From the NCBI RefSeq assembly GCF_044704955.1, contig NC_091989.1, positions 104,966,001 to 105,030,000 on the forward strand: 64,000 bases of DNA. Reading direction: 5' to 3'. The notes under the pieces were generated by a model, which searched no databases, was not told where the DNA came from, and saw nothing but the letters and a program-made list of their open reading frames with translations. The translations under genes were made by a program, and so were the position numbers. Below are positions 1-64,000 of the stretch, in pieces. Numbering within the stretch: the first letter of the stretch is position 1; the number at the start of each line of letters is the position of its first letter. This stretch comes from Pristiophorus japonicus. Taxonomy: Eukaryota.

Positions 1-146
1 TTACACTCCATGCAGTGTCAAACTGAAGTGGTGTAAGACTACCACTTCCAGGATGTCACACTGTTCATTCATTGTTCTAGATTTTAGTGGGGCCCTGGCT
101 CTGGATTTACATTGGGAAGTGGAAATTGTGTTCCATGGAAAACATT

Positions 147-837
147 GGGGTGAAAATTGCGGTCGGAGGCTTCTGTCGTACAAAATCTGGTGGTCCCAGA
201 GGAACGTAGGCTTCTCGTCGGAGGCCTAGATTGGCTGTGCAGTGCACGGGAAGATGTCTTTCACATATGTACGTAAGCTGGAAGCACGTGGGCCTGGACC
301 ACCAATCACTATGCAGTATTCTCTTTGATAAAAATGGGAGCTCCGTTTGTACGAGTTTCCATTACTACCAATGAGAAAACCCCTTAAACACCAAAACACA
401 GCATAACAAATAAATAAAACATCTCACATATTTAAAGTTAATTGAAATTAAATATAATTAAATGATTTAGAAAAACAAACATTTTTTGGAAAAAAAATGT
501 ATGTGTTGCAATAGGGTTAAAAATAAACTTACCTTAATGGACAGGGTTTTTAATATAAAAATGAGTGTTAAATTTAATTTGTATATATTTTTAAAGTGTT
601 ACATCGGTAAAAGTAAGCTATACACCTGCTTTTACCAGGAGTAAAAGTTTGAAGGACATTCGCTGGGCATGATTTGGGCAAATAGCCCAATCTCTCCCCT
701 GCAGATGTCCTTCTCCCATAGGATCTGTATGGAGAAATCTTGGCATGCATGTCGCGTGCCGAGAACCGGCTTTTGCAAGGCCTCACCGGGTCCATGCGCA
801 CTTCGTAAGGACCCGGCGAGGCCGTAATTTTTGACCC
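147..837. mobile_element. Non-autonomous Harbinger-type MITE (paralogue of 59785-60483)
   Basis: Imperfect terminal inverted repeats GGGGTGAAAATTGCGG ... CCGTAATTTTTGACCC, AT-rich interior, no coding capacity; a similar copy lies at 59785-60483. Confidence 0.6.
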
Positions 838-1271
838 AACCTTTGCAGCTTAATGCTGCAACACTAACCATCACCCTACAATGAACCCAGCAGAATAATA
901 TGTGTATTTGTCGTAAAGAGCACATTTGGCGAAACTAACGCCCAGGAAATCGGCCACCGTCACTTTCACCATCTCGCACACATATCGCCCACAATATCGC
1001 TCACCCAAAAAAAACGCCCAGAAAAAGTGGAACTGTTCTGAACTAAAGCCAGCGGTGTGGCTGCCATTTTTTAAATCGCAGGTCACTTCATTCAAAAGGC
1101 TGCTTCAACTTTGGGGGAATGTGCATTGACTCTGGAGTTCTTCTCAGGTGAAGTAACCATCTCAACAGACATATTTTCAGACTCTGGAATATTGGGGGAT
1201 AATCTAGGTTGATTTTAGTAAGGAAATGATTGCTTCTGATCAATCGCTATTATACTTTCATTGCAATGGGG

Positions 1272-3423
1272 CCAGCCATTTCTCAGCCTGCATCGATTAA
1301 TACACAGATGCTGAAGAATGCAGATGGCTCAATATGTGATGCACATCATTATGTCCCCAATTTAAGATGTGCAAGAATGAGTAGGAGGGCCCGATCATAC
1401 ACACCCCTCATGTACAGGGAAAAGAGGTCTTACCTCGATGTGACGAGGGGATTAAATGTAGTATCTCCAAATTTGCGGATGACACTAAGTTGAGTGGCAG
1501 TGTGAGCTGCGAGGAGGATGCTATGAGGCTGCAGACTTGGATAGGTTAGGTGAGTGGGCAAATACATGGCAGATGAAGTATAATGTGGATAAATGTGAGG
1601 TTATCCACTTTGGTGGTAAAAACAGAGAGACAGACTATTATCTGAATGGTGACAGATTAGGAAAAGGGGAGGTGCAATGAGACCTGGGTGTCATGGTACA
1701 TCAGTCATTGAAGGTTAGCATGCAGGTACAGCAGGCGGTTAAGAAAGCAAATGGCATGTTGGCCTTCATAGCGAGGGGATTTGAGTACAGGGGCAGGGAG
1801 GTGTTGCTACAGTTGTACAGGGCCTTGATGAGGCCACACCTGGATTATTGTGTACAGTTTTGGTCTCCTAACTTGAGGAAGGACATTCTTGCTATTGAGG
1901 GAGTGCAGCGAAGGTTCACCAGACTGATTCCCGGGATGGCGGGACTGACATATCAAGAAAGACTGGATCAACTGGGCTTGTATTCACTGGAGTTCAGAAG
2001 AATGAGAGGGGATCTCATAGAAACGTTTAAAATTCTAACGGGTTTGGACATGTTAGATGCAGGAAGAATGTTCCCAATGTTGGGGAACTCCAGAACCAGG
2101 GGTCACAGTCTAAGGATAAAGGGTAAGCCATTTAGGATTGAGATGAGGAGAAACTTCTTCATCCAGAGAGTGGTGAACCTGTGGAATTCTCTACCACAGG
2201 AAGTTGTTGAGGCCAATTCACTAAATATATTCAAAAAGGAGTTAGATATAGTCCTTACTACTAGGGGGATCAGGGGGTATTGTGAGAAAGCAGGAATGGG
2301 GTACTGAAGTTGCATGTTCAGCCATGAACTCATTGAATGGCGGTGCAGGCTTGAAGGGCTGAATGGCCTACTCCTGCACCTATTTTCTATGTTTCTATGT
2401 TTCTATGTCTGACCACACCTGCCTTCGGAGACTGCACTTCCACAAGGTGGTGATCAATGAAATATGTGATCTCATCAAGTCACATAGGCAGCCTGCCATC
2501 AGGACATCAGTGTCGATTGAGGCCAAGGTCACTGCGGCACTGTCTTTCTATGTGTCTGATACGTTTCGGGCCTCCGCGGTCAAGATTTGCCCTCTGTCTA
2601 ACCATGCCACCCATCGCTGCATTAGATAGGTCACAAAGACCCTTTACGCGCAAAGGATGGACTTCATCAGCTTGCCCATGGCCACGGAGGCTCTGATTGA
2701 CAGGGCTGGAGCATTCTACCACATTGCTAAGTTCCCCAGGGTGCAGGGAGCAATAAAGTGCACTCATATCGTCATGCGGCCACCTTCTCAGGACCTGGAG
2801 CGTTTTCGTAACAGATAAGGATTTCACTCCCTGAAGGTCCAACTAGTTGTCGACCACAACCAGATCATACTGGCAGTGAATGCCAAATGTCCGGCCAGCT
2901 TCGATGAGGCTCACATCCTACATCAGAGCGTTGTCTCTGACATCTTTAAGAGTCAGCCGCAAGGACAATGCTGGATGCTTGGTGATAACCGATATGGCCT
3001 AGCCACCTGGCTAATGACTCCCCTGCATTACACCCACACGAGGCCGAGAAGCGATACAACCGGAGCCACAGAGACACACGCAATGTGGTCCACAAAACAA
3101 TAACTGTGCTTAAGCAGAGCTTCAGATGTCTGGACCACTCAGGAGAGGAGCTACAATACAACCCTGAGCAAGTAGGTAAATTTGTGATCGTGTGCTCCAT
3201 GCTGCACAACCTGGCTATCAGGAGGGGAAAGAATTGCCAGAAGGGACTAATGCTCCACCTCAGGCGAGAGAGGATGAGGATGATGAGGGGCTGGATGCTG
3301 GCCTAGGGCCAGACAATCAGGCTCATGCCCAAGACCCCCTCCAGACTGCAGGAAAGGGCCCGTGGTGGCTACATAGCTGCAAGACTCTTACATGAGGAGC
3401 TGATACCTGAATGATTTTCCTGA
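1272..3423 (+). pseudogene. Harbinger (HARBI1-like) DDE transposase pseudogene, interrupted by a CR1
   Basis: Fragments SDHTCLRRLHF, VTAALSFY, VQGAIKCTHI (usual GAIDCTHI), FRNR*GFHSLKVQLV, WMLGDNRYG, LKQSFRCLD, IVCSMLHN, followed by an acidic tail; stops and frameshifts present. Confidence 0.88.
1442..2407 (+). mobile_element. CR1 LINE 3' fragment nested in the Harbinger transposase
   Basis: FADD region through [13 protein letters not shown]...GMGY and a (TTTCTATG)n tail; the transposase frame LDV|SDHT resumes after it. Confidence 0.93.
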
Positions 3424-3931
3424 AAGAACATTGCTGTGAGTGACAACGCAGACACACTACTGAGTGTGTGCAGCTCAGACATCAATGATGCCCATTACCC
3501 TGGTGCCAGTTAAAGTTTACGTTGATTGAAGTTAAGTTTTATTTAACCCTTTCATGTTAAGGAATCACCAGTGTGCAATGGTCCAGCTACCTGAGACAAT
3601 GTGCAACAAGGTTATGTACAATAAAAAACATTTTATCCCAACATTGGTCTGAAATCACAGGAAAAAACACCCAACACCAGCCCACACCCCACTTTTTCCA
3701 CCATTGACATCAATCAAATGTTCAACATGTCCAGCAGCACAGAATACAAATGCAAAGCAGGAGGATGGTCCCCTCCCCCCATACATTACAACAAATTGCA
3801 TACACACAGATGGAGATATAACACAGCCATCACCTGCAGACATGCACCTAACTTTCCTTCCCCCCTCCCCTTCTTCTCCCCACCTCTACCCCTTCCTCTC
3901 CTCACCCCACAGTGCCAGGCCGAGGAGCTCC

Positions 3932-5616
3932 TTAGGCGGTGCCTCATTGGGGGTGGATCAAGGCAGAGGTGGTTCTTGCACAGGTACAGAAGTGGAGGGT
4001 GCCGAGGGGACAACAAGCTCTGATGCAGAAGCAGGATCTTGGTCCTTCCTCTCATCTGTCGTTCACAGTGGTGGTGCAGAACCTGGGGTGGAGTGCCGCA
4101 CTCTGGGACCACTGGGAGACCTGTGCCAGCAGTGTTCCTGGCTAGCGCATCTGGGGCCTCCGCCATCCGTGGAACGTACTCAGTCATGGTGGCCAGCTGT
4201 CGGGATATGCCCCCCAATGCTTCGATGAGCTGGTCACCGATGCCTACAGTCCTCCTGGACAACTGTACCATCTCTCTGCTCTCATGAGGCGCTCATGGAC
4301 CAGACCTCCGTGGTGTCGGCGCTGTCCTGGGGTCAAATGGGGTGCCCTGTGGCGAGGTGCTTGGGGCCGGTACCTCCAGAGTGGATGCAAGAATGACTGG
4401 AGGAGCACTAAATGGTCTTGCGGTGGAATGGCTTCTGGAGCGTGGCGATGCAGGTTCCTCAAATCCGTGCTCTCATACGTAGAGAACAGAACCAGTGGAT
4501 TGACGGGCGAGAATCGGAGCTCCTCAGCATCAGATGTAGGATCATCCGGTGAGTCTGGCCCCGCGCCCCCACCTTCTGGCCTCTGTGGTCTTGCTTGGGG
4601 CTGCACTGCTCGCTGAGCTGCAAAATACAAATGAGGTTATTAGAGGAGAAGGGGGTGCTAGGGTCACAAGGTGAGTCCAGCGCTACACACAGCATATGCA
4701 CGACAAAAGCACCACTGCTATCAAAATCATCACAGACATCACATTTCATGACCAATAAAACATAAACATTGCAATGATTTTCATTAGGCCAGCATTATTT
4801 CTAGGACAATTTTAGAATTCTTCTGTCATATATGATTATTCAGATATGAGTTGGTGTGGCATCTATTGACTTTACATCATGCAATGGTGTAAGCTTTGCT
4901 CACGTGGCATCAGTTCAAGGTCTGCAGATGCATCCGTGGTTGTCCGGGGATGCTTCCCCACAAGTGCGAGCACCTGCTCCTACATGTCAGTGATGTCACT
5001 GGGGACTGGTGGCCCACCACCCATTTGCCTCTGTACAGACCTCATAGTCGATAGCTTCTTCTGTAAAAGGTGACAGGATGACATGGCATGAGATCATTGC
5101 GTGATATCATTGCTTGGTACTGTCACAGAGACTGAGACAACACATAACCGACATGTGTAATCATGATTATTATGATAATTATCATTCTTCACATAAAGAT
5201 GTGCACCATGACCGCAGGCTTTGAATAAAACATTCGCGGTAAAAGTGAAAGACCTCACATCTGCTGATAGTCACTTATGACTGTTACAAATCAAATTATA
5301 TAAAATGTAAGTACAAGTAAATAAATGGAATATTTACTCTTGCCGATCCCACAAGGTCGTTCTATCGTTTGCGGCATTGGTTGCCCTCATGCACCTCGTT
5401 GGTCGTCGACGAGACCACCTCTGCTATCTCGGCCCATATCTTCTGGTAGGCCTTTGGGGTGGGCTTTCCACGCCCACCTTGGCTCAAATCACCCCAGCGT
5501 AACTCGACCTCCTGCAGGAGGAAGGCATTTGCCTCGTCCGAGAATCTCCTCACACTTTTGCACCCTCCAATATGCTCCTCCCCCACCTCACTGCTCTCGC
5601 CAGCATCAGTCTCCAC
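3932..5616 (-). pseudogene. Harbinger Myb/SANT-like DNA-binding protein gene, about 3 exons, decayed
   Basis: 5362-5616 encodes RRFSDEANAFLLQEV...QKIWAEIAEVVSS...QCRKR. Further exons at about 5060-4904 and 4617-3932 have AG/GT boundaries. Confidence 0.8.
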
Positions 5617-6689
5617 GGCATGCTATGATGCCTCCTCTTCTCCCTCTATTATAGACCAAATTCGGGCAAATATGTGGTTGGTAACATCTAATTTTTGTTT
5701 CCTTATTTGCTCTAAAGCTTTAAACGCTTCCTCCTTCCTCCCAAAGCAGCCACACCACACCCACACACGCATTCAGTCCCTCTCAGCTCCTTCTTTCTCT
5801 TCTGCGTATGTCATGATGACCCTTGACCTCCTCAATCGCGGGAATCATGCATTGCCATGCCTTTGCAAAGGACGGCGACACTTTACGGCAGAAGGTCAGC
5901 ACGATTTAACGCTACCGCCCATTTCATATCGCTCGCGTTAACGCCCAATTTCAAAAATGGAGACGAGGTGCTTTGAGAATGGGCGAGAAGCCGGCGATCT
6001 GAAAACCCATTTTTACCACCCACGTCGGAAATAACACCCATTTTTGGGCGATATGCACAAAAGTGTAAAATCTAGCCCCAGATCATCTGCATTTAGTGGT
6101 GTTGGTTGTGGGAAGAATGTTGGCCAGGACTCCAGGAAAACTCTATATGGAATGGGTTCTTTAAGAACACCTCCGGGATTGGAGGGCTTCATTAGTACTT
6201 TGGAATAAAACTGCTCAGGAGTGACATTATTGCTGCAATATCAACCCTAAACAATCAAAATAATCACTGAAATTAAAATAAAAGGTGAAACTCTCTCATT
6301 ATGATCATTGTGATCTATTTCCCTATCCTGTTATTTATTTTTGTATTTTTAATTTTAAATGATCTCTCTCAGATTGTGATAAAACTGTGAGCAACTCACC
6401 CAAGTAATCTTCTGGGGATTTAAAAACCTAGCAATGTAGAGGAAAAGGAGAGAACATTGAGTTACCAGTATCTATCCCTTATAACCCCCAACCCTTTCAC
6501 TCACCAAAAAACCATTTACTGTTGTCATGCTTCTTGTAGATAGGTCCAATCTAATGCTTCACAGAACAGCAAAATGCCCAACCTTTCATTTATGGCAACT
6601 GTGGCTAAGATGGTGGTGTTTGTGTTGCACATCAAGATCATTGAAAAATATCCATTGCGTATGGGGGTGAAAGGCATCATTTGAAGAAA

Positions 6690-7135
6690 AGAACATATAT
6701 AGAGCGCCTTTCATGACCTCGGATCCTCCCATAATGCTTGACAGCCAATGAAGTACTTTTTGAAGTGTAGTCACTGTTGGTAATGCAGGAAGTAGACAAC
6801 AGTTTGTGCACAGCAAGTTTCCACAAACAACAATGTGATAATCACCAGATAATCTGTTTTTTGTGATGTTGGTTGAGGGATAAATATTGGGTAGGAAACC
6901 GAAAAGAACTCCCATGCTCTTCTTCCAATAGTTCCATGGGATCCTTTACACCCACCTGACAGGCCAGAGGGTGCCTCAGTTTAACGTCTCATGCAAGACA
7001 GCAAATCCGACAGTGCAGCACTCCCTGTACTGAAGTGTCAACCTGGATTATGTGTTGAAATCTCAGAGTGGGATTTAAACCCATTACCTTCTGACTCACA
7101 GGGGACAGTGCTACAATTGAGCAAAAGCTGACACC
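6690..7135 (-). mobile_element. tRNA-derived SINE, DeuSINE/SacSINE1-like
   Basis: The minus strand has a tRNA-like head followed by a Deu-domain-like core (GAGTGCTGCACTGTCGGA...GAGACGTTAAACTGAGG). Related copies at 52010-52225 and 61725-62090. Family assigned from recall. Confidence 0.7.
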
Positions 7136-7312
7136 TTCATGTTGCAGCCATCATTTAAATCTAAATGATATGCAGCTTGAGCTGCAAGCTCTCCCTTAAT
7201 TATAATCATCGTCCCCAGCTGAATGAATGCAGTAGCATCAAAGATTGGTGCTGTTGCTGTTGTTGCTGCTCGCCCGAGGTGATGCCGATGAATCAGGGGC
7301 CGAGCTGTAACA

Positions 7313-7729
7313 ACTATTTTCAGTTAAAACAATAATCAAGTGTCCCCTGATTAAAGGGGGGGGGCACTAAAACTGAGACAATTAAACAAATTAAACTTTG
7401 GACAGTCAAATTAAATCAAATTAAAATTTGGTTGCCGGGGGTGATGATGCACTCCAGTCCCTCCAGCGCCCACTTCTCGCGGAAGGCCGCGAGCCTACCG
7501 GTGAACACCACATGCTCCATCTCCAGGGACACCCTGGCTCGGATGCAACCGCGGAAGAGAGGCAGGCAGTCGGTCTGAACTACCCCCTCGACCACCCGCG
7601 ACCTGGACCGGTTGATGGCCACCTTGGCCATGCCCAGGAGCAGTCCTACTAGGAGGCCCTCTGACCTGCCCATTCCCCTGCGCACAGGGTGCTCAAAGAT
7701 CAGGTGCGGGACTGAAGTGCAACCAGAAA
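7313..7729 (-). mobile_element. Tx1/L1-clade LINE 3' fragment with 13-bp TSD
   Basis: ORF2 C-terminus LLLGMAKVAINRSR...GNQILI*; direct repeat CCGAGCTGTAACA at 7300-7312 and 7730-7742. Confidence 0.8.
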
Positions 7730-8419
7730 CCGAGCTGTAACATCCCTTGTAATGGAAGTTTCATCTGACAGGTTCACATGCTTAAATTTTGCCGATCACT
7801 TCAGTGACTATGGATCGAAAAACATCCAAATGAGGGACAATGGTGAAATATGGAATACAAATGTTTAACTTACGTGCACAAAGGTTTGTTTACATTACTT
7901 TGTGTGAAAAAAAAAGTTGTTAAAATGAACACATGAAACCCAACCAGTAATGCAGAAAGCGTTCAAGCCAGCCCCGTACACCACAACCCTTTCTAGTTTA
8001 CCTTCTAAAAAATGCCGTGCCATTAAATCGATAATTTGCTAAAACTAACGCAAAGAGGGAAATATCGGGGTTGATTGTCTTCATGTTGTTTTGGCTATTC
8101 CTATAACAGCGCTCTACTCCCGACAACGTTTGCCCTGGCGTACCTGGAAATAAGGACTAGACGTGGGGTTCCCAACCCTCCTGCTTTGGGTGGGAGTCTC
8201 CCGGATTGGATGATTGGTCTCCCAAATGCTGCTTGTGTGCGTGATTCGTGCATGCGCAGTATCCTGGCTGTCCCACTTTGCAGCTAATTCGCGTTGTCTG
8301 GGTCCTGCAAGTCACCCTGCTATTGGGAAACACTGTTTCATTGCCGGTTATGAGGATGGTGGCATTGGAACCAACAAAAACCACCTTGAAAGTCCGTATT
8401 TCATCCCGACACACAAACA

Positions 8420-9705
8420 ATGACAGACAGGTAAAGATCATCTGGTCCATCGAGCCTGTCCCACACAATTGCGATACCTTGTGTATCACAACATATACAC
8501 TCAACCCCACCCGAAAAGAACAGATTATTAAAAAACAGACCAATTCTGGTAAATTCCTCTCTCACCCATCTAGGCTATGGAAACTACTCCAGATGATCAC
8601 TCTGGCCCTGAATTCCCTGCAGTACCCACCTTCTGTAAGAGGTGATCTCCAGCCCAGCCAGAAACACATCCAACTCTCGTTTGAAGGAATTCATGAGTCC
8701 GCGACCACCACACGAGATGGCAGCCTGTTACAGAGGTCCACTACTCTCTGGGAAAAGAAAAACTTCCTGACATCTAACCTAGATCTAGCCGTATACAACT
8801 TAAATTTGTGACCCCTAGTCCTGCATAACCTGGATAATTGAAATAAACTCTCAGCTGGAAACCAATCAATTCACCTCATTATCTTACAAACCTCAATCAG
8901 ATCCCACCCTAAGTCGATGCTTCTCTAAAGTACAGAGCCCCAACTCCTTTAGCCTATCTTGATAACTATGATGCATTAGACTGGGAATTAGTCTAGTGGC
9001 TCTCCTCTGCACCCTTTCCAAAGCTTCAATATCACCCACCATGTGAGGAGACCAAAACTGAACACAGTATTTCAAATGCAGCCTAAGGTCTTGTACAAGG
9101 ACAAAACAGTATGCCTAATCTTGTACTCATTTGTCCTATGGATACATCCCAGCACCCTATTTGTCCTAGCTATCGCTACACAGCATTACTCGTGTACCTT
9201 TAAGGATGTCTGCACTAGAATGCCCAAATCTCTTTCTAGCTCCAACATCTTTAATTCCTTTCCCTGAGGGGTGTATGAATGTTGAGCATTTGCTCTGCCA
9301 AGATGCAAAACACTGCACTTATCTAAGTTATACATCATGTTCCAGTCTTGAGTCAATTTCCCAAATGCATTAAGATCTGCCTCAAGCGGACAAGCATCAT
9401 TGAGAGTTGTAACGCTCGCATTGGTCTTGGCATCATCTGCAACTTTGCAGATTGTGGCACCAACACCGACATCCAATCATTAATATAAATAGTAAAGTGC
9501 AACAATCCCAACACTGATCCCTCTGAGACATCACTGGTAACCAGTCTCCAAACAGATCCAAACTTATCTATAATTACTTTTTGCCTGCATCCTTCCTTCC
9601 AATTCTGAATCCAGCTCAAAGTATTACCACTATTACCAGAGGCTTCAATTTGAGAGAAACCTCTTATGCGGTACCTTAGTAAAAACTTTTTTGAAATCTT
9701 AGTGG
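8420..9705 (-). mobile_element. Older CR1-group LINE fragment (continues at about 11244-11330)
   Basis: Degenerate RT motifs [32 protein letters not shown]; split by the younger CR1 at 9711-11243. Confidence 0.8.
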
Positions 9706-9710
9706 ACATA

Positions 9711-11243
9711 AAAACATAGAAACATAGAAATTAGCTGCAGGAGCAGGCCATTCGGCCCTTTGAGCCTGCACCGCCATTCAATAAGATCATGGCTGATCAT
9801 TCAACCTCAGTACCCTTTTTCTGCTTTCTCTCCATACTCCTTGATCCCTTTGGCCATAAGGACCATATCAAACTCCCTTTTGAATATATCTAATGAACTG
9901 GCCTCAACAACTTTCTGCAGTAGAGAATTCCACAGGTTAACCACTCTCTGAGTGAAGAAGTTTCTCCTCATCTCGGTCCTAAATGGCTTACCCCTTATTC
10001 TTAGACTGTGACCCCTGTTCTGGAACTCCCCAGCAACGGGAACATTCTTCCTGCCTCTAACCTGTACAATCCCATCAGAATTTTATATGTTTCTATTCTT
10101 CTCTCATTCTTCTAAACTCCAGTGGATATAAGCCCAGTTGATCCAGTCTCTCCTCATATGTCAGTCCTGCCATCCCGGGAATCAATCTGGTGAACCTTCG
10201 CTGAATTCACTCAATAGCAAGAACATCCTTCCTCAGAGTAGAAGACCAAAACTGAACACAATATTCCAGGTGTGGCCTCACCAAGGCCCTGTACAACTTC
10301 AGTAAGTCCTCCCTGCTGCTATACTCAAATCCTCTAGCTATGAAGGCCAACATGCCATTTGCCCTCTTCACTGCCTGCTGTACCTGCATGCCAAACTTCA
10401 ATGATTGAGGTACCATGACACCCAGGTCTTGCTGCACCTCCCCTTTTACTAATCTGTCACCATTCAGATAATAGTCTGTTTTCCTGTTTTTGCCACCAAA
10501 GTGGATAGCCTCACATTTATCCACATTATACTGCATCTGCCATGCATTTGCCCACTCACCTAACCTGTCCAAGTCACCCTGCAGCTTCTTAGCATCCTCC
10601 TCACAGCTCACACCACCACCCAGCTTAATGTCATCTGCAAACTTGGAGATATTACATTCAATTCCTTCATCTAAATCATTGATGTATATTGTAAATAACT
10701 GGGGTCCCAGCACTGAACCGTGCGGCACCCCACTGATCACTGCCTGCCATTCTGAAAAGGACCTGTTTATTCCGAATCTCTGCTTCCTGTCTGCTAACCA
10801 GTTCTCTATCCACATCAGCACCATGTGCTTTAATTTTGCACACTAATCTCTTGTGTGGGACCTTGTCAAAAGCATTTTGAAAGTCCAAATACACCACATC
10901 CACTGGTTCTCCCTTGTCCACTCTAGTTACATCCTCAAAAAATTCTAGGAGATTTGTCAAGCATGATTTCCCTTTCATAAATCCATGCTGACTTGGACCA
11001 ATCCTGTCACTGCTTTCCAAATGTGCTGCTATTTCTTCTTTAATTGATTCCAACATTTTCCCCACCACCGATGTTAGGCTAACCGGTCTATAATTCACTG
11101 TTTTTTCTCTCCCTTTTTTAAAAAGTGGTGTTACATTAGCTACCCTCCAGTCCATAGGAACTGATCCAGAGTCAATAAAATATTGGAAAATGATCTCCAA
11201 TGCATCCACTATTTCTAGGGCCACTTCCTTAAGTACTCTGGGA
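9711..11243 (-). mobile_element. CR1 LINE 3' half
   Basis: NYRPVSLTSVVGK, VYLDFQNAFD, GVPHGSVLGP, KFADD; (CATAGAAA)n tail at 9711-9730. Confidence 0.93.
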
Positions 11244-11344
11244 TAAGTATAGTGTCTACTGGACTTCCCTCATCCACCAACTTTGTAACTTTTTCAAAAA
11301 ATAGAATTAAGTTAGTTTGTGAGCAACTGAAGGAGAGATAGCGA

Positions 11345-11640
11345 GAGAGCAACGAAAAACTTGGAGGAGAAACAAACTGGGAAGGGAGGCAGGGAGAGAG
11401 AAACAAACTGGGGAAGGATGGAGGGAGAAACACAAATTGGGGAGGGAGGGAGGGAGAAACACAAATTGGGGAGAGAGAGAGGGAGGAAGAGAGAAACACA
11501 AATTGGGGAGGGAGAAACACAAACTGGAGGAGAGAAAAAAACATAAACTGGGGAGGGAAACACAAACTGGCAAGAGAGGGAGAGAGAAACAAACTGGTGA
11601 GGGAGTGAGAGAGCAGCACAAATTGCAGGGAGGGGGAGCT
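11345..11640. repeat. Purine-rich minisatellite (GGGAGAGAAACACAAATTGGGGA-like, about 10 imperfect copies)
   Basis: Recurrent GAAACACAAA(T/C)TGGGGAG units with variable GA spacers. Confidence 0.85.
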
Positions 11641-11859
11641 CACGTCAGCTTGTGATGTGTGCTGTTGTATAATGTGTTTTATTACAGAAGTTGGGCAGTT
11701 TTGGTGCTGCTTCCTGAGGAAAGAATGACACCTCCGTGAAGCTGGGCTTCAGTGCTGGGGTGTGGAAGTCAGTGAATTTACTTTGTTTTGGTTTTATTTA
11801 TTGTTTTTATGATTTGGTGTGTATTGTAAAAAGACATAAAATTGTCTTTCTTTTATTCA

Positions 11860-12845
11860 TTCCTGTGATGTGGGTGTCACTGACAAGGCCAGCATTTATT
11901 GCCCATCCTTAATTGCCCTTGAGAAGCTGATGGTGAGCCACCATCTTGAACATCTGCAGTCCTTGTGGGGAAGGTACGCACATAGTGCTGTTAAGGAGGG
12001 AGTTTCAGGATTTTGACCCAGCGACGATGAAGGAATGGCAATATATTTCCAGTCAGGATGGTGTGAAACTTATAGTGGGACATGCAGGTGATGGTGTTAC
12101 CATGTGCCTGTTGCCCTTGTCCTTCTAAGTGGTTGAGGTCGTGAGTTTGGGAGGTGCTGCCAAAGAAGCCTTGGCAAGTTGTTGCCGTGCATCTTGTAGA
12201 TAGTACACACTGCAGCCACTGTGTGCCAGTGGCGGAGGGAATTAATGTTGAAGGTGGTGGATGGGGTGCCAATCAAGCAAGCTGCTTTGTCCTAGATGGT
12301 GTCGAGTTTCTTGAGTGTTGTTGGAGCGGCATTCATCTAGGCAAGTGGAGTGTATTCCATCACACTCCTGACTTGTGCCTTGTAGATGGTGGAAAGGCTT
12401 TGGGGAGTCAGGAGGTGAGACACATGCCACAGAATATCCAGTCTCTGAATGCTCTTATAGCCATAGTATTTATGTGGCTGGTCCAGTTACGTTTCTGGTC
12501 AATGGTGACCCCCAGGATGTTGATGGTGGGAGGGTTCAGCGATGATAATGTTGTTGAATGTTACGGGCTGGTGATTAGACTCTCGCTTGTGGGAGATCGT
12601 CATTGCATGTGTGGCGTGAATGTTACTTACCACTTATCAGCCCAAGCCTGAGTGTCATCCAGGTCTTGTTGCATTCGGGCATGGACGTCTTCATTATCTG
12701 AAGAGTTGGGAATGGAACTGAACACTGTGCAATCATCAGCAAACATCCCCACTTCTTACATTAAGATGGAGGGAAGGTCATTGATGAGGCATCTGAAGAT
12801 GGTTGGGCCTAGGACACTGCCCTGAGGAACTCCTGCAGTGATGTC
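11860..12845 (-). mobile_element. CR1/L2-group LINE 3' fragment, distinct subfamily
   Basis: The minus strand from 12840 reads GVPQGSVLGPTIF..INDLPS, followed by a degenerate ORF2 C-terminus. Confidence 0.75.
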
Positions 12846-13677
12846 TGAAAACTGTAGTTAGAAGTTACTTGTATCGGTGATCTTTTTGTTGAATCAGTGG
12901 TATTCATCGTGTTTCTCATTGAAACATCACAGAAATAATTTTTATTTAAACATTACTGACCCTTAAATGTTTCTATTCTTTTGTGTTCTTGCTTTGATTT
13001 ATAAATTATGCTATTCACCTCACTATAAAACAAAAAGTCAAATCTTTTATTCTGGGCTTGCTGATATTAAGAAACTCAACTAAGGTAAATGCAGTAATGT
13101 TTGCAAACACTGGGCAAATGTCATGTGATCAAATGTCACTTATATGGAGCTAAGTCACAGATCAGCCATGATCTCATTGAATGGTGGAACAGGCTTGAGG
13201 GCTAAATGGCCTGCTCCTGTTCCTATATTCCGATGTGATTAAGCACCACATGAGCAATGTCACATGAGTGAATCTCCAGGAATACATTGAAATAGAGTTG
13301 GCAACCCAACTGTGACTCCTATCTTTTTCTATAAGATGCTGTGGGGTTATTAAGATGCTTCCAATATTTTATAATTAATTTCATGTTTCCAGCATTCAGC
13401 TCTTTTAATTTCATAAATCCAAATTTTCTGTCGTATGAAATATAAATTATTCATCTCGAGCCAATTGTTGTGCCATTACTGTTTAGTAACCCACAGTGAG
13501 CTTTTCTAATGGAAAATGTAATTTATTCTTCTCCCTCAGAATTTCAATAGCAGTCATGAGAAATGTCAGAAACAATTGCAACACTCACTCAGGTCGGTGT
13601 TGTGGGCCTTCCCTCTTGCTCATGTGATGACCCTCGTGAAATCTAAATCCCTGGATAAAAGATTTGTTATTTCCTAG

Positions 13678-14612
13678 AATCATAGAATCATAGAAATTTA
13701 CAGTATGGAAGGAGGCCATTTCGGCCCATCGAGTCCGCACCAGCTGTCCAAGAGCTATCCAGCCTAATCCCACTTTCCAGCTCTTGGCCCGTAGCCCTGT
13801 AGCTAACGGCACTTTAAGTGCACCTCCAAGTATTTTTTTAAATGTGGTGAGGGTTTCTGCCTCTACCACCCTTTCAGGCAGTGAGTTCCAGACCCCCACG
13901 ACCTTCTGGGTGAAGAGATTTCCCCTCATATCTCACCTAACCCCCCCACCCCCCCCCACCCAATTACTTGAAATCTAGGTGCCCTAGTTGTTGACCCCTC
14001 TGCCAAGGGAAACAAGTCCTTCCTATCCACTCTATCCAAGCCCCTCATAATTTTATACACCTCAATAAGGTCTCCCCTCAGCCTCATCTGTTCCAAAGAA
14101 AACAGACCCATCATCTCCAAACTTTCCTCATAGACAAAATTTTCCAATCCAGGCAACATTCTTGTAAATCTCCTCTGTGCCCTTTCCACTGCAATCACAT
14201 CTTTCATGTCATGTGGTGACTGGAACTGCACACGGTACTCCAGCTGTGGCCTAATCAGTGTTTTATACAGTTCAATCATAACCTCCTTGCTCTTGTATTC
14301 CATGCCTCAACTAATAAGGCAAGTGTTCCATATGTCTTCTTAACCACCTTACCTTCCTGGCCTGCTACCTTCAGGGATCTGTGGACCAGCACTCCAAGGT
14401 CCCTTTATTCTTCTACGCTTTTCAGTTTCATACCATTTGATGTGTATTCTCTTGCCTTGTTAGACTTCCCCAAATGCATTACCTCACACTTATCCAGATT
14501 GAATTCCATTTGCCACTGTTCCACTCACCTCATCAGTACATTGATATCTTCCTGCAATCTGCAGCTTTCTTCATTATTAACCACACAGCCTATTTTAGTG
14601 TCATCTGCCAAC
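13678..14612 (-). mobile_element. CR1 LINE 3' fragment
   Basis: ADD to RPQLEYRVQF, RGDLIEVYKIM; (CATAGAAT)n tail. Confidence 0.88.
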
Positions 14613-14999
14613 TTCAGGCGTGAAGTGCTGGCCAATTGCTGGGCTTCAATGAGGGAGGACAGTTGAGGTGGACAATGATTCTTCATCAATCAAGCTGCTA
14701 CCATAAATTCACTCCTTCAGAACAGGGCGGAAGAAATATGAATACTGTCTGCTTTATTATACTATTATATAGCTCACAGCTATAATGAATTTATATTCAC
14801 ATTTTACCAAACCGCAGCAGTGAGTGCAATTTAATAGTATGACATCCAGCACTGTGTCCCTAAGTAGTTCAGATGTTAGGTCAGCTACTGTTATGTTCAC
14901 CTCAGATGCCTGCCACCCTCGCCTACCCTACCTGAAGATGGAACTGTGGGGAGAATCTGATTAGAATGATCCATATTTTACTGATTTAAAGAGAAAGGA

Positions 15000-15445
15000 G
15001 ATTGTAATGAAAGTGAGGCCATATAAACAATTTTAAAGCGGGTGCAGAATTAGAAAGACCTGGGGTTGTACATGCACAAATCTTTGAAAGTGGCAGGACA
15101 AGTTGAGGATGCTGCTAAAAAAAAGTGTATGGGATTCTTGATTATATTATTCGAGGCATAGAGTACAAAAGCAAGGAAGTTATGCTAAACCGTTATAAAA
15201 CACCAGTTAGGTCTCAGTTGGTGTATTGTGCTCAAATCTGGGCACCAGTCTTTAGGAAGGATGTCAAGGCCTTAGAGAGGGTGCAGAAGAGATTTACTAG
15301 AATGGTACCAGGAATGAGGGATTCAGTTACGTGGCGAGGCTGGAGAAGCTGGGGATTTTTCTCCTTAGAGAAAAGAAGGATGAGAGGAGATTTGATAGAG
15401 GTGTTCAAAATTCAAACGGTTTTAATAGAGTAAATAAAGAGATTA
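15000..15445 (+). mobile_element. CR1 LINE fragment, truncated by a Harbinger-type element starting GGGCTAGAAATT near 15449
   Basis: RGIEYKSKEVML...ERVQKRFTRMVPGM; homology stops abruptly at a GGGCTAGA terminus. Confidence 0.75.
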
Positions 15446-16220
15446 AATGGGCTAGAAATTGGTCTTTTGGCAATGGTGGTATTTTGTCGGCATTTTTCAC
15501 CAAAAATACCATTAAAAATACAGTTTTTTTTAAGGGCATAAAATTGGTTAAAAAAAATGCACCCGACGGTAAAAATCGAGGATTCACGGTGGAAACGGCG
15601 GTCCTCACCAGCATTAGTCCGAGGCCGATTACCGCTAAAAAGACAGGCCCTGGGAGGGGGGGAAACACACAAAAAAATTGCTAAAATAAAAAAAATCACA
15701 ACACATTCACAAGGCACTTAACTAGCGAATCGCTGAAAAAGAATTAAACAATAAAAACTTAACTTACCTTGCAGATCTTCATTGCCGCTGTTTTTGGGGC
15801 TGCAATGCACACTTTTCTCGGACTTTTTTTTCACCTAGAATACTAGTACATCAAACGGCGAATTTAAAGCGATTTCACTTTTCTTCGTCTTGCACGACGG
15901 CGGTCCGCTCGCTTTTCAGCGGTATTTCAAAACCGCCGAAACCACGACTGAATATTTGTCTCCTCTCGCTGTCCACGCATCTACATGAAGAACACTGTCC
16001 GCGCCTGCGGCCTGAATCCTTATTTTCAGGATTGAGAAGAGGATCAAATGTAAATGTTGATGAAGCAGATTATTGGAATGAAGTGCCCGCTGGGAAAGCA
16101 TTGCTTCTCAGGTGGAAACTTTTCAGCCGCGAGTTCAGAGCGGGCCTGGCAGAAGTATAACCGGAACTCCTTTAGTCATGTGATATCGCATGTCAGGGTC
16201 ACACGTTTCATATATTTACC

Positions 16221-16227
16221 TATAAAA
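16221..16227 (+). promoter_or_regulatory. Candidate TATA box of the Ig-superfamily gene
   Basis: TATAAAA about 72 nt upstream of ACCATG at 16299; ETS-like CCGGAAC near 16161. Confidence 0.5.
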
Positions 16228-16298
16228 TCCATTTCTTACACAAACCATTGAGGACACCATTCACATTTGCAGCAAATGGCCAACTAACTATTTGCACC

Positions 16299-16353
16299 AT
16301 GTCGGTGAGAGCAACAGTTCAGTACATGGCTCTTCTGGGCATCCTTTGGCCAG
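16299..16353 (+). CDS. IgSF receptor exon 1: signal peptide MSVRATVQYMALLGILWP
   Basis: Kozak-like ACCATG, 55 nt, phase-1 donor CAG|GTACT, in frame with the V exon. Confidence 0.85.
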
Positions 16354-16536
16354 GTACTTTTAGTTATATGCTTCCGCTACTGAACAGAAAATCCTATTTT
16401 AAAAGATTCTACAACTGTTGTCTATTGTAAAGTTAGATAGTGTGCTTTTCCAATTTGATTGCTGGTGTTTCTTAATTATTCTTGTATTTTACGTCTCTTA
16501 ATTATTTTTTCGCCATTCTTGTTTATTTTCTGACAG

Positions 16537-16842
16537 CCGTTGAAGTAAATTCGAACAAAGTGCATCAATTCCCTAAACACATGGAGGTTGCCAGGGGCAC
16601 AAATGTTTCCATGTTCTGCACATTTTCTATATTTCAAGATGCCCCCGATGTTTATTGGTGGAGACGCGGCGACCAGACGCTTCTGGAGCCAGACAGCAGA
16701 AAGCAATTTAATGTAAAGAAGGGCAGAGGGTCATTTGATGTCCTGAATGCGAGTGTCGCAGACTCTGGAATGTATTACTGTACAGTAAAACATAATCAAA
16801 CCGATGTTGGAGATGGAAATGGCTCCCGGCTTACTGTGTTCG
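16537..16842 (+). CDS. IgSF receptor exon 2: V-set domain with germline-joined J-like segment (NKp30/SIRP/VJ-type)
   Basis: Polypyrimidine tract TTTTCTGACAG| and donor |GTAAGT, 306 nt, phase 1-1. Motifs VSMFC, VYWW, DSGMYYC and GNGSRLTV. Confidence 0.93.
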
Positions 16843-17994
16843 GTAAGTGCCATTGTGCCGTGGAGTGGGAGATTCTCAGCAGTGTGCGGTATGTGTAAAC
16901 CTTAATTGTGGGGGTAATTTGAACTTTTATCACTGGACGAAAACCTGATGATAGCAAGTTCGTTTTACACTTCTCCCGATATTCTTTTGCTTTGACCTCG
17001 GTGTACTCCAGCCCGCGGAATCGCTATCGCCCATTTTGCGCTACTGCCCAAGATCAATTTCACCCCTTCATTGTCCGCATGAAATTCCAAAGTGCTTTAC
17101 ATCCAATAAGTTATTTGGAAGTGCAGTTACAGTTGTTATGGAGGCAAGATACTGGAAGAGTATACTTGTTTAAATCTTGGCTTGAAATGAATAACTGGGA
17201 TTAGGTGACCAGATTTCTTATCACCAAAATAGCGGTGCCGTGGAGCGACATTGGGAACAATGTTAACACTTCTTAGGTCAAATCTTTTATATAACATTAA
17301 AGGTCATCTGCTCCACTCCAACAAGGTGCCTTCGTTACAAACTCAGCAGAACAATGTCTTGCTGCAACCCTGTTTATTTCATATACCGGGTAACCTTTTG
17401 AAATTGCCAATCTAATATTTTATATTCTGAATTGCCCAAAATGTGGAATTCCCTTTCCCAGAATGCTGTGGATGGAGAAACAATTGAAGCTTTCAATATG
17501 GAGATGGATGGATTTCATTAGGCACGGGTATCAAGGGATATAGAGTTAAGTGGGACAAAATAATTTCAGATACAGATCAACCATGATCTAATTGAATGGC
17601 CTCTTCCTCTTCCTATGTCCGCAGTTTAGGCTGTGCACTTGCTTCCATCGAGAAATTATTTGAAACTGCCAAACTAATTTCACAAATGAATCTTACAACC
17701 CATTGAGAGGGGCTGTGTTGTTCTTACCCTCATTACTGGATTGGAACCCAAGTCCTAGAGCTGATGGGGCAATGTAGGAACCCAATGACTCCTTGAAACT
17801 CGGTCTTATGTCAACTGAACTTTTTTATACACTCACAACTGGGCAGGATATCACCAAACATTTCTCTAAACGCCTGGGCTCCCGTATTTCTACTTGATGG
17901 TTTCCATTTACACTCCCCCAAAACCGAGACTGCAGTTGTGGCAGGAGATCAGAGAACACCGAGCCCGCCACCTCCACGGAAATTCTGCCGCATT

Positions 17995-18725
17995 CATTTC
18001 ATAGGCAGTCCCTCGGAATCGAGGAAGACATGCTTCCACTCCAAAAGTGAGTTATTTGATGGCTGAACAGTCCGATACGAGAGCCACAGACCCTGTCACA
18101 GGTGGAACAGACATTCGTCGAGGAAAGGGGTCGGTGGGGCTGGTTTGCCGTGCGCTCCTTCCACTGCCTGCGCTTGGTCTCTTCACGTTCTTTGCGTTGA
18201 AACTCGAAAAGCTCAACACCCTCCCGGATGCACTTTCTCCACCTCAGGCAGTCTTTGGCCAGGGTCTCCCAGGTGTCAGTGGTGATGTCGCACATTACCA
18301 GGGAGGCTTTGAGGGTGTCCTTATAACGTTTCCACTGCCCTCCTTTGACTCGTTTACCATGAAGGAGATCCGCATAAAGCATTTGCTTCGGGATGCTCGT
18401 ATCTGGCATGCAGACTATGTGGCCTGCCCAGTGAAGCTGATCGAGTGTGGTCAGTACTTCAATACTGGGGATGTTAGCCTGGTCGAGGACACTGATGTTG
18501 GTGCGCCTGTCCCCCAGGGGATTTGCAGGATCTTGCGGAGACATCGTTGGTGATATATCTCCAGCGACTTGAGGTGCCTTCTATACATCGTCCATGTCTC
18601 GAATCCATACAGGAGGGCGAGTATTACTACAGCCCTGTAGACCATGAGCTTGGTGGAAGATTTGAGGGCCTGGTCTTCAAACACTCTTTTCCTCAGACAG
18701 CTGAAGGCTGCACTGGCACACTGGA
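17995..18725 (-). mobile_element. RTE LINE 3' fragment with 8-bp TSD
   Basis: QLHWAGHIVCMPDTSIPKQMLY...KRYKDTLK and a C2H2-like end; TSD GCCGCATT at 17987-17994 and 18726-18733; empty site at about 29540. Confidence 0.9.
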
Positions 18726-19866
18726 GCCGCATTACATATTAGATATAAACAGATCCATGGGGAAGGAATGGAGGAATTCTGATCTTAGGTTGGGCAGTCA
18801 ACACGGTGCTGCTGGGAATAAAGGCCAAGATACTTTTCCAAGTTAATAATGCCCTGATTTAATAAATTGCTATTGCTACAAAGTCGGACAAGTACAAATG
18901 TAAGGAAAAGATGTTAAGGAGATTGTTTGTAATAAACTGACAAAACAATGCCAACCTAATGAGGGACTCCATTTCCAGCTAAAGAGTGTCTGTCGCTCCT
19001 TCGGACAGAGGGTCACCTTAGTAACAGACGATTGTAGGACTGATATAAGCAGAATCTTCTTCAGGCAAAACGTGTTCAACAGAGCGAATAGACTTCGGGC
19101 AGGGCAAAAACCCTGGAATTATATAAGACATGCACTCTGAGTTAGGATTTCCTATTGGGTTTACCCCACCTGTATGGATGTTGTGATCTACACAGATACA
19201 CAATTATCAATATGACGTGAAAAATATTCCGGCCCTCGGTTCGCGTACTGGAGAAAGTACATTAGGAAAAGCTGCATCATCTGAAATCTCCCCCACACAA
19301 ACTGAAATGCTGAGTCTATAGATTAGCAGCATCCAGTCTGCCGTCTGTGTAGACATCAGAGATATTTCAATACATTATGTACATCTCCTCAGTATTCACC
19401 GATAATTTTGGAATGTTTCGCAATATATGAAATATCCGAAAAACGACCAATTTTGAAACAAACACACAAAATATTTAACAACGCAAAGATTATTAATGAA
19501 TAAAAAGGGCCGTTCCCACTGTTCGTGTAGACTGGGTTGCGCTCTCTCGGATATATTCGGACAGTAACCTCACTCGGAGTCACAATCGCACGCCAGGATT
19601 TGATACTTCCATTGAGAACAGTGATGTGAACCTCCCTGCATGTTACCGATCCTGGGACTTTGGCCCAGTTTGCGTACCGTTTCCAATACCCGTCATTTTG
19701 CTGTGCTGTGCAATCTATAAAATAAATGCAAACAAGTTCAAAAAACGACAGCGCGAATAACTATTGTTAACTATACGGTAACCGCATAAGGAGGGTAGGT
19801 AAATGAGAATGTGTTCCTTTAAATTGAAAAATAATGATCGATGTAATATTTTTTTCTCTGTTAAAG

Positions 19867-20160
19867 TTCCCCCAACCCCCCTAAAAATGGCTGCTGTCGA
19901 AGGAATTTCAGCGACTTCCCTGAAACTCGAGTGTAAAACGGCTGGCATTTACCCGGAGCATTTAGAAATCTCCTGGCGAAGAGATGGTATCGCAAATCTG
20001 ACCGGAATAGTAACTGTGCGAAACAGGAGCGGGGGACTGTATGAGGTTTTCAGCTGGTTGGAAGAAGCACAACCTACCCAGAACGGAGTTGTTTATACAT
20101 GTCTGGTATCTCATGTGTCTCTTCGGGTGCCCGCCAATGTCAGCTACACTGTACAGCAAG
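19867..20160 (+). CDS. IgSF receptor exon 3: C1-set domain
   Basis: TTTTCTCTGTTAAAG| ... CAAG|GTAAGA, 294 nt, phase 1-1. Motifs LECKTAGIYPEHLEISW, GLYEVFSWL and YTCLVSHVSL. Confidence 0.92.
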
Positions 20161-20344
20161 GTAAGATTAGAAACATTTACAGCGGGGAACTGCTCCAACC
20201 TGTATTTACTTATTAACAAGCAGCTGTTCAAACCCAATGATATTGGGTAAATGAGAACTGTACTTACTGTTAATGTCACATCAATGGGAATGAAATAAAA
20301 ATATGCAAAACGTGGAGTAAAGGAGGGAGACTATCTCCCTGGAA

Positions 20345-20640
20345 GATATTTGATAGGGTGTTCAAAATCATGAGGAGTTAGAGAGTAGATAGAGAGAAAC
20401 TGTTCCCACTGGCAGAAGGGTTGAGAACCAGAGGACAAAGTTTTAAGGTGATTGGCAGAAGAACTAAAGGCGACATGAGCAAAAACAGTTTTACACAGTG
20501 AGTGGTTAGGATCTGGAATACACCGCCTGAAAGGGTGGTGGAGGTAGACTCAATTGTGGCTTTCAAAAGGGATCTGAATAAGTACCTGAGAAAAAAAGGC
20601 AGGACCATGGAGAAAGGGCGGGGGTGTGAGACTAGCTTGT
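20345..20640 (+). mobile_element. CR1 LINE 3' fragment
   Basis: VVRIWNTPPERVVE...FKRDLNKYL. Confidence 0.7.
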
Positions 20641-20830
20641 TCTTCTTTCGCATGATAGTAGCAAGGCAAATCAGATGTCGAAGTCAGATATCCAGGCCAA
20701 AGCTCCCGGTGTAACTCTGAGGTCAGTGCTCAATGATGTACCCAGGGTCTGATTAGGAGCTCCACAATCGCTGATGGCGATGCTTTAATCTTCCACCTAT
20801 GGAGAAGGTGCCAGCATCTACATGACCAGT

Positions 20831-21272
20831 TGTCGAGGAAATAGGAGACTTTCAGAACTGCACTTCGAGAGAATTGTATTTTAAAAAGCGAGATATCTCG
20901 GAGAGCCTGCTTGGACCGTACCAAGGCAGAAAACTCTGCCGTACAGGCAAATTATCCCTATCTTTATACAGAAATTGAATACAGAAATATAAAAGGAATC
21001 TTATTCATTAGTCCCGCGAGTACAAAGGTCGTCTCGGGAGGTACACACTCTATCTATCCTTGTATAGTTTCTCCCTGTTCACAGTCTGATAAGCAGAATA
21101 AAAGGAGACTCCCTTTTAATACCAGATGGTCATTTAATTGCATCTCTAAGTTTCAAAGCTAAAAAAAACGTGGCTATTTTTCTAGTCCTATTATTTATTT
21201 AAGCATAGCAAAAACAGAATTTAACCCTTCCCTTTTCCATAAGCCATAGATTCATAGATTCTTTCTTCCACA
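20831..21272 (-). repeat. ERV 3' LTR (442 bp)
   Basis: Direct repeat of 27482-27943; preceded on the minus strand by the purine tract GAGGAGGGAAT (21273-21283). Confidence 0.96.
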
Positions 21273-21318
21273 ATTCCCTCCTCGTTGATCTTTTTATTTT
21301 TTAGATCAACACAATTTC

Positions 21319-22533
21319 CTATATTCTCTTCTTGAGCAAAAGTGGGTTTATTACTTGACTAATTACATTTTTTAATTTTATCCACATTCCGCAAAGGATT
21401 ATTAATAATACAAGCATAACCACGCCTACGATTACTATGGGGTGTATAGCAAGCTTCAGTACTGCTGTAGCTTTTGGGGACCATCCGGTAAACACATCCC
21501 ACCAGTGGTGTACTGTCAAAGAGGTGACTTCATCTGCGATTCTCACTAGCTGCCCCTTCTTGTAACTCATTTCGACTCTAAATTGGTGGATGTCTCTGCC
21601 TTGCTTTGATTTCTTATCATTCCGTATCAAATTGTGCAGTCTGGTCAAATTAATTACAGGGGGTAAGGGTTCAATCTTGTGCATAGACAGATATTTTTCT
21701 TCATTTTGCCACTGCCCAAGGGTATAAGTTCTTTTTACTTCAGGGTCATACAGGGTGTAAACTCTTCTCACGCATTTATTAATGGGGGGTTTATACAAAA
21801 TTCCATCCAGATTACAACTGGTATATCTTTTTTTTTTGAGGGCTAATGGTTAAATTAAGAAGCTTATCTCTTTTGTTAATTTCCAGCAACCTTTCCCATG
21901 TGTTAGCATGGAAGGATAATATTTTCCTTTCTAACTCGGCTCTTAATAGCTGTCTGATCATTTCTTTAAACAGGCAATGGGTGTACTTGTTTACTCCCTG
22001 TTGTTCTTTCATTAGGTTCCCTATTTCCTTCTCTATCCCTTCATTCTGTTGCCAGGTCATTTCATTTATGACGTAACCTGATATCTGTAATTGCTGTAAT
22101 CCTTCATCCCAGGCATTTCTGATTTTTATTCCTGCTCCCACTCCACCTAACACAGTCTCTAATACATCCCGTTTCTTTCTTTGGTGTCTTTCTTTTTCAA
22201 ACCATCTTCTTTCTTTGGGGGATATTTAATTCGTATTGTTAGATTTAATACACCTGGGGATCTTACCACTGGGATGCAAGTGGTCAGTATCCTTTTTAGA
22301 TGTCCCGGGTCCCGGTCTTCTGGGTGGCCGGATTCTTTTACTGACCATTTTACCACAAATAGGTCTCCTCCATTGCCTTGCTGCCTCATACTATTACTTC
22401 TTTCCCATACCATATTTCCCTTCCATACTCTTCCTTCTTTTAGGACTTCTTCCTCCTGCCGGGAGTTCCCTGTCGCTAAAATGATCAGTATACCTAACGT
22501 CCATTTATAATTTTTCCAAGAGTCCCTTCCCAT
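21319..22533 (-). pseudogene. env: ERV envelope glycoprotein, frameshifted
   Basis: Signal peptide WTLGILIILATG, furin site RKKR|DVLETVLGGVGAGI (about 22181-22130), heptad-like region, and TM anchor IHPIVIVGVVMLVLLIILCGMWI, spread over three ORF pieces. Confidence 0.85.
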
Positions 22534-22748
22534 CTTCCCTTTCTTGTTTGTTTCTATACCACTCTTGAATTAAGTTGTTACAATAACAACACGTCTACAC
22601 GATAGTAACAGTGACCCAAATAATAAAGGCCCAAACTGGCACACAAATGAGCTCTGACATCCGTCCGTGAATTTTGGGCAATATTTTCAAGTCCAAATAT
22701 TCAATACAAGAGCAGGTACAGTTCTTTAGCGAGAAGATGGCTGTTTTC

Positions 22749-25700
22749 TTAGTCGGGCGACCGTAGTACGTCTTGGTTCAATGCCTTTTCCTTCGGCTGT
22801 AATTCGTCGTGGAAATAATATTTACAGCGGGTTGCATGCACCCAGTTCGGGTGCTTTTCCAACTTCAAAGCGGTTCGTGTTGTGAGAATTATCTGATACG
22901 GTCCTTTCCACCTAGGAGAAAAGGATTCTTTATTTAATGTTTTTACTAACACTTGATCTCCAGGTCTGAAAGGGTGCATATTTCTTTCCGATGGGGGCAA
23001 CTGTGTCTGCTTTATTTGTTCATGCAGACTCCTTGCTATTTCACACATGGCCTGAGCATACTTTAGTGATTTTTCATCATTCCAAATTAATGCTATTTTT
23101 TCATCTGCCAGTGGTGGTTTTACACCAGTAGGCATTGGTCTTCCCAATAAGGCTTCATGTGGTGTTAAATCAGTGTTTCGGTTTTTCTGGTTTCTCATTG
23201 TATACAATACTAATGGTAAGGCTTCTGGCCACTTCAGTCCAGTCTCCTGACATACCTTGGTAAGGGTAGATTTTATTATCCCATTTACTCTTTCTACCAT
23301 TCCCGAGGACTGTGGCTGATATGGTATATGTAACTTCCACTGGAACCCTAACGCTTCTGCAAGATTTTGCACTATTTTTCCGGTGAAGTGGGTTCCCCTG
23401 TCACTGTTGATTCCCATAGGTATCCCATATCTTGGTACTATTTCTTTAAATAGAATTTTTACTACTGTTCGGGCATCGTCTTTCCTAGTGGCGTACGCTT
23501 CTACCCACCTTGTGAACATATCTACTATGACTAATAGATACTTAAGACCTGATACTGGAGGCATGTGGACAAAGTCAATTTGCAAATTTTCAAAGGGCAT
23601 ACTTGGTTGGGGTAGATGATCATATCCAGCAGGTGTTTTACCTCTGTTATTTTGTTGACAAATTTGGCATGTTCTAGCAACTTTCTCAATTACTACTGTT
23701 ATTCCTGGTGCATACCACTGTGCATTAATAGCATGTATCATCCCTCCTTTGCCCATGTGAGCCTGACCGTGTGCTAGGCGAGACAGGGGCAAAAATAGAG
23801 ATCTAGGGCAAACAGTTCGCCCATCAGGGTGATACCAAATGTCGATTTTTAGAAAACAACCCTGGTTTTCCCAAGTTCTTCCTTCCTGCATGGTAACTTG
23901 TTGTTGGGCTGTTTAAAGTTGTTGGATGTCAAGTACCTGTGGAGGGGAAACTGAGACTGCTTGAAGGCAGTCTGCCTGTGCTGAAGCGGCCTGTTTGGCT
24001 GCTTCATCAGCCCTCCTATTTCCTACTGATACTTCATCCTCACCGGTTGTGTGAGCTGCACATTTGATAATGGCTACCTTACTTGGCAACTGAATGGCGT
24101 CTAGTAGATTAAGCACCAGTTGAGAGTGCTTAATATGCTTTCCACCAGAGGTGATAAAGCCTCTGTTTTTCCACAGTTGTCCAAAATCATGGACCACACC
24201 GAATGCATATCTAGAATCAGTATAGATATTAGCAGTATGATCTTTAGCTATTATACAAGCTCTAATGAGGGCAAACAATTCAGCAGCCTGAGCCGAGGTT
24301 CCGGGAGGCAGGGCGAATGCTTCAACAGTTTCGTGGGGATTTACAATAGCATAGCTTGCCAAAAACAAATCATCCGACGGCCTATGTGATGATCCATCCG
24401 TATAGAGAATAAGATCAGGATTGTCCATGGGCTCTGTGAGCAAATCTGATCTTGGTGAGGTGGCTATTTCCACCGTTAACAGACAATCATGCTGGTCTGG
24501 ATCCTCTACTTCTTTAGTAGGAAGAAAGGTGGCTGGGTTCACTACCGGTGCACGTCGAAAGGTATAGTTAGGGTGTGACAGCAGTAATACTTCATAACCT
24601 GTTCTTCCAGACGCTGTAAAGTGTTGTGTGGCAGCTGAATTCAAAAGTAATAACACAGCATGGGCTGTAATAACAGTACATGGATGATCCAAAACAATAG
24701 GTACCGACTTTTCCACCATGACCGCAGTAGCAGCTACAGCACGTAGACATGCTGGCATTCCCCTTACTACTAGAGGCAGCAAAAATGAATAATAAGCAAC
24801 TGGTCTATTTCCCCCACCATGTTCTTGGGTTAGTACTGCTGTTGCAAATCCTTCTTTCTCATTCACATACATCTGAAAAGGTTTACCATAATTCGGAAGT
24901 CCCAACGCCGGAGCATTAGTAATGGCTTTCTTTAACTATTTAAATGTCTCCTCTCTCTCTGGGGTCCACTCCACCTTGGGTGGGGCATCATTTAGGGCAG
25001 CTGATCTTAGGACCGCATCCCATTCTCGATAATTGTCTGAATTCTTTCTGGTCCTAGCTGCCTCTGCCCTTTAGATATGTGAAAACCCAGGTACTGGACT
25101 TGAGTCTGACAAAATTGTAACTTTTGTAACGACACTCGGTGCCCTCTTTCACATAGGTGCTGTAACAGTGTCAGGGAATCTTGCATGCACCTGTATCCGT
25201 GGCTAGAAGCCACAAGCAAATCATCCGCACACTGCAGCAGTACAGACTGGTCTGATAATGAACAGTCTTCGAGGTCTCTTTTTATTGCTGCTGCATATAC
25301 TGCGGGGCTTTCGGTGTATCCTTGGGGCAACCTGGTCCATGTGTACTGCTGCTTCTTGTGGGTGAAAGCAAACAGATACTGACTTTCTTGATTTAACGGG
25401 ATGGAGAAAAAAGCTGAACACAGGTCTATTGCAGTAAAGACAGTTGCTGTTGGTGGTATAGCAGATAGTATAATGTTGGTGTCCGGTACCACAGGGGTGA
25501 TAGGGACTACTATCTTATTAATAGCTCTCAGATCTTGCACAAATCTCCATTCCTACAATCATCGGACCCATATCTTTAGGTTTCGCTGGCGGTTTTACAG
25601 CCAATGTCAGATGGGGTGTCGAGTTCGCTTCTCTAAACCGCTGTTGCTGTAAGGGTGTCAAATCGATGGCTACCCCCAATCCTTCTGGTCCAAAATAAAT

Positions 25701-26372
25701 GCGGGGCGTAGCTTCTACTATTTCTTCTCTATTTAAAAAGGATTGTACCAAACACTGGTAAGTTTCAGCTTTTTGTCGAGTGTACCAGGCTGTACAGTGA
25801 AGCTGAACTGCCTCAAAGCTTGTCAAAATTATATACATCAATTCTTCAGTATTAGAGTCAATTTTAGCTTTTAAGTTTTGTATAACTTCATGTATCAAGG
25901 GGGAATAGAAGTTGCCATTCAATTGCCAACAATAGAGGGCAGCCTTTTCTTTGTTATCCTCCCTTTTCTCTTTTTTAATCCGATTAAAGAACTGATGGAT
26001 TTTATTTGGAGGGAGCTCCATGAACATTCCTTCCTTTGTGCAATAAATTGTGGCTCCTAGTTTGCACAAAGTCTGTCTTCCCAATAAAGGGAGAGGTGTT
26101 GTTTTAGAGACTATCAAAGTCTCATCATTAACTGATTGTCCTTCAATTATCAATTTGGTAGGTTCAGATAAAAATTCTTTCATGGGGATACCGGCCACAC
26201 CCATACTTAAGACGGTGGTGTTGCTTACAGGTAATCCCACAGAGGATGGTACAGAAGACATAGTAGCACCGGTATCCACCAGGAATTTCATATAAGTGTC
26301 TCCTACTTTTACTACTGCCAGAGGGTTTTCTTCTATGTCTGCCAATAAGCGGAGGGCTGCCGCCTGTACCAC
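22749..26372 (-). pseudogene. pol: ERV pro-pol: protease, 2H-like insert, RT (deleted and mutated), RNase H, integrase
   Basis: LVDTGA/LLGR protease; QDLRAINK, LPQGY and CADD (YxDD mutated); YTDGSS, SAQAAEL, YTDSRY, GNRRAD RNase H; HHCC, LQIDF, SDRGTHF, VERVN and WKGPY in an open 380-aa integrase ORF. Confidence 0.95.
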
Positions 26373-26390
26373 TAAGCCTCCGGGGCATCC

Positions 26391-27143
26391 CTATGCTGAT
26401 TATTCTGCGCCTGTCCTCGTCCCTTTTGCTGATTTACTGACCTGCTGTTTTAGCCTTATTTTCATTATAGGTAAATAGTCCCTCTCTATCCATGTTAGCC
26501 AGTACTGTAACTGTCTCTTTCCAACTTTTTCCTTGCCAGTCCAAAACCTTTATTTTGTATGTTCTTGCTTGTTGTGGCAACATACAATTTAACAAGGTTT
26601 GCACTGCCAAAGATTCATCTTTTACCCCTTGCCAAGAGGACCCATATGCTGCCTGCAGTAATAATTTCACATCTCCGGGGAGGGGGTTATAAATGGTACA
26701 GGTTTGCTCAAGCCAGTTGTGAAAGGCTACTGGCTTCTTAACAGGATTAGGGGCGGCTGATATATATTTTTTTTAAAACAATTCTCCATATAATCTTTAT
26801 CCCAAGTGGGGTCCCCTGTCCCATTTTTGGTGGTCTGTCTCCATTCCTCAATTAAGGACGATTTAAAACTTCCTCCATATGGCCAATCCACATCAGACCA
26901 ACCGTACAAATCGCTACTAAACGTTACCGCATATCTGTCGTCTCCTGTTTCTTTAATTACAGTGTCCGCCGGCGAGCCGGGCAGCACAATGGGATCTCCT
27001 ACCTTCTCTCGTTGCTTTACTACCTTACTGATTCTTTTCTCAGTCTTAGGATGTACTTTCTTTCTTTCAGTTGAGAGGTCGTCCTTCTTTCTTTTTCTAG
27101 GAGCTGGGCGCGAGCGCCCTGCTCGACTAGAGCCGTTTCCCAT
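26391..27143 (-). pseudogene. gag: ERV gag, shortened and frameshifted
   Basis: MGNGSS myristoylation-type start, matrix-like WPYGGSF, capsid remnants, and a TAG-GGA-TGC readthrough-like context at 26393-26385. No CCHC finger seen. Confidence 0.75.
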
Positions 27144-27457
27144 TCTGCCGGATGCAACGCCTCGCGATCTTTTCTGAAATGAGAGTTAGGATAATCCTAC
27201 AAAATATACAATAATTTACAAAGCGCTCACCGGTATTCTCTTTTCTGCTCAGCTCGGGGTCTCCTTTTGCCTTTTTGTTATTTTAGCTTCTTTGCGGTAG
27301 CTACCTTATGCCTCACCCCCTAGGGGATCTCGGCGGCCCGTCCCCCTTTTGCTAGGATGGCCTAGGCACCTTCCTCCTTTCAGCTAGGAAGGTCCTTAAA
27401 ATTCCTTTTTTCTCTTTAAAAGTTAAAGTTAGTTCTTTTGGATCTCGTTTTTTAGAG

Positions 27458-27476
27458 ATCCTGCCTGACTACGCCA
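27458..27476 (-). promoter_or_regulatory. Primer-binding site, tRNA-Ser-like
   Basis: TGGCGTAGTCAGGCAGGAT, 5 nt after the 5' LTR; complementary to the tRNA-Ser 3' end (TCCTGCCGACTACGCCA) with one extra base. Confidence 0.85.
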
Positions 27477-27481
27477 GAATC

Positions 27482-27943
27482 TGTCGAGGAAATATTAGCT
27501 TAAATTAACTCAGGCGGAGACTTTCAGAACTGCACTTCGAGAGAATTGTATTTTAAAAAGCGAGATATCTCGGAGAGCCTGCTTGGACCGTACCAAGGCA
27601 GAAAACTCTGCCGTACAGGCAAATTGTCCCTATCTTTATACAGAAATTGAATACAGAAATATAAAAGGAATCTTATTCATTAGTCCCGCGAGTACAAAGG
27701 TCGTCTCGGGAGGTACACACTCTATCTATCCTTGCATAGCTTCTCCCTGTTCACAGTCTGATAAGCAGAATAAAAGGAGACTTCCTTTTAATACCAGATG
27801 GTCACTTAATTGCATCTCTAAGTTTCAAGGCTAAAAAAACGTGGCTATTTTTCTAGTCCTATTATTTCTTTAAGCATAGCAAAAACAGAATTTAACCCTT
27901 CCCTTTTCCATAAGCCATAGATTCATAGATTCTTTCTTCCACA
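27482..27943 (-). repeat. ERV 5' LTR (462 bp)
   Basis: Direct repeat of 20831-21272, adjacent to the PBS. Confidence 0.96.
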
Positions 27944-28529
27944 CCAGTTCTGAGGCAGTTGATGTTTCTCCACTGGTTGCAAGGAAGGTTTGATCCTTCA
28001 GGTTGTACTGTGAGGTCTTTATAAGAAATCCATTCTGTATGTCAAAGTTCTTCGAAGCACTTTGCCATCGGTCATCAAGGTTAAGGGGAGATTGCTGAAG
28101 GGCTTCGGCAATGGTCCAAAATGGCCTTCTATATTTGTCATAGGTTGGTGGTATTTTCTTCAAATCAGTCTGGATCATCAGCATGTCTTTGCTGGTGTAC
28201 CGGTTGTATTCTCTGGAGGCTGCATATTCGCATTGTAGGTGTGGTGATGTGATATTTGCCAGCACCGGCAGCCAAGGAGTTGGTGTTGATAAATGCGTAG
28301 TGGGACTAGCTGAAGTGCCCTTGCAGAGAGCCGGCATGGACTCAATGGGCTGAATGGCCTCTTTCTGTGCTGTAACCATTCTATATTTCTATGGAGAAAT
28401 CCACAACGGGAGGTTGATGTGCGAACTGCTCAAAACCTGAAAGATTATTTCTCCTCAAATGAAATTAAATTATGCAACAAATGGATAAGTTCTACCAGAT
28501 TCGCTTGTACATCCTGTGTATTTAAATAG

Positions 28530-28960
28530 AATATATGGAACTGTCATTGGATAGATGGAAACTATACTCTCTGGAGTTTATAAGATGAGAGGTGATCTCA
28601 TTGAAACAAATAACATTCTTTGAGAACTTGTTGAGGTCGATGCTGAGAGGTTGTTTCCCCTGGCTGGAGAGCCTAGAACTAGGGGGCACAGTTTCAGATA
28701 ACAGGTCGACCATTTAAGACCGAGTTGAGGATGATTTTTTTCATTCAGAGGGCTATGAACATTTGGAACTCTCTGCCCTAAAGGGATGCGGATGCTGCAT
28801 CATTGATAATAATTAAAGCTGAGATCAATCGATTCATGAACTCTAAGGTAATAAAGGGATCGGGGATTGGGCGGGAAAGTGGAGTTGAGGTCGAAGATTA
28901 ACCACGATCTTATTGAAGGCTCGAGGGTTCGTAGTACTGGTCTACTACTGCCCTAATTAT
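28530..28960 (+). mobile_element. Old CR1 3' fragment
   Basis: Degenerate LYSLEF-RMRGDLIET sequence and CR1 3' UTR. Confidence 0.7.
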
Positions 28961-29144
28961 TATATACTTATTATGTTCATTTGTTCTATGTGCACCGTGT
29001 CTTCAGCTGCCTAGACCCTAAACTTTGGAATTCCCACCCTAATCCTCTCCTCTTCTGCACCTCTCTCTCTTTCTTTAAGACGTTCCTTGGACCCTACCTC
29101 AACTGGTCCTAATTGTGACTCGGTGTCAAATGTTTGACAACGCA

Positions 29145-32100
29145 AGGGATATGGAGTTAAGTGGGTCACATGAATTTAGGCTGTGCACTTGCGTGCACTG
29201 AGAACTTATTTGAGACTGCCAAACTCATTCCACAAATGAATCTTACAACCCATTGAGAGGGGCTATGTTGTTCTTACCCTCAATACTGGATTGGAACCGA
29301 AGTCCCAGAGCTGATGAGGCAGTGCAGGAATGAAATGCCCCTGTTTGAAACTCGGTCTTATGCCAATTGAACTTTTTTATACACTCACAATTGGGCAGGA
29401 TATCACCGAACATTTCTCTAAATGCCTGGGCTCCCGTATTTGTACTTGATGGTTTCCATTACACTCCCCCCAACCGGAGACTGTAGTTATGGCAGGAGAT
29501 CAGAGAACACCGAGCATGCCACCTCCACAGAAATTCTGCCGCATTACATATTAGATATAAATAGATCCGTGGGGAAGGAATGGAGGAATTCAGATCTTAG
29601 GTTGGGCAGTCAACATGGTGCTGCTGGGAAAAAAAGGACAAAATAATTTTCCAAGTTAATAATGCCCTGATTTAATAAATTGCTATTGCTACAAAGTCGG
29701 ACAAGTACAAAAGTAAGGAAAATATGTTAAGGAAATTGTTTGTAATAAACTGACAAAACAATGCAAACCTATTGAGGGACTCTATTTCCAGCTAAACAGT
29801 GTCTGTAGCCCCAGCGAGTAACAGATGATTGTAGGACTGATATAAGCAGAATTTTCTTCAGGCAAAACATGATCAACAGAGCGAATAGACTTCGGGCAGG
29901 GCAAAAACCCTGGAATTATATAAGACATGCACTCTGAGTTAGGATTTCCTATTGTGTTTCCCCCATCTGTATGGATGTTGTGATCTACACGGAGATACGT
30001 AGTGGTCTGACGAGATGAATTTAAGGAGCTAGAAGCTAAATTAAAAAGTAGGACCTCAAAAGTAGTAATCTCGGGATTGCTACCAGTGCCATGTGCTAGT
30101 CAGAGTAGGAATCGCAGGATAGCTCAGATGAATGTGTGGCTTCAGCAGTGGTGCAGCAGGGAGGGATTCAAATTCCTGGGGCATTGGAACCGGTTCTGGG
30201 GGAGATGGGACCAGTACAAACTGGATGGTCTGCACCTAGGCAGGACCAGAACTAATGTCTTAGGGGGAGTGTTTGCTAGTGCTTTTGGGGAGGAGTTAAA
30301 CTAATATGGCAGGGGGATGGGAACCAATGCAGGGAGACAGAGGGAAACAAAATGGAGACAGAAGCAAAAGACAGAAAGGAGATGAGTAAAATTGGAGGGC
30401 AGAGAAACCCAAGGCGAAAAACAAAAAGGGCCACTTTACATCAAAATTCTAAAGGGTCAAAGTGTATTATAAAGACAAGCCTGAAGGCTCTGTGCCTCAA
30501 TGCGAGGAGTATTCGAAATAAGGTGGATGAATTAACTGTGCAGATAGCAGTAAACGGATACGATGTGGTTGGCATCACGGAGACATGGCTCCAGGGTGAC
30601 CAAGGTTGGGAACTCAACATCCAAGGGTATTGAACATTTAGGAAGGATAGACAGAAAGGAAAAGGAGGCGGGATGGCATTGCTGGTTAAAGAGGAAATTA
30701 ATGCAATTGTAAGGAAAGACATTAGCTTGGATGATGTGGAATCAGTATGGGTGGAGCTACGGAATACCAAAGGGCAGAAAACGCTAGTGGGAGTTGTGTA
30801 CAGACTTCCAAACAGTAGTAGTGATGTTGGGGAGGGCATCAAACAGGAAATTAGGGATGCATGCAATAAAGGTGCAGCAGTTATCATGGGTGACTTTAAT
30901 ATGCATATAGATTGGGCTAACCAAACTGGAAATGATACGGTGGAGGAGCATTTCCTGGAGTGCATAAGGGATGGTTTTCTAGACCAATAGGGTAACTTTG
31001 AAGGTATGAGGCGTGAATTGGCTAGGATAGATTGGCGAATGATATTTAAGGGGTAGATAGTGGATGGGCAATGGCAGGCATTTAGAGACCGCATGGATGA
31101 ACTACAACAATTGTACATCCCTGTCTGGCGTAAAAATAAAAAAGGGAAGGAGGCTCAACCGTGGCTATCAAGGGAAATCAGGGATAGTATTAAAGCTAAG
31201 GAAGTGGCATACAAATTGGCCAGAAATAGTAGTGAACCTGGGGACTGGGAGAAAATTAGAACTCAGCAGAGGAGAACAAAGGGTTTGATTAGGGCAGGGA
31301 AAATAGAGTACGAGAGGAAGCTTGCAGGGAACATTAAAATGGACTGCAAAAGCTTCTATAGATATGTAAAGAGAAAAAGGTTAGTAAAGACAAACGTAGG
31401 TCCCCAGCAGTCAGAATCAGGGGGAAGTCATAACTGTGAACAAAGAAATGGCAGACCAATTGAACAAGTACTTTGGTTCGGTATTCACTAAGGAGGACAC
31501 AAACAACCTTCCGGATATGAAAGGGGTCAGAGGGTCTAGTAAGAAGGAGGAACTGAGGGAAATCCTTATTAGTTGGGAAATTGTGTTGGGGAAATTGATG
31601 GGATTGAAGGCCGATAAATCCCCAGGGCCTGATGGTCTGCATCCCAGAGTACTTAAGGAGGTGGTCTTGGAAATAGCGGATGCATTGACAGTCATTTTCC
31701 AACATTCCATAGACTCTGGATCAGTTCCTATGGAGTGCAGGGTAGCCAATGTAACCCCACTTTTTAAAAAAGGAGGGAGAGAGAATACAGCGAATTTTAG
31801 ACCGGTCAGCCTGACATCGGTAGTAGGTAAAATGATGGAATCAATTATTAAGAATGTCATAGCAGCGCATTTGGAAAGAGGTAACATGATAGGTCCAAGT
31901 CAGTATAGATTTGTGAAAGGGAAATCATGCTTGACAAATCTTCTGGAATTTTTTGAGGATGTTTCCAGTAGAATGGACAAGGGAGAACCAGTTGATGTGG
32001 TGTATTTGGACTTTCAGAAGGCTTTCGACAAGGTTGCACACAAGAGATTAATGTGCAAAGTTAAAGCACATGGGATTGGGGGTAGTGTGCTGACGTGGAT

Positions 32101-33860
32101 TGAGAACTGATTGGCAGACAGGAAGCAAAGAGTAGGAGTAAATGTGTACTTTTCAGAATGGCAGGCAGTGACTAGTGGGGTACCGCAAGGTTCTGTGCTG
32201 GGGCCCCAGCTGTTTACATTGTACATTAATGATTTAGACGAGGGGATTAAATGTAGTATCTCCAAATTTGCAGATGACACTAATTCGGGTGGCAGTGTGA
32301 GCTGCGAGGAGGATGATATGAGGCTGCAGAGTGACTTGGATAGGTTAGGTGAGCGGGCAAATGCATGGCAGATGAAGTATAATGTGAATAAATGTGAGGT
32401 TATCCACTTTGGTTGTAAAAACAGAGAGACAGACTATTATCTGAATGGTGACAGTTTAGGAAAAGAGGAGGTGCAACGAGACCTGGGTGTCATGGTACAT
32501 CAGGCATTGAAGGTTGGCATGCAGATACAGCAGGCGGTTAAGAAGGCAAATGTCATGTTGGCCTTCATAGCGAGGGGATTTGAGTACAGGGGTGGGAGGT
32601 GTTACTACAGTTGTACAGGGCCTTGGTGAGGCCACACCTGGAGTATTGTGTACAGTTTTGGTCTCCTAACTTGAGGAAGGACATTCTTGCTATTGACGGA
32701 GTGCAGCGAAGGTTCACCAGACTAATTCCCTGAATGGCGGGACTGACATATCAAGAAAGACTGGATCAACAGGGCTTGTATTCACTGGAGTTCAGAAGAA
32801 TGAGAGGGGATTTCATAGAAAATTCTGACGGGTTTAGACAGGTTAGATGCAGGAAGAATGTTCCTAATGTTGGAGAAGTCCAGAACCAGGGGTCACAGTC
32901 TAAGGATAAGGGGTAAGCCATTTAGGACCGAGATGAGGAGAAACTTCTTCACCCAGAGAGTGGTGAACCTGTGGAATTCTCTACCACAGAAAGTTGTTGA
33001 GGCCAAGTCACTAAATATATTCAAAAAGGAGTTAGATGTAGTCCTTACTACTAGGGGGATCAAGGGGTATGGTGAGAAATCAGAAATGGGGTACTGAAGT
33101 TGTATGTTCAGCCATGAACTCATTGAATGGTGGTGCAGGCTCGAAGGGCCGAATGGCCTACTCCTGCACCTATTTTCTATGTTTCTATGTTTCTATCAAT
33201 ACAACCCTATCGTGACGTGATAACTATTCCAGCCCTCGGTTCGCGCTCTGGAGAAAGTACATTAGGGAAAGCTGCATGATCTGAAATCTCCCCCACACAA
33301 ACTGAAATGCTGAGTTGGCAACTGGAATGCGCGGGTTCTAATCTATAGATTAGCAGCATCCAGTCTGCCGTCTGTGTAGATAACGGAGATATTTCAATAT
33401 ATTATGTAGATCTCCTCAATATGCACCGATAATTTTGGAATGTTTCGCAATATATGAAATATCCGAAAAACGACCAATTTTGAAAGAAACACACAAAATG
33501 TTTAACACCGCCAAGATTATTAATGAATAAAAAGAGACGGTTCCACTGTTCGTGCAGACAGGGTTGCGCTCTCTCCGATATATTCGGACAGAAACCTCAC
33601 TTGGGGTCACTGCTGTCAACCACAATCCGCGCCAGGATCTGATACCTCCATTGGGAACAGTGACGCGGGGCTCCCTGTATGTTACCGATCCTGGGAGACT
33701 CGGCCCTCTTTGCCTACCGTTCCCAATACATCCCGTCATACTGCTGTGCGCCGTAAAACAATTTATAAAGTAGATGCAACCACAAAGTTTAAAAAACGAC
33801 AGCGCGGATAACTAATGTGACAGCAGGATTGTAACAAACATACCCAGGGTGGGTAAATGA
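29145..33860 (+). repeat. Intragenic duplicate of intron segment about 17525-19808 (interrupted here by a CR1)
   Basis: 29145-29990 aligns to 17525-19195 (minus the RTE), and 33200-33860 aligns to 19200-19808. Confidence 0.9.
30009..33196 (+). mobile_element. CR1 LINE, 5'-truncated within ORF1, ORF2 disrupted
   Basis: ORF1 esterase end DGLHL; endonuclease LNARS, GITETW, MGDFN; RT; (TTTCTATG)n tail; stops and an internal deletion of about 200 bp near 30990. Confidence 0.95.
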
Positions 33861-35220
33861 GACTATAGCCCGATTTACACTATCTCACCAAGTCAAAATC
33901 TACCCCAAAGTGAGCTAATTATTGGCTGATTTCTGGAGGGGAGATTCCCTCTAGCTAACCTTTTAGAAAACTACAATTTCACTGGAAATTGCAAACACAG
34001 GTGTGGAGCAATGTTGGGCTGGTCGCGGCGTGTCGCAACGTTGTTAACATTGGCATGAAAGGTAAGTCTTCTTTTGGAACAGCGTTTTTCAATAGAAACA
34101 AACCCACAAGGGACCTCTGTGAACACATTTACTATGTCCCTGCACATAGCGGCCGCAGGGAACCCTCCTTCACGTTCTTCTCCACACTACACAGAGGAGT
34201 TTACCGTTCGATCGCCGAAAGTTCGGCTGAAGAGCCGCGGAACTTCCGTTTTTTCCATGGTTTGAGCGGCTTCTCCGCCGAAGTTACGGCGAACCAGCGG
34301 GAGAATCTCGGTGGAAATATTTAAGATGTCCTCGTGAAATGAGGAATCGTCCTTTGTTTTGATTACTGGAATGTTAGCAGGTCGTTGATAATCATGTGTA
34401 CAGGAGGTATATGGCATGTGCGAAAGTTTCAAGATGTTTGGAAAGGAATGGAATGTATTGGAGCAGAAATAAGCATCTCACCTGTTCTGACGCGAAGTCT
34501 TAAAGAGCTGAGGAGAGCACAGGGTTTTCAGGACGTGGAATATCCTTTCAGAAACAGTGGTGGAAGCAGAGTCTATCATTTTTTTTAAGTCATGTGGATA
34601 AATACGTCAACGGGACTAACTGGCCTCATGTGTCAGAGCCGACACACGCACACTGAGCCGAATGGACTCCAGCACTGTAACGTATGATTTTATAACCGGA
34701 TAACTATGATTCGGTAAATAGAGCACACAGATTTAAGATCATTGCCAAAAGAACCAGAGAGGAAATGAGAAAAAATGTTTTACAAGGCTAGTTGTTATGA
34801 TCTATAATGCACTGCCTGGAAGGGTGCTGCCAGCAGATTCAATAATAACTTTCAAACGGGAATTGGATGTACATTTGAAAAGGAATGTTTAGCAGAGCTA
34901 TGGGGAAAGAGCAGAGATGTGGGACTAACGGGATAGCTCTTTCAGAGAGCCGGCACAGGCAAGCTGGGCCCAATGGCCTCCTTCTGTGCTCCATTATTCT
35001 ATGATTCTACCAAATATGGCACTTTTCTCTCTCCGTTTCGGTGCCCGTGTCATTTCTAGCTTAATATTTAGTAATATTCGAAAACACAGAAATTAACAAT
35101 GTTCGGATGAAACACTTTGTGAAACGGACCCGTCCTAAACTCGTGTTTTAAATTATAAACTACAGAAATAACATAATAATTAGTATTTCAAACACAAACT
35201 GATGTTCTTTTTCCCCCAAG

Positions 35221-35511
35221 CTCGACCACTCCTCTGAGCATCGACTTGGTTGGGTCTGAGTTCCGCCCACCCATTTCTCCGACTCTCGTGTATAAAACAG
35301 CGAAGTTTTACGCTGAAGATCTCAATGTGACTTGGTATAAAAACAACGAAAAGCTTGTAACCGGGGACAATACTAAACAGCGCAGCGCGGTGGGCCTGTA
35401 TGAGGTTTGCAGCACTTTCAAAGAAACGGCGCATGTCCGCAGTCTATACAGCTGTACAAGTGTCTCATGTCTCTCTTCAGACTCCAGCCAGTGTTAATTA
35501 CAGCGTCGAAG
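35221..35511 (+). pseudogene. Second C1-set exon, inactivated
   Basis: Good acceptor TTTTTCCCCCAAG| and donor G|GTACC. Restored sequence PTLVYKTAKFYAEDLNVTWYKN...GLYEVCSTF...YSCQVSHVSLQTP. It has a -1 frameshift near the start (in-frame TGA), Cys to Tyr in the B strand, and a +1 frameshift near 35456. Confidence 0.88.
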
Positions 35512-36025
35512 GTACCGTCAATACATTTTTCAGAAACGTTCGCTCCTTTACAGTTTTTCTGAATACAGGGACACGTTGTGAACACTTTTGTTACAGTTTG
35601 ATGTTACTGCAATGGTTTATTACATTGAGGGTCTGTTTGTCAGATTGTGAATTGTTTCATTTGTAGGCATTGTATTTGAATATTTTTTTGAATCATATCG
35701 GTATGGCCTTTACATGATTCGTTCTGATCCTAAAATCATAGAATCATAGAAATTTACAGCCCATCGTGTCCGCGCCGGCCGACAAAGAACTATCCAGCCT
35801 AATCCCACTACCCAGCTTTTGGTCCGTAGCCCTGTAGGTTAAAGCACTACAAAACAAAGTGCTCCCATCATGAAAAGAAAAGTAATTTAAAGAAATACCT
35901 TCAGGACGACGAGTAATTCGTTTTCAGATACGTTTTAAATGATCCCGTGTACCTCTGGGTTTTCTTGCTGGTTTAATTGACATTATTGCCCGTTGGCTTT
36001 TATCTCCGCAACTCTGTGTTTGCAG

Positions 36026-36129
36026 GTGCTGTGTGTTTGGCGCCTCGACATTTCGGGAGTGTATTGGTCATAATGGTGCTGGTGGCCATCGTTGGGAATT
36101 ATTGTAAGCTGAAGTACTGTCAAAGGTGA
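36026..36129 (+). CDS. Probable transmembrane exon: GAVCLAPRHFGSVLVIMVLVAIVGNYCKLKYCQR*
   Basis: Acceptor TGTGTTTGCAG|; the phase-1 frame gives a hydrophobic run followed by basic and Cys residues. Donor AAG|GTGAG at 36125 overlaps an in-frame TGA. Confidence 0.62.
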
Positions 36130-36695
36130 GACACAGGTTTATTACCAGAGCGCATCGTCGCTTTACAGATCAAATTTTTGTTGTAAATCAACAGATAACG
36201 TCGCGTTAAATGATCGGAGACATTTGGACCACAATTTATACATTGGAAGTAAGAGGATGTCTATCCTGGGGCAGTGGTTGGTGCAGAGTTGTGTCAACAC
36301 TATCGCCAGACCAACAGTATCTCACAAGAGACAACGATCTTCGCTGGTCCTTGTGGCTCAGCAACGTTACGAAGATATTTGGAGGATTCCCATGTTCTGG
36401 GGAAATAGCAGAAGTGTTTTAAGAGACGCCGCTTAGGATTTCACTAGAAATAGCAACCAGAGGACCCACCACCCCGGGTATTAAAGGGGAATACAAATAC
36501 AACCGCATCGTTATCGGACCAATTTTTTGTTTCACAACAATTATTTTAAAGGAGGATGAATTGCTCTGGTGATTGTGTGGGGACGTGTTAAATGCATTTC
36601 AGAGTGTTTGTGAATTGGCTGCACCTAGCCAGAGCGGGTTCCTCCCACTGCATTCACTTACCCGGACTGTTCAGCTGTGAAGCTGGTTTTCTTGG

Positions 36696-37552
36696 TTCAA
36701 TACACATTGTGTCCATCAGCCGGTCCAGGCAGCGGGCGGTCGAGGGGGTCGTTCAACCTGACTGCCTGCCTCTCTTCTGCTCTTACATCCGAGCCAGGGT
36801 GTCCCTGGAGATGGAGCACGCGGTGTCCACCGGTACGCTCGCAGCCTTCCGCGAGAGGTGGGCACCGGAGGGACTGGAGTGCATCATCACGCCCGGCAAC
36901 CAAATTTTAATTTGATTTTACGTTTTAAAGTTTAATTTGTTTTAATTGCCGGTGCTTTTAGTGTCCCCCTCTCCTTTTATAAGGGGCACTGGAAAAAGGA
37001 AAAATTTGATTTTAGTGCCCAAAAAAAACAAAAAAGAAAAAAGAAAAAAGAAAAAAAGGACCTTCTAAATGTCTGGTGTGTCATCCAGGTCGGGTGGCAC
37101 GGATAAATGTTTTATGTTTTGCAGGTAGACTCTAAAAGAGTTTCAATACACATTGTGTCCATCAGCCGGTCCAGGCAGCGGGCGGTCGAGGGGGTCGTTC
37201 AACCTGACTGCCTGCCTCTCTTCCGCTCTTACATCCGGTCCAGGGTGTCCTTGGAGATGGAGCATGCGGTGTCCACCAGTACGCTCGCGGCCTTCCGTGA
37301 GAGGTGGGCACCGGAGGGACTGGAGTGCATCATCACGCCCGGCAACCAAATTTTAATTTGATTTTACGTTTTAAAGTTTAATTTGTTTTAATTGCCGGTG
37401 CTTTTAGTGTCCCCCTCCCCTTTTATAGGGGGCACTGGAAAAAGGAAAAAGAGGGCCTTGTAAATATATGGTGTGTCATCCAGGGCGGGTGCCACCGATG
37501 AATGTTTTTGTTTTACAGGTAAACTCCAAAAAGAGTTTCAATACACATTGTG
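36696..37552 (+). mobile_element. Two tandem Tx1/L1-clade 3' fragments
   Basis: Each encodes SISRSRQRAVEGVVQPDCLPLF...GNQILI*; TTCAATACACATTGTG occurs at 36696, 37142 and 37537. Confidence 0.88.
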
Positions 37553-38687
37553 CAACTCAGTATTCAGAAGCGGATTTTACGTTAAGGCGTGTGTGCAGAG
37601 AATGTGTCCACGAAGATCAATAGAATCAATCTATCAAATGTTTGTTTATTGGTAAATTGAAAGTAGATTACATTTGTTGCAATAATTGGATTGGAGTCTG
37701 ATTTAACCATGTTTAGCGCCAAAATGAATTGAACTGACGACACTGCTATTATGACAGACTGCGGATAATCTGATAAACTGGGTCAAGGTTGAAACAAATA
37801 TTTCCCAATCTGTCTCTGGTTAAAAACAACCAGTAACCAATGGCTCTTTCACCAAAGGCAGTGTGCACAGACCAGGAAGGTCGCGGGTTCTATCCCGGGA
37901 CTAAGCTAAAGTCGCTGATTTCTGCAGGTGGGCAGTGGGTTCCCATGATATTGTTCTTGGTGAGGAAGGGTGGAATCAGGCAGGTCAAACTCCTGATCCC
38001 TCTCCAGTGACTACTTCGGAAAGCCTTCATGTCTGGAGTTCAGGATAGTGTTCGGCTGTGAGGACCTCCCCTGAATCTAAAATTCCGCTGACACTTGGGG
38101 ATATAAATTAGTTTGGGACAGTGGCGTAAAACGGGCGATAGCGCATGGGCCACCCGTTTTACATTCTGTCCCATTTGCTTTTTCATTGAAATCGATGGAA
38201 ACGAAAATCAGACCGAATTCAAAAATAATTCGCTCTCGCCAGTTTGGCACTATGGCCCACGGTAAATATATACCACGGTAAATGTATGTCTAAACTCGCC
38301 CTTGAAAGTTGGCCACTTAGGCGAGATATCAGAGCGTGTATTGCGCACATTGAACGGAACCTTACCTGGAGTCAGCACATTTGGGAGAGTACGGGCTGAG
38401 ATTGGAAAGGAAAGTGTGGGGAGGGGGGAGTAATTGATCAAAGTCATCCATTCAATCCACTGCCAGTATTAAATGCTGTGCTTCTTTAGCAGGTCATGCA
38501 AGAAACAACTCACTGGAACATGACAAACTGTGCTGAAGATTTCACTGCCTCCAAGGAAATTGTAAGCCTGGTATTCTGGACAGGGTATCATGAGGGTAGA
38601 TTTTGACTGTGAGATAGCGTGACCTGGGTCATAACGACTTGCCAGCACCTTTTACATCTCTCGATAGTTTTATTTCCATTGAAGTGA

Positions 38688-41305
38688 TCCAGCAAGGAGG
38701 GATTCAAATTCCTGGGGCATTGGGACCAGTTCTGGGGGAGGTGGGACCAGTACAAACCGGACGGTCTGCACCTGGGCAGGACCGGAACCAATGTCCTAGG
38801 GGGAGTGTTTGTTAGTGCTGTTGGGGAGGATTTAAACTAATATGGCAGGGGGATGGGAACCAATGCAAGGAGACAGAGGGAAACAAAAAGGAGGCAAAAG
38901 CAAAAGACAGAAAGGAGATGAGGAAAAGTGGAGGGCAGAGAAACCCAAGGCAAAGAACAAAAAGGGCCACTGTACAGCAAAATTCTAAAAGGACAAAGGG
39001 TGTTAAAAAAATAAGCCTGAAGGCTTTGTGTCTTAATGCAAGGAGTATCCGCAATAAGGTGGATGAATTAATTGTGCAAATAGATGTTAATAAATATGAT
39101 GTGATTGGGATTACGGAGACGTGGCTCCAGGATGATCAGGGCTGGGAACTCAACATTCAGGGGTATTCAACATTCAGGAAGGATAGAATAAAAGGAAAAG
39201 GAGGTGGGGTAGCATTGTTGGTTAAAGAGGAGATTAATGCAATAGTTAGGAAAGACATTAGCTTGGATGATGTGGAATCTATATGGGTAGAGCTGCAGAA
39301 CAGCAAAGAGCAAAAAACGTTAGTAGGAGTTGTGTACAGACCTCCAAACAGTACTAGGGATGTTGGGGAGGGCATCAAACAGGAAATTAGGGGTGCATGC
39401 AATAAAGGTGTAGCAGTTATAATGGGTGACTTTAATATGCACATAGATTGGGCTAGCCAAACTGGAAGCAATACGGTGGAGGAGGATTTCCTGGAGTGCA
39501 TAAGGGATGGTTTTCTAGACCAATATGTTGAGGAACCAACTAGGGGGGAGGCCATCTTAGACTGGGTGTTGTGTAATGAGAGAGGATTAATTAGCAATCT
39601 CATTGTGCGAGGCCCCTTGGGGAAGAGTGACCATAATATGGTGGATTTCTGCATTAGGATGGAGAATGAAACAGTTAATTCAGAGACCATGGTCCAGAAC
39701 TTAAAGAAGGGTAACTTTGAAGGTATGAGGCGTGAATTGGCTAGGATAGATTGGCGAATGATACTTAGGGGGTTGACTGTGGATGGGCAATGGCAGACAT
39801 TTAGAGACCGCATGGATGAATTACAACAATTGTACATTCCTGTCTGGCGTAAAAATAAAAAAGGGAAGGTGGCTCAACCGTGGCTATCTAGGGAAATCAG
39901 GGATAGTATTAAAGCCAAGGAAGTGGCATACAAATTGGCCAGAAATAGCAGCGAACCTGGGGACTGGGAGAAATTTAGAACTCAGCAGAGGAGGACAAAG
40001 GCTTTGATTAGGGCAGGGAAAATGGAGTACGAGAAGAAACTTGCAGGGAACATTAAGGTGGATTGCAAAAGTTTCTATAGGTATGTAAAGAGAAAAAGGT
40101 TAGTAAAGACAAATGTAGGTCCCCTGCAGTCAGAATCAGGGGAAGTCATAACGGGGAACAAAGAAATGGCAGACCAATTGAACAAGTACTTTGGTTCGGT
40201 ATTCACTAAGGAGGATACAAACAACCTTCCGGATATAAAAGGGGTCAGAGGGTCTAGTAAGGAGGGGGAACTGAGGGAAATCTTTATTAGTCGGGAAATT
40301 ATGTTGGGGAAATTGATGGGATTGAAGGCCGATAAATTCCCAGGGCCTGATGGACTGCATCCCAGAATACTTAAGGAGGTGGCCTTGGAAATAGCGGATG
40401 CATTGACAGTCATTTTCCAACATTCCATTGACTCTAGATCAGTTCCTATGGAGTGGAGGGTAGCCAATGTAACCCCACTTTTTAAAAAAGGAGGGAGAGA
40501 GAAAGCAGGGAATTATAGACCGGTCAGTCTGACCTCAGTAGTGGGTAAAATGATGGAATCAATTATTAAGGATGTCATAGCAGTGCATCTGGGTGTCATG
40601 GTACATCAGTCATTGAAGGTTAGCATGCAGGTACAGCAGGCAGTTAAGAAAGTAAATGGCATGTTGGCCTTCATAGCGAGGTGGTTTGAATACAGGGGCA
40701 GGGAGGTGTTGCTACAGTTGTACAGGGCCTTGGTGAGGCCACACCTGGAGTATTGTGTACAGTTTTGGTCTCCTAACTTGAGGAAGGACATTCTTGCTAT
40801 TGAGGGAGTGCAGCGAAGATTCACCAGACTGATTCCCGGGATGGCGGGACTGACCTATCAAGAAAGACTGGATCAACTGGGCTTGTATTCACTGGAGTTC
40901 AGAAGAATGAGAGGGGACCTCATAGAAACGTTTAAAATTCTAACAGGTTTAGACAGGTTAGATGCAGGAAGAATGTTCCCAATGTTGGGGAAGTCCAGAA
41001 CCAGGGATCACAGTCTGAGGATAAGGGGTAAGCCATTTAGGACCGAGATGAGGAGAAACTTCTTCACCCAGAGAGTGGTGAACCTGTGGAATTCTCTACC
41101 ACAGAAAGTAGTTGAGACCAATTCACTAAATATATTCAAAAGGGAGTTAGATGAAGTCCTTACTACTCGGGGGATCAAGGGTTATGGCGAGAAAGCAGGA
41201 AGGGGATACTGAAGTTTCATGTTCAGCCATGAACTCATTGAATGGCGGTGCAGGCTAGAAGGGCTGAATGGCCTGCTCCTGCACCTATTTTCTATGTTTC
41301 TATGT
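38688..41305 (+). mobile_element. CR1 LINE with in-frame deletion of the RT core; 764-aa ORF2 open at 38918-41212
   Basis: Complete endonuclease, then junction IAVH|LGVMVH at about 40589; lacks the YLDF, PQG and FADD motifs; intact tail. Confidence 0.95.
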
Positions 41306-42394
41306 AACACGGGCTGCCGACTCAGTATCACACAAAGTCAAGGTCGAGCCCCATGTTTCCTGTAGCAGCAGGTATCTCGATACAACAGTTTTACTGTGCG
41401 ACCCCACGAGCTCTACTACATGTAATGCATTTCATTTTATCGGTATATGGTCATTTTTAAAACATTGGTAGCCGAGCTTTTGATTAAAATCACATCAATA
41501 AATATTTAATAATGATGACATACAACCAGGGTATTCGTAGTGATTGAATTAATAAAAGCAAAGGATTGTGAGGTAGATCTTTAAAACGGCGACAGCGAGT
41601 TGGCATTCTGATTTATATCTCTCCCCGTTGAAGTCAATGGCAATAAATATCGGGGGAGCTGTAAAACAGGCTGCTCCCTCGTTATCAACCGCCTTACACT
41701 ATCACACAAAGTCAAGATCTAGCCCACTCTCCTCCGAGGAAAATGATCTAAAGTGTTTACTATGAATAAACTTTGTCCTATTTAAAAATATATAACTTCT
41801 AGTGATACATTTGAAGTGTGGGATGATTGCAGCCCAGTTCTGTTTAAATTTGTATCTGCCGTGTACAAAGAGCGCATGGGATAGATTTTCAATGTGCCAC
41901 CCAGGTATAAAACTATCATTGCGAATCAGCCGTCCCTGTAGAAACCGCCTGGACGGTGGGTTGAAAATCTAACCCATCATAATGCCAGCTTTTTATTGGA
42001 ATCTGCTATTTCTGTTTGTAACATGGCGTTTATTCAATAAAATATTTTCAGTGCAATATCTCAAACAATGTGATTATTTCAATTATGTCATTGATACCAC
42101 CGGTAAGATTATGGAGAATGAAACAGTTTCTATTTAAAATTCAGCGGTCTTCAGAGTCCATGGAGGTAATTTTAACTTCAGGCGATGGTGTGAAACGGGT
42201 GATCTTGATTTTCCTTTCCATTGAAATAAATGAAAATGGGGTTTGCTGTGTAAGGGACGGCCAATTCAATTACGCCTATTCAATAACACCACCCAAAGTT
42301 TAATTACCCCTATGTTTCCTTTCATCTGATAATATTCTCTCCCTGGCCTCGTACTAATTAGAGTAATAGAAGTAACAAATTCTCTGGGGATAGA

Positions 42395-45300
42395 AACTAG
42401 GAGCAGTAGTAGGCAATTCAAGTCTGCACCGCCATTCAATGTGATCATGGCTGATCCCCTATTTCAACATCATATTCCTGTTTTCTCCCCATACCCCTTG
42501 ATGCCTTTTGTGTCTAGAAATCTATCTATCTCCTTCTTAAATGTATTCAGAGACTTTGCCACCACAGCCTTCAGTGGTAGAAAATTCCATAGGTTCACCA
42601 CCCTCTGAGTGAAGAAATTTCTCCTAATCTCAGTCTTAAATTTCCAACCCCTGAGACTGTGAACCTTTGTTCTAGACTTCCCAGCCACGGGAAACATTCT
42701 TCCCGCATCCAGTCTTGTCCAACCCCATCAGAATTATATATGTTTCAATGAGAGCTCCTCTCATTCTTCTAAACTCTAATGACTGCAGGCCTAGTCGACC
42801 CAATCTCTGCTCATACGACAGTCTTGCCATCCCAGGAATCAGTCTGGTGAACTTTTGCTGCACTCCCTTTATGGCAAGTATATCCTTTCTTAGGTAAGGA
42901 GACCAAAACTGCACACAATACTCCAGGTGTGGTCTCACCAAGACCCTGTATAACTGTAGTAAGACATTCTTGCTCCTGTACTCAAAACCGCTTGCAATGA
43001 AGGCCAACATACCATTTGCCTTCCTAACTGCTTGCTGCACCTGCATGTTTGCTTTCAATGACTGGTGTACAAGGACACCCAGGTCCCTTTGTACATTGAC
43101 ATTTCCCAAGCTATCACCAGTTAAATAATACTTTGTCCTTACGTTTTTCCTACCAAAGTGGATAACTTCACATTTATCCACATTATACTGCATCTGCCAC
43201 CTGTTTGCCCATTCACTCAACCTCTCTAAATCGCCTTGTAGCATCTTTGCATCCTCCTCACAACTCACAATCCCACCTAATTTCGTGACATCAGCAAACT
43301 TGGAAATATTACATTTGGTTCCCTCATCCAAATCATTTATTGTGAATAGCTGGGGCCCAAGCATTGATCCCTGTGATACCCCATGAGTCACTGCCACCCC
43401 CAAAAAGATTAGTTTATTCCTATCTCTGTTTCCTGTCAGTTAACCAATTTTCAATCCGTGCCAGTATATTAACCCCAATCATATGTGCTTTAATTTTGCA
43501 GACTACCCTCTTATGTGGGACTTTATCAAAGGCCTTCTGAAAATCCAAATACATTACATCCATTGGTTCTCCCTTATCTATCAGTTACATCCTCAAAAAA
43601 CTCCAGTAGGTTTGTCAAACATGATTTTCCTTTCATAAATCCATGTTTACTTTGTCTAATCCTGTTGATATTATCTAAGTGTCCCATTATCACATCCTTT
43701 TATAATAGTCTGGCATTTTCTATACTACTGATGTTTTCTCTGTTTTCGCTCTCCTTCCTTTTTTTTTAAATAGTGGGGTTACATTTGCCACCCTCCAATC
43801 TGCAGAAACTGTTCCTTAATCTACAGAATTTTGGAAGATGACAACCAATGCATCCACTATTTCCATGGCTACATCTTTTATTAATCTGGGACGCAGTTCA
43901 TCAGGCCCTGGGGATTTATTGGCTTTCAGTTCCATTAGTTTCTCCAGCATTATTTTCTTACTAATAATCATTTCCTTTAATTCCTCTTGCTCACTCGACC
44001 CTTGGTTCCCCAGCATTTCTGGGACATTATTTATGTCCTCTTCCGTGAAGACAGAACCGAAGTATTTATTTAATTCTGCCATTGCCTTGTTCCCCATTAT
44101 AAATTCTCCCATTTCTAACTAAAGGACCTACATTTGTCTTCACTAATCCGTTTCTTTTTATGTACTTGTAGAAACTTTTGCAGTCGGTTTTTATGGTCCC
44201 TGCAAGTTTATTCTCATACTCTATTTTTCCTCTCTTAATCAATCTCTTGATCCTTTTTTGATTAATTCTAAGCTGTTCCCCATCCTCAGGCTTGCTACTT
44301 TTTCTGGCAACTTTGTATGACTCCTCTTTGGATCTAATACCATCCTTAATTTCTTTTGTTAGCCATGATTGGGCCACTTTACATTTTATTTTTTTGTGCC
44401 AGAAAGGAATGTATAATTGTTGCAATTCATGCATTCGTTTCTTATATGTTAGCCATTTCTTATCCACCATCATGCCTTTTAATGAATCCTCCCAATCTAC
44501 CATCTCTAATTCATTCCTCATACCTTCATAGTATTCTTTGTTTAGATCTAGGACCCGATTTTCAGATTGGACTACTTCACTTTCCATCTTAAGAATTCAA
44601 TCATGTTATGGTCACCCTTCCCTAAAGGACCCCGCACAACAAGACTGTTAATTAACCCCTTCTTATTGCACAATACCCAATCTAGGATAGCCTGTACCCT
44701 AGTAAGCTCCTCAACATACTGGTCTAAAAAGCCATCTCGTACACACTCCAGGAATTCATCTTCCACAGTATTATTACTAATTTGGTTAGGCCAGTCTATA
44801 TGTAGCTTAAAGTCACCTACGATTACTTGTAGTAACCTTGTTACATGCATCTCTAATTTCCTGTTCGATGTCATCCCCTACATCACCACTACTGTTTGGA
44901 AGCCTATACACAATTCCCACCAATGTTTTATGCCCCTTGGTGCTCTTTATCTCCACCCAGACTGATTCTACATCTTGATTTTCTGAGCCAATATTCTTTA
45001 TCACTATTGCTCGGATTTCATCCTTTACTAACAATGCCACACCATCCCCTTTTCCTTTTTGCCTGTCCTTCCTAAATATCAAATATCCTTGGATATTCAG
45101 TTCCAAATCCTGGGCACCCTGCAATCATGTCTCCGTAATTGCAACTATATCGTATCCGTTTACATCTATTTGCACTGTTAATTCATCTACCTTATTACAG
45201 ATGCTTCCTGCATTCAGATACAGTGCTTTTAGATTTGTCTTTTTAACATTATTAGACATCTTAACATTATTTTATACTATAGCCCTATTTGTCTTATTGC
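42395..45300 (-). mobile_element. Older CR1 LINE, nearly complete ORF2, many frameshifts
   Basis: Endonuclease and RT fragments in ORFs 44813-45124, 44066-44587, 43816-44112 and 42672-43403. Confidence 0.92.
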
Positions 45301-45954
45301 TATTTTTTTTCTTATCTGGACCTTATTTGTTAGTGCACTCTTTTGTTTGTATACTCTGTCCCTTCTTGACATAATCTGGGTATCCTTACCACAATCACTT
45401 TCCTGAATCTGAGTATTGACTCTCCTCTGATGACTTGAACAATTATCCTCCTTTGGACATCTGCTCAGGGGACAGAATGATTGACACCCACCCTCCCTCC
45501 TCCCGTTCCCCCCCCCCCCCCCCGCCCGATCAGTGACTCTGCTCTAAGGACCAGGTCAATGAATCTTCCTTTGGGGACCCGATCAATGATTTCGCTTGGA
45601 TCCTCATCAACGACCCTCCTCTGAGGATTTGTTTAACAACCCTTCTCCAGGAATCCAAACAATGACCCTCCTTTTCCAATGAGTGTTGAACTTATGCTAT
45701 CGATCCTCCTTGTCTGAACAGTTGTACCGGTGCCTGAAGAAGACAAAGGCAATTAAAACCGGGAGTGTAATCTGCACATGGGCACAGAGTTGCTGTACAA
45801 TCCGGGCAGTGCCCAGTGCACCACTCTCTCCAAAGTGAATGCAATGGTTTCTTGTTAACTGTCTGATGACGTTGCCCAAAATACTTTAACAGTTCAATAA
45901 ATCTAAAGCCAATTGATCTTAAAAATGCACTCTCTCAACTAGATAGCTCCACTT

Positions 45955-46525
45955 CAACCACAGCTAGAGTACTACATGCAGTTTTGGTCACCACATTAGA
46001 AGGAAATATGTGATTGCATTAGAAAGAGTATGAAGGAGATTTATGATGATGTTGCTTGAACTGGAGAATTTTACCTATTAGGAAAGATTGCATAAGCTGG
46101 AGTTTTTTTCTTTGGACCAGAAGAGGCTGAGGGGAGACCTTATTGAGGTGTATAAAATTATGAGGGGCCTAGATAGGTTGGATAGGAAGGAATTATTTCC
46201 CTCAGCAGTGAGGTCAACAACCAGGGGGCATAGAATTCAAATAATTGGTAACATATTTAGAGGGAATTTGAGGGGAAATATTTTCACCCAGAGGGTGGTG
46301 GAGGTCTGGAACTCACTGCCTGAAAGGGTGGTGGAGGCAGAAACCCTCACCATATTTAAAAAGTACCTGGATATGCATTTGAAGTGCCGTAACCTAAAAG
46401 GCTACGGGCCAAGAGCTGGAAAGAGGGATTAGGCTGGATCGCTCTTTGTCAGCCGGCACGAACACATTGGGCAGAAATGGCCTCCTTCCATGCTGTAAAT
46501 GACTATGATTCTATGATTTTATGAA
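45955..46525 (+). mobile_element. CR1 LINE 3' fragment
   Basis: RLRGDLIEVYKIMRGLDR...VWNSLPERVV; (CTATGATT)n tail. Confidence 0.85.
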
Positions 46526-47009
46526 ATCCAATACAATTGAAGAAATCCCTGATGAATAAGATTGATGTCCGAATTTTACATTGTAGTTTATGCAATGCGA
46601 GCAATGCCGCCATTGGGTAGCAATGATGTTAAGTTCACTGGGTAGCATTTTAGTGGAGGATTCTCCACATTTCTCACCATAACTTTGGGAAAAGATTGCC
46701 AGAAACCCCGGAAAAACAATCTAAACTGTCATTTCCAGCATTTCTCTGGGGTTTCGCAGATTTACCGATGCTTTTAGTTTCCAATCATCGGACGAGAACA
46801 TTCAAACACAGGCAACTCAGTTCTGTAATCTGCTGCACTGTTGGTCAATTCTAGAGATGTACAGTCAATAATTCAGGCAGGGGTCTACCGATCTCACACT
46901 TAACTTCTGTGGGACATCCATGAAATCTGGAGAAAAAAGGGTAAACTTTTACTTGCGAAAATTGGCGTTAACGGGGTGGTTTGGATCTAAAAATGGTTTC
47001 TGGATTCCT

Positions 47010-49385
47010 ACCTTAGGAACAGGAATGGACCATTCAGTCTCTGGAGCCAGCTCCACCATTCAATTAGATCATGGCTGATCTGCACCTCAACTACATTTAA
47101 CTGCCATAGATCCATATCCCTTGATACCATGACCTGACAAAATATCATCTTAATCTTGAATGCTTTAATTGCCCAAGCATCCATAGCCTTCTGGGGAGAC
47201 AGTTCCATATTTCATCTGAACCTTTGTGTGAAAAAGTGCTTTGTAATTTTGCTCTTAAATGGCCTGGCTCTAATTTTAAATTTATGCCCCCCTTGTTCTA
47301 GGTTCCCCGTCAGAGGAAATACTTTCTCCTTATCTAACCAATCAAATCCTTTTAAATGCTGGAAGGAGCAGATGTTCTCCTCCTGGCTTCACAGAAACAC
47401 TGCAGTCCTTTTCCAGCCTGGTCTTTCACCGCCTCAGTATCGTCACCAATGACCCCACCTCTCACCTACCTGGTCTCTGCCAGTTTACAAATACATAAAT
47501 CACTAAAAGTAGTGATGCGGATTAATAAGGTCAATTAAAAAAGCAAAACCAAGCTTTATTGCTAGAGGGATAGAATCGAAAAGACGTGACGTTATGCTTA
47601 ACTTGTATCGAACCTTGGTTAGATGGCAATTGGAGTATTGTGTACAATTCTGGTCTCCATATTATAAAAGTGGCACTGGAGAAGGTGCAAAAAAGATTTG
47701 CAACTATACCAAAATGGAAAGGATATACTTGTCAAGAAAGGTTGAACTGGCTGGAGCTCCTTTCTCTAGACAAGCGAAGGCTAAGCAGTGACCTAATAGA
47801 TGTCTTCAGATTATGAAAGGGTTTGATAGGGTATACTTAGAGAAAATGTTTCCACTTGTGGAGATTACAAAAGTAGAGATCATAAATATAAGATAGTCAC
47901 TGATAAATCCAATAGAGAATTCAGGAGAATTCTTTACCCAAAGAGTGATAAGAATGTGAGCGCACTCGAATAAGGAGTAGTTGAGATGAATAGCTTAGAT
48001 GCATTAAAGGGGAAGCTTGATAAGCACATGAGGAAGAAAGGAATAAAATGATATGCTGATAGGTGATGAAGATTGGGAGGAGGTTCATGTGGAGCATAAA
48101 TGGCAGCATAGACCAGTTGGGCTGAATGATTTGTTTCAGTGCTGTAGACCTATGTAGTTGTATGTAATCATATGTAATGTAAATTAGAGCATGCTAGAAA
48201 CTCTCTGGGTCAATCAGCATCTGCCAAGAGAACAGAGAAATTAAGGTAAAAGCAAAATACTGCAGATGCTGGAAATCTGAAATAAAAACAGGGCCTATTA
48301 GAGACCATAGAAGAATGAGAGGGGATCTCATAGAAGCAGATACAATTCTCACGGGATTGGACAGGTTAGATGCAGGAAGAATGTTCCGATGTTGGGGAAG
48401 TCCAGAACCAGGGGTCACAGACTAAGGATAAGGGGTAAGCCATATAGGACTGAGATGAGCAGAAACTTTTTCACCCAGAGAATTTGAACCTATGGAATTC
48501 TCTATCACAAAAAGTTGTTGAGTCTAGTTCATTAGATATATTCAAAAGGGACTTAGATGTGCCCCTTACGGCTAAAGGGATCAGGGAGTATGGAGAGAAG
48601 GCAGGAGTGGGGTACTGAAGTTGCATGATCAGCCATGATCATATTGGATGATGGTGCAGGCTCGACGGGCCGAATGGCCTGCTCCTGCACCTATTTTCTA
48701 TCTTTCTATGTTTATATGTAATGTGTGTGCGGAAGCGGAAGACGTGGGTATGGTTCTTAATAAACACTTTGCATCTCTTTTCACAAAAGAGTGGGGTGCT
48801 GCAGACATTGCAATCAGAGAGGATGAGTGTGAAATATTAGATGAAATAAACATAGTGAGAGAGGAAGTATTAAGGGGTTTACCAGCTTTGAAGGTGGATA
48901 AATCCCCAGGCCCAGATTAAATGTATCCCAGGCTGTTAAGATAAGCAAAAGAGGAAAGAGGAGAAGCTCTGACCATCTTTTTCCAATCCTCTCTGGCTAC
49001 AGGTGTGGTGCTGGAGAACAGGGGGACCACTAATGTGGTACCTTTGTTTAAAAAGGGAGAAAGGGATAGACCAAGAAATTACAGGCCAGTAACCTAAACT
49101 CGGTGGTGGGAAAAGTATTGGAAAAAATTCTGAGGGACAGGATAAATCTACATATAGAAAGACACGGATTAATCAAGGACAGTCAGCATAGATTTGTTAA
49201 GGCGAGGTCGTGTCTGACTAACTTGATTAAGGTTTTTGAGGAGGTAACAAGAAGGGTCAATGAGGTTGGTGTGTTTGATGTAGTGTATATGGATTTTAGC
49301 GAGGCTTTTGATAAGTTCCCACATGGCAGACTGTTCATGAAAGTAAAGGTCCATGGGATCTAGGGCAAAATGGCAAGTTGGATCC
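47010..49385. mobile_element. Cluster of CR1 fragments (47010-47350 -, 47490-48170 +, 48308-48716 +, 48720-49385 +)
   Basis: [24 protein letters not shown] and VYMDFSEAFD motifs and CR1 3' UTRs. Confidence 0.82.
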
Positions 49386-49439
49386 TATCTTTTTTTGATT
49401 TGAGGAGAGTCATCCTCGTTATGCGGGACTGCCTATGAG

Positions 49440-49715
49440 TAGTATATGTGTATGTGTGTGTACGTGTATATGCGTGTGTGTGCGTGTGTGTGTCCATATT
49501 TAAGTTTGAGCGTATGCATGTGTGTGCCTGAGTATGTGCATGTATGTGTGTTTGTGTGTATGTGTGTGTGTGTGTGTGTGTTGGAGTGTGTGTTTGAGTA
49601 TGTGTGCATGCATGTATGTATCTGCATGTGTTGCTGTGTGTGTTTTTGTGTGTGTGTGTGTGTATGCGTCTGCCTGTGTGTATGTGTGTCTACATGTGTT
49701 GGTGTGTGTATGTAT
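49440..49715. repeat. Degenerate (TG)n microsatellite
   Basis: TG/TA/CG dinucleotide run. Confidence 0.95.
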
Positions 49716-49719
49716 GGTT

Positions 49720-50316
49720 GTGCTGTAAAAAGTGCAGCACAAATACAGCAGGCTGAGCGGCCCCCAGACTGCGAGCACCATCGGAGCAGGCCGGGGATCG
49801 GAAGGAGCAGTGTGGCGGCGTACCACTCCAGGGAGCAGCATGTGCTGGAGCAGGAGAACAACGGCAGTGAAGAAGGACGTCACCAAGATCCAGGTCGGTG
49901 ATTGGAGCATGGGCAGGTTAAGCAGAAACGGCGAGGTCGGGGTGAAGGAGCAGTGAGAGATTGTAGAGGGATGTGATCAGGGCCCAGGAGAGGCATGAGT
50001 TTGGGACCCAGAAGAGGCGAGGGCCCAGGGGCAGCACGGGCCAGCCCACACTGTGATGTGTGCGCGCACTAGGTCTATGCAGCAGAGCTGGTCTCCAGTT
50101 GTCTTGGTTAATCCTTGACAATGGACCAAGACTTAGCTCTGTCAAGCCCATGTGGTGGCTGGTGTGCAATGGCCACTACACGATAAAAAAAAATCCATGC
50201 ACAGGCATCTTCAAGATTTAGTTCGGGACCTGGAATTTTAGATCCTTTATTGAAACACCTGTGAACTTTTTGAGGTGGAAGCAAGTCATCTTCGATTCGA
50301 GGGACTGCCTATGATG
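49720..50316 (+). mobile_element. Non-autonomous RTE-derived element (RTE 5' UTR fused to RTE 3' end)
   Basis: 50090-50245 matches 62775-62936; 50270-50316 matches the RTE tail GAGGGACTGCCTATGA (reverse complement near 18000). Confidence 0.75.
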
Positions 50317-50319
50317 AGG

Positions 50320-50670
50320 TTATGGGTGTGTGTGTGTACATGTGTATGTTTGTGTGTGTGTGTATGTGTGTATCGGAGTATGTATGTTTGTATACGTGTG
50401 TGTGTGTTTGAGTGTGTGTGATTGTGTGCATTTGTGTATGTATGCATGTGTGCATGCATGTGTTTGTGTCTGCGTGTGTGTGTGTGTGTGTGAATGTGTA
50501 TGAGATTGTCAGTGTTTGTGTATGAATATGTGTATGCATGTGTGTCTGCATGTGTGTGTGCATGTGCACGCGTGTGTGTGCACGTGTGTATGTGTCTATG
50601 TATGGGTCTGTTTGTGTGTGTGATGCTGTATGTTTATGTATGGGTGTGTGTGTGTGCCTGTGTGTGTATA
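50320..50670. repeat. Degenerate (TG)n microsatellite
   Basis: TG-rich dinucleotide run. Confidence 0.95.
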
Positions 50671-52614
50671 TAGCTGTCGTATAAATCACACCATATCTCG
50701 TTCACCCATCACCTCTTTGCTCATTGACTTTGCCACCTGGCCTCAAACTTAAAATGCTCATCCTAATGTTCAAATCCCTCTATGGCCTTGTCCCTCCCCA
50801 TCTCTGTAACCTCCTCTATCCTACAAACCTCCAAGGTCTCTGTGCTTCTCCAACTCTGGCCTCTTGGGCATCCGCGATTTTCATCGCTCTGCCACTGGTA
50901 GCCGTGCCTTCAGCTACCTAGGCTCTAACCTCTGGAATTTCCTCCCTAAACCTCTCTCTCCTCCTTAAAACCAAACTCTTTGACCAAGCTGTTGGTCACC
51001 AGTCCTACTATCTCATGTGGCTCCATGTCAAAATTAGTTTGTTGATGTTTCTGTGAAGCGCCATGGGATATATTACTATTTTGAAGGCGCTATAGAAATG
51101 CAATTGTTGTTGTGTGTGACTGTGGGTGTATTTATGTGTGACTGTGGGTGTATTTATGTGTATCTGTGGGTGTATTTGTGTGGGTTTGCCTCCCCTTTCC
51201 AGTTGTTCTGCTCCTTTTTAAATGCTTCCCATCTGTAATTTGTTCCATTCTGATGCAGGGTTACACTTGTTCTCTAATACGCGATTGCTGTTGCTTCAGT
51301 GCGAACTTTTGCAAGCTTTCTATAAATATAGATCTCACCTTGTAGCTGATTTCTTAATTTAGCTGCGGATTTATCACAAGTGCACCCGTAGCTCGAGCTG
51401 ATGAGAAACTACAATGACTGGGAGCATCAAACTGCGCAGCGATGCTGCCAGTGACATCATGGAAACTTTCTGCGGTTAAAGTTTGTACCCGCCTCGGGAC
51501 GTGCAAGATGCACGGTGCTGGCGTTATCTCGTTTGACGTTCAAAAGAAATACAGGAAGTATAGTTTAAGCAATTTATTTGAAATCCCGCATCTCTCAACC
51601 AAACGTTTGTAAAGTTGTTCTGCGAAGTCTGTGTTTAGCAATTCCCCGGCCTGCTAATTCTGAAAACTGAAATTATCTCGCTGTCAGCTAAATGCCTATG
51701 TTAAATATGTTAACGTTAGGTATGTGCAATCTTTCTGTGAGAACGCAGTGTAGTGAACCATTTATGTTTATTTGGCGGTAATCACTATAAAATCGATAAG
51801 ATTAGGAACAATATACCGCCGTCTCAAAGTGAAATAGGATACATCAAGTGAAGGACCACTTGGAAAAATTAACGATTATTTTCAGCTGTAATAGGAGTAG
51901 TTATGTTCAGAAAGCTGTGTGCGCAGTGTCATCCAATATATTACATATATGTTCTAAGTGTGGAGATGGCCTTATTATAGAAGAAAACATCACTAGTAAA
52001 ATTAGCGAAAAATAACTTGTATTTATATAGCGCATTTCACGAACTCCTGATGTGCCAAAGCGTATTACAGCGAATTAAGTATTTTGGATGTGTAGTCACT
52101 GTTGTAATGTAGGAAAAGCAGCAGCCAATTTGCGCACAGCTAGCTCCCACAAACAGCAACATTATAATGACCAGATAATCTGTTTTGCTGAAGTTGGTTG
52201 AGGGATGAATATTGGCTAGGATACAGGCAATATGACGTGAGATTGTGCTATCAGGAACTTATCCCTCCTTTTGTGCAGACACAGTGTAAATGTAGTCCTG
52301 CAGAGTTGGTGGTGCAGCGGAGAGAGATAGGGGTGCAGGGCTGCAATTTCTGCAATAAAGGCACGGAAAGGGAAGGGAAAGGCTTTACCAAATTGTACTA
52401 ATCCCTGGAGGGAAAACCAAAGAAAAAATATTCTGGGGAATTTTACTAACTGCCCTGGGCCTATGGAGGTTATTGATATGGATGTTATTTATATGGACTT
52501 CTAGAAGGCATTCAACAAGGCTCCACTTAAGAAACTAACAAAAATGAGAGCACGTGGAATTGGAGGCAACCTATTGGGCTTTGATAGGGAATTGGTTAGG
52601 AGGTAAAAGACAGA

Positions 52615-53380
52615 GGGGCCGAAATTCAGCCTCGTGAAAAGGCCTCTTACCGCCAGAAAGTGGCAGCCAAGCAGTGGAGAGAATGGCCGCCGCCAGCGAA
52701 AGTCGCCTCGGTGGTTTTTCCAGCAATCCCCACTTCCGCCCAGCTGCTGTCAACCCTTCCTAAATGTGTCATCAAAGAGCGCACTGCCAATCTCCCACAT
52801 CTCCAGCAAAATTTACTCCAAAAATCTTTGATTTGCCGCACGGTGCCCCCGACTGATTTTTCTTTTGGTGCACCTTGCTTTCAGTGTGTGAGCCATGGCA
52901 GTGTGGCAGCCCTTCAAGGGGAGGGCGCACTGCCATGGCCACAATGGGTTTTTTTTTTGGCCAACTGCCAGGTCGGGCCGGCAATTATGACCCCGGGTTT
53001 GGCCAGGCCACCAACAGGCAGTCTGGCACCCCCTCTTGGGTGCCACATTGCTGGCCCAGCCGAAACCCTCCCTGGTGGCCCAGTGGACCAAAGTTTTAAG
53101 TTAAGGGGAAGAGCGTGGTGACACACACGCGTCATGATGTCATCACCGCTCCACTGATGATTGACAGTGGTGGCGACACCATCCGGACACCACTTCCACC
53201 CCTTTTTTTGGCGATCTGCGATTTACCGCCTGACTTCCGCCCCCATTATGGACAACTTCTGATCCATCTGTAAAAAAGAAAAAGAGCTGAATTTACCGGA
53301 AGAGGCGACCTCATCTGATGCAATGGAAAAAACACATCAGGAGCAGAAAGTGCAACCCAGTGAGGGTGAATTTTGGCCCC
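52615..53380. mobile_element. Harbinger-type MITE with 3-bp TSD, inserted in an old CR1
   Basis: TIRs GGGGCCGAAATTCA / TGAATTTTGGCCCC with AGA on both sides; CR1 RT sequence (52470-52614) resumes at 53381. Confidence 0.82.
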
Positions 53381-53557
53381 AGAGAAAAGGGACAATGGGT
53401 ATGTAGTAAAATAGGCAGGGTACGACCACTGGTGTCCCTCGGGATCTGCACTGGGCCTACAGCTTTTTGCTATATTTTGAAATTAAATACATGAAGGAAT
53501 AGAGAGCCGTACATCTAATTTTGCTGCCTGGACTATGTTCGTTGGCGCATTACATCG

Positions 53558-56500
53558 AAACATAGAAACATAGAAAATAGGTGCAGGAGCAGGCCATTCA
53601 GCCCTTCTAGCCTGCACCGCCATTCAATGAGTTCATGGCTGAACATGAAACTTCAGTACCCTCTTCCTGCTTTCACGCCATACCCCTTGATCCCCCGAGT
53701 AGTAAGGACTTCATCTAACTCCCTTTTGAATATATTTAGTGAATTGTCCTCAACTACTTTCTCTGGTAGAGAATTTCACAGGTTCACCACTCTCTGGGTG
53801 AAGAAGTTTCTCCTCATCTCAGTCCTAAATGGCTTACTCCTTATCCTTAGACTGTGATCCCTGGTTCTGGACTTCCCCAACATTGGGAACATTCTTCCTG
53901 CATCCAACCTGTCCAAACCCGTCAGAATTTTAAACGTTTTTATGAGGTCCCCTCTCACTCTTCTGAACTCCAGTGAATACAAGCCCAGTTGATCCAGTCT
54001 TTCTTGATAGGTCAGTCCCACCATCCCGGGAATCAGTCTGGTGAATCTTTGCTGCACTCCCTCAATAGCAAGAATGTTCTTCCTCAAGTTAGGAGACCAA
54101 AACTGTACACAATACTCCAAGTGTGGCCTCACCAAGGCCCTGTACAACTGTAGCAACACCTCCCTGCCCCTGTACTCAAATCCCCTCGCTATGAAGGCCA
54201 ACATGCCATTTGCTTTCTTAACCGCCTCCTGTACCTGCATGCCAACCTTCAATGACTGATGTACCATGACACCCAGGTCTCGTTGCACCTTCCCTTTTCC
54301 TAATCTGTCACCATTCAGATAATAGTCTGTCTCTCTGTTTTTACCACCAAAGTGGATAACCTCACATTTATCCACATTATACTTCATCTGCCATGCATTT
54401 GCCCACTCACCTAATCTATCCAAGTCACTCTGCAGCCTCATAGCATCCTCCTCGCAGCTCACACTGCCACCCAACTTAGTGTCATCCGCAAATTTGGAGA
54501 TACTACATTTAATCCCCTCGTCTAAATCATTAATGTACAATGTAAACAGCTGGGGCCCCAGCACAGAACCTTGCGGTACCCACTAGTCACTGCCTGCCAT
54601 TCTGAAAAGTACCCATTTACTCCTACTCTTTGATTCCTGTCTGACAACCAGTTCTCAATCCACGTCAGCACACTACCCCCAATCCCATGTGCTTTAACTT
54701 TGCACATTAATCTGCTGTGTGGGACCTTGTCGAAAGCCTTCTGAAAGTCCAAATATACCACATCAACTAGTTCTCCTTTGTCCACTTTACTGGAAACATC
54801 CTCAAAAAATTCCAGAAGATTTGTCAAGCATGATCTCCCTTTCACAAATCCATGCTGACTTGGACCTATCATGTCACCATTTTCCAAATGCGCTGCTATG
54901 ACATCCTTAATAATTGATTCCATCATTTTACCCACTACTGAGGTCAGGCTGATCGGTCTATAATTACCTGCTTTCTCTCTCCCTCCTTTTTTAGAAAGTG
55001 GGGTTACATTGGCTACCCTCCACTCGATAGGAACTGATCCAGAGTCAATGGAATGTTGGAAAATGACTGTCAATGCATCCGCTATTTCCAAGGCCACCTC
55101 CTTAAGTACTCTGGGATGCGGTCCATCAGGCCCTGGGGATTTATCGGCCTTCAATCCCATTAATTTCCCCAACACAAGTTCCCGACTAATAAAGATTTCC
55201 CTCAGTTCCTCCTCCTTACATATCCGGAAGGTTGTTTGTGTCCTCCTTAGTGAATACTGAACCAAAGTACTTGTTCAATTGGTCTGCCATTTCTTTGTTC
55301 CCCGTTATGACTTCCCCTGATTCTGACTGCAGGGGACCTACGTTTGTCTTTACTAACCTTTTTCTCTTTACATACCTATAGAAACTTTTGCAATCCGCCT
55401 CAATGTTCCCTGCAAGCTTCTTCTCGTACTCCATTTTCCCTGCCCTAATCAAACCCTTTCTCCTCCTCTGCTGAGTTCTAAATTTCTCCCAGTCCCCAGG
55501 TTCGCTGCTATTTCTGGCCAATTTGTATGCCACTTCCTTGGCTTTAATACTATCCCTGATTTCCCTAGATAGCCACGGTTGAGCCACCTTCCCTTTTTTA
55601 TTTTTATGCAAGACAGGAATGTACAATTGTTGTAATTCATCCATGCGGTCTCTAAATGTCTGCCATTGCCCATCCACAGTCAACCCCTTAAGTATCATTC
55701 GCCAATCTATCTTAGCCAATTCACGCCTCATACCTTCAAAGTTACCCTTCTTTAAGTTCTGGACCATGGTCTCTGAATTAACTGTTTCATTCTCCATCCT
55801 AATGCAGAATTCCACCATATTATGGTCACTCTTGCCCAAGGGGCCTCGCACAATGAGATTGTTAATTAATCCTCTCTCATTACACAACACCCAGTCTAAG
55901 ATGGCCTCCCCCCTAGTTGGTTCCTCGACATATTGGTCTCGAAAACCATCCCTTATGCACTCCAGGAAATCCTCCTCCACCGTATTGCTTCCAGTTTGGC
56001 TAGCCCAATCTATGTGCATATTAAAGTCACCCATTATAACTGCTCACCTTTATTGCATGCACCCCTAATTTCCTGTTTGATGCCCTCCCCACCATCACTA
56101 CTACTGTTTGGAGGTCTGTATACAACTCCCACTAACGTTTTTTTGCCCTTTAGTGTTCTGCAGCTCTACCTATATAGATTCCACATCATCCAAGCTAATG
56201 TCTTTCCTAACTATTGCATTAATCTCCTCTTTAACCAGCAATGCTACCCCACCTCCTTTTCCTTTTATTCTATCCTTCCTGAATGTTGAATACCCCTGGA
56301 TGTTGAGTTCCCAGCCCTGATCATCCTGGAGCCATGTCTCCGTAATCCCAATCACATCATATTTGTTAACATCTATTTGCACAGTTAATTCATCCACCTT
56401 ATTGCTGATACTCCTTGCATTAAGACACAAAGCCTTCAGGCTTGCTTTTTTAACACCCTTTGTCCTTTTAGAATTTTGCTGTACAGTGGCCCTTTTTGTT

Positions 56501-57596
56501 CTTTGCCTTGGGTTTCTCTGCCCTCCACTTTTCCTCATCTCCTTTCTGTCTTTTGCTTTTGCCTCATTTTTGTCTCCCTCTGTCTCCCTGCATTGGTTCC
56601 CATCCCCCTGCAATATTAGTTTAACTCCTCCCCAACAGCACTAGCAAACACTCCCCCTAGGACATTGGTTCCGGTCCTGCCCAGGTGCAGACCGTCCGGT
56701 TTGTACTGGTCCCACCTCCCCCAGAACCGGTTCCAATGCCCCAGGAATTTGAATCCCTCCCTGCTGCACCACCGCTCAAGCCACGTATTCATCTGCGCTA
56801 TCCTGCAATTCCTACTCTGACTAGCACGTGGCACTGGTAGCAATCCCGAGATTACTACTTTTGAGGTCCTACTTTTAATTTAGCTCCTAGCTCCTTAAAT
56901 TCTTTTCGTAGGACCTCATCCCTTTTTTTAGCTATGTCGTTGGTACCAATGTGCACCACGACAACTGGCTGTTCTCCCTCCCATTTCAGAATGTCCTGCA
57001 CCCGCTCCGAGACATCCTTGACCCTTGCACCAGGGAGGCAACATACCATCCTGGAGTCTCGGTTGCGGCCGCAGAAACGCCTATCTATTCCCCTCACCAT
57101 CGAATCCCCTATCACTATCGCGCTCCCAATCTTTTTCCTGCCCTCCTGTGCAGCAGAGCCAGCCATGGTGCCATGAACTTGGCTGCTACTGCCCTCCCCT
57201 GATGAGTCATTCCCCCCAACAGTACTCAAAGCAGTGTATCTGTTTTGCAGGGGGATGACCACAGGGGACCCCTGCACTATCTTTCTTGCACTGCACTTCC
57301 CGCTGATCTTCCATTCCCTATCTGGCTGTGGACCCTTCTCCTGTGGTAAGACCAACTCACTACACGTGATACTCACGTCATTCTCAGCATCGTGGATGCT
57401 CCAGAGTGAATCCACCCTCAGCTCCAATTCCGCAACGCGGACCATCAAGAGCTCGAGGCGGATACACTTCCCACACACGTAGCGCCCAGGGACACGAAGT
57501 GTCCCAGAGTTCCCACATGGTACAGGAGGAGCATATCACGTGACCGAGCTCTCCTGCCATGTCTTAACCCTTAGATACCCTTAAATTGGTAGTAAC
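53558..57596 (-). mobile_element. Near-full-length young CR1 LINE (ORF1 zinc finger plus SGNH esterase; ORF2 EN-RT), a few frameshifts
   Basis: ORF1 CGKC, IGDSMVR, HIGTND, DGLHL; ORF2 GITETW, MGDFN, YLDFQKAFD, KFADD; (CATAGAAA)n tail. Confidence 0.96.
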
Positions 57597-57619
57597 AATG
57601 TGCAGATGGGAGTAGAAAT

Positions 57620-58450
57620 CGGCAACCGTACAAAGACAGATTAGAAAGTTTGGTCAAAGGGTTTGGCTTTAAAGATGATCTTAAACTAGGAGAGGGAGTT
57701 GCAGAGGCGGAGAGGTTTATGGAGGGAATTTCAGAGCATGAGGCCTATGTGGTTGAAGGCATGGCCAGCAATGATGGAGTAATAGGAGGATGGATTCACA
57801 AGAGACCAAATTTGCAGGAATGAAGACTGCAAGAGGTGGAAGATTGCAGGGCTGCATGAAGTTACAGAGCTGTGAAGGACAATGCCATGGAGGAATTTGA
57901 ATACAAGGTTGAGAATTTAAAACTTCAGGTGTTGAGGACTGGTAGCCAATGTAAGTCAGCAAGGGCAGGGGTGGTAGGTGAGGGGGACTTGATGTGAGAT
58001 TGTTCATGGGCTGCAAAGTTTGGGAAAGCATTGAAATAATCAAGTCTGGAGGTAAAAAGACCATGAATAAGGAATTCAGGTGAGGTAAGGTGAGGTAGGG
58101 GGCATTTATACTGGAGCAACTGTGAAAGCCCATGGGGGCATCGGTACCTAGGAGGCATAGTTTAAAAATAAGGGGTCGCCCATTTAGAACGGAGATGAGG
58201 AGAAATGTCTTCTCTCGGAGGGTCATAAATCTGTGGAATTCTCTGCCGCAGAGAGCTGTGGAGGCTGAGTCATTGAATATATTTAAGGAGAAGATAGACA
58301 GATTTTTGAACGATAAGGGAGTGAAGGATTATGGGGAATGGGCAGGGACGTGAAGCTGAACCCAGGATCAGATCAGCCATGATCTTATTAAATGGCTGAG
58401 CAGGCTCAAGGGGCCAATGACATACTCCTGCTCCTATTTTTTATGTCCTT
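57620..58450. mobile_element. L2-like fragment (-, about 57620-58130) and CR1 3' end (+, about 58145-58450)
   Basis: LIHGLFTSRLDYFNA and LADLHWLPV (L2-type); RGRPFRTEMRRN (CR1). Confidence 0.72.
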
Positions 58451-59638
58451 ATGTAACACTTGTGATCATAGCTGCGGTTTGGGTTTCAGCAAGACAGTGC
58501 TCCACCAAAGAGCACGTCACCTTCCTGGCTGGAACCTTAACTTTCCTGTTTGGGAGAGAGTTCTGCACATGCCTGGATACATACAAATGCCCGGATAAAT
58601 ACAAATGCCCAGCTGCCTCAAAAATTAAAAATGTAACTGTTTGAAGAATGCAGAGGGGAGAATCCCTGCACTCCAAACATTTAAATTAAGGTCAGATATA
58701 TTAAGGGAAAATTTGATGTCGGAGGCGACCCGTGGACGTGCAAAAAATTGACACATTTTCCTGGTGGTGCGGGTGGTTCGTAGATTCGTGGTCCTGGGCC
58801 TCTCCGAGTCCACGCGGGTAGAGGCCCACGTATCCAAGGACGCAAGCTGTTTGAAAGTGCCCCTGGGATCATGTGGGCTTGCCCAACTAATAAAAGGGAA
58901 TCAGCATTCATACTTATGGGGAGTTCCGTTTGTATCAACTCGCAATAAATACGAATAGGAATCAATCACTTGAAATATATATATATATTTTTAATTACAT
59001 ATTTAAAATTAATTAAAATTCCATTTAATTAAATATAAACAAAAAAAAGGTTTTTAATTTTTAGAAATAACGGGCTAGATTTTCCACTTTTATTGCATGC
59101 ATAACGCCCACTTAACATTCATTTTAACGCTGAAATGATGTATAACGCCCAGATATCACCCATTTAGCCACAAAATGGAAACTGACACTCATTTTTCGGA
59201 CACATGAAATATATATTTTTTAAATTACATATTTAAAATTAATTAAAATTCCATTTAATTAAAAAATTAAACAAAAATTTTCATTTTTTATTTTTTTTAA
59301 TTATATGTTTTATCGGGGCTAAAAATAAACTTACCTTATTGGACAGGGTTTTAAATGTATAAATGAGTGATAAAATTTTCTCTTTCTATTTTTTAAATCT
59401 CATGATAGTAAAAGCTTTTACCATGCATAAGAATTTAAAGGGAAGTCGCTGAGCAGAAGTTGGTCAAATAGCCCAACTCTGTCCTCAAGGAGGCCCAATC
59501 CTTTCGGATGCGTACAATCAAGAGGATTCTTGACAGATCGAAAGTTCCGGGTTTCAGCGCATGAGCAGTGTATGCCTAAACCCGGAACTTGTGGGGTCGC
59601 TACTGGGCCAAGGGGCAGGATTGAACACAGCAGTAAAT

Positions 59639-62114
59639 TTACACTCCATGCAACGTCAAACTAAAGTGGTGTAAGACTACCATTTCCAGAATGTCTCACT
59701 GTTCATTCATTGTTCTGGATTTTAGTGGTTCCCTGGCTCTGGATTTACATTGGGAAATGGAAATAGTGTTCCATGGAAAACATTGGGGTGAAAATTGCGT
59801 TCGGAGGCTTCCGTCGTACGAACATCTCTGACCCAAATAAAATCTACGAAAGCACCCGGTGGTCCCGGAGGATTGTAGGATTCTCGGCAGAAGCCTTGCA
59901 GTGCACGGGGAGATGTCTTTCACGTATGTACGTACACTGGAAGCACGTGGGCCTGGACCACCAATCACTATGCAGTATTCTCATTGATAAAAATGGGAGT
60001 TCTGTTTGTACAAATTTCCATTACTATCAATGAGAAAACGCCTTAAACACAGAATAAATAAATAAAATACCTCACATATATAAAATTAATTTAAATTAAT
60101 TAAATGTTTCAGAAAAAAATACATTTTTCGGAAAAAAAATGTATGTGTTGTAATAGGGTTAAAAATAAACTTACGTTAATGGATAGGGTTAATATAAAAA
60201 TGAGAGCCAAATTTAATTATATATGTTTTAAAAGTGTTACACTGATAAAAGTAAGTTATACACCTGCTTTTACCAGGTGTAAAAATTTGAAGGACATTCG
60301 CTGGGCATGAGTTGGGCAAATAGCCCAATCTCTCCCCTGCAGATGTCCTTCTCCCATATATGCATAAGAGCTGTACGGAAAAATCGTGGCATGCACATCG
60401 CATGCCGAGAACCAGCTTTTGCGAGGCCTCGCTGAGTGCGTGCGCACTTCGCACAGACCCGGCAAGGCCGCAATTTTTGGCCCAACCTTTGCAGCTTAAT
60501 GCTGTAACACTAACCATCACCCTACAACTGATCCATCAGAATAATGTGTAACATTTAACTCTCCAACTTCCAGCAAAGATTGGTAAATTCCAAATTACCA
60601 TCAAGTTTGCAGGTTTTCAATATGCCACTGTGATGACAGAAAGAATGACTTGCATTCATATATCGCCTTATAGGCATCTTCCACCCTTCAAGATTTAGTT
60701 CGGGACCTGAAATTTTAGGTCCTTCATTGAAACACCTGAGAACTTTTTGATGTGGAAGCAAGTTATCCTCAATTCGAGGGACTGCCTATGATGATGATGA
60801 TGACTACCTCACTCATGAAATGTCCCAAAGTGTCTCACATTGATTACTTTTGAAATAGGCACATCTGGAAGCAAATTTGCACACAGCAAGAATCCACTAA
60901 CAGCAGTAGAAACAACTTGCAATTATACAGTATATTTCACAAACTGAGATGTACCAAAACCTTCACAACCAAGGAAGTACTTTCGAAGTGTTGTCATTGC
61001 TGTATTGTACATAAAGATGGCAGACAATTAGCAAACTGAAAGGTTCCACAAATAGCAATGAAATAAAAGACCAGATCATCTGCATTTAGTGGTGTTGGTT
61101 GTGGGAAGAATGTTGGCCAGGACTCCAGGAAAACTCGATATGGAATGGGATCTTTTCATCCACAGAAGAGACTGAGGTCCATGGTTCATTTTCTCATGGT
61201 CAGAACAACATCTCCAGGATTGGATGGCTTCATCAGTACTTCAGAATAAAACTGCTCAGGAATTACATTATTGCTGCAATATTAACCCTAAATTATCAAA
61301 ATAATCACAATTAAAATAAAAAGGTGAAACTCTCTAATTGTGATCCAGTTCCCTATCCTGATATTTTTAATGTATTTTTAATTTTAAATGATCCCTCTCA
61401 GATTGTGTTAAAACTGTTAGCATCTCGCCCAAGTAATCTTCTGGGGATTTAAAAACATAGCAGTGTAGAGGAAAGGAAGAGAACATTGAGTTGTCACTAC
61501 CTATCCCTTATAACCCCCAATCCTTTCACTCACCAAATAACCATTCACTGTTGTGATGCTTCTTATAGATAGGTCCGATCTAATGCTTCACAGAACAGAA
61601 AAATGCCCAACCTTTCATTTATGGCAACGGCAGTTAAGATGGTGGTGTTTGTGTTCCACATCAAGATCATTGAAAAATACCCATTGCGTATGGGGGTGAA
61701 ATGGCACCATTTGAATAAAATAAAGAACGTTTACATAGCGTCTTTCATGACCTCGGATCCTCCCAAAATGCTTTACAGCCAATTATGTACTTATGTAGTG
61801 ACTGTTTTTTTGTGATATTGGTTGAGGGATAAATATTGGGTAGGAAACCGAGAAGAACTCCCCTGCTCTTCTTCCAATAGATCTGTGGGATCCTTTCCAT
61901 CCACCTGAAAGAGCAGAGGGTGCCTCGGTTTAACGTCTCATGCAAAATAGGGCACCTCCGACAGTGCAGCACTCCCTGCACTGAAATGTCAGCCTGGATT
62001 ATGTGTTGAAGACTCTGGAGTGAGATTTAAACCCACCACCTTCTGGCTCACAGGGGAGAGTGCTACAATTGAGCCAAAGCTGACACCTTTGTGTTACAGC
62101 CATCATTTAAATCT
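59639..62114 (+). repeat. Segmental duplicate of the window start (1-906 and 6079-7161)
   Basis: Colinear similarity includes unique non-TE sequence, e.g. 6180-6680 versus 61210-61710. Confidence 0.93.
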
Positions 62115-64000
62115 CAGTTGGCCGTCGGGGTAGCAGCTCCCTAGAGAGCTCCCCTGCTAAACAGCTCCTCGGCAACTCCCACCCTCAACCTCCCCCCTCC
62201 CACTGTCTAAACTTCCCCCAGCCCTAGTAGACCCGAATAGAGGGTCCTAAAGACTTAAATCCCCATCCTAATCCCAATCCCGCGAATCCCAACTTCGGGC
62301 CTACTTCAGGTCTCCCGCCACACCACACATCGGCGACTCCTGGCTGGACCTCCTGTGGCGACGCGACTTGACTTGGGCCTCCCGGCTGGACCTCCTGCGG
62401 CGATTGGACGACTCGACACAACCTGGACCTCCAGGCTCGACCTCCTGCGGCGACTGGATGACTCGACACGACCTGGACCTCCCGGCGTGACTGGGTGGCT
62501 GGACCTGGCTATTGGCCCTCCACCTCCTCTTCCCCCCCAACCCCCCGAATCTGAGCCTTTCCTTCCCCACTGATGGCCTGGCCTCCTCTCCTCCTCCAGT
62601 ACATGTGAGTACAATGGCTGTGACCCCCCTGGCCCCCAATTCTGAACCCCACTGGCCCCCCCAATGCCTAACTTCAACCAAGCCTTGGACCACCTATCAT
62701 CAAGGGCGCTGCCCAGCGCAGAGCCTGCGGCCAACACCTCGCTGTAGGCAATTAGGCCCATAGAGCAGTGCTTTATCTCCAGCTGTCCTGGACCCACTTG
62801 CCACTGGACCAAGACCTTGCTCAACTAAGCCCATGTGGTAGCCAGCGTGCAACGATCACCCCACGTTAAAAGAAATCATGCACAGGCATCTTCCACTCTT
62901 CTAACATGAAGTTCGGGACCTGGAACGTCAGGATCCTCATGGACAACCCCAACAGCGACAGACCGGAACGCCGCACTGCCATAGTTGCCCGGGAACTTAG
63001 ACGCTTTGATAGACTTCGTAGCTCTAAGCGAGACCCGGTGGGCAGGGGAAGGCCAGCTCAAGGAACAAGGTGGAGGTTACACCTTCTTCTGGAAAGGGAG
63101 ACCAGAGGAAGAACGCCGCCTCCACGGAGTCAGTTTCACCATCAAAAAGGAGCTGGTCGACTGCCTCAAAGATTCCCCCTGTGGGGCTAACTAACGCCTC
63201 ATAACGCTTTGACTCACCCTATCCTGGAACCAGTGAGCCACAGTCATCAGTGCTTAGGCCCCAACACCCGATACAACAGATGGCCAAAGAGGGTTTTTAC
63301 TCCAACCCCTCAAAATCCCTGACCTGCATCATCGTGGGCGACAAACTGATCCTCCTAGGTGACTTCAACGCCAGGGTCGGAACGGACACAGACCTCTTAG
63401 AAGACGTGATTGCCAGAGAGGGGGTAGGGAAAGCCAACTCCAGCGGTACCCTACTCCTGACAAAATGTCTAGAGCATGAACTTGTTCTGCCAGAGGGACA
63501 AATACAAGGCATCGTGGCAACACCATCGCTCAAACCACTGGCACCTGCTTGACTATGTCATCGCCCGAGCCAGGGATCGCAAGGATGTGCGCATCACCTG
63601 TGCCACAACAGGAGCTGACGACTGCTGGACAGACCACCGCCTAATCTGATCCATCATTGACATCAACATAGCCCCAAAGCGAAGGGGGCAGCAGAAGCAG
63701 TGTCGCAAAAAAGTCAATGCCAGGGCACTTAAGGACCCAGCTAAGAGAGCCCTTTACAGTCAGGGCCTTACAGCTAACCTGGTGCGCCTTGATGACCCAG
63801 AGATGCAGAATGTCCACAGCGCTTGGTCTGCCCTCCAGGCCTCCATAACCAGTGCCTGCAAAGAGACATTCGGTCACTCAACCAGGAAACACCAGGACTG
63901 GTTTGATGAGAATGATCAGGAGATTCAAGAACTAATAGATTGCAAGCTCTGGGCATTTCTGAGCCTTAAACAGCAACCCAACTCGGGAGCAGCAAAGCAG
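62115..64000 (+). mobile_element. RTE LINE 5' part: GC-rich UTR with tandem repeats and endonuclease domain (runs off the window)
   Basis: MKFGTWNVRILMD, ALSETR, YTFFWKG, ILLGDFNARVG, HLLDYVI, CWTDHR. Begins where homology to 7161 ends. CTGGACCTCCTGCGGCGA-type repeats at 62330-62510. Confidence 0.9.

Follow-up and report, generated by a model that had tools for sequence, protein, structure and literature searches.

In the window, a 64,000-nucleotide stretch of the Pristiophorus japonicus genome, we find a gene with intact leader, VJ, and C1-set exons that is a member of a family of about 40 genes clustered on one chromosome (C13), each with the layout of a single germline-fixed antibody light chain. 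The explanation that we favor, and consider probable, is that the family encodes paired inhibitory and activating immune receptors and that the window copy is without its original TM and tail exons, with dead pieces of a paralogue now lying on its 3′ side. We directly observe the exon structure, the size and clustering of the family, two kinds of TM and tail, two junctions, and a retroelement within an intron (Table 1). The window copy itself is unable to signal.

The leader, V, and C1 exons are real, and they join in phase 1 into an open frame, as the preliminary description had it; the TM exon with which that description completed a 252-aa receptor is foreign, and the assembled gene is a chimera. 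With this exon included, the frame is open for 251 codons and two bases, giving 252 aa if the last exon reaches the stop at 36127-36129. Heterodontus homologues share 75-79% identity with the leader over their N-terminus, and paralogues of the leader lie at C13:104.817, 104.873, and 105.042 Mb. The proposed GNGSRLTV motif does lie downstream of YYC within the V exon, and no RSS adjoins that exon: a scan of the 64 kb (heptamer with up to 1 mismatch, nonamer with up to 2, 12/23 spacers) returned two loose matches, at 3067 and 36685, both away from it. The single-exon VJ followed by a C1-set domain is a feature shared with SIRP. Between the window V and those of close paralogues, dN/dS ranges from 0.32 to 1.91, based on 2-5 synonymous changes, a number too small for the ratio to count either way.

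Table 1. Features of the window gene and of the region 3′ of it (window positions)
Feature	Position	Strand	Details
Leader exon (split signal peptide)	16299..16353	+	Phase 1; AG/GT ends
VJ (V-set) exon	16537..16842	+	Phase 1; AG/GT ends; Pfam V-set E 6.8e-11
C1-set exon, intact	19867..20160	+	Phase 1; AG/GT ends; Pfam C1-set E 2e-7
Possible secreted ending	20161..20299	+	18-codon read-through, stop ending 20216, AATAAA at 20294
Broken endogenous retrovirus-like element, intronic, antisense	20831..27943	-	LTRs, domains, 5-bp target-site duplication
Junction 1	29135..29175		C1-TM intron ends, second copy of V-C1 intron begins
Junction 2	33855..33870		Change to the V-C1 intron of another lineage of the family
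Dead C1 exon, other lineage, frameshifted	35221..35511	+	66% identical to P0061 C1
Decayed TM exon (TM of the preliminary description), other lineage	36026..36125	+	11/22 residues match P0088

Nearly all V matches (38 of 39) fall within C13:84.9-111.4 Mb, as do 38 of the C1 matches, which number at least 46 (a floor, with 150 of 246 C1 candidates scored). NUDT21, AMFR, and BBS2 are neighbours on C13, and a search of about 200 kb flanking the 85-Mb cluster found no recognisable genes. Linkage to the MHC, which had been raised as a possibility, does not hold, as the MHC class I cluster is on C19; markers of MHC class II beta and of opioid precursors, sought without a positive control, gave no matches. 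Nor is the family linked to the TCR-like V cluster, which is on C23. GAPDH lies on unplaced contigs.

The family occurs in chimaera, rays, and sharks. Heterodontus homologues share 68-74% V identity and have a V-C1-TM layout with tails containing LTYAAL/AVYAEV, and the close homologues P0001-P0009 have one C1 each. The cartilaginous-fish, non-rearranging VJ-C1 architecture that was first proposed is supported. Many members are labelled SIRP-alpha-like or SIRP-beta-like in RefSeq. The suggestion that the family might be uncharacterised agrees with the literature covered by our search, which yielded no named description; the supplements of PMC10751288 and PMC12227049 may list such genes. An atlas search returned generic Ig clusters only, and coelacanth P0166, used as a query, matched nothing beyond its own cluster.

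Two types of member are present, one with a neutral TM and an ITIM/ITSM-like tail and one with an Arg-bearing TM and a short tail. The ITIM forms are found in Callorhinchus, rays, and sharks, and the Arg-TM short-tail forms in five shark genera, with three loci in the P. japonicus genome. Among 34 downstream 10-kb stretches, 23 contain a TM exon, 8 of them together with tyrosine-motif exons. Neighbours of opposite type are 88-94% identical in V. The family combines a common ectodomain, opposing tails, a tandem cluster, and pseudogenes, features of clustered paired immunoreceptors. Two ITIM-bearing copies (L063 and L075) also have Arg in their TM exons, so TM charge alone is insufficient to sort the classes. 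At C13:104.472 Mb, the activating-type paralogue shows no leader over 3.3 kb, and the tail of the ITIM paralogue at 105.04 Mb is interrupted by a stop; paired function in P. japonicus would therefore rest on other copies. The putative assignment to innate or NK-type receptors is supported. The preliminary description had missed this cluster of about 40 genes with its two forms.

By analogy with known receptor families, the V domain would bind a cell-surface or pathogen ligand, and the ITIM/ITSM tyrosines of long-tailed members would recruit SHP-1/2. NKp30 has an Arg early in the TM of its activating form and pairs with an FcR-gamma/CD3-zeta-type adaptor; members with an early Arg and a short tail would pair with such an adaptor in the same way. 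The cluster as a whole evolves by birth and death.

The region 3′ of the C1 exon contains two rearrangement junctions. Junction 1, which is common to a sister chimera at C13:104.82 Mb, lies about 0.4-0.5 kb upstream of the position at which intact close paralogues have their own TM exon. At Junction 2, the incoming lineage is a relative of Heterodontus P0061/P0165; the dead C1 exon that follows is at most 49% identical to its other top matches, versus 66% for P0061. The preliminary description had already recognised this exon as dead; its 3′ frameshift is common to both other copies, and its splice sites are intact. Most of 33861-38688 aligns at 84-94% with a different, broken paralogue at C13:104.927-104.938 Mb; the aligned part includes the dead C1 and the sequence flanking the TM exon. 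The TM exon resembles P0088, an ITIM-type member, over the end of the P0088 TM. It is 100 nt long and ends in phase 2, whereas the family TM exons are multiples of three, 90-120 nt in all 15 that could be delimited (23 found), and its hydrophobicity is 2.06 versus 2.35-3.03 in 14 of 14 database members. It also ranks only 10th among the 16 hydrophobic stretches in 20161-64000 that follow a splice acceptor, and it and its sister copy are 95% identical, below the 97.6% of the 500 intron bases that come after it. A downstream search for a tail exon found none. That 36026-36125 is the gene's own TM exon is not confirmed, and a single gene with one or more C1 domains and that TM is not supported: the pieces are joined from paralogues, and one C1 is the norm of the family. 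Judged from these alignments, the window copy no longer has TM and tail exons of its own, and the dead C1 and TM remnant comes from another broken paralogue. The same chimera is present twice through tandem duplication of a unit of one chimera and one ITIM gene, with the leader, V, C1, and foreign TM exons open in both copies.

The retrovirus-like element in the intron has its protease, RT, RNase H, and integrase each in separate frames. Its LTRs (about 20831-21272 and 27482-27943) differ by 7 mismatches and 1 gap over 428 aligned bases, and the paralogue at C13:104.8216 Mb has an empty site at its position. Of 5 close paralogues, 2 (the window gene and C13:104.876 Mb) have the AATAAA that follows the C1 exon, a possible poly(A) signal of a secreted form; the sister chimera lacks it.

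Could the window gene nonetheless be a working 252-aa membrane receptor, as originally drawn? Its splice sites are intact, its frame is open, and the chimera exists in two copies that are open throughout, but the TM exon is short, weakly hydrophobic, out of phase at its end, and conserved no better than intron. It also lacks a tail exon and sits 16 kb away, on the far side of the retroelement and of a dead exon whose splice sites are intact, and we regard such a receptor as unlikely. The lost-tail copy that we favor is probably either silent or secreted. Silence, with the frame kept open by recency or gene conversion, is our leading but tentative suggestion. Secretion of V-C1 as a decoy of about 236 aa is a possibility to which we attach somewhat less belief, and a tailless membrane form made through the foreign TM exon seems improbable. 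As the leader, V, and C1 exons are open in both chimeras while the C1 remnant has decayed, the truncated gene may perhaps be used.

The V tree separates the family from the rearranging receptors. The family V sequences form one clade (support 97/98) outside IgL, IgH, TCR, and NCR3-like V, in a tree from which 11 long-branch or redundant rows were dropped, which left out 12 of 30 V loci as broken or near-duplicate, and whose bootstrap had not fully settled. The germline-joined IgL V, kappa, lambda, sigma-like, TCR, and IgH V genes of P. japonicus all fall outside it; in the C1 tree, support for the family clade is weak (85/72). The likeness to a pre-RAG receptor seen in the preliminary description is therefore one of architecture, as the trees give V and C1 no special kinship to Ig/TCR. 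The family V domain is unusually short, with 54-60 residues between the cysteines versus 64-73 in the measured outgroups, and in the model it lacks the C′/C″ strands, as in VNAR. In the fold search with the V model, a skate VNAR shares the top rank (Z 14.3, rmsd 2.2, 96 aligned, 23% identity), and I-set domains of NCAM2 and basigin score equally; this tie likely reflects common shortness, and VNAR, unlike the shark family, rearranges. PDB sequence searches with the V exon and the V profile are led by multi-domain I-set proteins and do not discriminate.

A germline-joined IgL/TCR cluster, or a gene related to B7-H6 or tapasin as some database names hint, is very improbable. Fab light chains do head the Foldseek rows for a full-length homologue model, and B7-H6 is first in a wide fold search (Z 16.9, rmsd 3.5 over 188 residues), but generic two-Ig proteins tie at such scores, with 17-25% identity, and unrelated ones come within 1-1.5 of B7-H6. 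The V tree, the absence of an RSS near the V exon, and the TM exons and ITIM tails contradict an Ig/TCR cluster, and RAG1 and a Kir6 gene, which mark the B7-H6 region, lie on C14 rather than with the family. We also doubt that these genes are true cartilaginous-fish SIRPs, an early two-domain form at a different location. Like SIRPs, they have a joined VJ and C1-set, ITIM+ITSM pairs, and ITIM-bearing and short-tailed charged-TM forms in one cluster, besides the RefSeq names; one review describes SIRP origins as unknown (PMC9652883). However, the shark genes have a single C1 rather than two (V-C1-C1) and a shortened V. The V exon has 111 PDB matches, and the best 60 include no SIRP chain, whereas an NCR3-like V from P. 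japonicus does match SIRP (E 2e-8), and SIRP-gamma scores Z 13.8 (rmsd 5.4) in the wide fold search, tied with many others. A lungfish SIRP-named C1 falls outside the family C1 clade. Activating SIRPs have a central Lys in the TM, versus an early Arg in the shark family. NSFL1C, a marker of the SIRP neighbourhood, is on C12, where a search of the 100 kb on each side, which detected 5 of 5 control C1 domains, yielded neither V nor C1 matches.

Orthology to PRARP or NITR, described in bony vertebrates, is a further reading to which we give little credence. PRARP, reportedly described by Fu et al. in 2019, has a VJ-C1-TM layout with ITIM/ITSM, as does the shark family, but in one or two genes, and is not known to have activating partners. 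The second domain of NITRs is I-type, in contrast to the C1-set domain of the shark family. Both are listed as joined-VJ genes in PMC11599192, and NITRs of ray-finned fish form clusters that include both inhibitory and activating members (PMC9652883). PMC10751288 cites PRARP as a VJ gene located in the MHC, while the shark family is not MHC-linked. The C1 tree joins the coelacanth V-C1-TM protein P0154 to the family as its sister, with weak support (80/71) and a long branch, but the V tree puts both coelacanth proteins with NCR3-like V. NKp30/NCR3 shares the single-exon VJ and a GxG without Phe, and NCR3-like V is the top outgroup on the family V profile (45-52 bits); NCR3 is MHC-linked and without C1, whereas the shark family adds C1 and ITIM forms, and the NCR3-like V genes of P. 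japonicus form a separate clade on C19. UrIg/UrIg2 of elasmobranchs are non-rearranging VJ genes with a split leader and 3 to 11 C1 domains, single genes that make antibody-like dimers and lie in the MHC or next to TCR-alpha/delta (PMC12227049). The shark family shares their VJ exon, split leader, and C1, but comprises about 40 genes with one C1 and signalling tails and extends to chimaera.

For the family that we describe, descent as a surviving sister of the gene split by the RAG transposon is a speculative and rather unlikely origin. AMFR, NUDT21, and BBS2 mark human 16q12-13; TCR-alpha/delta is at 14q11, and SIRP is on human chromosome 20. A table in PMC1867822 describes the 16q12-13 region as paralogous to 14q11, 8q21, and 20q11 via MMP14/15/16/24, and TCR-alpha/delta is placed on human chromosome 14 (PMC12227049). 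One ancestral VJ-C1 signalling receptor in that linkage group could then have given rise to TCR/Ig, SIRP, and the shark family through genome duplications, outside the MHC paralogons.

The non-MHC location bears on the model that derives joined VJ-C1 genes from a proto-MHC. The window copy is itself minor, and its value is to illustrate how chimeras form in the cluster. The family, concealed under at least six borrowed database names, is a concrete candidate found in chimaera, ray, and shark that combines ITIM and Arg-TM forms with the two-domain layout of an antigen-receptor chain. To our knowledge, little is known of shark NK and myeloid inhibitory receptors beyond NKp30; if the origin beside the RAG-split gene were true, this family would be the main unnamed candidate for the self-recognition receptors of shark NK and myeloid cells.

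When the leader, V, C1 and TM-like exons of the window are joined, 251 codons remain open, and every product that includes the second C1 carries stops. The preliminary description had drawn these exons as one 252-aa gene with the dead C1 skipped, and the open reading holds, with exon boundaries shifted by one base. Its domain types are confirmed by Pfam, and the scan of the window found no recombination signal (RSS) near the V exon, as it had claimed.

Features of the window copy and its mobile elements (window positions)
Feature	Position	Strand	Remarks
Leader exon	16299-16353		AG/GT ends
V exon	16537-16842		AG/GT ends; Pfam V-set
C1 exon	19867-20160		AG/GT ends; Pfam C1-set
Retrovirus-like element	20831-27943	antisense	broken into several frames; intronic, 5-bp target duplication
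Second copy of V-C1 intron	29175-33862		LINE inside; continues after homology break
LINE copies	30004-33196, 38684-41305, 42390-45292, 53554-57600
Dead C1 exon	35221-35511		AG/GT ends
TM-like exon	36026-36125		AG/GT ends

Sequence comparison nevertheless shows the window copy to be truncated and chimeric, so that the VJ-C1 architecture stands and the single gene ending in that TM does not. Homology to two ITIM paralogues (C13:104.87 and 105.04 Mb, on the contig that carries the window) ends at 29134-29143, ~0.4-0.5 kb before their TM exons, and at ~33861 the window switches to matching a separate broken gene (C13:104.926-104.938 Mb) whose V has stops and a frameshift. The dead C1 shares 66% identity with the Heterodontus protein P0061. 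The TM-like exon (100 nt, phase 2 end) is similar to the last part of an ITIM-type TM, is conserved between the two chimeric copies not above intron level, and has no tail exon that we could find downstream; because the donor locus lacks this particular exon, its origin rests on its flanks and on the database protein P0088. Both junctions are shared with a sister chimera at C13:104.817 Mb and are thus older than the tandem duplication of a unit made of one chimera and one ITIM gene. The retrovirus-like element occurs in the window copy alone, the paralogous site being empty, and 7 of 428 aligned LTR bases differ; its insertion came after that duplication. This recent element encodes an MLV-type integrase C-terminal domain and a hydrophobic env-like region. 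The LINE at 38816-41212 retains an open frame of 798 aa that carries an internal deletion.

Leader, V and C1 are still open in both chimeras, which may reflect use or gene conversion, the latter considered because the window V is nearer an ITIM gene (94%) than its positional sister (88%). Reading through C1 meets a stop after 18 codons, with an AATAAA at 20294 that the sister chimera lacks, so a secreted V-C1 product from the window copy is possible.

The V exon query gave 39 matches at E<=0.001 in the 5.9-Gb genome (window, C13:104,966,001-105,030,000). All but one fall on C13, where they form two clusters, at 84.9-86.1 and 104.0-105.05 Mb, apart from a few copies that lie scattered; six of these 38 contain stops. 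The C1 exon gave at least 46 matches, 38 of these within the same span. The closest database proteins come from Heterodontus (V identity 68-74%), and further members occur in Scyliorhinus, Heptranchias, Chiloscyllium, Hemiscyllium, Mustelus, Carcharodon, Mobula, Hypanus and Callorhinchus, under the names SIRP-alpha-like, SIRP-beta-like, tapasin-related, NCR3LG1-like, IgL-like, PD-L1-like and TCR-beta-like. Members of one species mostly share an apparent contig (where given), which fits clustering. Among 50% representatives there are 68 matches at E<=1e-30, some of them giant multi-Ig proteins; the nearest bony-vertebrate matches are weak (coelacanth P0115, 30%, and P0154, 33%; lungfish P0158, 27%).

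The majority of members combine a neutral TM with a long tail bearing motifs such as LTYAAL, TEYAQL and AVYAEV, while in others an Arg stands near the start of the TM, the TM ends with an acidic residue plus His, and the tail is 10-50 residues long. Both kinds are present in this genome: scanning 34 stretches downstream of C1 or V exons revealed a TM exon in 23, with tyrosine-motif exons in eight of these, and three Arg-type TM exons are located on C13 (104.478, 85.76 and 86.09 Mb). Compared with the window V, the V domains of the Arg-type gene (104.47 Mb) and of the ITIM genes (104.87 and 105.04 Mb) show 88-94% identity, and such closely similar V domains with opposing TM and tail kinds are a paired-receptor layout. 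By analogy with known families, the ITIM-type tails would recruit SHP-1/2 and the Arg-TM forms would couple to an ITAM adaptor.

Family V domains form one clade (support 99/98; 97/98 with the window V included) apart from the IgL, IgH, TCR and NCR3-like V of the same genome, which argues against a germline-joined Ig/TCR cluster; deeper branches lack resolution. Outgroup V were labelled by motif and position, the NCR3-like also by a separate check, and both trees were built without tetrapod SIRP, PRARP or NITR sequences. For C1, the family grouping has weak support (85/72), and Ig, MHC and lungfish SIRP-named C1 fall outside it. A further VJ gene with a single exon, locus L158 (C10:47.43 Mb), possibly NCR3H, reaches 41 bits against the family V profile and belongs to neither the family clade nor the NCR3-like one. 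The two cysteines are 54-60 residues apart in family V versus 64-73 in Ig, TCR, NCR3-like, CD8-like and other outgroups, and in the structure predicted for the window V (pLDDT 90) the C' and C'' strands are absent. Its best fold matches tie (NCAM2 Ig1, Z 14.5; skate VNAR, Z 14.3; basigin, CD79b, TCR V), and for a full-length homologue model Foldseek gave Fab light chains, and a wide fold search gave B7-H6, butyrophilin and PD-L2, all at 17-25% identity; predicted folds do not assign the family.

Linkage to the MHC, raised in the preliminary description, was not borne out: the cluster of MHC class I genes is on C19, a contig that also carries NCR3-like V genes. RAG1 is on C14. At C3:316.6-319.3 Mb, nine intronless matches to MHC class I alpha1-alpha2, nearly identical to one another, lie in long open frames of 419-777 aa. 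Directly distal to the cluster are BBS2 exons (Pfam, PDB), an AMFR-type RING/synoviolin-like gene and a NUDIX_2 gene (weak match, E 0.018); we take the latter two to be AMFR and NUDT21. In human, the three genes mark 16q12-13. KCNJ8-like genes also lie on C13, at 66.8 Mb, so C13 is probably a fused chromosome. Two inverted Kir6 copies (C13:66.78 and 66.89 Mb) score equally, the one checked being KCNJ8-like, and a third Kir6 type is on C19. MMP14/15/16/24 are marked as paralogous at 14q11, 16q13, 8q21 and 20q11 (PMC1867822), and NSFL1C is placed in the 1/2/8/20 paralogon (PMC6585022), which weakens a SIRP link through 16q. No Ig domain was found within 100 kb of NSFL1C (C12).

Two other loci deserve mention. 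At L159 (C13:21.92-21.93 Mb, minus), a VJ contained in one exon bears the CD28X signature YxC-x6-PPP-x4-GxG, and a C1-like exon lies ~6 kb downstream; CD28X has been described with a single V domain only, and L159 may be a V-C1 form, or the exon may belong to a neighbouring gene. L100 (C4:117.28-117.29 Mb, minus) has a V exon without an in-frame G strand. The C1 exons after it, two or more in number, group with multi-C1 proteins from rays and sevengill, and they match UrIg2 and IgM; the locus may be a UrIg2-like copy at a distance from the TCR-like cluster, which is on C23.

The available part of the UrIg2 account (PMC12227049) does not include the family. Excerpts of other sources list CD79, NITR, SIRP, CD8, NKp30 and PRARP as joined-VJ genes (PMC11599192), describe SIRP clusters in mammals, birds and lizards with origin given as unknown (PMC9652883), and place the SIRP family at Tetrapoda (PMC13262535). 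In design the family works like SIRP or NITR, from which domain number or synteny sets it apart. Our literature search, which left the subscription work of the most relevant groups outside, found no description of it; that it is already named there is a substantial, if minority, chance. A link to antigen-receptor origins has architecture and a paralogy argument as its basis, and the trees neither support nor exclude it. The architecture itself is that of an ancient family of clustered receptors of paired type in cartilaginous fish.

Follow-up and report, generated by a model that had tools for sequence, protein, structure and literature searches.

A CNPase-type 2H phosphoesterase domain between protease and reverse transcriptase in a shark endogenous retrovirus family

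An endogenous retrovirus (ERV) in the genome of the shark Pristiophorus japonicus carries two HxT motifs between its protease (PR) and its reverse transcriptase (RT). It lies in a stretch of 64,000 nucleotides (contig NC_091989.1, positions 104,966,001 to 105,030,000), referred to as the window. The question raised by this locus is which enzyme the two motifs belonged to and what a retrovirus might have used it for. The initial annotation, made from the letters of the window, read the region as a 2H phosphoesterase comparable to coronavirus ns2 and rotavirus VP3.

The region is part of a 7.1-kb defective provirus on the minus strand that consists of LTRs and broken gag, RT, RNase H, integrase and env remnants (Table 1). 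Features of class I (epsilon-like) ERVs are present, namely the order LTR-gag-pro-pol-env-LTR, a target-site duplication and an MLV-type integrase C-terminus. Judged from its LTRs, which differ at 7 of 429 compared columns (98.1% identity) and by a further 21-nt indel near one end, the provirus is young. Pfam searches returned no gag family for the gag remnant and no env family for the env remnant, and we infer the identity of the latter from its position and sequence. Contigs from sequencing runs have loose ends near 26401 and 26433, within the gag remnant. The TAG preceding the pro frame is likely the gag stop, read through to yield Gag-Pro-Pol by analogy with gamma/epsilon-type retroviruses, where read-through of the gag stop makes this polyprotein. 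The primer-binding-site-like stretch may correspond to the 3' end of a tRNA-Ser.

Table 1 Features of the provirus and of its two-histidine domain in the window (positions of the window; a dot marks a feature without strand).
Feature	Position	Strand	Basis or remark
Target-site duplication, left copy, 5 bp	20826..20830	.	Identical 5 bases past the other LTR at 27944-27948
3' LTR (TG...CA)	20831..21272	-	Purine-rich tract just upstream on the minus strand
env remnant, three broken frames	21319..22569	-	Basic cleavage-like site, hydrophobic peptide, transmembrane-like stretch
Integrase frame	22749..23912	-	Pfam rve 3.9e-19, MLVIN_C 4.8e-16, Integrase_H2C2 2.1e-8
RT connection and RNase H frame	23913..24935	-	Pfam RT_RNaseH_2, RNase_H 3.6e-23
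RT remnant without N-terminal part, early end, motif CADD	25007..25552	-	Pfam RVT_1 1.2e-24; comparison with P0003 and P0006
Deletion junction, about 7-nt microhomology	25546..25552	-	Sister copies have 437 nt more at this point
CNPase-like 2H domain, retained N-terminal three quarters (P0003 residues 106-239)	25546..25946	-	
Second HxT (HLT), His 260 of the ORF; invariant Gly of predicted helix α7 15 residues on	25605..25613	-	
First HxT (HCT), His 198 of the ORF; aromatic at +5 as CNPase Phe235	25791..25799	-	
Aspartic protease, DTG at 26276-26268	26046..26333	-	Pfam RVP 2.6e-10; ORF residues 20-115
TAG immediately before the pro frame	26391..26393	-	Sequence
gag remnant, short and broken (stops, frame changes, internal losses)	26394..27185	-	ORFs
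Primer-binding-site-like stretch, starts TGG, 5 nt past the 5' LTR	27459..27476	-	Sequence
5' LTR	27482..27943	-	Repeat comparison

Two plus-strand exons, a V-set exon (16476-16895, E 2.3e-10) and a C1-set exon (19803-20216, E 4.5e-7), belong to a V-C1 gene of the Ig superfamily. The provirus follows the C1 exon at a distance of about 600 bp, in antisense orientation, probably as an insertion in one of the introns of this gene. Blocks at 17625-19657 and 29175-33696 are repeated on either side of the provirus at 87-95% identity; they are likely either dispersed repeats of the shark genome or products of a local duplication. Fragments of LINE-type endonuclease/RT are located at 38816-41209 (plus strand, with a 798-aa open frame containing an endonuclease domain), 10210-11269 (minus), 30280-32629 (plus) and 53779-56640 (minus).

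In the window copy, the minus-strand ORF 25518-26390 (290 aa) begins directly after the TAG and encodes PR first, then the two-histidine region. Both HxT motifs picked out by the initial annotation are present after the protease with their histidines 62 codons apart; the coordinates it gave fit the HxT triplets but not the full strings, as QLHCTAW spans 25805-25785 and TPHLTLAV 25619-25596. The open frame does continue past the protease, although for 175 aa rather than about 190, the last 8 of which are out of frame beyond a deletion junction. The motifs had also been called intact, which holds for both triplets but not for the domain around them, about a quarter of which is lost to a 437-nt deletion. 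The retained part shares 96% identity with P0003, a UniRef entry under the name Pristiophorus japonicus, which is in frame from protease through the 2H domain into RT. The window copy matches P0003 to residue 239 and picks up at residue 383 in another frame; the missing residues 240-382 cover the C-terminal remainder of the 2H domain, a linker and the RT N-terminus. Mapped onto an AlphaFold2 model, the deletion removes the end of a predicted helix α7 and four C-terminal strands, leaving the window copy with an incomplete 2H fold. Since gag is broken and the domain has lost its last four predicted strands, the window locus is very likely dead and makes no active enzyme. The initial annotation had set a dead RT (CADD) against surviving motifs; the CADD reading was confirmed, but the contrast carries no weight, because the provirus is young, most codons survive everywhere and the same deletion cuts both the domain and the RT N-terminus.

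The same gap is common to 21 of the 30 first loci, a sample ranked by similarity to the window, and the junction is spanned at 36 of 40 scored loci and thus at a minimum of 36. Contigs from the runs of two studies diverge from the window at this junction (loose ends 25549/25552). Splicing was considered as the cause of the gap and rejected, since no register offers a GT..AG pair and these 36 loci have the junction in their genomic DNA. The deletion would fit template switching during reverse transcription. Because the deleted subfamily has no working RT, this form likely spread after loss of the RT N-terminus by being copied in trans. Other lesions are also shared: CADD is found in four deleted copies (L001, L013, L018, L019), the same early RT end is common to the window and P0003, and matches stop at residue 472 in many copies. 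Such shared lesions suggest that the family comprises several subfamilies that are non-autonomous and were copied in trans. At C3:232.76-232.92 Mb, about 26 domain matches spaced roughly 5.35 kb apart form a tandem array of a deleted ERV unit.

The fold was judged on full-length natural sister sequences, and structure prediction followed by Foldseek supports the 2H fold proposed by the initial annotation. For the Atlas model of the sister P0003 (residues 106-275), CNPase scored a TM of 0.73 and was the only row above the bar set for naming a fold. An AlphaFold2 model of a natural sister copy, based on a 20-row alignment that contained no CNPase, had a pLDDT of 64.7, compared with 32.9 from a single sequence; its motif-1 region (model residues 46-62) is below 50, and active-site geometry lies outside the reach of the model. 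Among the listed Foldseek matches against the PDB with E ≤ 0.001, all are CNPase or goldfish RICH, with CNPase at 13-18% identity. VIA gave mouse CNPase a Z of 10.5 over 181 residues, the sole chain out of 48161 with Z ≥ 5, while rotavirus VP3 (4rpt) scored 3.2, the penguinpox cGAMP phosphodiesterase 3.1, phage Acb1 2.8 and MHV ns2 (4z5v) 2.6. Right after motif 2, a helix is predicted at model residues 126-143 (pLDDT 81-87) that would correspond to α7, which is described as unique to CNPase in the available text of PMC4643303 and PMC5283653. At the sequence level, a profile of the domain reaches RICH and CNPase at E of about 0.001, with no other 2H family among 39 matches, and scores the host CNP exon (gene on C21) at 8.3 bits compared with at most 4.5 for 500 shuffles. 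Pairwise BLAST of the domain against this exon gave an E of 0.64, Pfam on the domain returned no 2H family with CNPase (PF05881) below cut-off, a Pfam CNPase search of the host genome did not match the ERV copies, and phmmer of the cut domain of the window against the PDB gave one chance match (E 0.97). As far as profile and predicted structure can tell, the domain is a member of the 2H superfamily and of CNPase type. The likening to ns2 and VP3 thus named the wrong 2H subclass, given their Z of 2.6 and 3.2 against 10.5 for CNPase.

Homologues are found well beyond the shark. A phmmer search of the domain against 1.84 billion representatives gave 19 matches, one of which (P0024) was dropped as a spurious repeat artefact, and two further searches extended the set by one protein from a croaker and another six. 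Named hosts are the teleosts Larimichthys, Austrofundulus, Sarotherodon, Corythoichthys, Takifugu and Salarias and the salamanders Pleurodeles and Lissotriton. Wherever flanks exist, the gene order is PR-2H-RT. Both histidines are invariant in 20/20 rows and, after dropping three near-duplicates, in 17/17, while the Thr/Ser of the two motifs is kept in 16/17 and 15/17. With the histidines invariant at 19-28% identity, conservation of the paired motifs in these alignments exceeds chance, in agreement with the view that paired Hx(T/S) motifs mark a 2H phosphoesterase here. An aromatic residue is found at His+5 in 17/17 homologues (Tyr 12, Phe 5), the comparison position in CNPase being Phe235 (PMC4643303, available text), and Gly at His+15 in 17/17, as in host CNP. 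Taking equivalence from spacing rather than superposition, the counterpart of Arg307 is absent (0/17 with Arg at His-2) and the position of Val321 (His+12) is Lys/Arg/His in 15/17, so the pocket differs from that of CNPase. Trees were built from 15 rows for the domain and from the 11 rows with a detectable motif for RT, the rows including no named reference epsilonretrovirus. A shark, newt and croaker group appears in both, apart from most teleosts, with support of 92/88 (2H) and 100/99 (RT). The domain evolves much faster than RT (shark branch 2.5 vs 0.44) with its catalytic residues kept. The domain tree is moderately supported, and its shark branch is long. The trees are consistent with one old acquisition that was inherited with pol.

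Within the host genome, the domain family is high-copy, with 1263 candidate matches in 5.9 Gb, and 150 of the 150 scored are at least 90% identical. From 60 loci picked by similarity to the domain, 58 copies were mapped, 54 of them with the full set of four catalytic residues; the two unmapped copies also carry both motifs. As these loci had been selected for domain similarity, a second, partially overlapping sample was taken by RT similarity alone (30 loci, reduced to 28 by dropping two tandem duplicates), in which the catalytic residues are intact in 24 copies, two others having the motifs in different frames and two a Thr change. Motif survival alone says little, since the family is so young that 60 of 134 domain columns are unchanged across the 58 copies. 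The piN/piS of the domain, a ratio that pools non-independent pairs and includes CpG decay, is 0.33 (0.22-0.51) in 37 undeleted copies and 0.41 (0.28-0.62) in the 28 RT-chosen copies, compared with 0.26-0.40 for RT and 0.48-0.50 for protease. The domain in sister copies is under purifying selection, which answers the dN/dS-type check proposed by the initial annotation. With a 2H fold predicted and the motifs conserved in sister proviruses, neither of the two outcomes named there as speaking against the domain was observed. Host co-option, as suggested by motifs kept while RT died, was rejected: the retained part in 21 deleted copies has a ratio of 0.52 (0.25-1.15), compatible with neutrality.

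Alternatively, the domain might have no catalytic role and persist as a spacer or hitch-hiking relic for the sole reason that Pol has to stay in frame. The subfamily without the domain C-terminus reached at least 36 loci, and the linker has a ratio below 1 just as PR does. However, that subfamily is also without a working RT and was therefore copied in trans, and a spacer would not preserve both histidines in every one of the 17 homologues along with nearly all of the Thr/Ser. We consider a spacer or relic most improbable.

With catalysis favored, the substrate has to be considered. The initial annotation proposed an antagonist that degrades 2-5A to block OAS-RNase L, in the manner of coronavirus ns2 and rotavirus VP3, enzymes of the same superfamily. 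The shark host has OAS genes (16 exon matches, 15 of them clustered on C8). This cluster holds about five genes at C8:218.42-218.60 Mb (L063-L066), with one more match on C1. A weak, exon-level and insensitive search with PF06479 found no RNase L; the two KEN-domain loci that it gave read like IRE1. Cartilaginous fish are reported to possess a functional OAS-RNase L pair, whereas ray-finned fishes and Caudata are reported to have lost it (PMC10400998, available text). All eight named non-shark hosts belong to such lineages, yet their viruses kept both histidines, an argument to be read with databases being teleost-rich and these viruses switching hosts. This host range makes 2-5A unlikely as the conserved substrate. 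Further, α7 blocks the side on which 2-5A would bind in CNPase (PMC5283653, available text) and is predicted in the viral domain, and VP3 and ns2 fall far below CNPase in structural similarity. Action on 2-5A is thus disfavored as the function, and we regard it as quite unlikely.

A second candidate substrate is 2'3'-cGAMP, whose hydrolysis would blunt cGAS-STING sensing of reverse-transcribed DNA. The host-range objection would not apply to this substrate, as both fish and amphibians have cGAS-STING. Other viral 2H enzymes, the penguinpox cGAMP phosphodiesterase and phage Acb1, do act on cGAMP, and a domain that changes faster than RT, keeps its catalytic residues and has a pocket unlike that of CNPase would suit such a role. 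Both of these enzymes are however only remotely similar to the viral domain (Z 3.1 and 2.8), and α7 limits substrate size (PMC4643303, PMC5283653, available text). We find a cGAMP phosphodiesterase unlikely. The same doubt applies to a broader scenario, in which an ancient clade of retroviruses, with sharks, salamanders and teleosts as hosts, took CNPase from a host, altered its pocket (no Arg307, a basic residue at the Val321 position) and packages it via Pol or Env to destroy a nucleotide danger signal that all these hosts share, for example 2'3'-cGAMP. If this unlikely scenario were true, a captured and re-tuned CNPase would be the first retroviral second-messenger nuclease.

The domain could also act without catalysis, by competing with host CNP or serving as its decoy. 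Host CNP is induced by interferon, binds HIV-1 Gag and blocks assembly in a manner that does not depend on its enzyme activity. Restriction of lentiviral assembly by host CNP is described in the available text of PMC5758531 and PMC5434554, the viral domain would be at the assembly site, and Env polyproteins of walleye retroviruses contain this fold too. Mimicry should however preserve host-like surfaces, while the viral domain is 13-18% identical to CNPase and keeps both catalytic His unchanged among homologues that are about 25% identical overall. A decoy appears very improbable.

We hypothesize, with a probability of about 0.6, that in the ancestral virus the domain was a virion-packaged 2',3'-cyclic phosphate 3'-phosphodiesterase, a reading based on the sequence and models described above. 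The domain would be made only within Gag-Pro-Pol via read-through of the gag stop, and packaging would follow from its being made solely as part of this polyprotein; within the particle, it would probably be freed by the protease. The site of action may be the assembly site, the particle or the cell just after entry. In CNPase, one His activates water and the other protonates the 3'-O, giving a 2'-phosphate (PMC4643303, available text). The viral enzyme may likewise have used His-His acid-base catalysis, with the water held by the N-terminus of α7, to convert 2',3'-cyclic phosphates to 2'-phosphates. It would have acted on the RNA ends that metal-independent RNases of the host produce, or on free 2',3'-cNMPs, and so have cleared products of RNA damage where virions assemble or inside them. 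What makes the domain of wider interest is that it is constrained and of CNPase type, accompanies RT in viruses from three classes of vertebrates and is kept where the host lacks OAS-RNase L. The activity of the retroviral domain may bear on the physiological substrate of vertebrate CNPase and on what is gained from a packaged CNPase.

Related domains in fish retroviruses are already in print. Basta et al. 2009 reportedly placed a CNPase domain between PR and RT. According to PMC4977317, which cites their paper (J Virol 83:10152), a CNPase or macro domain can be encoded by epsilon-like ERVs of ray-finned fishes, and PMC9503650 lists 2H domains in a fish retrovirus and in walleye dermal sarcoma virus (WDSV; citing Mazumder 2002). 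Term searches of the main texts of Han 2015 (PMC4422223) and of PMC8672886 gave no mention of CNPase. Literature listings yielded no functional test of a retroviral CNPase-type domain and, together with the main text of PMC4422223, whose supplements may list cases, no report of the domain from a shark or salamander.

Compared with known 2H proteins, the viral domain is closest to vertebrate CNPase and goldfish RICH (2xmi, 1woj, 2i3e; PF05881), with which it shares the fold, two HxT motifs, the aromatic at His+5, Gly at His+15 and the predicted α7. It differs in its 13-18% identity, in being shorter (motifs 62 residues apart), in lacking an N-terminal PNK-like RNA-binding domain and in being part of a polyprotein. 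The 2',5'-phosphodiesterases ns2, VP3-CTD and AKAP7 share the superfamily and the paired Hx(T/S), but have no α7 and bind 2-5A on the side that α7 blocks (PMC5283653, available text), and Z is only 2.6-3.2 for ns2 and VP3. The top viral fold matches, at E 1e-4, are Env polyproteins of WDSV and WEHV-1 (BFVD A4GTG3, Q9WHI8), with entry Q2VF30 also among the top matches of the viral library. In these walleye viruses the fold is located in Env, at 12-13% identity, and here it is located in Pol, so a CNPase-like domain occupies two different virion proteins among fish retroviruses. Teleost epsilon-like ERVs likewise carry a CNPase-type domain, in PR-2H-RT order in the homologues analysed. To this type of domain, already known from fish retroviruses, the shark family adds another case, distinguished by its shark host, its close salamander relatives and a window copy cut by deletion.
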